64,000 nt of DNA, taken from the NCBI GenBank assembly GCA_010356995.1, contig ML996701.1:674963-738962 (forward strand), given 5' to 3'. Source of the stretch: Trichodelitschia bisporula. Taxonomy: Eukaryota. Positions 1 to 64,000 of the stretch are shown here, one piece after another. Under the pieces are notes generated by a model. It was not told where the DNA came from, did no database searches, and worked only from the letters and a program-made list of their open reading frames with translations. The first letter of the stretch is position 1, and the number at the start of each line of letters is the position of its first letter. The translations under genes and the position numbers were made by a program.

Positions 1-205
1 CGCAGGCTTGAGCAATCATAAGGGCAGTCCACGGACATGGAGGAAGTGGTTCGGAAGGAGACTCCCGAGCACTTGCTCCCTTTTGCAACGCCTTCTGATG
101 GCATCAGCCATGGTCTTACCACCACGCGGCCTACGTCACCCAGTGCCCGGGACCAACTCTGACCACCGATATGCCAAAGATCTGCCACCAGGGAATGGGG
201 TACGC

Positions 206-408
206 TGATGTGGGTATAGAGAAGCATTCTTATGTAAGCAAGAGACATGATGCAATCTGACTATGGTAGAAGGAAGGAGCAAAGGAGGATACCTGGTATC
301 GTGTATTCAGGTTTCAAGAGTCTCTCCGTCTCTTTCTCTCTTCGTCTTCTACTTCAACCTGCAATTTACACAGATGTCATTGCCTGTGTACGAGCCTTGC
401 TCCCATCA
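206..408 (+). mobile_element. Solo LTR (retrotransposon remnant), 203 bp
   Basis: Termini TGATG(206-210)...CATCA(404-408), flanked by a perfect 5-bp direct repeat TACGC (201-205 and 409-413). Homologous sequence recurs at ~43140-43278 and, more decayed, at 29886-30129. Confidence 0.85.
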
Positions 409-2702
409 TACGCTCGCTCCTGCGAGATCCGACTCGCATACTGCAACACCTGACGGACTCACGCACACCGGCACTCGCAGCACCGATAGGAAATTCATAC
501 GCATGAGGCGCTAGACTACCACCGCCCTCCTCGTCGACTTTCAGGCAAGAGATCTCAGATTCAAGGAGCGTCGTGCTCGGTTGTGCTGTAGTTCCTAGCG
601 ACGAGCCCGTCCAGTGGGGTACTGGACCTCATTCCCCGCGGAGTTCGCACGTTCCGTGCGGGAAGTCCATCGGTATGCCGTCTCACAAAGCCAGATGCCG
701 AGCCGCTTCATCAAGTGCACCCCAACAGCAACGCCCAAAGCCGATATCACATCCGCAACTTAACTCGGCCAGCCTTCCCTCAGCCCCAACCTGCCGATCC
801 CGGTCCCGATCCACCCAATCGGCCCGAAACCCCATGCACACGGTGATCCGCGTTTCACCACCGACCCTACTCATAAAACACCGCAACGCCGAGTGTTTCC
901 ACGCCCAAGCCCACAAAACACCCCCCCATCGTCCCGCATAAACGCACACCCTTCATGTCCCTCCGCAGTAAACGACGCATACGCCGCGCGCCTTGCATCT
1001 CGCAATGGAGCCTCAAACGGACCGCCGCAGGGCTGGCGACGCCACATTTCGGGCAGATAATGAATGCGGTGACATATCCCACGCGTGTCCCCGCGCGGAT
1101 CAAACTGCAATGGCGTCGCGCGCTCGCGACGTACACCGATTATATGCCACCGCGTCTCGCGTTCGCGATGCACGCGGATTATGCCACTGCATACGGATAC
1201 AGGCCCCCGCACTGTCCACAAAACCACGAAGTACACCGCCGCCGAACAGCCCCGCCGACCCCACTGCGAGCGGAACCGTTAAACTGAAACGAAACGCAGC
1301 CGGTGTTTGGCGTAGAGTGGGGAGTGGGGGCTAGGCCCTGGTTCTAGCCCCGCCGCGCCGCTGGCTGGGAACTCATGGTGGAGAAAGTCGCTGCCGCTGT
1401 CATTGGCATTGGGGGGCGCGGGGCGGGCAGGCACTTTGTCTACCGGGGAATGCAGACTCTGCATCTACCCCAAGCCCGCGCGCTCCACCGCACCAATCAC
1501 CCGCTTTCCCGACCTGCCTGCCAAGCGCCCAAGCGCGCACGCGCCGGGCGGCATCCCGGTTTGCTGCGGCTGGGGTGGGCGAGAGGGTGCCGAACCGCGG
1601 GGGTTTTTTTGGGGAGGAGAGGGGGAACAGACAGAGCCGAAGGATGAAAGTGCAGGCTTCAGATGGGGAAGGAGGGAGGCCGCAGGTATAGGGTGCCGAG
1701 GGAGATATAGGGTGCACAGGTTTGAGGGCTATTTGGACTGTACTCGTACTTGGGCGCGAGGTCACAGTGGAGGGAGGACGCGGACGCGGCGCGAAGACGC
1801 TGCGTCTGGATGTTGCGCGGTGGGCGACGGTGGGCGACGGTGTGGCTGGCTTGCGGGTTCGGCGTTGGGTGCGATGTACGACGCGAGGAGGGGAGTGGGC
1901 AGGGATGGAGGGTGTATAGAGATTTTGGGTTGAGAGAATTGGATGAAGGAAAGGTTGTCCGCGATGGTGGGAGGATGGGAAGCAGAAGAATTGATGCTGC
2001 ATCTGCATCTATCGATCGATTCCCAACTCCTACAACTTGCGGCGAGGGGAGGCTGAGGAAAAATGAGGGGCGAATTGGAGGAGGAGGCGTGCCGCAACGG
2101 CGATTTTTGCTTCAATTGCCCGGCCCCTGCGGAGATCGTGCCAGCGGCCCGGTCGCGGGGATGAGGGCGATGGAAGACGAAGAGGTTGTTGGTGATGCAC
2201 TGGAGTGTTTGGTGTTTTGCTGCGAAGTCGTTGTTCTAGTTCGCGGTGGGTGAAGCTTTGACCGATCGTCGCAGGTGTTCTAGGCTGCCCAGCAAAGACT
2301 CTGCATTGGTGAAGCAGACGAGCGTTTGATGTTCTGCGCGCTTGCTTGACCTTTCGCTTGACTCTTTTCTCGTGACTCTCGTGACTTGCAACACCTCAGA
2401 CGCCGTGTGTTTCATGGTCTGGCAGGGGGGAGGCTGGCGGTGATGGGATTGGTGCGCCCGAGAGTTTATTGGCGTTACAGAGCGAGGATGATGGGGAGGG
2501 AGAAGAGGGAGATGGAGAAAGGGAGAGTGGAAGGGAGAGTGGAAGGGAGAAGAGGGACGAGGTGAAGGGAACGCGAAGGATGAGGGGATATCGGGAGCCT
2601 CTTTTTCTCGAGTCTGTTTGTCCCGCGTTTCGCTGCCGTTTGTGTTGTGTTGTTTTCTTCGGGACCTCTCGAGCAACAACAACCACCGAATTCCCTTTCA
2701 AC

Positions 2703-2748
2703 ATCTCCATCTCCTCCATCTCCTCCATCTCCTCCATCTCCTCCATCT
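2703..2748. repeat. 9-bp tandem repeat (CTCCATCTC)n in a pyrimidine-rich upstream region
   Basis: About 4-5 visible units of ctccatctc/catctcctc. Confidence 0.85.
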
Positions 2749-3742
2749 CTCTCCCCTGCCTGCCTGCCTCTCCCTCTTCTATCTCTCTCCTGCCGGCCCC
2801 CGGCTCTTCTATCTCCTACTTCCCTCTCCCCCTTCAATCGGCCTCATCACCTCCATCGCCGTAGCAGCAATCAACATTCTCTCAGCCCCTCTCAACCCCT
2901 CACAACCACCCCTCGTTCTGCTGCTGGTCCCGTCTCCAGTGCATACAGCAAACCCCAGTGCATCTGCAGCCGCCGGTGCAGTACAGTTCGGGCGAAAGAG
3001 ACGTGGAAGAAGAAAAAAAAAAGTGGCATTCAAGCCCCCGTCGTCTCGTCGTCCACTCACATCTCCTCCTTCGTTCCCTCACACGCGCTACCCGGAGTCA
3101 TTGAAGACGGCGGCGCGCAGGGCCTTGAAAGAGGTTGAACAGCCCTTGACTCTCCAGTGTCTCTCTCTCTTGATTCTCTCCACGCCTCGATCGCTTTTCA
3201 TCCTCACGGTGTCCCGTTGTCACCCTCGCCTTTCCCACTCTCGCGCCTCCTCTCAGACGCGCCCTAGGCTCTGAAGTCTCTCTCTCTCACTCCTCCACCG
3301 TCCAAAGAGTCTGGCTGACAAAACGTCTCACCAACCGCGCCAGCCAACCAACCCCCGTTCCAAAACCATCCAAAACCCAACCACTCAGCTTTCACCCCCT
3401 CTCTATCTCCCTCACCCCCCTCCCCCGTCTCCACCACCCCCCCCCCCCCCCCCCTAGGCTTTGGTGTCCAGTTTCTACCGAAACTCTTTCGTGTCTCTCC
3501 CCTCAACAACTCTCACGAGTTTCTCGCAGCCTCACCACCTCTCTCTTCTCTCGCCATTCAACTGCCGCAAGGAGGGAGTGCCATTTCGCTCACTTTTCGG
3601 CGGGTGACAGTTGCACCGGACCTGGTCCAAAACGCACCTTGTTTCGTCGCGACCCGTGAGAAGCAAACCGGCTTCTCTTTTGTTCCTCACTACACCTCTT
3701 CCTCATCCACCACAACAAACACCACCACCACCATCACACACA

Positions 3743-3894
3743 ATGACCGTCTCCGTCGCTGCTCCTCCCGTCTCGTCAGCTCTTGCACCACCCGACAGCA
3801 TGTCGTCGTCGCGCAACTACGCCCTCCTCGCGCCCTCGGGGAGTAGTAGCGGTACCGGCTTGGGCATAGTCAGGCCCACGTTGAGCACCAACAC

Positions 3895-3926
<32 letters not shown>

Positions 3927-5202
3927 GCCACAGTCCGTCTTCGGGGCCAGAGTCAAGTTCGCATGGCCCGCTGCGCAAACCCCCGTCTGAGGGGAAGCGC
4001 TCGCCCAATACGTGAGTAACGCGAAAAGCTTCACAGCTCCTCGTCTCGTCCCGTCTAACACGCTCTCCAGAAACCGCACTCCTACAATTCCCAAAGTAAT
4101 CGTCAAGAAAGAGCCCTCTTCTCCCCCCGCCACCGCTCTCCCCACCCCCCGCCATCGCCCCCGCCGTCTCGATCTCAGCGCCCCAACCATGGCCCCCGCC
4201 GGCGCCCTCTCATCCCGTCCCTCCGCGCCGCTCACATCAAGAGAATCAGCCGGCCTAATGCAGGACGTCGGGCTCGCCTGCCTATCCCCCGGCTTCAGCA
4301 CCCACGACCCCACAATGCGCAACCAGCTCGAGCGCAGCATGAGCGTCCGCGAGCAACAGCGCAAGATCATCGAAGCGCGACAAAAAGGCACGGGAGGCGG
4401 CAGCAAAGACACCGACGGCACCTCCCCCGCCCTCTTCAAAGCAACCCGCACCCCCGGCGGCCGCCGCAAAGGCCCTCCCCCCGGCCTATCAATCCACGCA
4501 CCCTCGGCTTCGCAGTTCGCGAACGAGCGCGTCGTCCAATCTGCCCCACTGCACCAGTCCTTCACCGGGCTGCGCCAGCCCGCGCACCAGCGCTACCCGC
4601 CGCCTACGGCTATGCCGCATAACGCGTCGCAGCAGCATGCCGCGCAGAACCAGCATCAGGGCCAGGACCAGCGGCACATTCACCACGTCCCCGCTACGCA
4701 GACGACTAACCGCCTCCCCCCCATCACGGACGTGTTCAACGACCTCCCGCCCTCGTCCCGGCGGCACAGCCCGCATAATACGCTTCCCGCCCCGCAGCAC
4801 CACGGCCACGGTCAGCACCCGCACACCCTGCCCAGCCCGGGCTTCGCCCCCGTCCCGCACACCGCGGGATACACGCCTGCGTCCCGGCCGCGCGAATACA
4901 AATCCGCAGAGGAAGCAGTACACAGCCTCACCGGCGGGCGCGAGGATTTACTTCCGCGCCTAGTGCACTACGGCGGGCACCAGCCGCCCACGCCACCTAG
5001 TCCTGGTGGGATGGCGGGGAGTCGTCGTCGTGATCGAGAGGAGTATGAGGGGGATGTTAGGACGCCCCCGTTGGGGAGGGGGCCGGCGCAGGCGAAGGCT
5101 AGGAGGGAAGGGGGGGAGAGTGAGGCGGAACGCGCGAAGAGGGAGGAGTTTATTATGCTTTGTGGGCGGCTTTGGGATTTGTTTCATGCACCCGCGGCGT
5201 AG
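3743..5202 (+). CDS. Fungal hypothetical protein, S/P/H-rich and largely disordered (2 exons)
   Basis: ATG at 3743. Intron 4012-4070 (GTGAGT...CTAAC...CAG) joins ORF 3611-4015 in frame to ORF 4012-5202. Contains blocks such as GLACLSPGF and a C-terminal REEFIMLCGRLWDLFH helix. Confidence 0.8.
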
Positions 5203-6233
5203 TGGGAGGGGGGTGTAATGATGTGGAGGCCCTGCGGCTCTGCGCTTAGTGATGTGGAGTTCCGGGAACGGGCGGCACGGGAAGGCCCTTTGGGGGGTTA
5301 TGAGGGGGGAGAATTGTGGAGAGGTTTTCTTTCGGCGTAGGTCATGATGGGAAAATCATTTTGGTTGTCTCGTTTCTTTTTTGGGAGGTGTTGGGGTTGG
5401 GTTATGCATATCCCTTCTACTTTTTCTTGGCGGGGAAGAGAGGTGGTTGGGTTAGTGAGGAATTGGGATTGGGCTTGGATTGGATTGGATTGAGGGGGGG
5501 TTTATTGCCTTCTTGATGAGTCCGCGGGTCGGGTTACACGTTTTTTGTGTTTGGGAGGGGTGGCGGTGGGGATGAGGATTGGGATGGGGATGAGGGTGAT
5601 GAGGGTGATGGTTGCGCATGATATCATGGGAATGTGCGGGTGCTGATATGCTGTGAAAGCCTAATGGAACTGTCTAAGAACCACTTTTGGGTATGGATGT
5701 GAAGCTGTGTTCGTGAGTTGCGACATTGGACGCGGGTACGATATCAAGCTCCGTGCGTGGTGTGGGGTGCACTTTCCGCGCTATCCGCGTCTAGCCGCGT
5801 CTGTCTACGACTACGCCGCTTGTACGCACGATTCTCAAGCTGAGGATATCAGCCACGGGTTCTGGATTCGAGGAAAGGTTTGCTTTGCTCGACTGGCTGG
5901 ACGGGGGATGGTGGTGATGTGGAGGCGTGCACGGTGGGTAAACGGGGCGGAGTACTGTTCACACTGTAGACGCCGCTGTAGACGCCGCTGTATCCGCGCC
6001 GTATGAAGCCCGACGCCGCGAAGGCGCAGTGTCTGCGTTTATGCACGCAGACCTACTCGGGCTATGCCTACCACTGGACACGGGTTATCATCTTGGGCGT
6101 AGGCGGATCGCGGACGTCCAGCCGTGGTGCTCGTAACCTTATCCGCGCCGTTTGCGGCACGGGTGGACGGTGTGATACCCGAGGTTCAGTGGAGAAGGGA
6201 CGCCGGTTGACATCTGGTTGGTTGGGGACGACA

Positions 6234-6797
6234 AGATGACGGGGTTGGATGACTACCCGGCTATGGTGGATGACGGCCTGGAGATGGTGCGGATGATTAC
6301 CCGGGGCTGGGTCTGATGGCTACCCGGGGCTGGGTATGGTGGATTACCCGGTTGGATGACTACCCGGAGCAAGATCTGAGTGACTGGCCCGGCTGGGCCT
6401 GGATGTCTACCCGGCTGGGGAGGGATGACGGCCCGGAGCTGGATGACTACCCGTAGATGGAGGTGGATGACTACCCGCGGCTGGATGACTACCCACAGCT
6501 CAGCCTCGACTACCCATCCGGACCTCGCCAACTACCCGCCCCCCCAGTCCCCCAACGGCTTACAGCATAAACTTCCCAGCACGAGGCACTCGTGCCCGGT
6601 GACGAGGCTGAGCCGCGCTCGCATTATCAGTTTACGTAAGGACAAGAGTAACAACGCTTGTGGCTTGGATGATGACCTGGAGCTGAGTCTGGATGTCTAC
6701 CCGGGCTTGTGGATGACTACCCGCTACTGGGCCTGGATGACTACCCGCAGATAGGCTTTGGTGACTACCCGGATGTGAGCGTCGATGGCTACCCGGA
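6234..6797. repeat. Degenerate array of the GGATGACTACCCG(G) motif with variable spacers
   Basis: About 20 exact or variant copies, e.g. at 6247, 6354, 6441, 6465, 6483, 6711 and 6735, in two clusters (6234-6540 and 6665-6797). Confidence 0.85.
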
Positions 6798-6986
6798 GCT
6801 CAACCTCACGACGGCATGTAGTATATACTCCCCGGCATGGGACGCCACCATCACGCAGCAATAAGAAGGGAGGACTAGCGAGACCCGGCTTGTTGCGGAG
6901 AGCTTTCAAATTGTCTGCCGCGGACTGTGTGGCTTGGGCTGTCTGCTGAGAGATGCCTGGCGGTGCGCGGAGTGTCAGAGTATCTG

Positions 6987-6988
<2 letters not shown>

Positions 6989-7022
<34 letters not shown>
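6989..7022. repeat. Poly-G tract (~34 nt)
   Basis: Homopolymer run seen directly. Confidence 0.9.
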
Positions 7023-7023
<1 letters not shown>

Positions 7024-8930
7024 GGAGTGGGTGTGGTGGGCTGGGTGCTACATGGGATTGTGGGATGCTGGTGGGAGGTACGCTGGATGTCCGCTTCCAC
7101 GGGGGGTGGAAGATAGGATCTCTAGATAGGGCGGAGAGGTACGAGTATGCCAATAGGTGCTTGCGCGACGACGAGAAGACGACGCCACTGTGGCCTGGGC
7201 GCCTACCCGAAACTCAGCCTCACCACGGCGGATATATACAACAGCGCCGCCCTGCATAGACGCCGCAAGCACGCAGCGACGAGGCTGAGCCGCCCTCACA
7301 TAGCAATGAGAAGGGGCGACCAGAACTAGTAGCACCCCCTTTGAAGCGGCACGTCTGACGTCGTCCGCTTGGGGACGACTGGACAATGATGGAGACCTGG
7401 AAGCATCTATTAGTTCTAGCTGGAAGGCGAGCGTAGAAGGCGGGTGGTGGCCGCTGCTAGATGCGGTATGATTCACTAGATGCAGCGGAGAAGACACGCC
7501 GGGCGTCCTCTTGCGCGAGGAGGAGAGCAACAACACATCTCATACCCGGAACGGCTACTTGCCGGCTGGGCTATCTCGATTTCCCTCACTCGGTGATAGG
7601 AAGGGAGACTGACCTGACCGTCCCTGCCAAATAAGAGAGCTACTAGTTCTAGTAACACACAGTCTATGCTGCAATACATCGACCGATCGATCACAGCATA
7701 TTTACTCTGCCCCCAAAACGAGCACTTACCCCCGTCTATAAATCGGCAACAGGCCAAGCTCCCCCGGAAGGGCAGAGTCACTCGGCTCACGAGTCTCTCC
7801 ATCTGCAGCACCGGCCCAGCCGGAACCGAGATGAGCGCGGGTTAGGGCTGTCACGTACCCGGTGCTGGGTCGGCTGTCTTGGTACTCTAGCCGTCCGTGT
7901 CCCGCTGTCACTGTCAGCTCCGGCTTTGGAATCCCACCACACGCTTCGGCTTGCTAACTCCAATGCTCAGTTTTGCGGCGCTAGGCTTGGCTGATTTCCG
8001 GGGTGTGCGGGGGACGTGCAACATACGGTATCTCCGACGGCATCTCCGACGGCGATGCGCCCTAGTTGTAAGGATCGCCTCGCTCTAGTGTAATGATCGC
8101 CTCGTCGTAATGAAAAGATCCCGAGGCCGAAAACGCACGGTCCCCACGGCTGAGAACGGGCTTACCACGTTCGGGGGATGTATCCGGCGGATGAGGCTGC
8201 TATTTTATATCAGGCTTGTGCATTTGTGCCGACTTGACTTGGGTTGGCAATTAGAGCCGCAGCGGAGATATCGATCTGATCTGATTGCCCTAGTTTTACG
8301 TGTTTTTCGTGCGTAACTGGGGCCGAGAAACGGTGGAGGATGCGCGGTCTGGAATCTAGTATGTCTTGGGCTTATTGACTGTGGTGCTCACGCGACGGAC
8401 GGCAGCCCTACGATTCTGCTTGACAGGTGTCGAAACGGTCGCTTAGTCCCGTTGGCTACGGTATTCCTGGCTTCGGCGTGGTGTTTCTCACTGATGCAAC
8501 CAGAACGATTCACCCACCGCACGGGCTTACGTCTTATGTATATCACCCACAGACACAATCCGCCCATGCCATCAGCATCCACCCACTACGGTACCTATCC
8601 CACAACTAGTCAGATCACGAGAGCACACCCCCCCTCGCCTACACAATATACGAACCCCACTTCCCCCGGACCCGCCAGCGTCTCACATGCATCCGATCGG
8701 AAGCAGCCTCATAACACGTACCGAGATATGCTCACTTTATTCTCGGGAGTGCCCTACCGGTCCAAGCGCCGACTTTCGAGATGCACACACGACCTGATGG
8801 AGGAGAGGGTAGATATACTCCCCCACCCGCTGTGTGTCTCTGGTGTTCTAGCCGCTGTCACTCACTTCCCCGGCCACCCCGAACCTCCGTCGCTCATTCG
8901 CCCCTTCCTACCTCCGCCTTCGCCTTCACC

Positions 8931-9932
8931 ATGACAAAGCTCTTCCTCTCCGCCCTGCTGGCAGGCCTGGCCGCTGCCGCCCCCATCGACACAACGCCCA
9001 CCACCCCCACCTCCACCCAGCCCCTCGCCATCGAGCCCATCGGCGCCTCAGTAGCCCAGGTCGCCCGCCCCGTCGCCACAATCGGCAACACCGCCTCCAT
9101 AATGGCCTCCTGCAAAGGCCAATCCTGCGAAATCGCCAACCTCTCCGGGTCCACCGGCAAACTGCCCACCACGCGGCCGGTCGGCGGCGACGAGGCGGGG
9201 TACAAGTGCATCGCGAAGTACAACCTCGCGGGCGTCGAGAAGGCGATGAACAATCCCCCCGGCCCCCCGCAGCCGACCGGGATATCAGGCGCGTTGACCG
9301 GTATCCTGGCGAGCACGAGCTCGGCGCTCACGTTCGGGGAGCCGACGACCAAGGGCACGTTTCGCGGGCGGTGTACGGCGAATATTGTGCTTTTTGCACG
9401 CGGGACGACGGAGACGGGGACGTTGGGGATTACGGTTGGCCCGGCGTTGAGTTCGGGGCTCACGGGGCGGGATTGGAGTGTGGTGGGCGTGGCGTATGAT
9501 GCGGATTTCAAGGGGGATAATTGCCTCGGCCTGCCCGGGGGCCAGGTTATGAAGGATTATATCAATCAGGCGGCGGAGAAGTGTCCGAATAGTAAGTTGT
9601 TTGTGAGTGGGTACTCCGAGGGGGGGATGGTGAGCCATAATGGGGTGGCGTATGCGAATCCGGAGGCGGTGAAGAAGGTTGCGGTGAGTTTTTGTGCTTC
9701 TCCTGGGAGGTTGGGACTGTGCTGATGAGGATAGGCGGTTGTGGTCTTCGGCGATCCGTTCCAGGGCGCACCGATTAAGGGGTATAGCGGGCCGATTATC
9801 ACCTTCTGCAAGGACGGGGACTCGGTTTGCACGGGCAACTTCGTCATCAGCATGGCGCATCTGGCGTATGTCGGTGCGGATACGACGAAGGCGATTGCGG
9901 AGATGAAGCGCATTGCGGCTGGAAAGGCGTAG
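8931..9932 (+). CDS. Secreted cutinase (CE5 family), 2 exons
   Basis: Signal peptide MTKLFLSALLAGLAAA; FARGTTE, GYSEG nucleophile elbow, VFGDP, C..GDSVC and HLAY motifs. Intron 9684-9734 restores the frame. Confidence 0.92.
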
Positions 9933-10052
9933 GCGGTTCGACATGGCAGGATGGGTGGGGGGGTGGGCGTAATGGAATCCGGGATCCGTGTAGATAGAGC
10001 AGCAGTGGTAACCATGCATCGTCCCCCCCCCTGGCATCTCATTCGTGTGTTC

Positions 10053-10658
10053 CTAATCCCCAAACCCCGCTCCCCACCCTGCGACTTCCTCTCTCGTCAC
10101 GTCTCGCGTAGGCACGTCGCCCAGTCCCCATTTCTCGGCTAGCATGGCGGCGAGGAGATGCTTGCACACGGGCGGGACCCCAGGATCGTGCGCCGGACCG
10201 CCCCAGATCCACGCATCTAGTGCCAGTTCCGGAACCTCTATTGCCGCATCGCTGGGTGAAGCATCCCGCGCGGGAAAAGCGGCGAAAGCAAAGGCCGCGC
10301 ACGAACAGCTCCACGCCCAGGGACGCACTTCGTAGATCGTGCCCGTGGTGTCGCGGTCGCGCGTGTTGGGCCGCGGTGTCTGGGCGGAGTGCACGAGGTA
10401 GAGAGGGGGGTTCGGGCGGGTGGGTGCCGTGATACCGGAGTTGGGGATACTGGAGTTGGGGGAAGATGGGACCGGGACGGTGAGACGCGTGACGAGGTTC
10501 CGATCCAGCAGGTCGAGGGCGTGGAGGAGGGTGTGCGGGAAGAGGTGGTGCAGGGTGAGGAGGGCGGGTTTGGCGCTTGAGGGGAGGGTGGGGATGGGTG
10601 CTTCGGGTGGGGGGGAGAGGAGGGAAGTTAAGAAGCGGCGCGGGGTGGGGAGGGACAT
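10053..10658 (-). CDS. SWIM-type zinc-finger protein, Sws1/Shu2-like (recombination Shu complex)
   Basis: LLHALDLLD N-terminal helix and SWIM motif WSCSC...VCKHLLA (CxC-xn-CxH); small single-exon ORF. Confidence 0.75.
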   Translation of the reverse strand: MSLPTPRRFLTSLLSPPPEAPIPTLPSSAKPALLTLHHLFPHTLLHALDLLDRNLVTRLTVPVPSSPNSSIPNSGITAPTRPNPPLYLVHSAQTPRPNTRDRDTTGTIYEVRPWAWSCSCAAFAFAAFPARDASPSDAAIEVPELALDAWIWGGPAHDPGVPPVCKHLLAAMLAEKWGLGDVPTRDVTREEVAGWGAGFGD

Positions 10659-11302
10659 TGTTGTGCTGATGGGGGTGGGTGTGGTGACGGAGATGGAGTG
10701 GTGAAGCGGGATGTGGTGGTGAGTGTTGAGTGGCTTGGCGGCAGGGATGGGGCGCCAGCCTTGTTAAGACGTTGGTTGTGCAGGGGCGGGGGGGTTTGAG
10801 GGTTGATATTTCACGATGTGAGGAGATATGTGGGTTGAGGAATGAAGACGGGTTAGTACTGAGCTATTGAATGATCTAGACTAATGATTGGCAGGCATTG
10901 CCATGAGGCCACTCCGCTATCCCCAACGCCCAATGTCCAAACCCCGAAATCACCAACGCCTTCAACCCCACGCTCCGAGCATCAGACCTCGTGGACCTTG
11001 CTCATCCCAAGCGGAAACTAAACCAATTAGTACAGCTGTTGGTGACCGGCAGCAAGCAATATGAGAGGCTAAACCTATTGAACATCACAGGGCCCTCCTC
11101 CTGCAGCGGGGGCCCCGTCGGCCGCTGGATGCCGGTCACTCGGTCTCGCCCTGTACGACTATTTAGCCAATATGGAAAAACCTAACAAAGGCCAGGTGGG
11201 GTAATCAAGGGGCTGCGCCGGGGTGCGGCCCTATGCATGGGCCGATGCATGAAAGAGATGTTCCTGAGAGAATCTTGATGTGCTCCGGCAGAGGCGGTGC
11301 AC

Positions 11303-13554
11303 TTACACCAGCGGGCTGTCGCTACTGCGGCTGTTGCTCCCACCAGGGCCGTTTCTGGAGATCCCCAATCGCTGATTGTGTTGCTCTTGCCCCCACGCCT
11401 GCAGCTGCTGTGGCGCTTGTTGTTGCTGTGGTTGAAGCGGCTGTGGCTGTTGCAGTCGAGGAAATTGCTGCTCTAAGAACTGTTGCAGCGGAGAAAATTG
11501 CTGCTGTGGTTGTTGCAGCGGTGGGAATTGCTGCTGTGAGAGCTGCTGCTGCGGTTGTTGCAGCGGAGGGAATTGCTGCTGTGGTTGTTGCAGAGATGGG
11601 AACTGCTGCTGTGGTTGTTGTAGCGGTGGAAATTGCTGCTGTGGCTGTTGTAGCTGTAGGAATTGCTGCCGTAGTTGTTGTACGGGTAGCTGTGGGAATT
11701 GCTGCTGTGGGAATTGCTGTTGTGGATATAGCACCGGTTGTCCAAGGGGTCGTTGCAGCTGCGGATATGGCTGATTTGGATACAGTGGCAGTGGTCGATG
11801 CACCCACGACGGCCGCGTCGGGAGCTCCATCTGCGGTTGCTGTGGTTGTTGCTCTCGTCCCCACACCTGCTGCCGCTGTGGTCGTTGCTCCTGTGATGGC
11901 TGCTCCTGTGGTTGTTGCTCTTGTGATGGCTGCTCCTGTGGTTGTTGCTCTTGTGATGGCTGCTGCTGTGGTTGCTGCTCCTGTGATGGCTGCTCCTGTG
12001 GTTGTTGTTGCCGCCGCGGCTGCTCCGGCATCTCAAACTGCGGTTTCTGCGGTTGCTGCTGTTGTTCCCATGTCTGCTGCTTTTGCGATTTCTGGTCTAG
12101 CTCCCACGTCTGCTGCCGCTGTGGTTGTTGCTCATGCTGTGCCTGCTGCTGTGGTTGTTGCGACTGTGGAGGCTGCTCCTGTGGGCACCCGTATTCCTGT
12201 TGCCACAGATGCTGCCACAGCTGCCCCACGTGTTGTTCATGCGGTTGCGGGTCTTGCTCCAAGGCCTGCTGCCGCGGTGCTTGTTGCTGATGCCACAGAC
12301 GCTGCTGCAGCAACTCGACCTGCTGTTCCTGTTGCTGCTGCTCTTCCTCCCACGCTTGCTGCTCTTGTGCTGATTGCCGCTCCTGTGGGGGTTGCTGTTC
12401 CTGTGGTGGTTGGTGCTCCTGTAGTGGCTGCTGCTCCTGTGGTGGCTGCTGCTGTCGGGGTTGCTGTTGCAGCCGTTCTCGATCTGACCCCAGCTCCTTC
12501 AGCTGCTGCTCTTGTGCCAACGTCAGCCTCCCCAGCTTCACAGATTCCAGCGGCTTCTCCAAAAACTGTTGTTGCTGTACCCGCTGAAAAGCCGTTGGAC
12601 GCGGTATCAGCTCCTGTACTTGTTGTTCCTGTAGCTGATGCTGAAAGCGCCGCTGCAGCGCCTGGAGCCTCGTCTGCAAACCACTATCGCTCAGCAGCCG
12701 CGCTACCCACCGACTTTGTTGATCTGACAAAAACGCCGCTGGCCTAGGAAAATGATCCCCGTGTGGAACTAAGTGTTGCCTCTGTGGTTGCTGCACCAGC
12801 TCCTGCACCAGATCTTGCTGCAGCTGCGGCAACGTCGCCTCCATCCACGGCCGGTCGTTCCTTTCCTCTGCCTCCCGCAGCAATATGGCCCGCTGCTCCT
12901 CATTGGCCTGAAGCAGTTGCCGTGCCCACTGCTCCCGCTTCGGCGGCAAAAGGTGTTTCCACTGCCACAGCTGCAGCCGTTGCGTCATTTTTACCCGCGT
13001 CTTCACAGCCATTCTCCACCGCTGCCTCCTGGCTTCTGGGTCCGTCATCCGGGGAGGGGTGCTCGGCATCTTCAGTTGTTAGCAGGGCTCGTGGGAGGAA
13101 CTAGGGGACGCATACAAAAACAATCATGAACATAGGCCCACGGACGATCTGTATATGTTAGCCAGCAGGCAATGCTTGGATCACGGCAACTTGCAAAGAA
13201 GTCATGATGAAGGCTCACGCTGTCGCCATTCTGTGCGATGAGGTCTTCGAGAATGACACTTCCGTCGAACTGATGAGAGTAAGTGCACCGGCGGTATTTT
13301 AAAGCCCTTGTGAGAAAGACACACCTCTATGCCGGCGAAATTCCCCGCGAGAAAACCGTCGGGAGCTTCATCTATATCCCTCGGGAAAATGATCCTCATG
13401 GCTTCTGATATCTCCGCTGGCGAGGCCATCTTTATCCACGAGTGCAGGAGGCGACAGGAGGTTTAGCGAGTTGTAAATACGGATAAGATACTTTTGAGAA
13501 CGCGCTTGAGTTGCTGTGAGGTAGAAGCTTTCTGGGTATCGAGAGCGTTCGCAT
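11303..13554 (-). CDS. Glutamine-rich repetitive protein, 5 predicted exons
   Basis: The 588-aa Q-rich ORF is extended upstream by phase-0 GT-AG introns at 13070-13115, 13149-13218, 13270-13324 and 13430-13491. The added exons read in frame: MRTLSIP...SK | MASPAE...GIE | FDGSVILEDLIAQNGDS | IVRGPMFMIVF | MPSTPP. Confidence 0.65.
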
Positions 13555-13584
13555 GACGGCTTTTGAAGTTGAGCCTTGGGACTG

Positions 13585-13698
13585 TCGCTGCTGACGAGAA
13601 CATCTCGCTACTGTCGATGAGACCATCTCGCTGCTGCCGACAAGAGCATTTCGCTGCTGCCGACGAGAATATCTCCTGCTGCCGACAAGATCATCTCA
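13585..13698. repeat. ~23-bp minisatellite (TCGCTGCTGCCGACGAGAACATC-like) x5
   Basis: Five diverged tandem units of 20-23 bp just upstream of the Q-rich gene start. Confidence 0.8.
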
Positions 13699-14448
13699 CA
13701 GGCGTCCATCGTCCATGCCAAGCAAATGGTCGACGAGAGTTGCCGTATCGGGCAATGCAGCCCGGGTACCGGCAGAAGGATTCACCGGGTCCCATCGCCA
13801 CTCCTCCTCCCATCGACATCACCAACCAACGCCCATCCATGATCTCCCGGCTCTTACGGGAAGCCAACATCTCCATCCCAACCCCCCTCTATCCTCAACC
13901 CCTCCTAAATCTCCCCCAAAAATCCCGTCTCCTTCCCCCTTTGTCCAGTCCCTCGCCGCGCCCACGTAGTTCCCCTCTTCGCCGTCCCGGATACGCGGCC
14001 TGCGCAGCAATACCGCACCCAAATCCCACAATATGAATCCCATGTTCAAAGTGCCATATACCCACGTGTTCCGTGCCCACGCCCGGGACCACCCCCGGAC
14101 GCCAATCAACCGTCCCAGCACTCCCAACGCTAACACCCGTATACATGAGACAGGCCCCGCGGCGGGCGGGCGGCGCGCGCGCCAACGCACTGCCTAATCC
14201 CATATTGCGCACGTGTGTCCGGTGGGTTGGTATGCGTCGTTTGTTGAGGGCGTGGTGCCGATCGGGGTATTGGCGAGTGTGGCGGGCAGGTTGGACCCAG
14301 CGGGTGTGGAACTAGCCTTGGGCCACGGCTGTGCGAGCGGGGGGGGGGGTAAGGTATTGGGCACGCTAACATATACCTCGCCCGGCTCGCCTGTCGCTGA
14401 CGCTGGTTTTCTCTGCTGGTTTGCGGATTTGAAGGTTGCTTGAGCAGA

Positions 14449-16023
14449 ATGGCGGCTGAGAAGTTTCATGTCGTTGACAGCCCGGTGGTGAGCTCGGCGG
14501 ATGGGCATGAGTTTGGGGCCAGTCCGCGGGTTAACAGCCATCGATCTGTGAATGAGAGGAAGTTGATTCGAAAGATCGATCTTAGTATCTTGCCGGTGTT
14601 GATGGCGGCGTACTTTTTGCAGTTCTTGGATAAGGTGGTATACAACGTAGGTTATTTCGTCTTGGTATATCGACGAGGCTGAGACGCGCAGTATGCAAAT
14701 GTTATGGGCATGCAGAAGGACATCCATATGAAGGGCAACGACTTCACCTGGGGCGCCACCGCCTTCTTCATCACCTACGCCGCCGCCGAGCTGCCACAAG
14801 GCGCCCTGATTCAACGCTTTCCCGTCACCAAAGTCCTGGGCTTCAATATCCTCTGCTGGGGCATTGTGCTATGCGGCTCATCCGCCGTGCAGACCAGCAC
14901 GCAAATGATCGCCGTGCGGTCTCTCCTCGGCGTCTTCGAATCCGTCATCACACCCGCCCTCATCATGATCACAGCCGCCTGGTACCAGCGCGACGAGGCC
15001 GCACCCCGCTACGGACTGTGGTACTCCGGCCTCGGCCTCGGGCAAATCATCGGCGGACTGATTTCGTACGGCGCCCAGGGCGCGAAGACGCATTTTCAGG
15101 GCTGGCGCATTATGTTCCTGTCCATCGGTGTCGTCAACGTCTTCGTCGCAGTGATAATCATCGCCTGGTTACCCGGCACACCCGAGGAGGCGAAGTTCCT
15201 CACCTCCGCCGAAAAAGAAGTTGTCGCGCGCCGCCTGCACGAAGACCACGCGGGCGTGGGCGCCAAAGTCCTGCGCGTGCGCTCCGTCCTCGAAACCTTC
15301 CTCGACCTGCAAACCTGGCTCCTGTGCTTGCTCACCATCCTCAACGTCATCCCCAGCGGCGTGATCACGACGTACAGCGCCATCCTAATCAAGGGCTTCG
15401 GGTACACCAGCCGGCACGCCGCGCTGCTGAACATGCCGTCGGGGATCGTGTCGATTGTGGCCCTGATGAGCAGCACGTATGCTGTGCGGCGGGGATATCA
15501 GCGCTGGTTCGCGATTATTTGCGCTATTATACCGACGCTGATTGGGGCGTGTCTTATGAGCTTTTTGGATAAGAAGCATAAGGTCGGCCTCCTCGTGGGT
15601 ATCTACCTCGTCAACGCGGCCGTCGCGCCCTACGCGCTCATCCTTTCGACCGCGGGGTCGAACTACAGAGGGTACACACGCAAAGTCCGCCCCCCCCCAA
15701 AACCTCACCCTACCCCCTTACTAACCTCCGCACAGGTCTCCGGCGGCGCCATCATCGCGGCAGCCTTCAGCATCGCCAACATCATCGGCCCGCAAACCTT
15801 TCAAGCAAAGGACGCACCAAACTACTACCCCGCCAAAATCACCCTCGTCGCCACGACCAGCGCATCCATCGTCGTAGCCCTCGCGCTGCGCTTGCTCTAC
15901 GGGTACCGCAATACGCGGGCTGAGAAGCTCGGCGAGCCGGCTATGAGCCATGTGGAGGCGAAGGCGGTGCGTGGGCGCTTGAGCGTTGATTTTGCGGACC
16001 CGGGGTATAGGTATGCGTACTAA
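14449..16023 (+). CDS. MFS transporter, allantoate permease (Dal5-like, ACS family)
   Basis: RKLIRKIDLSILP, QFLDK, WRIMF and IIGPQTF motifs; C-terminal YRYAY; many hydrophobic helices. Introns 14647-14691 and 15685-15735. Confidence 0.92.
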
Positions 16024-17249
16024 GCTGGGAGAGGGGGAAATGGGCACGGGGGAGGGAGGGGTGATGGAGGGAAGGGTAGACTGCGATTGGCGTTTGGATA
16101 GGGCTGGAAGACATGGGCGGATGGAATGGAATAGTACATGCCGATATGCACGGCGCATGGCTGCGGAAATAAACGGCCTGTTTGCTTACTGTGCTCGTGC
16201 GCGGTTAATATGTTCTCGCGCGTGGTACGCGTATGCTCGAATGGACACCCGATGGCCGTGCCCCCCGTCGAGGGTCCGGGAATCGGGTAGCTGTAGAGTG
16301 CCGAGGCGGGTGGCGGCGTGAGGGATTGATTGCGTCTAGGGGGTGAGTTGGTCGGGAGGCGAGGGGGGGAGGTTGATGGGCTTATCAAGCTGTTGGCGAG
16401 TTGGCAAGTGCAAGGCTGATGGGGGCCGGCTTTGCGGTTCGAGTTGCCGGCGATGACGTGGTTTGCTGCATGTCTCAGTGGCGTATGTGAGGTGGGGACG
16501 TGATTTTAGCCCTATGAAACCGTGCGGCTGTCAAGTGTCAACTGATGGATCGGAGTGTTTGAAACGCGTGGGGGACGCGGTGATATTAAGCTGGGATGGA
16601 CGCAAATAGAGCGTCCAGGTTGGATGTCTGCTGCCAAGGGAGCGTAATTGATGCTGGGGATAGGGGTTGGAGCAGGTTTGTTGTGCTCGGGATGTTCGGG
16701 TTGGAGTTGGAGATACGAACGAGGCAGTTGATCGGGGAATATTGGCCAGGCGTTACGGGTACCTGGTCTGAAGTCATGATATGCTATCGAACGCCTCCTA
16801 GTATCAACCGCTGAACATGCTCGCAAGAGTGGAAGGCTCTCCACCAATGATAGCAAAAAAAAGAGAAAACCCCACCAATGATCGGAAGATCGAAGACAAT
16901 CCCACCCGATGATCGCAAGAACGAAAACAGAACAGAAACCACCTCACCACCTTCACCAAGTCCTCCAACCCTGGACCCATCCCCGGCCAGCCTTGCCGGA
17001 AGGCCATGAACCATCAAACTCCCGTGAAAAATATGAATCCGTCAAATTCAAGGGTACAGTCGCTACGTCATCGGCATAACCCGTCAGTCGAGGACCCGGG
17101 GGCTTGAGCTCGGATATCCCAGTCATGCCCAAGGGGACGAAGGCCGTCGGCTCAAATGCAGCAAAGCCGACGCAAAGCCGACTCCAGTGGACGTTCCGCG
17201 GAACACACTTCCGCCATCCCCAACAGTCCCCCTAACTTCATCCCAACCC

Positions 17250-19797
17250 TCAAACATTCGGCCCCCCATTCCTGAGTATCCGCTGCCGCAACCGATCCCT
17301 AAAAGCATACATCATGCTAAACAAAATAATGACAAACGCAATCGTCCCACACAGCTTCCAAAACCACTCTTGACCATGCTCCGAGTTCTGAATCCCCTTC
17401 AAGTTCATGCCGAAATAGCCGGTAAAGAAAGAGAGGGGGAGGAACACGATGGTCACGCCCGTGAACACCAAAATGGCTTTGTTCTGGCTGTCCGCCACGA
17501 TGGCGAGCTCGTTTTGCTCGATCGAGCGCAGTTGGAAGAGCTGTGCTTGTTAGCCAAGTCCTTCCGGGGGGGGGGGGGGTATATGTAGAAGTACGCACCG
17601 ACTGCGTCGCCAGCCTCAAATCCTCAACCAAGTTCTCATAGCAACTAACATCATCCCTCAGCGTGCCGAGCACCCACTCAATCCGCCTCCGCGCACTATC
17701 ACACGCATCCGGATCCTCATCCCACTTCTCGTCCTCGAAATTCATCGTGCTCATCTCAGCCACATTGTCCCCCCCAGCGGACACAACGCTAAGCGTGCGC
17801 CGGAACGTAGCCGACTGCTCCAACTCCTCCATCCTCTGCACATTGTGCAGCAGGTGCTCCATGCTCGTGATCCTGTCCTTGAGCACCAGGACTACGGCGC
17901 TGAGCTCGTCGTTGCAGGCTAGATATTGCCGGACTAGCTTGACGGACTCGTTGCGCTTGAAGGCTTCGTATTTACGCACTTTCTGTACCCGGGGTCAGCT
18001 GCGTCATCCACGCCTAACCGGGTGCGCACTCACCAGCTTCTGGAGAATGTGCTGATATGCCGAGATCAAGCTGACGGCATTCCGACCCTGCCGAATGGTA
18101 TGCGGCGTCACCGCCATCTCGGTCAAAAGGTACACCAAGAACCACTCCACCGTCTTCGCGGGCCAAAAGCGCGTGCCGCTGTGCTCGAAGCGCTTGAAGA
18201 TATACCCGACCACACTCGCATCTTCGCTATCCTCCCGCCCCTTCTTCGAGTACCGCAGATACGTATCCAGGTCCTTATCCAGGAAGTCGACACCGCTCAT
18301 CGAGGACATGGTTAGGAGCACGCCTGGCGCGTTAGCTGGCTCGACTTATGGAGAGGGGCGTGCGTACCATCCGCGCGGTGAAACGTCCGGAACTTATTCC
18401 GCACAATATGCGCGTTCTCGTAGAAGGGATGGTCCCAAAGCGCCTGGAACTCGTTCTCAAGCCCATCCACCGCCGGGCCGTCCAACGGGCCGGGCGGATT
18501 CTGCAAAGCAACCGTCTGCGTCAGTTCATAGGGAATATCCGACTTGATCAGATCCCAGTAGCCGGCCTTGACGCCGAGATGCTCCGCGCGCCAGTCGATG
18601 TCGTTCCTGAGAGCGGAGCTCAGCCCTTCGGTCGAGAGGGTATCGAGGTCGCGCGTAAGGCTGGAAATGATGGTGCGCAGCTTGTAGATGTCGCGCATGG
18701 TGTCGTACTCGGTTCGGCTGCGGATGTTGACCGTTTCGATTTCTTGATAGGGCCAGCTGTGGGTTGTGCCCTGCTGGGTGGCTGCTGTTCGGCCCCTGTA
18801 GTTTAGAAAAATATCTTCGACGGACTGGAGGGTCAGATGGGAGGTAGGAGCGGGAGCGGGGGTCGGCATACCGAATGCAAGAGTCCGAGACCGAGTGGTG
18901 CGTGACTGACGATTAGCTTCGGCCCGGCTCGATGACGGTGAGACTTACATCCAGCGGACCGTCGCACCCGGCGGCTTCTCCTGTATGTCTACCCCCTCCG
19001 TCAGCGCCAGCCTCCATCATCCGGGCCCATGGCAACGTACATTTGTCGATCTCCTTCAAAGTGATCTCCATATACTCCGCCCTCCCATCATAAAAATCAA
19101 TAATCCGCACCCTCAAATCATGCCTCCACGGAAAATGATGCTGCAACATAGTCTTCAACTGCGGCGGGTCCGGTGGCTCAGGAATCGCCTTTCCGCGCAC
19201 CATAGTCGCAATCCTCTTCAAAACCCCCTGCCGCTGGAAGTCACTCCACTCCCTCAACCGCCGCAGCGTATGCCCATGCAACTGATCCTCCATCCTCCAT
19301 TTCTCATACGCCCTCGTCTCCGTCTCCAACACCCTCGTCTCATTCCTCTTCTTCACCCGTCCAAACTCCTGCAACACTCTGGTGGTATCCAACAACTCCT
19401 CCGCTAACTCATCCCTCCCCTTCTGCGCCGCCGTCCCAGACCACTCCTCAGCACACGCATCCAACAGCCCCCCCTTCCCCTCCTCCTTCGGACTCGGACT
19501 CGGCACCAGCGTCGCCGTCGTCGCATAACTCACACCCCTCTCCAACGTCCCCGGCCCGGGGCCCCACGGCATACTTATCCGCCTTCCAAACTTCGGCGGC
19601 ACATCGAGTGAATCGCTCGACGTAGGCGCACGCCCAAGCGGCGGGCGGCGCGGTGTTTCCGGTGGGGCAGTCTCGGGCGCAGTGTCCGTACTGTGGCGGC
19701 CGGCGTCATCGCTGGACCCTGACGCAGGGTCCACGTCCACAGCGCTGAGCGGGCTGTCATCGGGAAGGCCCGAGCCGGCGGCGGTGGTGGGGTTCAT
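17250..19797 (-). CDS. CorA-like (Mg2+ transporter-type C-terminal TM domain) protein, multi-exon
   Basis: C-terminal NKAILVFTGVTIVFLPLSFFTGYFGMN (CorA GMN motif) followed by a second TM helix. A chain of minus-strand ORFs (18913-19830, 18312-18869, 18004-18321, 17317-17979) is separated by intron-like gaps. Start codon uncertain. Confidence 0.8.
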
Positions 19798-20254
19798 CGT
19801 GGGCAAAACGGGCGATATGCAGTGTAACACTGGCCTTGCGGGTGGGGCGGGGGGAGGGAAGGCTCGCGTGTTATGTGGAACGGGGAGTGAGGCTCTAGGG
19901 CCGCATGCCTGCGGGAGGAGACACTGGGCGCGAGGCCGCCGGGGCAGTTACGGTAATGGGCATTGCACTGAGGCGTCTTTAGCTTGTCCCGCCTCGAGTG
20001 GAGGTACGGGCACTGCGGGAATACGAGAACGGGTGGAGGAGCGCGAGGCCGGAGCCGGACACCCGTCCCGTGGCTTGCAGTGCAGCGGTATTGGCAAGAC
20101 CGCTTGTCAAGGCTGATTGCGTGCGCGCGTACTAGCGAACAGCACATTGTCATGGTTCTGGCCATACACGGTGTGATGCCCCAGGCCATGATGTGGTCAG
20201 GGTGGCAGTACAGTACCGAGGTGACGTATGGGGACTAGTGCAGTCATGTGACTG

Positions 20255-20491
20255 GTAGATTACTTCTTCAACTCTTTGTCATCGTCTCGAAGCAATCTAT
20301 GGTTTTTGCATCGCTCCTCGCTGGCACCGTCACAGTAGATTCCTTCTCCAACTCTTTATCATCGTCTCGAAGCAATCTTCGGTTTTTGCACCGCTCTTCG
20401 CTGGCACCGTGACAGTAGATTCCTTCTCAAACTCTTTGTCATCGTCTCGAAGCAATCTATGGTTTTTGCACTGCTCTTTGCTGGCACCGTG
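20255..20491. repeat. Tandem repeat, 3 x 80 bp
   Basis: GTAGAT unit starts at 20255, 20335 and 20415; shared core TCATCGTCTCGAAGCAATCT...GGTTTTTGCA...GCTGGCACCGT. Confidence 0.95.
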
Positions 20492-21112
20492 ATACACATC
20501 GAGGCTGAGAATTACCCTACTCCCCAATATCCCCGCAAAGGCTAGACTGCACAATTAGTTCTAGTCCAGCATTAAATCCGTCTCTTAGCATGTCTTAACC
20601 CATCCTAATTCACGTCGAGCGTTCCCCACCACTTCCCCCACCCGCAAGGCTGCGCAACGGGGCACCCACCGGGGGCCTAATCAATGCGCCTGGGCCCGTG
20701 ATACGCTCCTGCTGACAAGCCCTCCCGGTCCCCGCATAACTCCCGGAGGCGTCTCCTTGCCGCATCCAGCGACGCGCATAGGACGGGCTGGGGCAGCCTG
20801 AAAACCCCGCAGGGCGGGAGGGTGGTCGTCTTCTCTTCTACAGCAGACGGGAAAGACAGGGAGGGCGGGGGGCGCAGCCTCAGCGGAAGAACCGGTTTCT
20901 CATCCCAACCCCAACGCCCAACGATCGTTCCACAGCTGCCTGGATCGTAGCCGCATCTTGTGTAACCGCAGGCCGAACGACATCTCATCGTCCCCGCTGG
21001 ATTCCACCTTGCTTACAACAACTACGGACCTGCTACCACCTCGCCCCTCGGCCCAGAAAACGCATAAACAGCGCTGCTGCAGCTTCCATCGTGCACCTTA
21101 CGGAATCACGCA

Positions 21113-22447
21113 ATGCCCGCTCAACCAGTCCACGGCCTACTCCTCCTCCCCCCCGCACCCCCCCCATCCTCCCCATCAACCCTCTCCGTAGCGCTCTCCC
21201 CCCCTCTATCCGACACCCTCAAACGCCTCTCCAAACTCGCCAACACAACCGGCAGCCCAAGCATACTGGACATCGCCCTCCCGACCCCCGGCTTCCACCG
21301 GCCAGCCCACGAGGTAACCCACCGAGCCCAGCTCTTCAGCAACGTACAGGCGCACCTCCGGGCCGTCTACACCCTCATCGCCGGCCTCTGCGCCGAAAAC
21401 AACTACCCGACGACCGGCCCGCGCGCCATCGACATCCGCATCATCCTACTAGCCTACAACCCGAGCCAGCCCTTCTCCGCCGCCGCTCAAGCAGCACGTA
21501 CGTCCCCGCCGGCCGGCGTCGTCGACCTCCCCGTCCTAGCCGTCACGCCGCGCCCCTGGACGCACATCTTCATCGTGCACTCGGAGCCCGGCGAAGCCCT
21601 CTTCACGCGCTTCAACGCCCACGCATCCGAGGGCATCACCGCACGCACCGGGCCATCATGGAGCGCCGTACGCGTGCGCGGCGGGATCCAGATTTGCAGC
21701 GCCGGAGACGCGGGGCCCTCAGTGCTCAGCGTGCCCGGCGGGCTGCGCGAGCGGCAGTCCTTCAGCTCCGTTGCGTGCTGGGGCGTGTTCGACCGGCTGC
21801 ACTTCGGGCACAAGTTGATGCTTACCATGGCTGCGTTCCTGCTGCCGCCTGGCGTGCCGCAGGCAGCACAGTCGACATCACTGCTTGAGGCGCTGGCGAC
21901 GGGACATGCGCCTCGCTCGCGCGTGAGACTCGTCGTTGGATTGACGGAGGGGCCGATGCTGAGCGAGCATGCGGCGCATGCGGCGGTGCAGCCGGTGCGG
22001 GAGCGGGCGCGCGCGATTGAGGACTTCCTGGGGGGCGTTCTACGGTTTGGCACGGAGGCTGCGACTAAGCCACCATATTCTCCTGACGGCATGGAGATTG
22101 TACCCGGAGTGACGGTACAGTGCCGTCGGACCGAGAACCCGTATGGGCCGGGCACGTTGGATGCCGGGCTTGAGGCGCTGGTGCTGGCGACTGAGTCGGT
22201 TCAGGAGGCGAAAGCGGTAAATGAGGGCCGCTGGGAGAGGCATTGGGAGAAACTGGAGGTATTTGAGATTGGCATGGTGGTTGCGGGTGAAAGCGACGAG
22301 CAGGCAGGTAAGAAGGTGGGCAGCGCGTCCCTCCGGAGAGATGTCCTTCGGAGCGACCCCGGCCTTAACCTCCCCATCGTCAAGGTGGGCAATCCGGCGG
22401 CGCATATTGTCGTTGCTGAGACAGAAGTTGATCCCATTGATCTCTGA
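21113..22447 (+). CDS. Cytidylyltransferase-family protein, phosphopantetheine adenylyltransferase (Cab4-like)
   Basis: HxGH motif in GVFDRLHFGHKLMLT; LVVGLT, NPYGP, LEALVLATE, AVNEGR and KKVGSASLR motifs. Confidence 0.75.
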   Translation: MPAQPVHGLLLLPPAPPPSSPSTLSVALSPPLSDTLKRLSKLANTTGSPSILDIALPTPGFHRPAHEVTHRAQLFSNVQAHLRAVYTLIAGLCAENNYPTTGPRAIDIRIILLAYNPSQPFSAAAQAARTSPPAGVVDLPVLAVTPRPWTHIFIVHSEPGEALFTRFNAHASEGITARTGPSWSAVRVRGGIQICSAGDAGPSVLSVPGGLRERQSFSSVACWGVFDRLHFGHKLMLTMAAFLLPPGVPQAAQSTSLLEALATGHAPRSRVRLVVGLTEGPMLSEHAAHAAVQPVRERARAIEDFLGGVLRFGTEAATKPPYSPDGMEIVPGVTVQCRRTENPYGPGTLDAGLEALVLATESVQEAKAVNEGRWERHWEKLEVFEIGMVVAGESDEQAGKKVGSASLRRDVLRSDPGLNLPIVKVGNPAAHIVVAETEVDPIDL

Positions 22448-23449
22448 TCTCTGGTTTCTGGCTTTGTCCTGGTTGGAGTTGCGGGCGTTTTCCAGTATCG
22501 ATCCAGATTGATGCCCAAATCGAAAGTCTGCCTTTTGATTGACTTCAGCCACTCTCCAATCCGACCAACCTGCCAGAATACCGTATGGGCACCGCCCGGT
22601 TCTCAACGGAAAAATGCATCTCATTAGTGGTCGCTTGACCACATCAAAGCTGCATCCCACGCTCAACTGGACATCGCCATCCAGACCAAATGTGGCAGTG
22701 ATCCTTTCAGACTGGTCAAGAAAGCCTCCCCCACGCATAGCAGGCGATTCCATGGAGGGGAACCTGAGACCCGTATCATGCTCATCTGCGCCGATTACGG
22801 AGATACCTCCATGACCCATCACCCCGCATGATTACCGGCGTGCGCCATTGGCTATGCCCTGCATACTTGGCACCTGCAGTTCGGGGCGCTGAGCCGCTTC
22901 GGGGAACGTCTCGTCTTGGTATGCGAACGTGCCGCCCAATGTGTTGGAGACAGCGGCTCGTGCGCCATTTCGGAGAACGGATGAGGCTACGCTCAGTTTT
23001 GAAAATTGAGAAGGATGGAGGGGTTCCGGGGCGAGAACATTATCGCTACCGGGATCGTACCATAGAGGCGAGTTCCCGGCGTCAAGGCAAGCAATCATGA
23101 CCTGCAAGAGGTGCCGGTCGTTAATGTCCAGACTCAGGCCGCCGGCATTGGCTCCGGGATGGGCACAGATGGACAAAGAAGCCTTGCGGGAGATGGGCTC
23201 TCGTCTAAGCCTCAAGTGCAGGGTGCGGGGCGCAGTTATCCGGATTCCAAGTCGATCTGCCCTGAGGTTGGAGCATAGAAGAACCCTTTTTCGGTCGCAA
23301 AGATCTCGTGTTGCTCATTTATCTTGCTGTAGAAAGCATACGTAAAGACAGCGGATTTTCCATATTCGGCATTCGAGCACTTTGAGGCGTTTGTGCGTTT
23401 CAGAATCTCGTATTATCTTCTTTCAGACGATATTGCGCCAACCAGGAAT

Positions 23450-26043
23450 ATGGCCGCACCACTTCCGCGCATGGACAGCGGGTACGGAGTCGGACAGGCT
23501 GCCGAGTTGCTAAATGAGGAACGAAAACACGCAATCCTCGTCAACGAGGTGGTCGTCCATGTCGAGAAGCCAGGGGATTCGTTTGATCAAGGTGGGCTGA
23601 AGCTCCATAAGTCAACATCAACCGTACGTATCCGGCTTTTATTCGTTGCTTTATCCTGCGGGGGTGTCTCCGGAGACCCGAATGAGGCGGCTTCCCCATT
23701 TGAGTCAACGGCTAGCATCGTTGTGTCGTTGCTGGTGTAGAAGCATCTTGCGCCCGATACAGTCCACCGGGAGCATCATGGCGTGAACCACAGCCTCGTC
23801 CCTTTGGCACACGAGCGGAGAAGGTTGCTAAAATGGATTAGCTGGACCATTTGCGGATTGATTTCCTCAACGGAGAGGTGAAGACGCTGCATCGGAGGCA
23901 GAGCCACGGTATGTCCCTCCATCGTTATGCATGCTGGCATATTGAGAGGAGCAGATGATATCCCTCACAAGGCTACGAACTTCATTGTGGAAGTCCAGTC
24001 CACGCAGGAAGCCTTGTTGGACCGCGAAGACACGGACCACAACCACCAGATAACCATCGACGATACGGGCCCCAAGGTGGGTGCATTACTAATCCAGTGA
24101 GCGGTGCTAACAAAGGCCAGGTCCTGGTGCTGCGGACAGTCAAGTCAAAGGGATTCCGCACTGCTGAAATCCGAGGCGCATATGCTCTGTCCAACGTGCT
24201 TGGCGCCCTCACGTTCGCGCAGGAAGACAAGGAGAAGTATGCCATCCTGCGTTGGTCCAGTCTCCATGAGGGGCCGGTTACCCGCCTTGCCCGGCTCATC
24301 AAGGATGTCTTTTGGGAGAATCTCACCCGCCGCCTGGATGCATCGATGATTGCCGCAGCCGCGACAGATGCCAAAGATTGGACGGAAAATCCACAGCCGC
24401 GGATATACGTTCCCCGTGGCGCTCCGGAGCAGTTCGAGTACTACACTCGTGTAGCCAAGGAGAAACCAGAGATCAACCTGGACGTGCAGCTGATCCCCAG
24501 CAATGTGACTGAAGAGGTGTACAAGAAGATGCTGGAAAAGCCCGGGCTCCTGGCCTTGGAGATGGAGGAATTCGTCAATCCCGTGACCGGCGAGAAGGAC
24601 CTCCGCGGACTGCCGTTCATCGTCCCTGGCGGGCGGTTCAACGAGCTGTACAATTGGGACAGCTACTTCAACGCCATCGGCCTGCTGGCTAATGGTTACG
24701 TCCATCTCGTCCAGAGCATCGTGCGGAACTTCATCTTTGAAATTCAGCACTATGGCTTCGTCCCGAACGCGAACCGATCGTACTACCTGCTCCGGTCCCA
24801 GCCGCCGTTCCTCACCAGCCTGGCGCTCAAGGTATACAGACGGATCCGCCATGAGCCGGACTCAAAGGAATTCCTTCGAAACGCGACGCTGGCGGCCATC
24901 AAGGAGTACAACCAGGTATGGACCGCAGAGCCACGGTATGATCCAAAAACGGGCCTTTCGCGCTACCGGCCACAGGGCGTGGGCATTCCGCCGGAGTGTG
25001 AAAAGGGCGCGTTCTCCGGACTGTTGGAGCCGTACTGCAAGAAGCACAACATGACCGAGGACGAGTTTACGGAAGCGTACAATTCTGGGGCCGTTAAGGA
25101 ACCGGTGCTCGATGAGTACTTTTTGCACGACCGCGCTGTGCGAGAGTCCGGGCACGATGTGTCGCTACGATTCGAGGGCGTCTGTGCCGACCTCGCCTGC
25201 ATCGATCTCAACTGCCTCCTTTACCGCTACGAGACCGACATTGCCGAGATAATCCGCACCGAGTTCGATGACAAGCTACAAGTACCGGCCGAATTTTGCG
25301 CCATCGGAGACATCCCCGACCGGATCGAGACGTCCGCATTTTGGGACCGGAAGGCGAGGCTGCGGAAGGAGCGTATCGACAAGTACCTCTGGGACGCGGA
25401 GAAGGGCATGTACTTTGACTACAACACCAAGACAGGCAAAAAGCACACCGTCGAGTCGGCAACGTGCTTCTGGACGCTCTGGTGCGGAGTTGCGTCGCCG
25501 CGGCAGGCAGCCCAGCTCGTCAGCAGTGCACTCCCCAAGTTCGAGAAGCCGGGCGGCCTGGTCGGCACCACGGAAGAGTCAATACCCAACCGTGGCAAGA
25601 ACCTGAAATGCCATGACGGACATCAGTGGGACTATCCCTTCGGCTGGTCGCCGCACCAGATCCTGGCGTGGGACGGACTGCGGCGGTATGGGTACTACCA
25701 GGACGCAGAGCGCGTTTGCTACCGGTGGTTGTACTCAATCATCAAAGTGTTCGTCGACTTCAACGGCGCAGTAGTGGAGAAGTACGACGTTACGAACCTG
25801 CGGGCGCCGCACATTGTGAAGGCGGAGTATGGCAACCAAGGGCTCGACTTCAAGGGATACGCCAAAGAAGGGTGAGTTGCTTGCTGTCGACATCCGATTC
25901 CGATTAACTGGCGTAGATTCGGTTGGACCAACGCGAGCTTCCTTCACGGCCTGTCAATCGTTAGCATTCGCATGCGGCGCGCACTGGAGGTTTGTGCAAC
26001 ATACGAAGCGTACAGCGAGTCTATCGGTGCGGAGAAGTTCTAA
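23450..26043 (+). CDS. Neutral trehalase (GH37), multi-exon
   Basis: RRQSH PKA-type site; Ca-binding [58 protein letters not shown] and GFGWTNAS motifs. Introns near 23624, 23909-23954, 24077-24120 and 25872-25917. The 5' exon structure is less certain. Confidence 0.93.
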
Positions 26044-26384
26044 TTCTACGAGGTTGACGTGGCGAGGACAGGCTTGGCTTGCAGGACGATGAAGTTCATC
26101 AGGATGACGTCATGAATGGCGGCACGAATGGCATGCTCATGAAGCACTGAAGCAACACAATAGTGCAGTATATCAACTTTGAGTTGGGCAACTGTGTGTC
26201 GTGCAGTGCGTCAGTGCCTCGTTCCCATACAGCGGTGCTTGATATCGATTACCCAGTTTTGAGAACCCGGCCCCCAGCACTGATCTGCCCCTCCCCTCCA
26301 ACAACGGATTCAACGACACACAAACTGACCACCCCCAACCTCAACTTGCACAAATCAGCAAAAAGAGACAAAGGGCAAAAAGAG

Positions 26385-26471
26385 TGGCTGTGCCTGGAAT
26401 CGAACCAGGGTTTACACGGATCCGGCGAAGGAAACCACAACGTGTTGTACTAACCACTATACGACACAACC
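26385..26471 (-). tRNA. tRNA-His(GTG) with ~15-nt intron
   Basis: Minus strand reads GGTTGTG..TAGTGGTTAG..ACACG TTGTGG [intron] C CGTGT..GGTTCGATTCC..CACAGCCA. The acceptor stem pairs, A and B boxes are present, and a T-run terminator follows. Confidence 0.95.
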
Positions 26472-26726
26472 TGGAGGATAAGCCACTTCGACCATTGGCC
26501 GATTGATGCTGAGGTAAGACTTTTTGCAACCTATAATGGGTTACATTTGGGTCACATTCGGATCACATTCACACTTCGAAGTCACAGCATTGCAATATTC
26601 AGAATTTTTTGATGTATCATTTGATTTTTGTATCTCCTCAAGCACCAGCTCCAAACCAAGTCTATTCCGCACTGCTTTCGCAGGCTTTATCTTGACCTAG
26701 CTCGGATAGCCAGTCAAGCGGCAGGG

Positions 26727-27194
26727 TCACACCTCGAGCGTCCTTCGGAGACATCGCCGCTCTTCCTCTTCCTCCATCCTAGCCCAGACCCTCGTGAGCA
26801 TACCCTCGATCTCGGTTTGACGATCAAGGGTCTCGCTCCGCTCCTCGTGGAGCCTGCGCAAGTCATCCCTGATCCTGCACCACTCCACGTGGTAGCGGAT
26901 CTTAGACCAGGTGGAGGAGGAGCGCAGATACTCCAGCAGCGCCCGACGCCTCTGGAGGCGCAGCCTCTCCGCCTCTTTTTCGCGGAAAACCCTTTCGAGG
27001 GCCCGAAGCTCCTCGCAGTATGCCGCCTCCATATGTTCAAGCACCTCTTTTTGCCGTGCCTCGAATCTGGCTAGACACTCGTCAGCCTCCTCAGTCCCCT
27101 TCGCCTTTGCGATGTCTGACCACATCTTCCTCTTCATACACTTGTCGCCCTCCGGCTCTTGCGTGTAAATATTTTCGTAAATATCTTCAAACAT
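26727..27194 (-). CDS. Hypothetical E/R-rich coiled-coil protein
   Basis: 155-aa ORF with protein-like charged helical composition; no family recognised. Confidence 0.45.
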   Translation of the reverse strand: MFEDIYENIYTQEPEGDKCMKRKMWSDIAKAKGTEEADECLARFEARQKEVLEHMEAAYCEELRALERVFREKEAERLRLQRRRALLEYLRSSSTWSKIRYHVEWCRIRDDLRRLHEERSETLDRQTEIEGMLTRVWARMEEEEERRCLRRTLEV

Positions 27195-27304
27195 CTGCAG
27201 TCGTTTGAATGCTGATGTTTGAAGACGATGTATGCGTGGGGATCTATATCAGCATGGTGGACGAAGCCATATATACGGCATGGCCTTGGTGGGCCGTGAA
27301 GGCG

Positions 27305-27530
27305 ATATAACGGAGTGTGAAGCAGCTGTCCACAATTGCGAGGTCAGCCTTGCAGTTTTATGAGGGTGGTCAACGGCGATGGTCTTGCAGAGGGAGACAT
27401 AGTGGGCGAGACAGTGAAATATAACAAGATGTGAAGCAGGTATCCACAATTGCGAGGTCAGCCTTGCGCTTTTATGAGTGCAGCCAACAGCAATGGTCTT
27501 GCAGCGAGAGACATAGTGAGCGACAACAGC
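27305..27530. repeat. Diverged direct repeat, 2 x 114 bp
   Basis: CACAATTGCGAGGTCAGCCTTGC at 27331 and 27445; ATGGTCTTGCAG and GAGACATAGTG also repeated. Confidence 0.9.
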
Positions 27531-28217
27531 GCAATAGTCTCAAAGTGAAGAAAAATAAAAAAGGCACTTAAAATCAAAAATATACAGCTAAGTTCGACAA
27601 AGAGACGTCATCTCATCGCCCTCATCATCACGTCATCACGTACCGTGGTGATGGTGAGATACGCTATGCTGACGGCACAACCGGCGAAATCTTAGCCTCA
27701 CTCCTCACTCTGCCGCGCATCGTGGTATATTCGAGCTCTACAACTACCGTATTCCAGCAATGGCGATCTTCAAGAATATTCAGACCTCGATTTGCGTGGC
27801 TTGTTCATCCGAAAACGTCGAGCAGAGGCTTATCGGCTAACGTGCCAATAGCGTTCAGCATCTTCGAGACTGGTCCATCTAGGTACTGCATAGGAGGAGT
27901 TTGGAGTAAGTCACTTATCTGTCTGTCTCCAAATCGGAAGACCCCATGATGCCCTCGCTCGATAGCCTCAACCCCATCCCTTCCAGGTGAACTGTACGGA
28001 TGTACGGTAGCGATTGTCCTATCAACCTAGGCGTCTCGAGCGCCACGCCCTGTCCCGCCATCCATGGCGGCCATCTGGGCAAGGAAGGAGGCGTCAAGGG
28101 CGTCCTCGTATTCTCCATGGCCACAATCAACGTACAAAACCACGCGATACCCGCGGGGCGCCTAACCTCTCTCGCCCTCCCACCCCGTCACCAAAGGCGA
28201 CGCGCCCATCAAGCGAC

Positions 28218-29885
28218 ATGAACCTCCTAACCCTCGCCCTGAGCCTCCTCGGCGTCTGGTTCCTCTCCAACACCCTCGCCTTCTGGTCCAACGTCTCCAA
28301 AGCACGCAAATCCAACCTCCCAATCCTCTACGCCCCCTTCAACACTAAAAACCCAATATGGATGGTCCTAAGCGTCGCCCTCCGCCCCCTCATCTACCGC
28401 ATCCTCCCCGCCCGCCTCTACGATGAAATAAAGCCCCACCTCTTCGGTTGGGAATTCACCGACAAATACGCGCTCCACGCCCGCATCGGCCCCGCCTTCC
28501 TTGCCGTCTCCTCCGGCGAGATAATGTTCGTGTGCGCAGACCCAAACCTCGCGCAGGAAATCCTCTCCCGCACGCGCGACTTCCACGCCCTCAGCATGAC
28601 AGGCGTGATAATGGGCATCTTCGGCCCGAACCTGATCACCCTCTCGGGGCCCGCCTGGTCCCGCCACCGCCGAATCGTCGCCCCCGCGCTGAACGAGCGC
28701 ATCAGCGCCGCCGTCTGGGCCGAATCGCGGTCCCAAGCCGACCACATGCTCGCGTACTCCCTCGCCCAACCGAAAGGCCACAATCCCACGCCCCTCTCCG
28801 GCCTGCGCAGCATAGCCTTCAACGTCCTCGGCAATATCGGGTACGGCCAGCCGCAGCCCTGGAGCCCGGAGCCAGCGCGCATAGCCGGCGGGCAGAAACT
28901 GAGCTACTTCGGGTGTGTCCAGGCAGTGGTCGAGCACATCGTCCCCGCCGCCATCCTGCCGACGTGGTTCCTGCGCATGCCTTTCCTCCCGAAGGCCATG
29001 GACGCGGTGGCGCAGGCTATGACCGAGTTGCCGGCGCATACGAAGGCGATGTTGGCGGCGGAGCGGGCGGCGGGAGCGGAGAAGGGGAATATCATGAGTA
29101 TGCTGGTGCGGTTGTCAGATCAGGAGGCTAGGGACGGTAAGAAGGAAGGGGGGGATTTGCCCAAGGGCGCGCAGTGGCTGTCCGAGGAGGAAATCAGCGG
29201 GAACCTCTTCCTCTTCACGGTCGCCGGGTTTGACACCACGGCCAACACGCTCGCGTACGCGCTCACGCTCCTCACCGCGCAACCCGAGTGGCAGAACTGG
29301 CTCGCCGAGGAACTAGACGCCGTATTCAGCTCCGCAACGGACGACGCCGACTACGCCACCTTCACGCGCCTCCCGCGCCTCCTGGCGGTTATGCACGAGA
29401 CCCTCCGTTTGTTCCCGCCGCTGCTGCATCTCAGCCGCGAAAACCCGGCCTGGACCACCCTGACCACCGGTGCGGCGGAGTACCGCATCCCGCCCCACGC
29501 GCAATGCTACATCAACATCATGACGCTGCACACCGACCCTGCGCACTGGGGCTCCGACTCTTTGGACTTCCGGCCATCGCGCTGGCTCCCGGCTGACCAC
29601 AAGCCTGGAATGCCTGAGCCGCTGATCACGCCAAAGAAGGGGACGTGGTATCCCTGGAGTGGTGGGCCGAGGGTGTGTCCTGGGATGAAGATGAGTCAGG
29701 TCGAGTTTGTGGGGGTTCTGAGTACCTTGCTTGAGGGGGCGAAGGTGGAGGTTGCTAGGCTCGAGGGCGAAGGGGTGGAGGAGGCGAAGGACAGGCTGAG
29801 GAGGTTGATGGCGGATTCGCAGCCGAAACTCACGTTGCAGATGAAGAGGCTACAGGAGGTACAGTTTAGGTGGGTTCGGAGATGA
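28218..29885 (+). CDS. Cytochrome P450 monooxygenase (intronless)
   Basis: N-terminal TM anchor from ATG 28218; AGFDTT I-helix, ETLR, FRPSRW and heme motif WSGGPRVCPG. Confidence 0.95.
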   Translation: MNLLTLALSLLGVWFLSNTLAFWSNVSKARKSNLPILYAPFNTKNPIWMVLSVALRPLIYRILPARLYDEIKPHLFGWEFTDKYALHARIGPAFLAVSSGEIMFVCADPNLAQEILSRTRDFHALSMTGVIMGIFGPNLITLSGPAWSRHRRIVAPALNERISAAVWAESRSQADHMLAYSLAQPKGHNPTPLSGLRSIAFNVLGNIGYGQPQPWSPEPARIAGGQKLSYFGCVQAVVEHIVPAAILPTWFLRMPFLPKAMDAVAQAMTELPAHTKAMLAAERAAGAEKGNIMSMLVRLSDQEARDGKKEGGDLPKGAQWLSEEEISGNLFLFTVAGFDTTANTLAYALTLLTAQPEWQNWLAEELDAVFSSATDDADYATFTRLPRLLAVMHETLRLFPPLLHLSRENPAWTTLTTGAAEYRIPPHAQCYINIMTLHTDPAHWGSDSLDFRPSRWLPADHKPGMPEPLITPKKGTWYPWSGGPRVCPGMKMSQVEFVGVLSTLLEGAKVEVARLEGEGVEEAKDRLRRLMADSQPKLTLQMKRLQEVQFRWVRR

Positions 29886-30129
29886 TAATGGAAGCGGTTG
29901 ATAAAAGACAAGGAGAGGAAGAGAGTCAAAGAGACGCTTGAGACTAAATAAACAATGTGGCAAATTCCCCATGTTCCTTCCTCCCATCGTGAGCACATTG
30001 CCATGGGAAGGAGTATCCGAGGATACGGTGTATATATTCTTGGGCTTTTCTTCTTCTCTTCTTCATCTTTTATCAACTCTTCACTCCACACCATAGCCTT
30101 TTGGACGTGTCAAGGCTATGCTTCCATTA
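29886..30129. mobile_element. Two decayed LTR-family fragments in inverted (back-to-back) orientation
   Basis: TAATGGAAGC(29886)/GCTTCCATTA(30120) and GTTGATAAAAGA(29897)/TCTTTTATCAAC(30066) are reverse complements. Both arms resemble the 3' part of the 206-408 LTR. Confidence 0.6.
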
Positions 30130-30175
30130 ATCTCTGACGTTACCCAACCGCCACCACCATGAGTAGGCTAACAGG

Positions 30176-32117
30176 TTACCTTGATATCAAAGCCGGCCTA
30201 GTAACTAACTTCCCCTTCACCGACGGCTCCTCGCGGCACAACAACCCCTCAACCTCAACCCAGCTCTCACTCCCCACGCACGCCCGACACCAAAACACCC
30301 CCGTCGGATCAACACTGTGCTTAATGTCCCAAAGCTTATCATAATTCGCCCCCCAAAACGCCCACTGCCACCCGGGCGCGTCCGGATCCGCCTCGTTAGC
30401 ATACGTCCCAGCCTCGGGCGCCAGCCGTCGCAAAGAGAGCCCATACCGCGCAGCCTCCTCCTTGCGCCGCGCCAGTTCGCGCTGATCCGCCCCTTCCCAC
30501 TGCACCTCCGCAGCTGGGCGCATGACCGCCGTGCGGAACGCCGGGTTCACGGCGTTCCCGCCACCCCGCATGAAGGGTGGGTTCCACGTCCCGACCCCCA
30601 TCGTCGCGTCCGTCAGCATGTACGTGTCCGTCCCAAAGGCCCCGCGGATCGCTTGAGCCAGCTCCGGCTGCGCTACGTCCGCCGCGCTCCATAGCCAGGA
30701 GGCCATGATCTTGCTCCCGCCCATGCCGGGGAAGCCCGCCTGGACCGCGTTCGCGGTTTCCGCCTCCGCCGGCGCATTGCTCGCTTCAATCGCCTCGGCC
30801 AGCGATTCGAACTGCACGTACCGCCCAGTAGCCACCCCTGGTGCCGGGCGCCGCGGCTGCCGGGGCTTCCGCCGGTCGTCGTCATCGTCTTTGCCAGAGC
30901 TGGGCCGCGCGCCGCGGTTGCCCGGCATGGCCGCGACGATGGGGTCGACGATGGCGCGCAGGGCGTTCGCCGTCATGTTCGGAACGCTGACGGACCACGT
31001 CGCCTCGCCGCTGCGCCCCGGGTACCCGCGGATGTAGCCACTGCCGCCGACGCGAGCAAGCGCCGGCCACGAGCGATGCATGTGGACGATTTGGTCCCAG
31101 CCTTCGAGTTTGCCGTTGAAGCGGGCCGAGGTTTGCTTGGGGAGGGCTTGGATGGTGAAGGCTGTTGCGACGCCGTAGGTGCTGCCGCCGCCCTGGGGAG
31201 TGGGATTAGTGATGAGTACCGGGGATGAGGAGGGGGGACTTACGCCGCGCATCGCCCAGAAGTACTCCGTGTTCTGACATTCGTTGGCGGTAATGATTTC
31301 CCCCGCGGCGGTTACTAGCTCGATCTCGAGCACCATGTCAGCGCCGAGGCCGTACTTCGCGCTCAACGCTCCGTGGCCCCCGTTCTGCAGATACCCGCCT
31401 AGACTGACGCTGTTGAAGGCCCCGCCCACGACGCCGTAGTCCTTGCCGCGCGCGGACGAGTACACGTCGCCCCACTTGGCGCCGGCGCCGACGGTCGCGG
31501 CAGGGCCGTTAATAACACTGCGGCAACCTTTCGGGGTGAAGGTTGTTTCGTGCCATTTGATGCTCTTGAGCTGGTGAGTCCAGATAGAGAGAGAGTTCGG
31601 CTGCGTAGAGCTGGTTCCATCAGTAAAAAAAACCCCCATACGCAGCACATGCCTACCGGCCCAAAAAGTCATGCCCCGTGCTCTTGATATTCAACCGCAC
31701 ATTCCTGGTGCGCGCAAAATTGACCGCCGCCTGAACGTCCTGCGGGTTACGCGCTTCGACTACGTAGATCGGATATCCGGCCGTGGAACATGATGCCGAT
31801 GCGTCTGGCATGCAGCTGTAGTTGTTGTAGTTCTGCCACATGCCGCTGGTGGGGTGCTTCGCGTGCCACGCGCTATCCTTCCATCCATCCTTGATGTCGG
31901 TGCACGCATCCGTGCTGTATCCTGGCTGACCGCGATGGCATCCCGCGGCCGGCGCATTCGGCTTCAGCAGCTTTCCACCGACCGCGGTGTTCAGACCCGC
32001 CCACTCGGCATCGGACGGCCAATCGGCCGTACCGGGCATAGCCTTGCACTGCGGCGCGGCATGGCCGGCGCAAAAGAGCGACAGAAGCGCAAGAGCAAGA
32101 GAAAAGAGTGTCATCAT
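30176..32117 (-). CDS. Secreted FAD-linked oxidoreductase (berberine-bridge-enzyme-like), 3 exons
   Basis: Signal peptide; IKSTGHDFLGRS covalent-FAD motif; GGYLQNGGHG, FWAMRGGGG, YANEAD, FWGANY and DPTGVFWC motifs. Introns 31611-31656 and 31193-31243. Confidence 0.93.
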
Positions 32118-34550
32118 GCTGCTCCGTCGCAGCGTAAACACACACAAGGAACAAAGAAACGAACGTACGCAAAGAAAGCAGCTTTCTCGAAACACCCCGC
32201 GAAGCCCACGCGGGGCCTCGCGCTTTCAAAACCCCGATGGGTAAACTCATGCCAAGGGGTCTGCGGGGATGTCGGATTTGCAGGACAATTAAGAGGCGCG
32301 CAGAGCGGAGACTCGCACAGATCGAGGGGCTGCGCGTGCGGCCATGGCGATCGTATCTGATCTACGTAGAGGGGCGGCGGTGTCTGGGGGGGAGATCGGG
32401 TTCCACGAGTCGGGTCGCCTGGCTGGGTGGTTGGATCGCGGGGATGGGCCGATGGGGAGGGGGGGGGGGGGGAGGGGTAATATGGGTGTATATGGGGGGA
32501 TCGCTTTACTTGCGTCTGGGGAGGGCGTGGGGATCGAGTGGATTAATCAGCGTGGGCTTGGGGGGTTGGGCTTCGGGCTTACTTGTTGGAGGGAGGGAAG
32601 CCGTGAGGGAGGGAGAGGGATGCTCCGAGGCTGGATATTTTGGGGCCTGGTTTAATGTAAATTGGCTACAACGGGAAGGAATACAATTTAGTGGTGACCA
32701 GAGATTCGGCGTGGAAACCGAACGGTCCAATGGCGCACGCCGTCAGAAGTACGTCAAGCCGAGTCAAGAGACCCAGTGACTGGGCGAGGAGCTACGTTAA
32801 ACAGCGGCGATGTAATCGCCTTGGCGAGGCTGGTTTAGGCCATCGAGACGCGAGCGACCGAAGGTCAAAGTGATTGCGGAGGAGAATGCCCAGACGCGGG
32901 GAATGCAGCCCAGACTCTGGAGTTGCGGGGTCTAGACGAGGCTGCCATGGCTGGGATAGGGCGCGGACGCGCAGTTGCGTGTATAATGCAATGTAGACGA
33001 GGCTGTGGCGCTTTGTTTCAGATGTCTCGTTTACTGGAGGGTCAATTTCTGGGCTAATTTCGGGGAGGGAGGAATCACGTGGACCGGGAGAGTCGGGTTT
33101 GTTGAGGTTGCGTTGCGTACAGCCATGTCGATTGTTCAGCGGGATGGACCAGCTGATCTTGAGGGTCATCTTGAATCGTACATCGGTTCTCGGTCCTCAT
33201 TGCCTGGCAAGAAAGACTTGACGTGATGCGAGGGGCATTTGCAAATCCATCAGACACGACGGAAACGGCCGTCCCAGTGTATCTCTGTACCTGATGCCCG
33301 AGCAGCCAAGTACGCTCGCAAACCACTAAAGCAAGGTCAATCCTGTCGCGGCGATGAAGCCGCCGCTGCGAAGTCCTGCAATTGGCTCCTGTTCGCTGAT
33401 AAGGGAGAGATCGGAAACCATAATCTTTAACCTTATATGGTTTAGCTCTGGACGTCTGCTTCACTGGCTAGAAATGGGAGTCGATTCCGGTGTCCGATCG
33501 ATGCGTGCGAGTGCTGGGAAGGGCTGATCCTTGGACGTCAGTTATGTATGTCTCCCAGCGAACGTAGGGTGTGGGAAACGGAGGAAGTGCTGGTGTTGCT
33601 AGACGATGATCTTTAAGCTAGTTAGCGAAGTCATGCAAGAGCAGCACTGGTGCTCAACCCCGTACGTTCGTTTTTACCTCTTCACCTTTACTGCAGGTGC
33701 AGTGCCCTGCAGCTCCTCCTCCTACCGCGATTGAGCTCTACTCTCTGGTTAGGCGTCTCTCGGGTCCAGACAAGATAGCGTTTGTGCGTCAACTTCGGCG
33801 CCTTGAATGCGATCGTGATGAAAAATCGCATCTTTCGTCGTAATGATACAAGGTTCACTAGACCACCTGACCTCGCGAAGGCTGAGCTTCGGGAAGATCT
33901 TCGCTACTACCAACCGGTCGAATGACTTATATCATTGGGACGAAAGGTGCGATTCTGCATCATGGTCGCGTGAAGGCTCCGAAGTCGACGCAGAGACGCG
34001 AGATTAATCTCTAGCCATCCATCTTCCCGATAGAGAAGGCCGGGACGCCGCCGGAATGCCTGATCCATTCGCGTTGAAGATACTTGGCCGAGATCGTCAC
34101 GCAGAACCGGTAGCTCAAAGTGGCAGAGGTTGTAGAGCGCCCAAAGGGTGGCTCCTTCAGCGAACGTGGGATGGCACAGAGAGAAGAGGACGCTTCGATT
34201 GACAAACGGACCATGAATTAGCAACATGATGAGGAGAGTGTGAGATGTCGTCTCCTTTTTTTCTGGTGGTGGTGATCCGAAGGCAGGAGTCTCGGCTCAA
34301 GTGTCCCCGCTCCGGGAGACGACCCCAGGCCATCCAAAAGAGTCATGGCCTATCCATCAATAGTCGCTGCTTTTGACTCGCCAAATTTCTTGTGTAGGTG
34401 CCGCCAGAACTTTCAGGGAAGGCTCCATAACTTCTTGGGATTTGCCTTACCTCCAACAACCTCATTTGCTGACGCAGTGGCGGCATCGACTCATCGAACC
34501 CCGCTGTCGCGCGCAACTTCCTCCCATCTCCTCACAACATCACCCAGCCA

Positions 34551-36218
34551 ATGCCGAAAAAGCACACACGGAAATTCACACCAGGCTCCTACTTATCTCG
34601 CGCTTCCGCTTCAACTGCCTCTCATGGAGCTTCGTCCTCGTCATCAACCGCAGGCTCGACCAGGTCCGTCAATGAACGCCTTGAGCAGTTGCGCCTGGAG
34701 CAGGCTCCCAGAGCCACCCTCGAGCAGCGACAGCAGGTGACCGAGATCGCTACTACCCATAGCATGCCGCCGCAGCTTCGTCGCATCCTCCAGATTCCCG
34801 AGACGGCGCCACCGCCCCCCAGAGCGGGGAGGCGCGTCCCTCGCGCGGCGCGTACGCCTGGTCCTCCACCTCCGCAGAGCTGGCTCCAAGGCGACACATC
34901 ATCATCGTCATCTTCATCCTTAACACCAGACGCAGACGAAATGCCACGCAAACAGGCGGCAAGGTTTAAACCGGACTGGTTCAACAGGATCTCCACACTG
35001 ATCGACGGAGTTCCATTTCCTTTACCCAAAACCCTCCTGGGACAGTCGCTGAAAGCGACCGCTCGAAATTGGGAAACCATAGCTGCAGGCCAGTCCGATG
35101 GTTTGGGCCGCCTCCCGGCCCATCTGAAAGGGAATCTCCTCGCGTACCTCGGCCTCTACTGCGGGGAGAAGGGTATTGACATCGACTTCCTACGCGCTCT
35201 GTTCCGCGCGGAGGTGGCTGAAGATGGAGCAACAGGCTCCGAAGAGCTACAAGTCCTTGATCTTTCTGGTCTCATTAGCGAGAACCTGTCCATGCCTTCA
35301 CTGGTACGATACTTCGAGAAGAAAGACACGGCCGTCAATTCAAGTTCCTCGCAAGGCGAGAATACCGATGCGGAAAGCTCTTTTGTGGCCGATTCGTGGG
35401 AGAACTCCATACCAACCGGGCTTCACACCCCCCGCTTCCCGAATCTGACGCGACTTTCGTTAGCACGCGCCGGACGCTTTGCTTCCTGGCAATCGCTCCT
35501 TCATCTCTCGGACCACTTATCGACTATCACCCATCTCTCTTTGGCGTACTGGCCTAAGCCGCAAACACTCATGTCGATGGAACGACTTCCTCCCAATGTG
35601 CCTCCCGGCGAGTATGAACTTGGAGACGATGAACTTCAAGACGGGTACGATTTAATCTCCCGTATCAGTCGCAACACCTACTGCCTGAAATGGCTAGACT
35701 TGCAAGGCTGTGGCCAGTGGCTCGACATGCTGACTTGGGAACCCGTGGAACCCCAAGGATGGGTGTCCGATCGCAACTCTCCTCCGCCTTTATCTCGCAG
35801 ATATGCTACCTACTGGTCGACACATTGGAAGCAGCTGGAGTACGTCAATCTGTCACAGGCGTGGATACCGGATTCGCGTAGCATTCCACTTATTCAAAGC
35901 TGCCCCGCAAACATGCTCAGTATTCAGTATCTCAAGTTTCTCCGCGAGCTAGCGTACAAGAAAGATGGCGGCGACTTTGAGGTCCGGCACTTACAGTTTA
36001 GGGGGTTAGGGAACCGTTTAGCATACGATGGTTGGATGGCCAGAGAACAGAAGGCAGAGACGTTGGGCGCAGTAGTGAAGGGCAGAGTGGGGTCACATTG
36101 CGTGGTTGACCGTGGATGGCCTGCGCCGCCAGGAATACCGATAGTTATTGATGAAACCGAACTCAACGAGGCGGAGATGGCTCACCGGGCCGCCGTGTTC
36201 GAACTTCTAAACCGGTAA
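34551..36218 (+). CDS. Fungal protein with RNI/LRR-like repeats
   Basis: 555-aa single ORF with LxxLxL repeats (LQVLDLSG, LTRLSLA, ITHLSLA, LKWLDLQGC, LEYVNLS) and an N-terminal SVNERLEQLR / PGPPPPQSW block. Confidence 0.75.
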   Translation: MPKKHTRKFTPGSYLSRASASTASHGASSSSSTAGSTRSVNERLEQLRLEQAPRATLEQRQQVTEIATTHSMPPQLRRILQIPETAPPPPRAGRRVPRAARTPGPPPPQSWLQGDTSSSSSSSLTPDADEMPRKQAARFKPDWFNRISTLIDGVPFPLPKTLLGQSLKATARNWETIAAGQSDGLGRLPAHLKGNLLAYLGLYCGEKGIDIDFLRALFRAEVAEDGATGSEELQVLDLSGLISENLSMPSLVRYFEKKDTAVNSSSSQGENTDAESSFVADSWENSIPTGLHTPRFPNLTRLSLARAGRFASWQSLLHLSDHLSTITHLSLAYWPKPQTLMSMERLPPNVPPGEYELGDDELQDGYDLISRISRNTYCLKWLDLQGCGQWLDMLTWEPVEPQGWVSDRNSPPPLSRRYATYWSTHWKQLEYVNLSQAWIPDSRSIPLIQSCPANMLSIQYLKFLRELAYKKDGGDFEVRHLQFRGLGNRLAYDGWMAREQKAETLGAVVKGRVGSHCVVDRGWPAPPGIPIVIDETELNEAEMAHRAAVFELLNR

Positions 36219-36533
36219 GAGCTTGTTGGCATTGTTCGGCGTCGGGGAGTCAGAAAATGACCACTCAAGGTGCACAACGGTGGGCTTGGGATTCGGACTC
36301 ATTGTTTTCATTGTACTGTACCATGCAATTACAAACTATCACTGGACTGCGATCAACGGGATGTGACTAACAGATTGCCGATGTTTCCCAGAGCGCTTCA
36401 GTTCTAATATCCATTCGTGCCATTTTGGCCAAAGCGCCGCCCACGAGGCTAGCCATCTTAGCGCCTTGGCACGCAGCACCCTCGTCCCGAAAAATCCTCC
36501 AGCTCCAGCTTCAAAAACCTCACACCTCCCACA

Positions 36534-37848
36534 ATGCCTCCCAAACTCCCTCCTCCCAGCCTCCTCTCTCCCCTCCCCTCCCTTCCCCTTCCGCGGCAAT
36601 GCATCTGCCAAACAAGATCCTTTTCCCACACGCGACGGCAGGAGACGCAGGCGCGCGAACAGCTCTTCAGTTGGCTGCACGGCCCGGGCAAGGTGTTTGA
36701 GAAGCCGCTGCCCAACTCGACGAATTACCTCTCCGCGTATTCCAAGACGGGCCAACTGCTCCGTGCGACGCAGGCGAGGGCGAAGCAGGCGGATGCTGAG
36801 CCTGAGAAGCCAGAGAGCGATGATCTTACGCCTGAGGAAGCGGAGATTAAGAAGCGCGATGCGTGGTTGAAGAAGGCGGCGGAGGATGTTGATGCTGAGA
36901 TGGGGAAGGGCAGAGTTCCTAAGGAGTCGATGGAGGATTTGAGGCCGTTTCCGCTCAATTGGGAGTTTGTCAGTCAGCCGGTGCTGAGCGAGGAATTGAG
37001 GGATGCGATCTACAGGAGAGTGGCGGAGGAGGGGGGGTCTGTGAGGGCTGCCAGCGTCGAGTTCGGCGTCAGCATGGAGCGCGTCGGTGCCGTGGTGCGG
37101 TTGAAGGCCATGGAGCGGCAATGGGTCCAGCAGGTATGTCGACCATCTTTTTCTTTCCCCTGCGCCCTCACAATGATGAACTTCCAAAATTCGATTAGTC
37201 TTTAAGACACCCACATGGTTACAGCTGGCTTCTTCAGCCCTTCTGAACGCACCCCCACCTACCTTTCTACAGCAGAGATAGCGTGGCATAAACTGACATC
37301 TCCAGCACAAACCTCTCGCAGCACCCTACTCCCGCGCCGTTCTATCAATGCTGCCTACGACGCCTTACGACCCGGGCCATCCCGTGCACCACGAGTCCAT
37401 CAACGACCTCCCCGTCCACCCAGCCACAACCCAGCAAATCTTTCACCCCACCGCCGAGTCCCGCCCCTTCACCCGCCGCGACGCCGCCCGCGTTTTCCGC
37501 CAAGGTCTGCGCCCGGCCGATCAACGCATCCCGCACCCCGAGCTCGTCGAAATCGAAAAGGCGGCCCAATCGGGCCGTCTCAACCGGCCGCAGCGCGACG
37601 ACCTCATGCGCACCGTCATGGAGCGCGAGAGCCTTGTACAGAAACTCAAGGAAGCGGATGAGGCGGCGAGGGAGCAGAGACGGGTTAAGGTGATCTCCCG
37701 CCCGAGACACGATTTCAAGGTCGAGAATGTTAGTGTTGAGGCGGTGGGGAAGACGGGCCGGAAGAGGGCGGGTGTGGGGTGGAGGTATGGGATGCCGCTT
37801 GAGGACCGGAAGAGGGGACAGGTTAGGATTCCGACGAGGGTGGATTAG
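36534..37848 (+). CDS. Mitochondrial small-subunit ribosomal protein mS45 (MrpS35/Bot1-like), 2 exons
   Basis: Mitochondrial-targeting-like N-terminus; PFPLN..F.SQPVLSEELR, RVGAVVRLK, ESRPFTRRDAA and GWRYG..EDRKRG motifs. Intron 37134-37305 joins the two ORFs in frame. Confidence 0.85.
37168..37251 (+). ncRNA. Intronic box C/D snoRNA (predicted 25S rRNA guide)
   Basis: Box C ATGATGA (37173-37179) and box D CTGA (37243-37246). TTCGATTAGTCTTT (37190-37203) is complementary to the conserved LSU rRNA sequence AAAGACTAATCGAA. The host intron is 172 nt versus the usual ~50. Confidence 0.85.
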
Positions 37849-38937
37849 GGTGTACTTTTTTTGCGTGGAGTCTGGTGTGTGAGTGGGGGCGCGGTTTGGT
37901 CACCTAGACTGGTTACGCGTCCTGCGGGATGGGCGGGTGTGCGATTTTGCTGCCTGTTGTGCGGAGTGGCGGTGGACGAGAGGTACTCTACGTTGTACAT
38001 GGCACCAGCTGCATGGCGGCACTGTATTATGAACGCAGCTCATGACGCGGAAGCGACAAAGGACGACTGCAAAGCGTGATACTTTGTCTCCGGTGTTTAA
38101 GTCACATTTTGTCTCCGGACTAAAGTCACGATGCTACCGTAGAACATCGGTTTGGCCCGGACGAACGAGGCACAGATCGGCACTGCCCCGGGTGAGAAAC
38201 GGCAAGCCACATGCTGGACTAATTATATGCCTGGGTTTCAACCTCGCCTCCCACAGATCTAACGCTGGAACAACTGATGACGCCTGTCACCGGGCTGTGA
38301 GGAAGATGTCAGGCGGGTCTGACAGCGCTGGCCGTGGCTGTGCGACATATCGCATCCTCGCAGAGAAGGACGAAGGAAGGGCGAAACTTGCTGCCGCAGC
38401 TTTGCGCTGTGAAGCCCGGGTCTCGAGTAACGATTTCTTCGTGGCTTGCTCGGGAAGCTCCACACCCGGGCCTCCCGCCGTGGCGCAGCAGCGCGCATCT
38501 GAGACTCGGTCAGTACCCGTAAGTCCTTGCTCAACTTTCAGCCTTTCATCTCCCATATCTTGGGCAGCAACTTCATCACCATTCCACAGTCTAAGCCCCT
38601 CTTCCGTTCCCGCCGCAACCAGGCGGCAGCAAGGTGGCTTGACTGGGGTGCGACGGGAGCGCCGTCTGACTGGCCGAGCGGGCCCGACCCTTGTAAAGCC
38701 GGGGGGCGGCACGCGCGGGGCCCGGGTGATGGGGGCGCAGGCAGCAGTTTGGGGGTTATGAAGGGGGACGACGACGGGCGAGGTGAGAAGGTGAGATTGC
38801 GACTGCGACGACGAGCGCTTTTTGATTCACGATACCGCGACGATACTGCGACGACAGCGACCAGCGACGAGGAGAGCAGCATACGATTTACCGGACGACT
38901 AGAACTACAGGAGCGATTTGGGAGACGGAACACGACA

Positions 38938-41900
38938 ATGGAGGCCGCCTTCGGCCCGCTCCCGCGCCGCTTCTCAGCGAAGCGCTATGCGCCAGAGAAA
39001 GGAGAGATGGTGTCCGATGGGCAGGACAGGAATAAAGCCCCGGAGCTCGTGGCCCTGCACCAGGAATTCCGGATCCAGAACGAGAGGCTCTCGGCTTGGG
39101 GACTCGAGTGGAAGGACATAGCCGGACTCGAGGAGCCAGCTGCGCGCGCCGGCCTGCACGAGACGGTGCAGAGCGTGCTCAAGAACATAGGCGGCATCAT
39201 TGATGAAGCGGAGGGCATACGCTGCGCACCGGCGCAGGCCCTGGGTGGGGAAAAGAAGGTGCGCGCGCAGGAGTGTGTGGCCGATTTGAGGTGGGGTGCG
39301 GCGGATAGGGTCAGGTATGAGGAGTTGGTCAGGGAGTTGAGTAGCAGCATTGATTTGCTGTATGATCTCAGTAAGACGAAGAAGGAGATGCGCAGGGGAA
39401 CGTATCCGACTGGGAATGGGAAGAGTGGCCCACCGCCTGCCGGCCGCTATCTGGATGCGTATGCCAGCTCCGGGTATAACACGAGTGAGGAGACGCTGGT
39501 TACGCCGAGCCGGACGAACACCTCCAAGACGGCGGTGAGCCTGGAGTTGCCGCCCCGGATCGAGCTGAGCAATCTGGATCTCCCGGAGGAAGAGCCCCCG
39601 GCGTATGTTGCGGAGAATGCGCAGCAGCCGCCGACGCGCGTTATCGGGCACCTCATGCAGCCGGCCAAGTCGTGGGGCACGGGCATGGCGGACAGCTGGA
39701 CTGTGCCGGTGCTGGTCGAGTACGCGCCCTTCGACCCCGGGTATCGCAAGACAGGGATCCCGGTGCCGACGAATCGCCTCGAGAGCCTGTTGTCCTTCTA
39801 CGCCCGCTGTGCACCGTTGCCGGATTTCGACGCCTTCGCCACGCTGCCGTGTCTCGGCTTCTTTGAGGATCCGAAGCACAGCCGGTATGGCCTGGTGTAC
39901 GAGCTGCCGAAGGCGGTGCAGGCGGTGCCGTACGACGAGCGGATTGAACAGCGCCCCGCGAGCTTGCTGCAGGCGCTGCAGGCGACTATGCCGCAGGGCA
40001 GCAGCTCGCGGGTCAAGGCTGCGAGCCCGGCGCTTGAGGAACGGTTTCGGCTGGCGCTGAATGTGGTGGCGGCGTTTGCGCGGCTGCATCACGAGGAGCA
40101 AGTGCATAAAGACGTCAACAGCACGAACATCGTGTTCTTCAACACCAGGCCCGGCGGCGGCGGCGGCGGCGCCGACGCGAAGACGAAATACAACCTGCGC
40201 GCACCCTACGTCGCGTCTTTCGACGTGTTCTCCGAGTACAGCATCGAGCCACTCTCTGCCGCCCCGGCGCAGAATCTCTACCGCCATCCCGAGGATAGGC
40301 GCATCTACGAGGCTGCGTGCCGGTTCTGCGGCAGCCGCGCGTGTAAATGTCCGAAGTACCGCTTCGATGTTTATGGTCTGGCGGTTGTACTTCTTGAAAT
40401 CGGCCTGTGGCAGCCCGTCGCTGAGCTCTACAAGCCCCCCTACTCGCTCACCGAATTCAAGCACCGCCGGCTCCAGAACGTGTACGTCCGCAAGCTGGCC
40501 TCCAGGTGCGGGAGCGTGTTCATGAACGTCGTGCTCGACATGCTCGACACCTCCGACACGAATGTCGTCGGCGAGGTCCTGGCGGATAAATACGAGCGCT
40601 GGCTCCACCGGCTCCGGCGCTGCTGCATGCTAGACGAGGACGAGGACCTCGACGTCCGCAGCATGATACCCAGCCTGGGACGCACCTCCCCCTTCACGCA
40701 GCTCCATAGCATCGCGCCCGTCCCCGCCGCCGCCGCGCCCGTCCTCGCCGAGACGCACCCCTTCCGCCCCCTCTCCCACCGCACCTCTCTCCCCTATTCC
40801 ATCAACGAAGCCAACGAGGAAGGCGGCGTGCTACTCGAGAAGACCCGTGACAGCGACAGGGGTGTGGACCGCAAGCCATCCATCGCGACACTGCGTCCCC
40901 GCGCCGACGCCGATAACAGCAGCACCTTCTCCGTGTCCAGCAGCTACCAGCGCGCCGCCAGTGTCATCGCCCGCGCCTGGCGCACCAAGGTGTGCAAGCA
41001 AACCTACCGCGACTGCCGGGCAAAGGTGATCACCCTGCAGCGCTGCTGGCGCAAGCGCGCGTCGCGCACTACATCCGTGGCTACGAGCCAGACCTTCGAC
41101 GACAACGCGAGCGAAGCCGCAGCGCGCGACATGCCCTCCCTCAACGCATCCTTCATGCAAGCCGAGTACATGTCCACGACAACCATGACCTCCGACGCCA
41201 CCCACCACCTCACCCACCACAACATCGCCCACCACGCCCTAATAACCATAGCCACCCCCCCCCGCCCCCGCCCCAAACTTCGCGTCTTCCCCATCAAACT
41301 CGCAAAGGACGCACTGGACACCTGGCACACCACCACCCTCCCCCGCCTTGAGCGCCTCCTCGACCGCGCCCTGCGCGACAGCCCCGAAACCGTCTCCATC
41401 GACCTCCTCGGCGTCGGCGACGCACCCCACTCCACTCGGCCTACCATCTTCGTCACCTGCGACAGCGTGCCCCGCGTGCGCGCCGTGCTGGCCCGCCGCT
41501 TCGCCGCGCCCCCGGGGTTCGACCTCAAGATTCGTCGTGGCTGCATCCGCCGCTCCAAGGTCACGCGCCCGAAGCGCTGCCCGCCGCATCGCAGCATGGC
41601 GCCGGCAGCGGACGCGCCGCCGCTCAACCCGTTCCACCAGCAAAGACCACTGTGCGGCGCGAGTATCGGGGCGTGGGTCGGCGATCGTCATCTCCCGCCA
41701 GTGAGCTACGGGGGCGTGGTGCACGTGGACGGGCGCGCGTATGGGATGACGGTGCACCATTTGCTGGATGCGCCGAGCGACGATGAGAGCGATGCGGGGA
41801 GCGAAGAGTCGTATGCCAGTGGGGGCGTGCAGCGGAGTGCGGCCCGACGGCCGGATAATAGCTGGTTTGCCGGCTTGGCGGGGCATCCGAGTTTGCAGGC

Positions 41901-43005
41901 GCTGCCGCCGGATGGGATGTTCGCGTTGGAGATCTCGGACGATGAGCTTGAGGATGCGACTGAGGAGGACTGGGACGGGGATTTCGGGTACGCGTCGTAC
42001 TCGGACTCGGAGTCTGATAACGAGGAGGAGGGGTTGCGCGAGAGTACGCACACGGAGGGCGATGCCCCCGGCGTAGTCCCGCATAGCCACCCCCCCATCC
42101 CCGTCACCCAACCCGCGCTCGACGACGTAGTCCCGGATTTCTTCCCGGCGGCAGAGGATGTCGACGACGACCATCTCAGCAGCCACACGCTGGGCACCGT
42201 GCACGCGAGCTCTGGGATCCGGCGAGCGCAGCTCGGTGGCGTGGTGCACGAGATCGACTGGGCGCTGCTGGCGCTTGCGCCGGAGCGGCTGCAGCCCGTC
42301 AACCTGGTGCAAGGGGGGAGGCGGTTCCATCCCGCGGCGTGCGGGGCGGGGAAGGGGGTTGGGGCTGCGGTGCAGGAGCCCGTGTGCCGCGGGGCCGGGT
42401 TCGCGGCGGAGGAAGACGAGTACCCGGTGCGGATTGCGGGGGCGGACGAGTTGGGTGGGTTGGCGGTGCATTGTTTTGGGCGCACGAGCGGGTTGCAGGG
42501 GGGGGTGGTGGGGGAGGCGATGAGTAGTGTGAGGATTTACAAGAGGAGGAGTTTTGCGCGGAGTTGGCACGTTGTGGGTGGGTTTGGGGTTGGCGGGGAT
42601 AGTGGTGCGTGGGTTATTGATAATGCGCAGGGTAGGGTGGTAGGGCATGTGCTTGCTTGGTGTGAAAGGAATGCTTTGGCGTATATCTGTCCGATGGAGG
42701 TTTTGCTGTTGGATATGAAGAGGGCGTTGGGGGCGAGATGTGTTACGCTGCCTGGGGCGGAGAGGGAGGATTTGGTTCCGGATGAGATTGAGGATGTTAG
42801 GCGCGCGGTTGAGGGGATTGGGTTGTTGGAAGCGCCGGGGAGGGTGGAGGTGCTGAACGGCGTGGATGTTTTTGGTCCGCCGAGGGAGGATAAGGCGCAG
42901 GTTGGCGTGCAGGAGGTTGATGGGAGGGGGAGGGGGAAGGTGGTGCGCAACGGAGTACCGGTTAGGATGGGTTTTGGGGGGTTTGTAGGACGGGCGGCGG
43001 GGTGA
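38938..43005 (+). CDS. Multidomain HeLo (prion-inhibition)-like + protein-kinase-like + trypsin-like serine protease
   Basis: HeLo-like IQNERLSAWG...RW..ADRVRYEELVRELSSSIDLLYDL; kinase-like CLGFFED, HKDVNSTNI, LYRHP and DVYGLAVVLLEIGLW; protease triad TVHH, IDWAL and GDSGA. Start could alternatively be ATG 38758. Confidence 0.85.
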   Translation: MEAAFGPLPRRFSAKRYAPEKGEMVSDGQDRNKAPELVALHQEFRIQNERLSAWGLEWKDIAGLEEPAARAGLHETVQSVLKNIGGIIDEAEGIRCAPAQALGGEKKVRAQECVADLRWGAADRVRYEELVRELSSSIDLLYDLSKTKKEMRRGTYPTGNGKSGPPPAGRYLDAYASSGYNTSEETLVTPSRTNTSKTAVSLELPPRIELSNLDLPEEEPPAYVAENAQQPPTRVIGHLMQPAKSWGTGMADSWTVPVLVEYAPFDPGYRKTGIPVPTNRLESLLSFYARCAPLPDFDAFATLPCLGFFEDPKHSRYGLVYELPKAVQAVPYDERIEQRPASLLQALQATMPQGSSSRVKAASPALEERFRLALNVVAAFARLHHEEQVHKDVNSTNIVFFNTRPGGGGGGADAKTKYNLRAPYVASFDVFSEYSIEPLSAAPAQNLYRHPEDRRIYEAACRFCGSRACKCPKYRFDVYGLAVVLLEIGLWQPVAELYKPPYSLTEFKHRRLQNVYVRKLASRCGSVFMNVVLDMLDTSDTNVVGEVLADKYERWLHRLRRCCMLDEDEDLDVRSMIPSLGRTSPFTQLHSIAPVPAAAAPVLAETHPFRPLSHRTSLPYSINEANEEGGVLLEKTRDSDRGVDRKPSIATLRPRADADNSSTFSVSSSYQRAASVIARAWRTKVCKQTYRDCRAKVITLQRCWRKRASRTTSVATSQTFDDNASEAAARDMPSLNASFMQAEYMSTTTMTSDATHHLTHHNIAHHALITIATPPRPRPKLRVFPIKLAKDALDTWHTTTLPRLERLLDRALRDSPETVSIDLLGVGDAPHSTRPTIFVTCDSVPRVRAVLARRFAAPPGFDLKIRRGCIRRSKVTRPKRCPPHRSMAPAADAPPLNPFHQQRPLCGASIGAWVGDRHLPPVSYGGVVHVDGRAYGMTVHHLLDAPSDDESDAGSEESYASGGVQRSAARRPDNSWFAGLAGHPSLQALPPDGMFALEISDDELEDATEEDWDGDFGYASYSDSESDNEEEGLRESTHTEGDAPGVVPHSHPPIPVTQPALDDVVPDFFPAAEDVDDDHLSSHTLGTVHASSGIRRAQLGGVVHEIDWALLALAPERLQPVNLVQGGRRFHPAACGAGKGVGAAVQEPVCRGAGFAAEEDEYPVRIAGADELGGLAVHCFGRTSGLQGGVVGEAMSSVRIYKRRSFARSWHVVGGFGVGGDSGAWVIDNAQGRVVGHVLAWCERNALAYICPMEVLLLDMKRALGARCVTLPGAEREDLVPDEIEDVRRAVEGIGLLEAPGRVEVLNGVDVFGPPREDKAQVGVQEVDGRGRGKVVRNGVPVRMGFGGFVGRAAG

Positions 43006-43139
43006 GGTTCTTCTTCTTGGGCGTCTTGGGAATGCATTTGATACCTTGGATATATGGTGAGCTTCCGTTGGAGTAAATTGGATTATGTTTTCGATTTTGA
43101 CATCCTCGCATTTGTGTGACAGTCTGCGGTGTAATGCAC

Positions 43140-43278
43140 GTATGATAGAAGGAGCAAAGGGGGACACTTGGCATCGTGTATTTAAACCTCGAGAGTCTCT
43201 TCCTCTCTTTCTCTGTCTTCTACTTCAATCTTCAGTTTACACAGATGCTTTGCCTGTGTACGAGCCATGCTCCCATCA
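43140..43278 (+). mobile_element. Second copy (3' part) of the solo-LTR family
   Basis: Aligns by eye to ~261-408: GAAGGAGCAAAGG, ATCGTGTATT, GAGTCTCT, GTCTTCTACTTCAA, TTTACACAGATG, TTGCCTGTGTACGAGCC and GCTCCCATCA. No 5' end or TSD identified. Confidence 0.85.
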
Positions 43279-43482
43279 GACCGCTTTGGATATGACGCCA
43301 GACTGCGTAGAGGGTTGTTATTGCGGGTCAGGGAGGCGTGCGCTTGGTTGATGGTATCGGCACTCGAGCCCCTTGCGCGAGTGGCTGGCAGTATTACTAC
43401 TATGTACTATCCTTCTCCTCTTCCCCTCCATCAAGATCAACCATTAACCCAAAGCCTCCTCCTGTCCTCCCTTTCCACCCAC

Positions 43483-44642
43483 CTAACTCGTCTCCGCCGT
43501 ATAACACAACGTCGTAGCATTATAATACCACACATGCGCCTCATACTGATCCTCACTACTCCCCCCCACTGCATTCTCAACACTATCCCCATCCTGCACC
43601 ACAATATCCCCCGGCGTCGGGAACGTCCCCGTCGCACTCGTGATATGGTACCCGGGACTCACGTTGCGGAAGCCGAAGGACAGGGGCGGAAGGTAGGGCG
43701 TCGGGTCCCCGGCGTGCGTGAAGCGCATGTTCGCGCCTTGTGCGGGGGCTTGACCCGAGATCCAGGCCGCGGTGGCTTGGTTGCCCACGCGCGGCGAGCC
43801 ATAGGTGTACTGAACAGCGGTATTAGCACCGATATCAACTAGCTCCCGCGTGAACTCACCATGTCGACGCTCAACCCCCCGGCCCGAAGTTCCGCCGCCG
43901 CAATGGTCGCCAATGCGCCCCCCAAGCTGTGCCCCGTTACCACCACCGGCCAGCCTGGATTCGCCGCCATTGCGCTGGTAACCGCACTCGTCGCCTGCGA
44001 GGCAACATCCTGCCACGCCGAGTAGAAACCAGATGCGATCTTACACCCGCTGCAGCGGGAGTAAGAGCGTAGGGTGAAGGATATGTCGACGATGTCGTTT
44101 TTGGTGGATTCGGAGCCGCGGAAACTGAGCACGATGAGCTGGTTTGTGTAGTCTAGGGAGAGAAAGCCGGCTGTGTCGGTGTTGGGGGACCTGTTGGGGG
44201 GGTTAGCGTGCGGGTGGCCTTTTTGTACAGTGGTTGGGTTGGTGGGGTGGGAGGGGAGGAAGGATGGAGTGTTGGTGTTGGGTTGGATTGGGGGAACGCA
44301 CCCTGGAAGCGCGAGATACACACTCGTATTGGCCGTCTGCACGAGCGGGCAGTTCCCCGTCACGCAACTCAAGTCATGCCCCACGGTGCCGTCGTTGGAC
44401 GGACAGTAGCTTGCCGCGGAGTACTGGTTGTAGAGCTGGCCTTGGGCGAAGAGGGTTGCGCTGATAGCTGCGGCGCGAGCGATTAGCGGGCGCGATTAAG
44501 AGTGGGGGTGTGGGGATTAAGCTTCCGCGGATAGATTGCAGTAGAGTGATCAGGGTAGGGAAAGAGGGCACGTACCGCGCTTCTCCAGCGGCAAGGCTGA
44601 GATTGTGCCCGCGGCCGCGAGAAACAGGGTGAGGAGGAGCAT
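43483..44642 (-). CDS. Secreted class 3 lipase / feruloyl esterase A-like, 4 exons
   Basis: Signal and propeptide ending LEKR; YSAASYC, IVLSFRGS, VTGHSLGGA, YTYGSPRVGN, THAGDPTPYLPP and HVWY motifs. Confidence 0.92.
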
Positions 44643-45937
44643 CTTGATCTCGGACTGCCGGATTGGGGGGGTGGTATGGTGATACTGATAGCGGAAAAAG
44701 GACGCATATATGCGCCGCCGCCCTTCTTATATCCTCAGATCCACAACTCCACCCCTCTCACTCCCATTCCCACCCCCAACCTGCAGCGCCAACCCGCAGC
44801 GCCAACCCGCGCCCGCAGCGCGACCACGCCGCCCCAAAATCCTCGTCCTCCACCGGCCTACGCCTCCGGGGAACCAATCCTCCCCTCCGCGGCCACCACG
44901 CGCGCCGCCCACGCATCAAAACATCAGCTCCATCGACTCAGGTCCAGGCCGCAGGACCGGCGGGCCAGGACCGCGGGTCGAGCCCAGCAGTCCGATCCGG
45001 GTGCACGCCAGCATGATCCGGGTCCGCGGTCGGGCCACGCGCCGGATCGGGAAGGCACCGCGGCTGATCCCTGTGCTAATCCCGAGGTCGACGACGCTGG
45101 TGACCGGAGCGTGGGCGGCTCTAAGTTTACAACCCGGATTTCAAGCTGGACTGGGACTCGTGGGCGGTTGCTGCGGCTTACGAGCGGAGTTGAGGCTGGT
45201 TGAGGTGGGGTCGCGTGTGTGAAGTGCGGGGCGCGTGCAGGATGCAGGTCCGCCGTTAGGCGGCTGGGAGAAAAGGGACGGGCCGGACGGGGCTTATTGC
45301 CTAGCTAGAAGACTACCGTACCGTGGAAAACATTTACCGTAAGCGACGGAGAATTTAAGCTTATTCCGTGTACATGACCTGCTCGTGAGGAAAGCGCGTT
45401 GTCGGGTTGTTGCACACGTGAGGTGGGGCCGACGGGGATTGGTCCCATGTAGCGCGAGGCTGGGGCCGCGTTCAGCCTTGTTCCCTGCCGGGGATGCGAG
45501 TCAACGACACGAGCGAGATTTGGGTGGGAAGCTGATGGGAGTTGATGCGGGGAGGAAGGGAGGGCGTGGAGGCGGTGGTGCCCCGCTTTGTGGGCCGCGG
45601 TTATTGTAGCTTAGTTTGTGGAGCTCGAAGTTAAGCTCGGAACTCAAGCTCGAAATCTGTAGTTTTGATTTGTGAGGAGTAGAGATATATTGCTTGTTCA
45701 AATAGAAAGCTTCATGATGCGGTGCTGCTGGTATTTGCAAACAAACAGGATCAGTCGAGGGCGAAGGGCGCGGAGATTTGTGAGGCGTTTGGGCTGGGCG
45801 AGTTGGGGGGTTGGAATTGGACTACTGTGCATTGTTCAGCTATTAATGGGGGGGGCTGATCTATGAAGTTGAGCCGAGTGCTCTAGGATAGCTGGGCTGA
45901 ATGCTCCATGGCAGTACGCTGCGCAACCGGCAGAAAG

Positions 45938-46790
45938 CAGAGTTTGCTATATATTTCCACCGCCGCAAATACTGTTAAAGGTTGGGGGAAGCAGGCCATG
46001 CGTAGCCGAGTGGTACATCGACGGGTGTGCCACTGGGTAATGATCGCAGACACCTGACTCCAATAAAACCCCCCAGTTTAAAAATCCTCCTCTAAGGCGC
46101 CGGAGAACAGGGTTTTCGTAGCTCGACCTACAGCACCATAGTATGGCGAGTGAGCTTTTGCTATTTAGCCGCTTAGATTTCTTTTTGGAGGCCTGTTGTA
46201 GGTGCTATTGAGGGGATCGTGAATAGCGGGATAAATGGGACGAATAGGGGGCATGGATGGGATGAATACTCCGTAGGAGCATAAAGGTCTGCAGTTCAAT
46301 TCCTGCGCCGACCGCTCAAAAAAGAGTTATATGAGCTTTCCATCCCCCTGAGCTTTTATCCCATCTTATACTGCCCCTCCTGGCTACCTCAGCTCCCCAA
46401 GGGTTGAGCTGAGCAAGCTGGTAGCAAACAGAGCAAACTGGCAACAAACAGAGTCTCTTATATGTTTTCACCGCCGCCAAAGTTTGCCACGAGGAGTGGA
46501 GGTCAGGTACTGCGTGGCTGAGGGGTACATCGACGGGTGTATCACTCAGTAATGGCCGCATGAACTTTGACTTCGTTAAAACCCCGCCAGATAAAAATTC
46601 CCCTCCTGGACGCAGGAGAAGGGGTTTTTGTAGCCGGTTCAACCCGGGTGAGCTTTTGCTAGTTTGCTAGATGGGCCTTTTTTTTGAAGCCCTGTTGCGG
46701 CTGCTATGGAGGGATCGTGAATTGCGGCAGAGATCGGATGAATAGCGGCATGAAGCTCTGCAGTTCAATTCCTCCGCCTACCACTCGACA
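45938..46790. repeat. Diverged tandem duplication (~350-380 bp x2) in intergenic DNA
   Basis: Copies at ~45938-46320 and ~46449-46790 share GGTACATCGACGGGTGT, GTGAGCTTTTGCTA, GGGATCGTGAAT and TCTGCAGTTCAATTCCT in the same order. Confidence 0.85.
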
Positions 46791-46816
46791 GTGTTTTTGC
46801 ATCTCCTTCGCCCTCC

Positions 46817-47683
46817 TCACCACTGTATCAGGACCTCCCGTTCCAATTTATCCATCCCAGGCACCATCGCCAGAACCATAAGGTAATAAGGCCTATGACC
46901 CTCCCCCTTCCTCTCCCTCCCCGGCTTGCGATTCATCCCCTCCCACCCCTCCTTCACTGTACGCACCACAAAGCCATGCTCAGTCAACCCATTAAGATAC
47001 GTCTCCACCGTCCGATGCCACTTCCTCACCCCCGGCACACCCAACCACTCCCTATCCCTCGGACCCTCATCCCAATACCCGCTCAACGGCCAATACACAT
47101 CGCCCTTCTCATCCCACCTCCAGACATCCTCCCCCAGCGGCGCCGTAACCACAGGATGCTCAACACTAAACACAAACCTGCCCCCGGGGCTCAACACCTT
47201 CCTCACCGCACTATACACCGCGCTCAAATCCTCAACATAATGCAGCACCAGCGACGCATGCACTATATCCCACGACCTCATCCCCACCTCCCCCTTCAAA
47301 TCCAAATTCGCCAGATCCCCCTTCGCAAACGACACCCCCCTCAGGTATCCCGCCCGCGCCCGCGCGGCATCTAACATAGACTCCGAAACATCGATTCCAT
47401 GGACCCCAGCGCCATTCGTCGCGGCCCATTCGGCAAACCACCCCGGCCCGCAGCCAAGATCGAGGATATCGCATCCCCGGGTCGAACCGAGGAGCGCGCG
47501 CATGGTAGGCCATTCGTAAGCGGTGTCGAGGCCGTGGGTGAAGCGAGGAAGCTGAGAGTAAGCTGCAAAGAAGGCGGGCGAGTCGTAGATGTTTTGCGTG
47601 ACGGAGGCGGGTGTGTCGGTAGGGGCGGGGGCGGTGAGGTCGGTGGTGATATCGGTTGGCTGGGACTGCGTTTCGGACGACAT
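46817..47683 (-). CDS. Class I SAM-dependent methyltransferase
   Basis: QNIYDSPAFFAAYSQLPR; motif I ILDLGCGPG; GIDVSESML, SLVLHYVED, PGGRFVFSVEHP and KWHRTVETYLN. Confidence 0.93.
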   Translation of the reverse strand: MSSETQSQPTDITTDLTAPAPTDTPASVTQNIYDSPAFFAAYSQLPRFTHGLDTAYEWPTMRALLGSTRGCDILDLGCGPGWFAEWAATNGAGVHGIDVSESMLDAARARAGYLRGVSFAKGDLANLDLKGEVGMRSWDIVHASLVLHYVEDLSAVYSAVRKVLSPGGRFVFSVEHPVVTAPLGEDVWRWDEKGDVYWPLSGYWDEGPRDREWLGVPGVRKWHRTVETYLNGLTEHGFVVRTVKEGWEGMNRKPGRERKGEGHRPYYLMVLAMVPGMDKLEREVLIQW

Positions 47684-48631
47684 TTTAGGCGACGAGGTTG
47701 ACTTAGAGACGGAACTCCGTGAATGTGGGGTGTATTTAACCTCGTGAGCGACGTCGTACGGTGTCCGCGTTCAGCCGCTGCAGGGATGCGGCGTGAAATG
47801 CGGGGTCGGTGAGACTGGAACGCGCGATATTGCGCCGCGGGGATTGAATGGCGGTTCCCCGTTGTTCCATTCGGGTTATACCGTACTGCATTCCGTATCC
47901 TGGCGACACGCGAATGTCGTCCGCTTTAACGTAATGCTGCCTTGCCTTCCCGTCCCAGCCTTGCGGGGTGGGGCGAGACAGAGTCTCGTTTCGGCCCGAC
48001 GCGGGCTGACGGGTCGGCCCGCGTGCCGTCCCGGGCCGGGGTGAAACAAGGCAGCGGCGATGGGGTGGGAGTGGATTACAGTCCCCGAGCACAACGAGGA
48101 AGACTTGCATAACCGTGGTTTCCGCGGTGGAGAAGGGAAGGAGGCGGCGGTGAGTGCGTTTCATTGCCAGTGGTCATTATGTCCGGTCGAGGTCCGTGTT
48201 CACATCTTTCATCGTTACGCTATCGTCACCGTTCCTCTATTTCTCAAGCACACGCAAGCCTACACCAAGCCCGCAAAACCACGTCTACATTTCCACTCAC
48301 TTCCAGTTCCCCGCAAGTACTCCCTCTACGCATAATGGCCCTCATCCCCCGCCGCCAGCGCCCCCCCCGCACTGCCATGCACCGCGCCCTCAAATCACAC
48401 ATCCCCAACGCTAAGCCCATGCTCCGCTTCCCGCTTATCTACCTACAAATTCCTCGGTACGCCCGATTGGCCGAAGATGTGGATTTCGAAACCGGTGGGT
48501 TAAGTTTCTGAAGCTTCTGAAGAGAGAAGGGGCTGATTGCGGGTAGAACTGTTGAGGAGGATGGAGGAGGAGCGCGAGTGGTGGATGAAGACGGTGGGAG
48601 CGGTGGAGGGAGAGAAGGAGAAGTGAGAGTC

Positions 48632-48683
48632 NNNNNNNNNNNNNNNNNNNNNNNNNNNNNNNNNNNNNNNNNNNNNNNNNNNN
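48632..48683. other. Assembly gap (52 N)
   Basis: Run of N. Confidence 1.
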
Positions 48684-48860
48684 GTGGGGTGGGAGATGGT
48701 TGGTGTGAGAGTGGCTGTACAGTCGGATATTTTGTGATGGTGAGGGTGTTTGGACATTCCTATACGTTGGGGAGTGAAGTGCAGTTTTGATATTGCAACC
48801 CTGGGGAATTACTACACCTTAAGCTAAAAGCGCTGAGTCTAAGCACCAATTTGAAACACC

Positions 48861-49938
48861 CTACGTCACCGTATACCCACCATCAACCCTCAAATCCGCC
48901 CCTGTGATATACGCACTCGCATCGCTCGCAAGGAACGTAACCGGCCCCTTCAAATCCTCCGGCGTGCCCATCCTCCCCACCGGAATCAAACTCGTCCACT
49001 TATCCCTCAACTCCGGATTCTCATCCATAATCTTCTCCGTCCTGTCCCCAGCACATTAGCCCCTCCCCCTTCACCACCACCACCACCAATCCCAGGGGTA
49101 CTCACAAGGCAGTCCGCATATACCCCGGACTAATACAATTAACCCTCACCCCACTGCCAGCCCACTCCACCGCCAGACTCGCCGCCAAATGACGCACCGC
49201 CGCCTTACTCGCATTATACGGCGCCTGCGGCTGAGGCACATTCACAATCGCCCCGCTCATGCTCCCGATTAAGATTATACTCCCCCGAGCTCCGCGCGAC
49301 ATCATGTGCTTCGCGACGCCGACGGCGAAGAGCCAGGTTCCGTCTACGTTTACGCTCCAGAGGGCTTTGAGGCGCTCGAAGGGATATTCGGTGGCGGGGA
49401 GGTTCTCGGTGAAGCCGGCGGAGGTGACGAGGACGTCGATCTTCGTATGAGTGTTAAGAATTGAGGCAATGCATGCCGTGACCGAGTCGGGTGATGAGAC
49501 GTCAGCGTAGTGCGCTGTGATGATGGGCCTGGAGGTTAGCTCCGCCCGCATCTCCGCATGGGATACCTACTCGCTCGCTCCTGGGTTCGCGGCCATGTAT
49601 GTATTGAGCAGACCTTCAGCTCCCGTCCGCGCCTCACCCTCTGCTCTACCGTTAACCCCCATTTACACGCTTTATATCCAGACCGCACCGTTGATATCCA
49701 CAAGCGCGACGTCAGCCCCGCTCTCGACCAACGCCTGCGCCATGACAAGACCCAGACCCCGCGCACCACCGGTTACAACGGCGACTTTGCCCTCGAGGGA
49801 GTAGATGGGCAGGGTGCGCTTTGCGGACTTGGGAGGGTTGGGAGGGGTGGTGGGGGGGAGGTGCGCGGGGTAGGTTGTGCTTATGGTGGGGTCGGTGCGG
49901 GAGAATTCGCCTGCTGGGGGGGCGGAGGGGGTGGACAT
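48861..49938 (-). CDS. Short-chain dehydrogenase/reductase (D-arabinitol 2-dehydrogenase / L-xylulose reductase-like), multi-exon
   Basis: [35 protein letters not shown] and terminal [16 protein letters not shown] (stop 48861-48863). Confidence 0.93.
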
Positions 49939-50245
49939 TGTGGAGCTGGTAAGAGAGGAGAGACGTGGATGATGAAGATAGTCAAGTCAAGTTAGAGATG
50001 GAGTACGGGTGGGGTATTAAAAGAGAAGGGATTATGGGGGAGTGCTCCCTTCCCCCGCGATCCATTCCCCCGCGATATCGCTAGCGGACAGGGTACCATC
50101 CAAGGTTGGCGGGGTAGCGGGGTCGCGCACGTGTAATCGGCCCGCCAGCCTCGTGCGTCACAGCCTTGTCATCAGCATGCCCCACCATCACCACCAACCC
50201 CCCCATTACCCATCAAACAAAACTCCATTTCCATCCTAACCAACC

Positions 50246-52298
50246 CTACTCCCCCGCCCTCCCCATCTCCCCAAAAACCCTCAGTACCCTCCCCACCATC
50301 CCCTCCCCCCCCCCAGCATCCAAACTCACAAGCTCCCTCACAACATCAGCATACACCTGCCCCACAACCGGCACCAACCGCGGCACCTGCACCTTAACCA
50401 AATACTCGCGCATCATATACGGTTTCTCATTCCGGCTCACAAGTTCCTCAAGCGGCGTCCACAGCCCAATCTCCAGCAGCACCAACCCCAGCGCATAAAG
50501 GTCGAATGCAGCTTCGTAGTCCCGCTCCGGCCGCAGGCGCACCGCCGGGTGCGCGTACACGTCGCGCGCGGCGTTGCGCCGTGCCTCAACTTGAGACCTC
50601 GCGATATCGGCCGCGGAAGGCGCGGCCAGCGGTGGCGATGCGGGACCGAGGCCGGGGAAGCCACTCACCGGCCCACCGAGGCTCGTCGGCGGCCCGAACT
50701 CGTGCTCGAGCACCGCGGCAGGAGCCCCCGCCCCATGTCCCGCCCCATGTCCCGCCCCATTAACCCCCAAACCCACCACCGAGCCAGGCTCAGCCTCCGC
50801 GACCCCATAATCCATCAATCTCGCGCCAGCCCAATCAACTACAATCCGCGGCGTGCCAGTAGCACTCCCGCGCCGATCCAGCGTTTTGAACGCAAGCACG
50901 CTAGAGGAGCGGATGTTGCGGTGCAGACACCCCGCGCTGTGGAGGAGGATGAGCGCTTTGAGGAGGGTGCGCGCGAGGCCGAAGCGGGCGCCGAGGGGGA
51001 GGCGGGGGGGGTAGTGTAGGTGGCGGTTTAAGGACTCAGGGGCACGGAGGTCGAAATCTGCGTTCTCCGTTGGGGAAGGGGGGTTGCCGGAGAGACCTTC
51101 GGGCAGGGCGTAGACGAAGGCGATGAGCCCCCGGGATGCGTCTTTGAAGAGACCACTGCAGTGCAGGGTGCGGAAGCGGATTGGTGTCCAGGAGTCGCGG
51201 AGGAGGAGCCCGAGGCGGAGGATGGACTCTTGTAGGTTCGTGTCTTTGGTCCCGGGGGCGGAGAGGTAGGATTTGAACTCGATGTACACCGTCGCGCCCG
51301 TTTGGGTATTCGTCGCCAGCGTCGCCAGCGCAGTGGGGTCATGCGGCGAAAAATCCCCAGCATCGAGACATAGCACCCCCTCCCTCTGCGCCGGGCTTAA
51401 CACCCCCCCACCCCCCCTCGCACGCGCCTTAAGTTCCGCCAAATCCTGCAACAGCTCATACCCCGCCTGCGTCGGGCTATCGTTCGCAGCACAATACGCC
51501 TTACTCAAATGCTGCCCCATACTCCCCGCAACCCCCCTCAATCCCTCCTCGTCCTCCACACCCCTGAGCCCACGGGCCGCAAACGCCACGGCCATAGACT
51601 CGTACGCGCGATCGGGACACGCGCGGTACAAGGCATCATTGTGTTCTTGCAGGACCTGCATCAGCCCGCGCATTTTGTACCGGTCTTTGACGGTCCAGCG
51701 GCCGGCGGCGTGGATCGCCATACGTGCACGGAAACGGGCGATTTTGCGGGCTGTGGACCACGTTGCTGCGCCGTCGGAGGTGCCGCTGGAGGAGGCGCTG
51801 CCCGAGCTGAAGTCCGAGCCGCGGCGGGAGAGCGGGGAGCGGTTGGGCGAGGGCCAGGTTGGGCTGCGGCGGACTGCGGGTGTGAGGCTGGGATATTTGG
51901 GGTAGGTAGATTAGGGGCTTACGAGTGTGCTCCACTTCGCGCCTATCCTCGACCGCAATGCCATACCGGCGAAACAGCTGCGTCTCATTCGACAGCGTTT
52001 CGGCAATGGCCTCAAGCGCGCGCTCCATAGCACCGGCGCGGAAATGGAATTCGGCTAGATAATGGAAGAGCTTCGGACTCGGGGGGGTATCATCCCCACC
52101 GCCCTCGCCTTCACTCCCCGTACTATCGATTTCCCAGTAAAGCGCCCAGGCAGCCAGCGTCTGGGCTTGGATGTCGAAGTCTGCGCGGGCGAGTGCGGCG
52201 GCTTTGTCGCTTGTTTTTGGGCTGGACAGGAAGGTGAGGCAGTCGCGGCACGCGGCGTAGAGGCCGGTGATGTTGTTGGCGACGGTGATGGGGTTCAT
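50246..52298 (-). CDS. HeLo-like + pseudokinase protein, 2 exons
   Basis: N-terminal amphipathic helix with DIQAQTLAAWALYW and RWTVKDRYKMRGLMQVLQEHNDALY (HeLo-like); kinase-like IEFK, LHCSGLF, HRNIRSSSV, VYAHP and DLYALGLVLLEIGLW. Intron 51874-51922 joins the two ORFs in frame. Confidence 0.85.
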
Positions 52299-52893
52299 GA
52301 CGCTTTTTGGAGGGGTAAGTGGGAGATATGGTTAGGCGGGGAAGGACTGCGGCTGGTCATCGTCGGCGGAGGTCGGGCATGATGGGAGTTTGGGGGGAAA
52401 GTTGCCATGGTGCCCGAGGTCAGCTGGGTTAAGATGGATTGCGAGCGGTTTCGTGGCCTGCGTGTGGTGTGTTGTTCGGTGCCAGCGCAGCACAGACTGG
52501 CTCGATGGCGGATGGAGCTGCATGGGCACCGCCTTATTGGTGTCTACGAGTGATCACGTGGAATTATTAAGGTGACGAAGGTCGGAAAGAGACTCAGAGC
52601 CAAAAGGCGACAAGAAATGAGCATATGTTGATAATGTACATATAAAAAGGCATCTCCCTCAGTTCCGGTGCTGTAAACATCCCAAAGGCCCACAGCGGAG
52701 CTCAATCCAAACCCTCAATCTCCGACCAACACCCTGCAAGGCGCACACACAATACCAAATATTCCCTAAAAGCATACAGTCGAGAAAAGAAAAGGGTGAA
52801 CAGGTACAAATACCCAATATCGCCATCCGGCATTTCCCCCCCTCGCACAAAAAAGAGCCCAACGCCCACGCCCGCACCTAAGCCCTGGCAAGA

Positions 52894-53786
52894 TCAATAC
52901 ACCATAACAATGTGACTCTCCACTGCTTCCACCGTCGTCGCACCTTGCTGATCCCCCGTAGCCGCAACCCGCAGCAAACTGACCCGAATGCGGAAGTTCC
53001 CCTGGTGATACACAATCAAGCCAGGCAGCGAAATATATCCTATCGTATCATTCGCCATGTACCCATTAACCTGCTCCTCCGTGCCCTGCGGCACATACAG
53101 CGACGCCACCAGCGACGGCCCGTTGAGCACGCCCGGCTCAGCGTTGCGCCCGCCGTCCGTCACTAGGCTAGCCACGGCGAACAACCGGTCGACCTGGTGC
53201 TGCGAGCTGGCGTGCGGGGCGCGCACGCGCAGCATCAGCGGCTCGGTGAACGGGTACCCGGCGGGGCTCTGCGCGGGGGGCGGCACAACGAAGTCGAGCA
53301 CGAGCCCGTCTTCTCCGATCCCGCGGCCGCTGCGGCGCGAGGTCGGGTGCCGGCGGCTGGTGGTCTCGAGGGCGGGGGAATGGTCCGGCTCGTTGCCAGG
53401 ACGCGGTCGGCGGGCATGGTGGCGTGTGCGCTGGGAATCGGAAGAGCGGGAGACGAGGGAGGGGAGGTGCGTGCGTTGAGCGACGTCGGTCATGTCGGTA
53501 GTGGGGGCGCCGGAGGCGGGGGGAAGGCGCAAGGCTGCGAGGCGGGTGGAGCGGCGGAGGGGCCCGTTCGGAGTCGAACTCACGGGGCGGCGGGGACGGC
53601 CGTTGGGCGTGTCGCGGCGGAGGGTGCTGGACGTGGTGGTGTCTGGTTTGCGGCCCCTACTGCCACCGGGCATGTGACGGCTTCCTGAGCCTAGAGCGCG
53701 GGGTTAGCCGATGTTCGCGGTTTTGATGGCCAAACCGACGGGCCTATACAGTCATCCCAGGCGAAGAAGAAGCAATCCCCAGACAT
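52894..53786 (-). CDS. Velvet-domain-like protein (putative DNA-binding regulator)
   Basis: C-terminal LDFVVPPP...PLMLRV...LFAVASL...GYISLPGLIVYHQGNFRIRVSLL...ESHIVMVY resembles the velvet/Rel-like fold. A possible 5' exon 53750-53786 joins via intron 53691-53749; otherwise the start is 53673. Confidence 0.6.
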
Positions 53787-56700
53787 GGCCAGCGCGTAGA
53801 CGACGATGAGTGCATTGTGGGAAACGGGGTCCGGTGATGGCAATCATCGCGGCATATATAATCAAGCGAGACGACGCGCGCCGCTGCGGGGTGGCTTTGA
53901 AGCTTCAGCCGCGACAAAGGGTCATAACAGCCACCATTATAGCCCCACGCACGCGTCGGCCTCACGTTCGACGAGTTGAGCAAAATGGGTCCGGGGATAT
54001 TGAGAGCGGGGACCAGAGCGTCGCGGTGCGGGTGCGTAATGCAGTGCATCGCGAGCGCCCAAAATAGCAACCAAGGTAGAGGGTCTGGAGCTAGAGCTCC
54101 AGGTTTCAGGGGTCCCTTTAATCTCACGCGTGCGTGGTAGTTGCCGGACCTGGTAGTCCGGACGGTTCCTGAGTAAGGCCCTCCCCGAGACGGGGCCTAG
54201 GCCAAGGTGGACATGCTGGACGGCGATCCTCCGCCCGGGCGGTGCGGGCGCAGACTTCTCGGACCGTGGGCCGCTGCGGGGCACGTCATCGTGAGCATAG
54301 CCGAGAGTGGCAGACGCGCGTGACGGAGGCGCTGCTCGAGCCGAGCGTAAGACTGAACGGGCGGACAGTGTCCGGAAACCGGGAGTGGGGGAGGCGCAGG
54401 AAGGGAGTCCCCGGGAAGGTGGGGTGTGTCGTTGCGACGGCAGTGGGGATAGTGGGATATTTTTGCGTTGCGCATAGTGCGTGGCATATTGCACTTCATT
54501 CAACGGGCGGGCAGCTCGGTTCGTAGCCGGGGCCGAGAGTCTCGATGCGAGCCGATGCGTCCACGTCCGGGGCAGGGCAGAAGGGAGATCCAAGGAGGGA
54601 CGCGCGTGGAAGTGGGGTGCTTCAAGGAAAGACAAATACACACTCACCGAGGTTATGTCTGTATCAAGCCGCTTCCGTGCTCAGGTTCGGTTCCGTGCTT
54701 TCACCACACTTCCCCTATCGGCCTTGTATCTGAACAACCCCGTCGACCGTCGACCGGAAACAGGTGAGGCGAGGGCCCCGGCTTGCGAGGGGGTGCGGTT
54801 TGCAAATGATTCCAAAGACCACGATACGGCTCGTCCACGTCGGCTTGCTCGCGTTCGGTTCGTTCGTCCCTGGCCGTGCGTTTTTCTAGCCCTACTGCCA
54901 AACACGTTTGCGATGGCTGTGCTCGGTTTGCAGTGCAGCGAATTTTGATGTTCCCTACACTCATTAGCCACGATTTCCCGACCGGGGATGTGCATTGAAA
55001 TACACGGGTGGAGGGGAGCATGTACCGTTTGGTGGCCCTGAACGATGATAGCCTGGGGGCGGATGTAGGGTTGTAGCGGGTCAATTCGATGGGGCGAGAT
55101 ATGCACGAGATGCACTGATCCACATGAAACAAGCCAGAGGGTTTCTCTTCTTCGGGGACGGACCGTTCAGAACGTGGAAACCAGAAATGTTGATGCAAAC
55201 GTCACCCGGCTTCTTGATCGGTGTGTCTGCCCGTTCGGAGCATGGGGGTTGCTGGCGTTTTATATCACTTTCTCGCTTCTGAAATGTGAGTACTCCGATG
55301 CGGGCAATGACCCAGCTTCCCGAAAGAACGAACGCCGCAGACGGGATCTCGTCATTGTGACCATTGGCTCGTAACTTCCCTTGCTACCATCGGCACCTAG
55401 GTGCGCGGCAATTGCAACGATTGGCTTCGGGGGCTGAAATGTTAGCATGTTGCTGCTATAGCCAGCCCTCTGTGTGAAGTCAACCGAGTTGGAGGCTTTT
55501 CTTTTTTTTTGGGCGCGCGGAGAGGCTGTCCCTCCCGGTCAACTTGAGCGCCACCACTTGGGGGGAGCGGGGAGCCTTGCCGTTCCTGGGAAACCCGGGA
55601 TTCTCAGCCTCGATGCAAGATCACGCATCTGGGGCCTTGGTCGCTTGATAAAAGCCGTACGGCAGAAATGCCTCGACGCCGGAAACCGCTGCACCGGGTC
55701 CTTTGTTGTGCTCTGGCCGCGCCTGGGGCGGCCGTGTAACCGTCGAGATAGCGGATGGCGCTTAATTACCATGGCTCTGGTCGGGAGAGATGTCACCTCG
55801 ACCACTGCACACTCTGCCAGTTTGGACGTCTCTGCCCTCGAACATTTCCGTCCCCCCCGTTTGCAACCCCCACATCACCCGCAGACACACCCCCCGCTGC
55901 ACTCCCCTCACGTTTAGCGCTCGCACCCGCTTCGAGCGACGGGGACTTCATGCTGTGACATCAACCCCATGTCGTGCCGTGATCTGGCCCTCCCCCGCCG
56001 GCCTTGTCATCGTCGAGATCGGATCTCCTCCGACGGCGACTCGGAGGCCAATACCACCCACCCCCATGGCTATAGCAGCCCACGGGTGGGGAGCACGCCT
56101 ATCTCGTATCCTCCCACCAGCAAGTCTCGATCTTGTCTTACCCATTCCCCCCCCCCGCCCCCGCCTTCCGCAGGGGCCCCTTGCTTCCCCATGTCTACGA
56201 AAACCCGAGCTAGCGAGCGTGCTTGGGGCGAAAAAAAGCTGCGGCGGCCGGAAGATGAGACGCGCAGCATTTTCGGTGGCACGCTGCGCGCGGTGGGTTG
56301 CCGGCCGGACCTGCCGAGTCATCTGTGGCGCGTTGATGTTGCCAGGCTGCGCAGAAACGTGGGCAGAACCGAGCCTGCTGTGAAGACCGCAAGCAGAAGG
56401 ACGGAGCTGCGAGATACCGTCTAGTGCGGTATCACAGCCCCAGAGTATTTTCGACCACCGAACCACCCCCCTTCAATTCTATTTTTCTATTACCGTGGCA
56501 TGATCTGCGGGTTCCAGCAGACATGTGGCCTCGTCGCAGCAGCGAGGTAGCAGCCGCTGAGTTCTTCGCGAACGTTGGACTACCTGCGGCGGCGAGTAAC
56601 CCAACTGGTTTCTCAAAGGGGATGACTCCCATTTCGGGAGATCACCGGCATGGCGGGTGCTTTCTGAGCCACCCACAATAAAGATGGGAGGGTTCGCACC

Positions 56701-58860
56701 GGCTGGCCGGTTCGTAGTTTGTTTCGACCACGAAATCCCGTCCTTGACGCGCACACTGCTCTGCGCGATCGTATAGAACCAGTGGATATGGCTACGGAAG
56801 AGCCACGGGCGGACGTTTGGACGGTGTCAATTGTCTGACAGATGGAATTCGGCTTGCCGGACTCGGCTTAGGTCGAATTTCGGCTAAGGTCCCGTACGGA
56901 GATTCAACATGGCATTGTGACGTTGGCCACCGGAGGTTAGCTCTGCCGCATTGCCGCTTGCGGGGATCTGGTATCACGACGTCGCTCTAGCACTCGTCGG
57001 GTTGCTTTGGCTGCATTGGGTTCGACCCTTGAACTCGCGAGGCGGCAACTGCCCCAGGCAGCAGGTGCAACCACACGGTGATGACACTAATGCGGCGGTA
57101 GACGATGTGGAGCAGGTTAGTTCGCTAGTACCTGTGTATACGAGGTGAGAAGGTGAGGGGCTTTCTGGCAAAGACTAACTCTGAAAGCAGTATAAGCTGA
57201 ACTTGCCCGCATAATCTCGACCCCGGAGTCGCATCGAACTGTTATCCGCATTACATCTGCCCTTTGTTGATGAGTGATGTCATTGTTTTGCAGTCAGAGA
57301 TGTGGAGAAGAGCCGAAGCCGGGGTCTTAAGTGAAGACTTAAGCTTTACCTGTTCCGTAACCGGCGAGTCGAATGGCGGAATGGGAGACCGGAACAAGGT
57401 CCGGCACCTTGGTCATAGGAATCAGCCTCACGTTTCTCATACTGACCGGTACCCCAGATTCGGCATCGGGCCATCCGTTAGGGTAGGGCTGCAGACACGA
57501 AGGAGCTGCGACAAGAGACCGGAGAAGCCAGCGTTCAGCGCCCATGGCGTCCGAGACTGCTACAGCCTTACCAGGCAGCGGCTGTCATCGGCCCTAACCC
57601 TCCTCCCCGCATTCCTTTCACGGCGACGGCGGATTCGAGATCTCGATGGTGGCTTAGGTTGAACTAGCAACCATTGTCGGGAGTACAGCACATCTTACAC
57701 TGGGTGTGCAACGGCTTGATGGTACTCGCCTGCGATCGAAGTGCAATCTGAGACATAGCGCCTGTGTTCAACGGCCGCCTAGCGGCGGCTTTGAGATCTG
57801 GTGGCCTTGAAGCGCGTGGCAGCATCGTGCGCCGGTGGTGGTGTCTCTAGTGTTACTTGGAACGGAGCTCATGCCTTCCATCAGCCAGTTGCCCAGACAC
57901 CGCGCTATTGACAGGCGCAGGTCAGACACTGGCTACTGTTCACTGTAGAGACGCTACGCTTGTTAGAGGCGTCGATATGACATCACTTGTACAATGTGAT
58001 TGAGATCTTGGCATCCCGACGACAATGGCGCATTCCTCGTCCGCAATCGGCCCTCCCTGAGCTAAACATGGTGCATCCGCTTGAGTGCCCGCTGGTCCCA
58101 TGTCGTATAAGCGGCCAGTGCGTACGGTACTCGGCCCGCTAAAGCACATAGACAGCAGCGGGATCGTCCCGGGTTTCAGATTGATCGTGAAGGTCAAAGC
58201 CACTGCGGCAGATGAGCTTAAGGGGCTGTGAGGGCCACGTTCTGGAGATCGGCGAATGAGCAAAAAGGAAATGAAGGCGGACCCCGCAATCCATTCTCGG
58301 AAATATTGAGACCAGAGAAAGAGCTAAAAACGGGGTCCCAGGTGGCTGGAGGCATAGGTGATGTCATCATGGGAGATGACGTCTTCGTGTCTCGACAATC
58401 TCAGAAGTAGTAAATTCCCCGTTCCCAGGTTCGATTAGCTCATTTCAAAGGACGGGATGAACTGCGCTACACGTTAGTAGAAGGGTACGTGGGCACGGTG
58501 ATGGAGTAGTGCGTAAGCTTGAGGATACACAGATAGCAACCGGTGAATGTCAGGGCCTTGCCCTTGCTGTAAATCGAGCCCTGAGATCGAAACGAGGAGC
58601 TTAGTTTGCACATTAATGCCCCATTTCGTCAGCAGTCGTGCTTATTGGTCACCGGCAACCGTTGGCTAGGGTTAGAGGATGGGAGTGCGGGTTGCTCGAG
58701 CTTGACAGATTGAAGCGACATGTGTCATTTCCAGCACTCGGAATTTCCGCTCCTATGGCTCGATGCGTTCCGTGCGCGTCGGAGATGGAGCCGCGTCTTG
58801 ACAATTCGGGCCGCGTAACTGGGGACGTGCTCGATTGAATCCTGATTTGGCCGCTACGGT

Positions 58861-59483
58861 CTACCGGTATTGGACACCCCCTGACTTCTGTGCCTTCTTT
58901 TGGAGTTTTTGCTGCCTCTTGCTTGAAGCCGGATCACCCTCCGCAGCCGGGCCCGCCAGACCGGCCATGCTCTGCTTGACCCCAGCGAAGGCGGTATAGG
59001 CAAGGTAGGCCGAGTAAAAGGGCACAACAATCTGAGAAGTAAGAAAGTGACAGAGAGAGGAAAGCCTGATACATACCCACGCCCACCACGCCCAGTCTCC
59101 GAGCACGGCGACGAGCACCAGGCATCCGTATGTCCAGTATAGCACATCCCACATCCACTCCGTCAGCCCTTTGGCCTCCAAGTCCTCACCTCCCTTACGC
59201 AGTTCGCCTGGTTCCAGGCCATACTGAGGGCGGCCGACCTTCTCGAACCAGAACTGGATCACCAGGGACGGCGTGCTGAGGAGGGCGTAGAGGACAAGTG
59301 TACGCTTTGTCAGGCTGCTCCGGAAGATGAAACAGCGAAGGATGATGAAGACTGCATGTACAGCGAGGGTGATGAGACGTGTGCGATCGAGAACTACAGT
59401 GTTGCGCGCGGCAAGGGCTTTGGTCGCTTTCTAGGTAACGGTCAGGAAGGTCGAGGAGCGGCGAGTGGGCTCACATTGGCCAT
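58861..59483 (-). CDS. SND2: SRP-independent targeting protein Snd2 / TMEM208 (DUF788), 3 exons
   Basis: MAN|KATKALAARN start; GEDLEAKGLTEWMWDVLYWT; basic tail SKRQQKLQK. Introns ~59431-59474 and ~59033-59075. Confidence 0.88.
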
Positions 59484-60171
59484 GTGAGCTGCCTGATGTT
59501 GCTGTCAGAGAGCTTCAGCTAGCAGATAAGAAGCAAGGCGGACGGTTTTAGTCTCTAAAGAAGAACAGAGCACAAATGCATTGAAATGCGCGCAAAACAG
59601 GGCTGGTGATGGTGATAGGAGAAATCGGCAGACGACAAACCCGAAGTTCGTCACTCCAAATGTGGCGGTTTAGCGCCGCAGCACGCGCCTCAAAAGGCAC
59701 GTGTGGCGTTCTGACGGAACCTGGAAATGAGACGAGTGGCTCTCACGACTCCAGACGCCTCTCCATCAAAACATCGACTTCTCGCCTTCTATATACCACG
59801 ATTAATGCACTTCAACTCCCTCTATCAACCTCACGCGACAGATTTATACCTATTTCCTCCTGTTGTGCTTTAGAACGCGCTCCATGCGCCCGTTTCCCCG
59901 CCAGAGCGTCGCCAAACAACCTGTGTTGCCGTGTTGTTGAGCGGCGGCGCCCCAAACAACAACAACTTCCTCGCCTACGGCCTCTCCTCCGGCCTTCCCT
60001 CCACCACAACCATCGTATCCCAACTCTTGCGACTAATGCGATCAGAACATCGCTCCTTGGCTTGAGTCGTACCTCTGGGCCGCCGGCCCCTCTTCACTCC
60101 ACTCCTCTCCTCCACCACAACCTCTACAACCTCACCCTCTCCACCCCTCTTCCGCGCCCACCATCACAACC

Positions 60172-62749
60172 ATGGCGCCTCTCAACTCCTCCGTCGAGTT
60201 GCACCTCAAAGGTGCAATTTACTACCACCTCGACACCAACAACCTAAGCAACGCGCTGTTCTTCGCCGAGCGTCTCCAGGCAGAATCTCCCCGCAACCCC
60301 GACGCTGACCACCTTGTCGCGCTCTGCCACTACGGGCTCGGAGAGTACAATCTGGCCCGCGATGTGAGCAAGGACAGCGGAGCAGAGGGCCAGCACCTCG
60401 GATGCGCATACGTTTATGCGCAGGTTTGCTTGATTCTCAAGCGGGCTGTGGACGGAATTCGGGCACTCGAGCGCTCGAAGCACGTCTGGCTGGGTCGCAA
60501 TGGCCTCAGTAAGTTCATCCAGCGCTTAGCTGCTTCCATGCTTACAATGCAGACAAATCATCAGAGACTTCGCGCCAGCACCTGCCAGACGCCGCCGCCG
60601 TCTACTGCCTCCTGGGAAAGTTATGGCGCGTAAACCGCGACTACACAAAGGCTGCGGTTAACTACCTGGAGGCTTTGCGGTTGAATCCGTACATGTGGGA
60701 CGCTTTCACGGACCTCGCGGATTGTGGTATGTCCATCTCGTTATCCGAGGACGAAACTGACTTTCCAGGCGTCGCTCTCCGGACCGCCAACGTCTTCAAG
60801 TTCTCGCCCGATTTCCTTGCCGGACTCCAAACCGTACGTGAAGATACTACAGCTCTATCTGGAGTAATCTCGTATACCCAAGCTGCGGCTCAAGGGGAGA
60901 ATGGACCCCAAAATTTCGTTCTCAGCTCTGGCGATGACCCCTTCGCTCCTTCGACCCATACAGGCGAGAGCGGTATCGGCGGCAAGGGTAATCTTCTTTT
61001 CCAGCTCACCTCGAGTGCGCCGAACCTGGCGCTCCCAGGTGCATCTCGTATAGCAGGATGGGCTTCGCAACCTGAAACGATGGAGGACGTGACCATGACT
61101 GATGCAAATCCATTCCAGGAGGAAGTTCCGTCGGTCCCGGCACCACGGAAGAACCGCATGCAGAACTTCATGGAAGATCTGGTGTCTGATTCCAAAATCG
61201 GGCCGATGACGACTCGTAGCAAGTTCCGGACGAAGGCGGGCTCGGAGACGACTGAAGCTGATACATCGGTGCCCCCCATTACTGGCAGCAAGCGCACCGC
61301 CAATGGTCAACCTGCGGCTAACGGAAGCTCTATCGCTGGGCCGATCCGTCGCAGCCATCGCCTCTTGGGTGTTGGACGCTCTAACACGAGCGCGAGCGCG
61401 AAGGAAACTGACAAGGACAAGCGCGACCGCAAGCCGAAACCGGTCCCGACGCGTGCAACCCGTGGAACCGCTACAGTCGGCCGGGTTGTGAGTGGCAACC
61501 GCAAGCCTCCCGAACCTCTTGACCGCGACACTAAGGAGGGTCAGGTCAACCGGCCGGCGAGCGTGACCAGCCTCGCTAGCAACGCGAGCACGATTCGCGA
61601 TCTTAGCTTAGCGAAGAAGGGCAAAGCGGCTCCGGCGCAGCCTGTGCTCACGGAGACGGAGGACCTTTTGCGTCCTGACAAGGATGCTATCACATACTTG
61701 CTCACCGTGCTTCGCAACATGGGCGAAGGGTACTTCCAGGTGCGGCGCTACCAGTCAACTTTAGCTCTGAAGGCTCTGAACGCACTTCCCAAGAACCAAC
61801 GCGATACGCACTGGGTCGTCTCCATGATGGCTCGGTGCCACTACGAGATGGGGTCGTACAAGAAGGCGGCTGAGATCTTCGCCAAGGTCATGAAGATGGC
61901 GCCGCTCCGGACCGAGGGCATGGAGATGTACTCCACCGCGCTGTGGCACCTGAAGAAAGAGTCGGAGCTTGGTTTCCTTTGCCATTTCCTCCGCGACATT
62001 GATCGGCTGTCGCCGCAGACATGGTGCGCGCTTGGGAACTACTACTCGCTGACTCGGGAGCATGACAAGGCGGTGAAGTGCTTCAGCCGCGCCACGGATA
62101 CCGCCCCGACCTTCGCGTACGCCTGGACCTTGGAGGGCCACGAGCACGTCGCCAACGAGGAGCTTGACAAGGCGCTTAGCGCGTATCGCCAGGCTACGAA
62201 CGTCGATCCTCGCCACTACAACGGGTGGTACGGCCTCGGCCAGGTATACGAAAAGCTTGGGGATTATGGCGCCGCCGAGACCAACTTCCGTCGCGCTGTA
62301 GAGATCAATCCGAACAATGCGGTTCTGCTGACCTGCGTTGGGATTGTCTCAGAGCGCACGCACCGCATGGAGATGGCGCTCGACTTCTACACCCGTGCTT
62401 GCGATGTGGATCCCCGTTCGCCGAAGCCTCGCTTCATGAAGGCGCGGTGCTTGATGCGCGTCGGCCGCTACATTGAGGCGCGGAAGGAGTTTGATGTACT
62501 TCGTGAGCTTGCGCCGGATGAGGCCATGGTTCACTACAGCTATGGCCGTTTGGCGAAGAAGCTTGGGGATAAGAAGACGGCTGTTCGGTCGTTTTCGATT
62601 GCTCTTAATCTCGACCCGAAGGTATGCATTTCTGAGTACTGCTCTGATCAAGCTAACATTTGAACCAGGCGAGTGCGCATATCAAGGATGCTCTTGAGAC
62701 CCTCGATGACGAAGATTCCGAGGACGAAATGTTTGACAACGGCGCCTAA
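60172..62749 (+). CDS. CDC27: Anaphase-promoting complex TPR subunit Cdc27/Apc3 (bimA/nuc2-like)
   Basis: N-terminal NALFFAERL and ALRLNPYMWDAF; disordered middle; TPR block MEMYSTALWHL, SPQTWCALGN, YAWTLEGHE, RHYNGWYGLG and ALNLDPK. Last intron 62622-62668. Confidence 0.93.
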
Positions 62750-63803
62750 TCAGGTTCGCATACATCAACCACCTAATTCCGTGTCCATAATCCCCTCCCT
62801 CCTCAACTTCCTTTACCTCCACACCCTCTCCCTCCCGTATATCCCTATGACGGCAACCTGGATGCATTATTCATAGCCTACGGCGCTGCATGACTTCCTG
62901 GCGGATTATGAACGACTGGTGTCTTTCGAAACGCAGGACGATGGAGTATCAATGACCTGGTTTCTGTTCGATGCATCAACGCACTTGCGACTGGCATGGG
63001 GGCGAAAACTGCATCATTCTGGCATGGCGTTTATGAGATTTGTGCGAAGTCATTGACTAATGTTGCGTTATAGGCGTTTCGTCGGATGGTTCTCGTGTGG
63101 GCGCGGCCTTTGTGTACCTGTACATTAGTGCGAGTTTGCCTATGGGAAGCTGCTTGCTTTCGATGATGGCGGTTAGGATTGACTGGCGGTACAGCGTGAT
63201 GCATGGGCGGCGGTGTTTCCCTGGAGTTGCATGCCAGGTGTACGATTACGATGCGAGCGTGTGTTGGGTCTGTACATGCCGTAGCAATGGACGGACATGA
63301 CATGCCATGATGTGCAGATTTGCATCGTCCCGTGGTAGTCCTGCATGAGGACATCATGTGGTGCCTGTCTGACATGTGAGAACCTTCACGCCCAACAACA
63401 GCTTTTCAGTGAATGAAGCCGAACGACCTCCAACAACAACCCCATCCCATTCCTCACCTAGCCGCTGTAAACACACGTTTTTTCTCCTACAAGAGCTTCT
63501 ATACATCCGTAAACCCCTTCAGTTATCTATTCAGCTGTTTGGATCTCCCCCCCCCCCCTGTCCCCAGCTCAAATCCCCTCCTCGCATGTGACGCTCAGAC
63601 GCCGCAGATCCCCCCGGCCCCCGCACCCCTGCACCCCATCTTCGGGAGACCAACATCTCAAAATTTGCGACCACGAAAGGCATTCCTCCATAACCTCCCC
63701 CCGCGCCCGGCGCATCGCGACCTCACTTCGACCTCTACCTCCTCCGTCCTCAACCTGCACCTCCACATACCGAACCGCGCTACCTCCCATTATAACCGCG
63801 ACC

Positions 63804-64000
63804 ATGGTCCTCCTCACCTCCATCCTCTACGGCCTCCTTGCGCTGCCTTTGGTCCTGCACCTCTCCGCGGCGTTGCTGTCCGCCACGCCCTTCAGGCAAC
63901 ACGCGCACTATCCCACCTTCCTCGCCCGCTGCCTAACCTACCTCCTCTGTCTCGCCACCAGCGCCATCTACGGCATGCTCGCCAGCCTCATCCTCCGGGC
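63804..64000 (+). CDS. Partial 5' end, probable 1-acyl-sn-glycerol-3-phosphate acyltransferase (Slc1-like) membrane protein
   Basis: Open frame running to the window edge: MVLLTSILYGLL...FLARCLTYLLCLATSAIYGMLASLILR, resembling fungal Slc1 N-termini. Catalytic motifs lie outside the window. Confidence 0.55.
   Translation, partial: MVLLTSILYGLLALPLVLHLSAALLSATPFRQHAHYPTFLARCLTYLLCLATSAIYGMLASLILR

What the first reader, a model, noticed from the sequence alone, without database searches (positions are those of the whole stretch)
38938..43005. HeLo-like + kinase-like + IQ-like + serine protease in one polypeptide: a candidate self-contained cell-death switch
Seen in sequence: a HeLo-like helical N-terminus (~39043-39372) and a kinase-like domain (~39709-40625) that keeps HKD (40105-40113) but shows SFD where DFG is expected and has no recognisable VAIK lysine. 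These are followed by two IQ-like helices and a trypsin-like domain with His (TVHH ~41752), Asp (IDWAL ~42256) and GDSG (42595-42606). Established: HeLo is the membrane-permeabilising domain of HET-S; HeLo-like domains are related to the MLKL 4HB; fungal gasdermins are activated by proteases. Inference: the protease could release or activate the HeLo domain in cis, or act on a partner. I do not know of an experimental characterisation of this architecture.
Basis: partly seen in the sequence, partly recalled or inferred. Interest (0 to 1): 0.8.

Follow-up and report, generated by a model that had tools for sequence, protein, structure and literature searches.

The report
SltB-type fungal signalling protease gene
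This gene is the counterpart of SltB, a known fungal signalling protease that cuts itself and then activates a salt and alkaline-pH stress regulator, so the unusual domain mix is real but not a newly found cell-death switch.

Summary
The sequence observation holds. One uninterrupted + strand ORF (38938..43005, 1355 aa) encodes an N-terminal HeLo-type helical bundle, an invariant PPxY, a protein-kinase fold with degenerate catalytic motifs, two IQ-like motifs and a chymotrypsin-fold serine protease with an invariant His/Asp/Ser.

It is not uncharacterised. It is the orthologue of Aspergillus nidulans SltB (AN6132). A 1272-aa Aspergillus family member carries 16 of 20 published SltB landmark residues at the exact published positions. 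It aligns with the window protein over both halves (E 4e-102 and 4e-54).

For SltB, experiments show intramolecular autoproteolysis that separates the pseudokinase and protease moieties. They also show Ser-dependent processing of transcription factor SltA for cation and alkaline-pH tolerance. So cleavage in cis and action on a partner are right, but a cell-death role has no support.

Points that go beyond the two SltB papers I searched, neither of which contains the word HeLo:
- The N-terminus is a Pfam HeLo domain, giving an MLKL-like layout.
- The protease module folds like rice NAL1 (ATP-binding-like domain plus protease).
- The catalytic His is most likely in the VHH motif (H940/H941), not the published candidates.
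- Dothideomycete members carry an IQ pair.

Verdict: a known family with modest new structural insight.

The parts
38938..43005 (+). Whole coding sequence of the SltB orthologue (1355 aa plus stop), with no intron needed
   Evidence: Searches give the ORF. One search shows family N-termini aligning to this ATG; contigs of two runs of one sample (guessed RNA) start at 38816 and 38889 and carry no joints (weak hint only).
39025..39402 (+). HeLo-type helical bundle (residues 30-155; predicted helices 35-62, 73-96, 121-153)
   Evidence: Pfam HeLo scores 15.6 bits in the window and 27.6-36.1 bits in 9 relatives. The AF2 model is. The fold of this part alone was not tested.
39595..39606 (+). PPxY motif (P220 P221 A222 Y223) in the linker before the kinase fold
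   Evidence: P 61/62, P 62/62, Y 62/62. WW-domain ligase binding is an inference.
39544..40644 (+). Pseudokinase domain (residues 203-569; Pfam DUF7580 covers its C-lobe)
   Evidence: Fold matches are; no beta-3 Lys; HRD Asp is D in 44, N in 16, E in 2 of 62; catalytic-loop Asn in 48 of 62. PMC4557415 calls this part of SltB a pseudokinase.
40966..41067 (+). Two IQ-like motifs 23 residues apart (cores at residues 677 and 700). The stretch between them aligns with the ubiquitinated K690/K693 neighbourhood of the A. nidulans cleavage site.
   Evidence: a core is present in 42 of 62 and a tandem 22-24 residues apart in 13 of 62; none in the 6 Eurotiomycete rows. K690 maps to R694 and K693 to K696. 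The cleavage position in this protein is an inference.
41281..41553 (+). Small alpha/beta domain (residues 782-872) that superposes on the ATP-binding domain of rice NAL1. It holds invariant E817, the counterpart of sltB106 E743K.
   Evidence: NAL1 Z 22.1, rmsd 4.4, 298 aligned, model 19-502 on NAL1 94-449. Searches show the invariant Glu. ATP binding was not tested.
41620..42762 (+). Chymotrypsin-fold serine protease domain (residues 895-1275)
   Evidence: Fold matches are; the core is 60-70% identical across 14 members, the most conserved part of the protein.
41755..41760 (+). H940/H941 in the GMTVHH motif, the proposed catalytic His (H941 fits the TAAHC-type pattern best)
   Evidence: 62 of 62 invariant. 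It sits directly after the third strand of barrel 1 in the model. It aligns with H873/H874 of P0317.
41803..42057 (+). Acidic, low-confidence insertion (residues 956-1040) that splits barrel 1 between the catalytic His and Asp
   Evidence: pLDDT below 50 over model 183-262; 30% identity.
42256..42258 (+). Catalytic Asp D1107 (A. nidulans D1036)
   Evidence: 62 of 62 invariant; mapped.
42595..42606 (+). GDSG with catalytic Ser S1222 (A. nidulans S1142; S1142A is a null allele)
   Evidence: PMC4985261 section 10.

Best explanation
The gene is the orthologue of SltB, the signalling protease of the Slt (cation and alkaline-pH tolerance) pathway of Pezizomycotina.

By analogy with A. nidulans SltB, I propose these steps:
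1. The protein is made as a zymogen.
2. Its C-terminal chymotrypsin-fold protease cuts its own chain, intramolecularly, in the linker after the pseudokinase.
3. The N-terminal HeLo + pseudokinase moiety stays necessary, as a prodomain or scaffold.
4. The primed enzyme cleaves the C2H2 transcription factor SltA to its active short form, which in turn drives sltB expression.

Shown here:
- Orthology.
- The folds.
- An invariant triad beside degenerate kinase motifs.

Inferred here:
- The catalytic His is H941 (or H940).
- The domain before the protease is NAL1-like.
- The PPxY recruits an Rsp5/HulA-type ligase.
- The IQ pair gives Dothideomycete members a calmodulin input.
For: Family and orthology:
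- 202 homologues at E<=1e-3 among 7999 scored candidates. They are full-length and collinear in Dothideo-, Eurotio-, Lecanoro- and Geoglossomycetes.
- Aspergillus and Penicillium orthologues of about 1240-1320 aa.
- P0317 (1272 aa, the length of SltB) has 16 of 20 published A. nidulans landmark residues at the exact positions: K257, N544, K690, M692, K693, K703, K707, W722, H925, H1008, H1033, D1036, F1126, G1140, S1142, G1156. Seven other members checked as controls match 0-4 of 20.
- P0001 against P0317 gives 42% identity over 520 aa (E 4e-102), starting at P0317 residue 700, where the paper says conservation resumes. The N-terminal half gives 27% over 615 aa (E 4e-54).
- a gene tree of 46 rows follows taxonomy (Eurotiomycetes 100, Dothideomycetes 100 SH-aLRT).

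Conservation and architecture:
- triad invariant, kinase motifs degenerate.
- of 83 protease-module relatives of 1000 aa or more, 80 carry the pseudokinase and 76 the HeLo part. This agrees with PMC4557415, which found no gene with only the C-terminal part.
- shorter HeLo + pseudokinase proteins exist, like PskA in the paper.

Published function (PMC4985261, sections 4, 6, 10, 12 and 17):
- S1142A is a null allele that abolishes both cleavages.
- The 692-1272 fragment alone is non-functional.
- Cleavage is mainly in cis.
Against: - The A. nidulans sequence itself was not aligned. P0317 (named for A. recurvatus in the listing) is a stand-in, and 4 of the 20 landmarks did not match. These are H939, D1037, D1046 and D1049; the papers give H925 and H939, and D1036 and D1037, at different places, and call D1049 poorly conserved.
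- No genome is held for the window, so an SltA partner in this organism and reciprocal best hits could not be checked.
- The window protein is a long branch with odd composition and is only 27-42% identical to the Aspergillus protein.
- A. nidulans sltB has one intron; this gene has none.
- AGGCA (SltA-type) sites upstream are not enriched: 5 against 2.4 expected, and 9.6% of sliding windows reach 5.
- Function in any Dothideomycete is untested.
Confidence: 0.85

Rival explanations
1. Self-contained cell-death switch. The protease releases the HeLo domain, which then permeabilises membranes as HET-S or MLKL does. Death is the main output.
For: - The HeLo family match holds in relatives.
- HeLo followed by a pseudokinase is the MLKL layout. 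The review PMC12881547 (passages read) notes that some fungal HELL domains sit in kinase/pseudokinase proteins.
- Autoproteolysis does free the N-terminal moiety in SltB (PMC4985261).
Against: - SltB nulls and S1142A mutants are viable stress-sensitive strains, and wild type constitutively holds the cleaved form without dying (PMC4985261).
- All tagged forms are cytoplasmic (same paper, section 13 passages).
- There is no membrane-prone N-terminal helix, and Pfam matches start at HeLo model position 23-39. PMC10197012 (passages read) names that helix as the key functional element.
- The gene appears at most once per named species in the listing and its tree follows taxonomy.
- No NLR, amyloid-motif or gasdermin gene was found among the 10 neighbouring ORFs scanned.
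Confidence: 0.05
2. Dual-function protein. Besides processing SltA, the released HeLo-pseudokinase fragment has an MLKL-like action on endomembranes that ESCRT normally counteracts. This would explain why slt mutations rescue ESCRT null mutants.
For: - Loss of sltA or sltB rescues near-lethal ESCRT-0/I/II/III nulls, and the authors state that the reason is unknown (PMC3244986, abstract and passages).
- Alleles sltB57 (delN544) and sltB106 (E743K) suppress vps nulls without changing cation tolerance (PMC4557415 passages). For sltB57, SltA and SltB proteolysis is also unchanged (PMC4985261 section 17).
- These alleles map to the pseudokinase C-lobe and to the invariant Glu of the NAL1-like domain.
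- sltB expression needs SltA, so sltA loss also lowers SltB.
- In mammals ESCRT-III competes against MLKL membrane damage (PMC10298923 passage), and a WW-domain ligase ubiquitinates the MLKL HeLo domain and sends it to endosomes (PMC8816944, abstract only). Here the PPxY is invariant, and K257 of SltB is reported as ubiquitinated.
Against: - There is no direct evidence of membrane binding; localisation is cytoplasmic.
- The HeLo part lacks a hydrophobic helix.
- Partial sltA alleles also suppress, which fits a transcriptional explanation.
- The MLKL pseudokinase is no closer in fold than other kinases (Z 17.3, rank 28).
Confidence: 0.1

Closest known systems
SltB (AN6132) of Aspergillus nidulans
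   Same: - Same collinear architecture and length class.
- The same landmark residues via P0317.
- A pseudokinase lacking VAIK/HRD/DFG and a Ser protease with GDSG.
- A Pezizomycotina family.
   Different: - The window protein has an extra variable linker of about 80 residues and an IQ-like pair that the 6 Eurotiomycete members checked lack.
- It has no intron.
- Identity is 27-42%.
- Its function is untested.
Ssy5 endoprotease of the yeast SPS sensor (MEROPS S64)
   Same: - A chymotrypsin-fold signalling protease with a large N-terminal prodomain.
- Autoprocessing.
- Activates a latent transcription factor (PMC3145550, listing abstract; PMC4985261 discussion).
   Different: - Sequence relation is marginal. 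Pfam Peptidase_S64 matched 1 of 14 members at E 0.0079 and 1 of 15 at E 0.32.
- Its prodomain is not a HeLo-pseudokinase.
Rice NAL1 (NARROW LEAF 1) protease
   Same: - Best structural match, covering both the small domain and the protease (Z 22.1, rmsd 4.4, 298 aligned).
- It acts on a transcription factor, FZP (PMC12012508 passages).
- Protein-language-model features also point to Nal1_C clusters (0.92, a lead only).
   Different: - There is no detectable sequence relation.
- NAL1 has no HeLo or pseudokinase.
- ATP binding and the hexameric cage were not tested here.
MLKL (vertebrate and plant)
   Same: A HeLo/4HB-type bundle followed by a pseudokinase of TKL-like fold.
   Different: - No brace helices are predicted; a disordered linker with the PPxY stands there instead.
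- It carries a C-terminal protease.
- It has no known death function.
- The MLKL pseudokinase is not a privileged fold match.
HET-S / HELLP HeLo proteins
   Same: Pfam HeLo family match in relatives.
   Different: - No prion-forming tail and no partner NLR were seen.
- It has no membrane-prone N-terminal helix.
- A profile of 8 N-termini found no solved HeLo structure.

Membership tests
SltB family (Slt pathway signalling protease) | Full-length collinear homology to A. nidulans SltB | tested here: met
   Tested through the stand-in P0317: 16 of 20 published landmarks at exact positions. BLASTP gives E 4e-102 and 4e-54. AN6132 itself was not aligned.
SltB family (Slt pathway signalling protease) | N-terminal kinase-like domain lacking VAIK, HRD and DFG function | tested here: met
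   Kinase fold at Z about 20. No beta-3 Lys in 62 of 62. The HRD Asp is lost in 18 of 62. The window itself keeps HKD and the D of D-V-F.
SltB family (Slt pathway signalling protease) | C-terminal serine protease with the catalytic Ser of GDSG | tested here: met
   S1222 aligns with S1142 and is invariant. The chymotrypsin fold is shown.
SltB family (Slt pathway signalling protease) | Co-occurrence with an SltA orthologue in the same genome | not testable with these tools
   No genome is held for this window.
SltB family (Slt pathway signalling protease) | Autoproteolysis and SltA processing | not testable with these tools
   This needs experiment. It is shown only for A. nidulans (PMC4985261).
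Pfam HeLo (PF14479) | Score at or above the gathering cut-off (23.2 bits) | tested here: not met
   The window protein scores 15.6 bits, E 0.014. Relatives pass: 9 of 9 and 2 of 6. The family as a whole therefore belongs, while the window copy is a divergent member.
HeLo/HELL cell-death effectors (HET-S, HELLP) | N-terminal helix with transmembrane propensity | tested here: not met
   The highest Kyte-Doolittle 19-residue mean in residues 1-160 is 0.54; the family median is 0.62. The first 29 residues are polar and basic, with pLDDT below 50.
MLKL family | 4HB plus brace plus pseudokinase, with a specific relation to the MLKL pseudokinase | tested here: inconclusive
   The layout is alike. The rat MLKL pseudokinase scores Z 17.3 (rmsd 4.3, 251 aligned) at rank 28, below RAF, TYK2 and TAK1. 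The bundle was not folded alone.
Clan PA chymotrypsin-fold serine proteases | Two beta-barrels with His, Asp and Ser in that order | tested here: met
   Alpha-lytic protease scores Z 17.8, rmsd 2.4, 187 of 198 residues. The motifs TVHH, EIDWAL and GDSGAW are present. Triad distances could not be measured because no coordinates are given.
NAL1-like proteases | ATP-binding domain plus protease domain; ATP binding; trimer or hexamer cage | tested here: inconclusive
   The fold of both domains matches (Z 22.1). There is no sequence match. ATP binding and oligomer state were not tested; the complex job could not be queued.
Peptidase S64 (Ssy5) | Match to Pfam PF08192 at its cut-off | tested here: not met
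   There was no hit for the window. One of 14 relatives hit at E 0.0079 and one of 15 at E 0.32.
IQ calmodulin-binding motif (PF00612) | Pfam match at its cut-off (20.3 bits) | tested here: not met
   There was no hit in the window. P0024 scores 19.5 bits. The tandem spacing of 23 residues rests on my own pattern.

The most novel reading that the evidence does not exclude
SltB is a fungal MLKL-like protein. After self-cleavage, its HeLo-pseudokinase fragment acts on endosomal or vacuolar membranes. It is tuned by PPxY-dependent ubiquitination and, in Dothideomycetes, by calmodulin. ESCRT counteracts this action. This would explain the long-unexplained rescue of ESCRT null mutants by slt mutations, including alleles that leave cation tolerance (and, for sltB57, SltA processing) intact.
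Probability: 0.1. Interest if true: 0.75.

Novelty: already known. Interest (0 to 1): 0.3.

Why it matters
As a gene, it is an orthologue of a characterised protein, so the finding is ordinary.

Four observations may still be useful to people who work on the Slt pathway or on fungal cell death:

1. SltB begins with a HeLo domain. A HeLo + pseudokinase (MLKL-like) module therefore serves as the prodomain of a housekeeping signalling protease. This cautions against reading every HeLo protein as a death effector.
2. The protease module is NAL1-like, with the catalytic His upstream of a long acidic insert. This would explain why H1033A was only a partial loss of function.
3. Separation-of-function alleles map to the pseudokinase C-lobe and the NAL1-like small domain.
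4. The invariant PPxY and the ESCRT genetics suggest a testable link to membrane trafficking.

Tried and rejected
Searches that gave nothing useful:
- PDB sequence searches found only weak kinase hits. The single protein gave nothing. The whole-family profile gave CLK1 at E 5.7e-4. The protease-module profile gave only an alphavirus capsid protease at E 1.6. The profile of 8 N-termini gave only designed helical proteins at E 0.03 or worse, with no HET-S or MLKL.
- No Pfam model covers the protease module.
- The fold of the HeLo part alone was not tested.

Steps that could not be run:
The calls were 57, 60 and 64 for two copies of the protease module, then 81, 86, 89, 92, 93, 95, 98, 100, 102, 104, 106 and 109 for protease module plus pseudokinase. 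There is therefore no result on oligomers or on prodomain-protease binding.
- The genome search 'own' holds no genome for this window.
- The search of earlier findings by sequence returned nothing.

Weak or negative signals:
- Sequencing runs: no RNA holder is listed. Two runs guessed as RNA (one sample) have contigs starting at 38816 and 38889 without joints, which is a weak hint only.
- AGGCA sites upstream are not enriched.

Literature:
- 'DUF7580' gave 0 papers.
- 'HeLo domain' + 'trypsin-like' + 'fungi' gave 0.
- 'NARROW LEAF 1' + 'trypsin-like' + 'homologs' + 'fungi' gave 0.
- In one search, none of the 15 listed of 55 papers holds SltB together with HeLo, NAL1 or MLKL. The other 40 were not seen.

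Rejected idea: my first working idea, an uncharacterised MLKL-like signalling protease, was dropped once the SltB papers surfaced.

Full report
**1. What is in the sequence.**

A single open frame on the + strand runs from 38758 to 43005. Full-length relatives all begin at the methionine encoded at 38938 (alignment A1). The product is therefore 1355 aa (P0001) and needs no intron.

Contigs of two runs of one sample, guessed to be RNA, start at 38816 and 38889 and show no joints. A DNA run continues upstream. This is only a weak hint for the start.

**2. Domains.**

*Direct family and structure searches on the window protein.* Pfam gives only sub-threshold HeLo (15.6 bits, E 0.014) and DUF7580. 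No solved structure matches by sequence.

*N-terminal half.* I folded residues 1-575 with 62 sequences (pLDDT 79.1, pTM 0.77).
- The model shows three long helices (35-62, 73-96, 121-153), then a disordered linker, then a protein-kinase fold from about residue 203 to 569.
- Fold matches for the kinase part: CRAF Z 19.6 (rmsd 3.8, 275 aligned), TYK2 and JAK2 pseudokinases, and rat MLKL pseudokinase Z 17.3 at rank 28. MerTK scores Z 20.2 and HER3 Z 19.7.

*C-terminal module.* I folded residues 775-1290 (pLDDT 80.8, pTM 0.83).
- The best match is rice NAL1 across both its ATP-binding domain and its protease domain (Z 22.1, rmsd 4.4, 298 aligned, model 19-502 on NAL1 94-449).
- Next comes alpha-lytic protease (Z 17.8, rmsd 2.4, 187 of 198 residues), then the HtrA/Deg proteases (Z about 13).
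- A disordered acidic insert (residues 956-1040) splits the first barrel.

**3. Conservation (62 sequences).**

| Feature | Count |
|---|---|
| Protease H940, H941, D1107 | 62 of 62 each |
| Protease S1222 | 61 of 61 with a residue |
| Beta-3 strand Lys | none; Glu 60 of 62, Asp 2 of 62 |
| HRD Asp | D 44, N 16, E 2 |
| Catalytic-loop Asn | 48 of 62 |
| DFG-equivalent Asp (the D of 'SFD', aligned to the CLK1 DFG) | 56 of 62 |
| PPxY before the kinase N-lobe | P 61, P 62, Y 62 of 62 |

Identity by domain in 14 sequences is 60-70% for the protease core, 46% for the NAL1-like small domain, 45% for HeLo, 41% for the pseudokinase and about 22% for the linkers. The protease is thus the constrained catalytic part and the kinase-like part is a pseudokinase.

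**4. HeLo.**

- All 9 relatives tested (8 orthologues and the TPR paralogue P0088) pass Pfam's HeLo cut-off (27.6-36.1 bits).
- 13 of 14 members hit at E<=0.01.
- 2 of 6 Eurotiomycete orthologues pass, and the other four score 16.6-23.1 bits.
- Matches begin at HeLo model position 23-39, so the first helix of the model is not covered.
- The first 160 residues hold no membrane-prone stretch: the highest Kyte-Doolittle 19-residue mean is 0.54. Reviews name that N-terminal helix as the key functional element of HeLo/HELL effectors (PMC10197012, passages read).
- A profile of eight N-termini found no solved HeLo or MLKL structure.
- The nearest ESM Atlas clusters are HeLo clusters at 0.89 and 0.86, which is a lead only.

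**5. Family and distribution.**

- One search found 202 homologues at E<=1e-3 among 7999 scored candidates. The 120 listed are mostly 1200-1450 aa, from Dothideomycetes (closest Tothia, Verruconis and Venturia at 47-49%), Eurotiomycetes, Lecanoromycetes and Geoglossomycetes. No named species appears twice in that listing.
- A tree of 46 named rows follows taxonomy. Class and order labels are from my recall; the species names are.
- The protease module searched against 1.84 billion representatives gave 461 hits at E<=1e-3, 314 at 1e-10 and 182 at 1e-30.
- Of the 149 best hits other than the window's own protein, 83 are 1000 aa or longer. Of those, 80 carry the pseudokinase and 76 the HeLo part. 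The 66 shorter ones may be fragments.
- Shorter HeLo + pseudokinase proteins without a protease also exist (20 hits).
- The 10 neighbouring ORFs scanned encode ordinary enzymes or gave no Pfam hit, and none is an NLR.

**6. Identity: SltB.**

A literature search for Ssy5-like proteases surfaced the A. nidulans Slt pathway. SltB (AN6132, 1272 aa) is described as an N-terminal pseudokinase lacking VAIK, HRD and DFG plus a C-terminal chymotrypsin-like protease with weak S64 similarity. It is found only in Pezizomycotina and always occurs with sltA. No gene holds the C-terminal part alone, and there is a paralogue (PskA) with only the N-terminal part (PMC4557415, passages read by term search).

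Published experiments (PMC4985261, sections 4, 6, 10, 12 and 17 read) show:
- SltB is cleaved into pseudokinase and protease moieties near residue 692.
- S1142A is a null allele, is not cleaved, and blocks SltA 78-to-32 kDa processing.
- H1033A is only a partial loss of function.
- The 692-1272 fragment is non-functional, and cleavage is essentially intramolecular.
- All tagged forms are cytoplasmic, and an N-terminal GFP tag destroys function.
- K257, K690 and K693 are reported as ubiquitinated.

Link by tools:
- A search with the Eurotialean member P0112 lists Aspergillus and Penicillium orthologues.
- P0317 (1272 aa) carries 16 of 20 published landmark residues at the exact published positions. 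Seven other members match 0-4 of 20.
- P0001 aligns with P0317 at 42% identity over 520 aa (E 4e-102), from P0317 residue 700, exactly where the paper says conservation resumes. The N-terminal half aligns at 27% over 615 aa (E 4e-54).

**7. What this adds to the SltB picture (inference unless marked).**

(a) The word HeLo does not occur in either SltB paper. Yet the SltB stand-in P0317 passes the HeLo cut-off (24.4 bits, residues 31-152). SltB therefore has an MLKL-like HeLo + pseudokinase prodomain. A review already notes that some fungal HELL domains sit in kinase/pseudokinase proteins (PMC12881547, passages read).

(b) The papers proposed H925, H939, H1008 or H1033 as the catalytic His.
- H925 is not conserved (Gly in the window).
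- H1033 lies three residues before the catalytic Asp. That is the position which lines the S2 pocket in chymotrypsin (recalled), and this fits its partial phenotype.
- The invariant VHH motif (window H940/H941, P0317 H873/H874) sits right after the third strand of barrel 1, where the fold puts the catalytic His. The second His fits the TAAHC-type pattern (recalled).
- The published model covered residues 900-1192 and so missed it.

(c) The region just after the cleavage site is a NAL1-like small domain. Allele sltB106 (E743K) hits its invariant Glu (window E817). Alleles sltB57 (delN544) and sltB102 (Y568D) map to pseudokinase C-lobe helices, not to a separate connecting region.

(d) The PPxY is invariant, and ubiquitinated K257 lies in the linker before it.

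(e) Dothideomycete members carry IQ-like motifs: a core in 42 of 62 and a tandem 22-24 residues apart in 13 of 62, including the window at 677 and 700. None of the 6 Eurotiomycete rows has one (my own pattern). The conserved K-x-K between the motifs aligns with K690/K693 of the Aspergillus cleavage neighbourhood. Slt phenotypes are calcium-remediable (PMC4985261 introduction), so a calmodulin input is conceivable.

**8. Verdict.**

The family is already known.

The boldest reading not excluded concerns the unexplained rescue of ESCRT nulls by slt mutations. That rescue includes alleles that leave cation tolerance intact (sltB57 and sltB106) and, for sltB57, SltA and SltB proteolysis too (PMC3244986; PMC4557415; PMC4985261). 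It might reflect an MLKL-like membrane activity of the released HeLo-pseudokinase fragment. This would echo the ESCRT-III against MLKL relation in mammals (PMC10298923, passage read) and WW-ligase ubiquitination of the MLKL HeLo domain (PMC8816944, abstract only). I put this at about 10%.

Supplements of the SltB papers (sequence, phylogeny figures) were not opened and may bear on orthology and on which taxa carry the gene.

Noticed in passing
window 43170-43263: Just 3' of the gene, contigs of all three laid runs break with loose ends. The DNA run's depth rises to about 2950 against about 400 beside it. This looks like a short multi-copy element (TATTTAAA followed by a CT-rich stretch).
   Followed up: partly
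window 28011-31690 and 43839-47770: The neighbours are ordinary enzymes: cytochrome P450 (28011-29885 +), FAD/BBE oxidase (30176-31690 -), class-3 lipase (43839-44495 -) and SAM methyltransferase (46817-47770 -). No NLR or gasdermin-like gene was seen among the ORFs scanned.
   Followed up: partly
window 34473-36218 (+) and 50246-51910 (-): Two long ORFs (581 and 554 aa, stop to stop) have no Pfam match at E<=0.001.
   Followed up: no
proteins P0088 and P0208 (relatives, not in the window): Module shuffling in relatives. P0088 joins HeLo + DUF7580 to TPR_10/TPR_12 repeats instead of the protease. P0208 joins an N-terminus with MIT-like (28.8 bits against a cut-off of 30) and Drf_GBD-like (23.1 against 30.1) matches, both below Pfam's cut-offs, to the SltB-type protease module.
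   Followed up: no
window 41587-41619 (residues 884-894): A conserved 'PPHRSM' linear motif lies in the disordered link between the NAL1-like small domain and the protease barrel. Its role is unknown.
   Followed up: no
window 41929-41946 (residues 998-1003, EISDDE): A near-invariant acidic Ser motif lies inside the otherwise variable insert of the protease domain. It has the form of a casein-kinase-2 site (recalled consensus).
   Followed up: no
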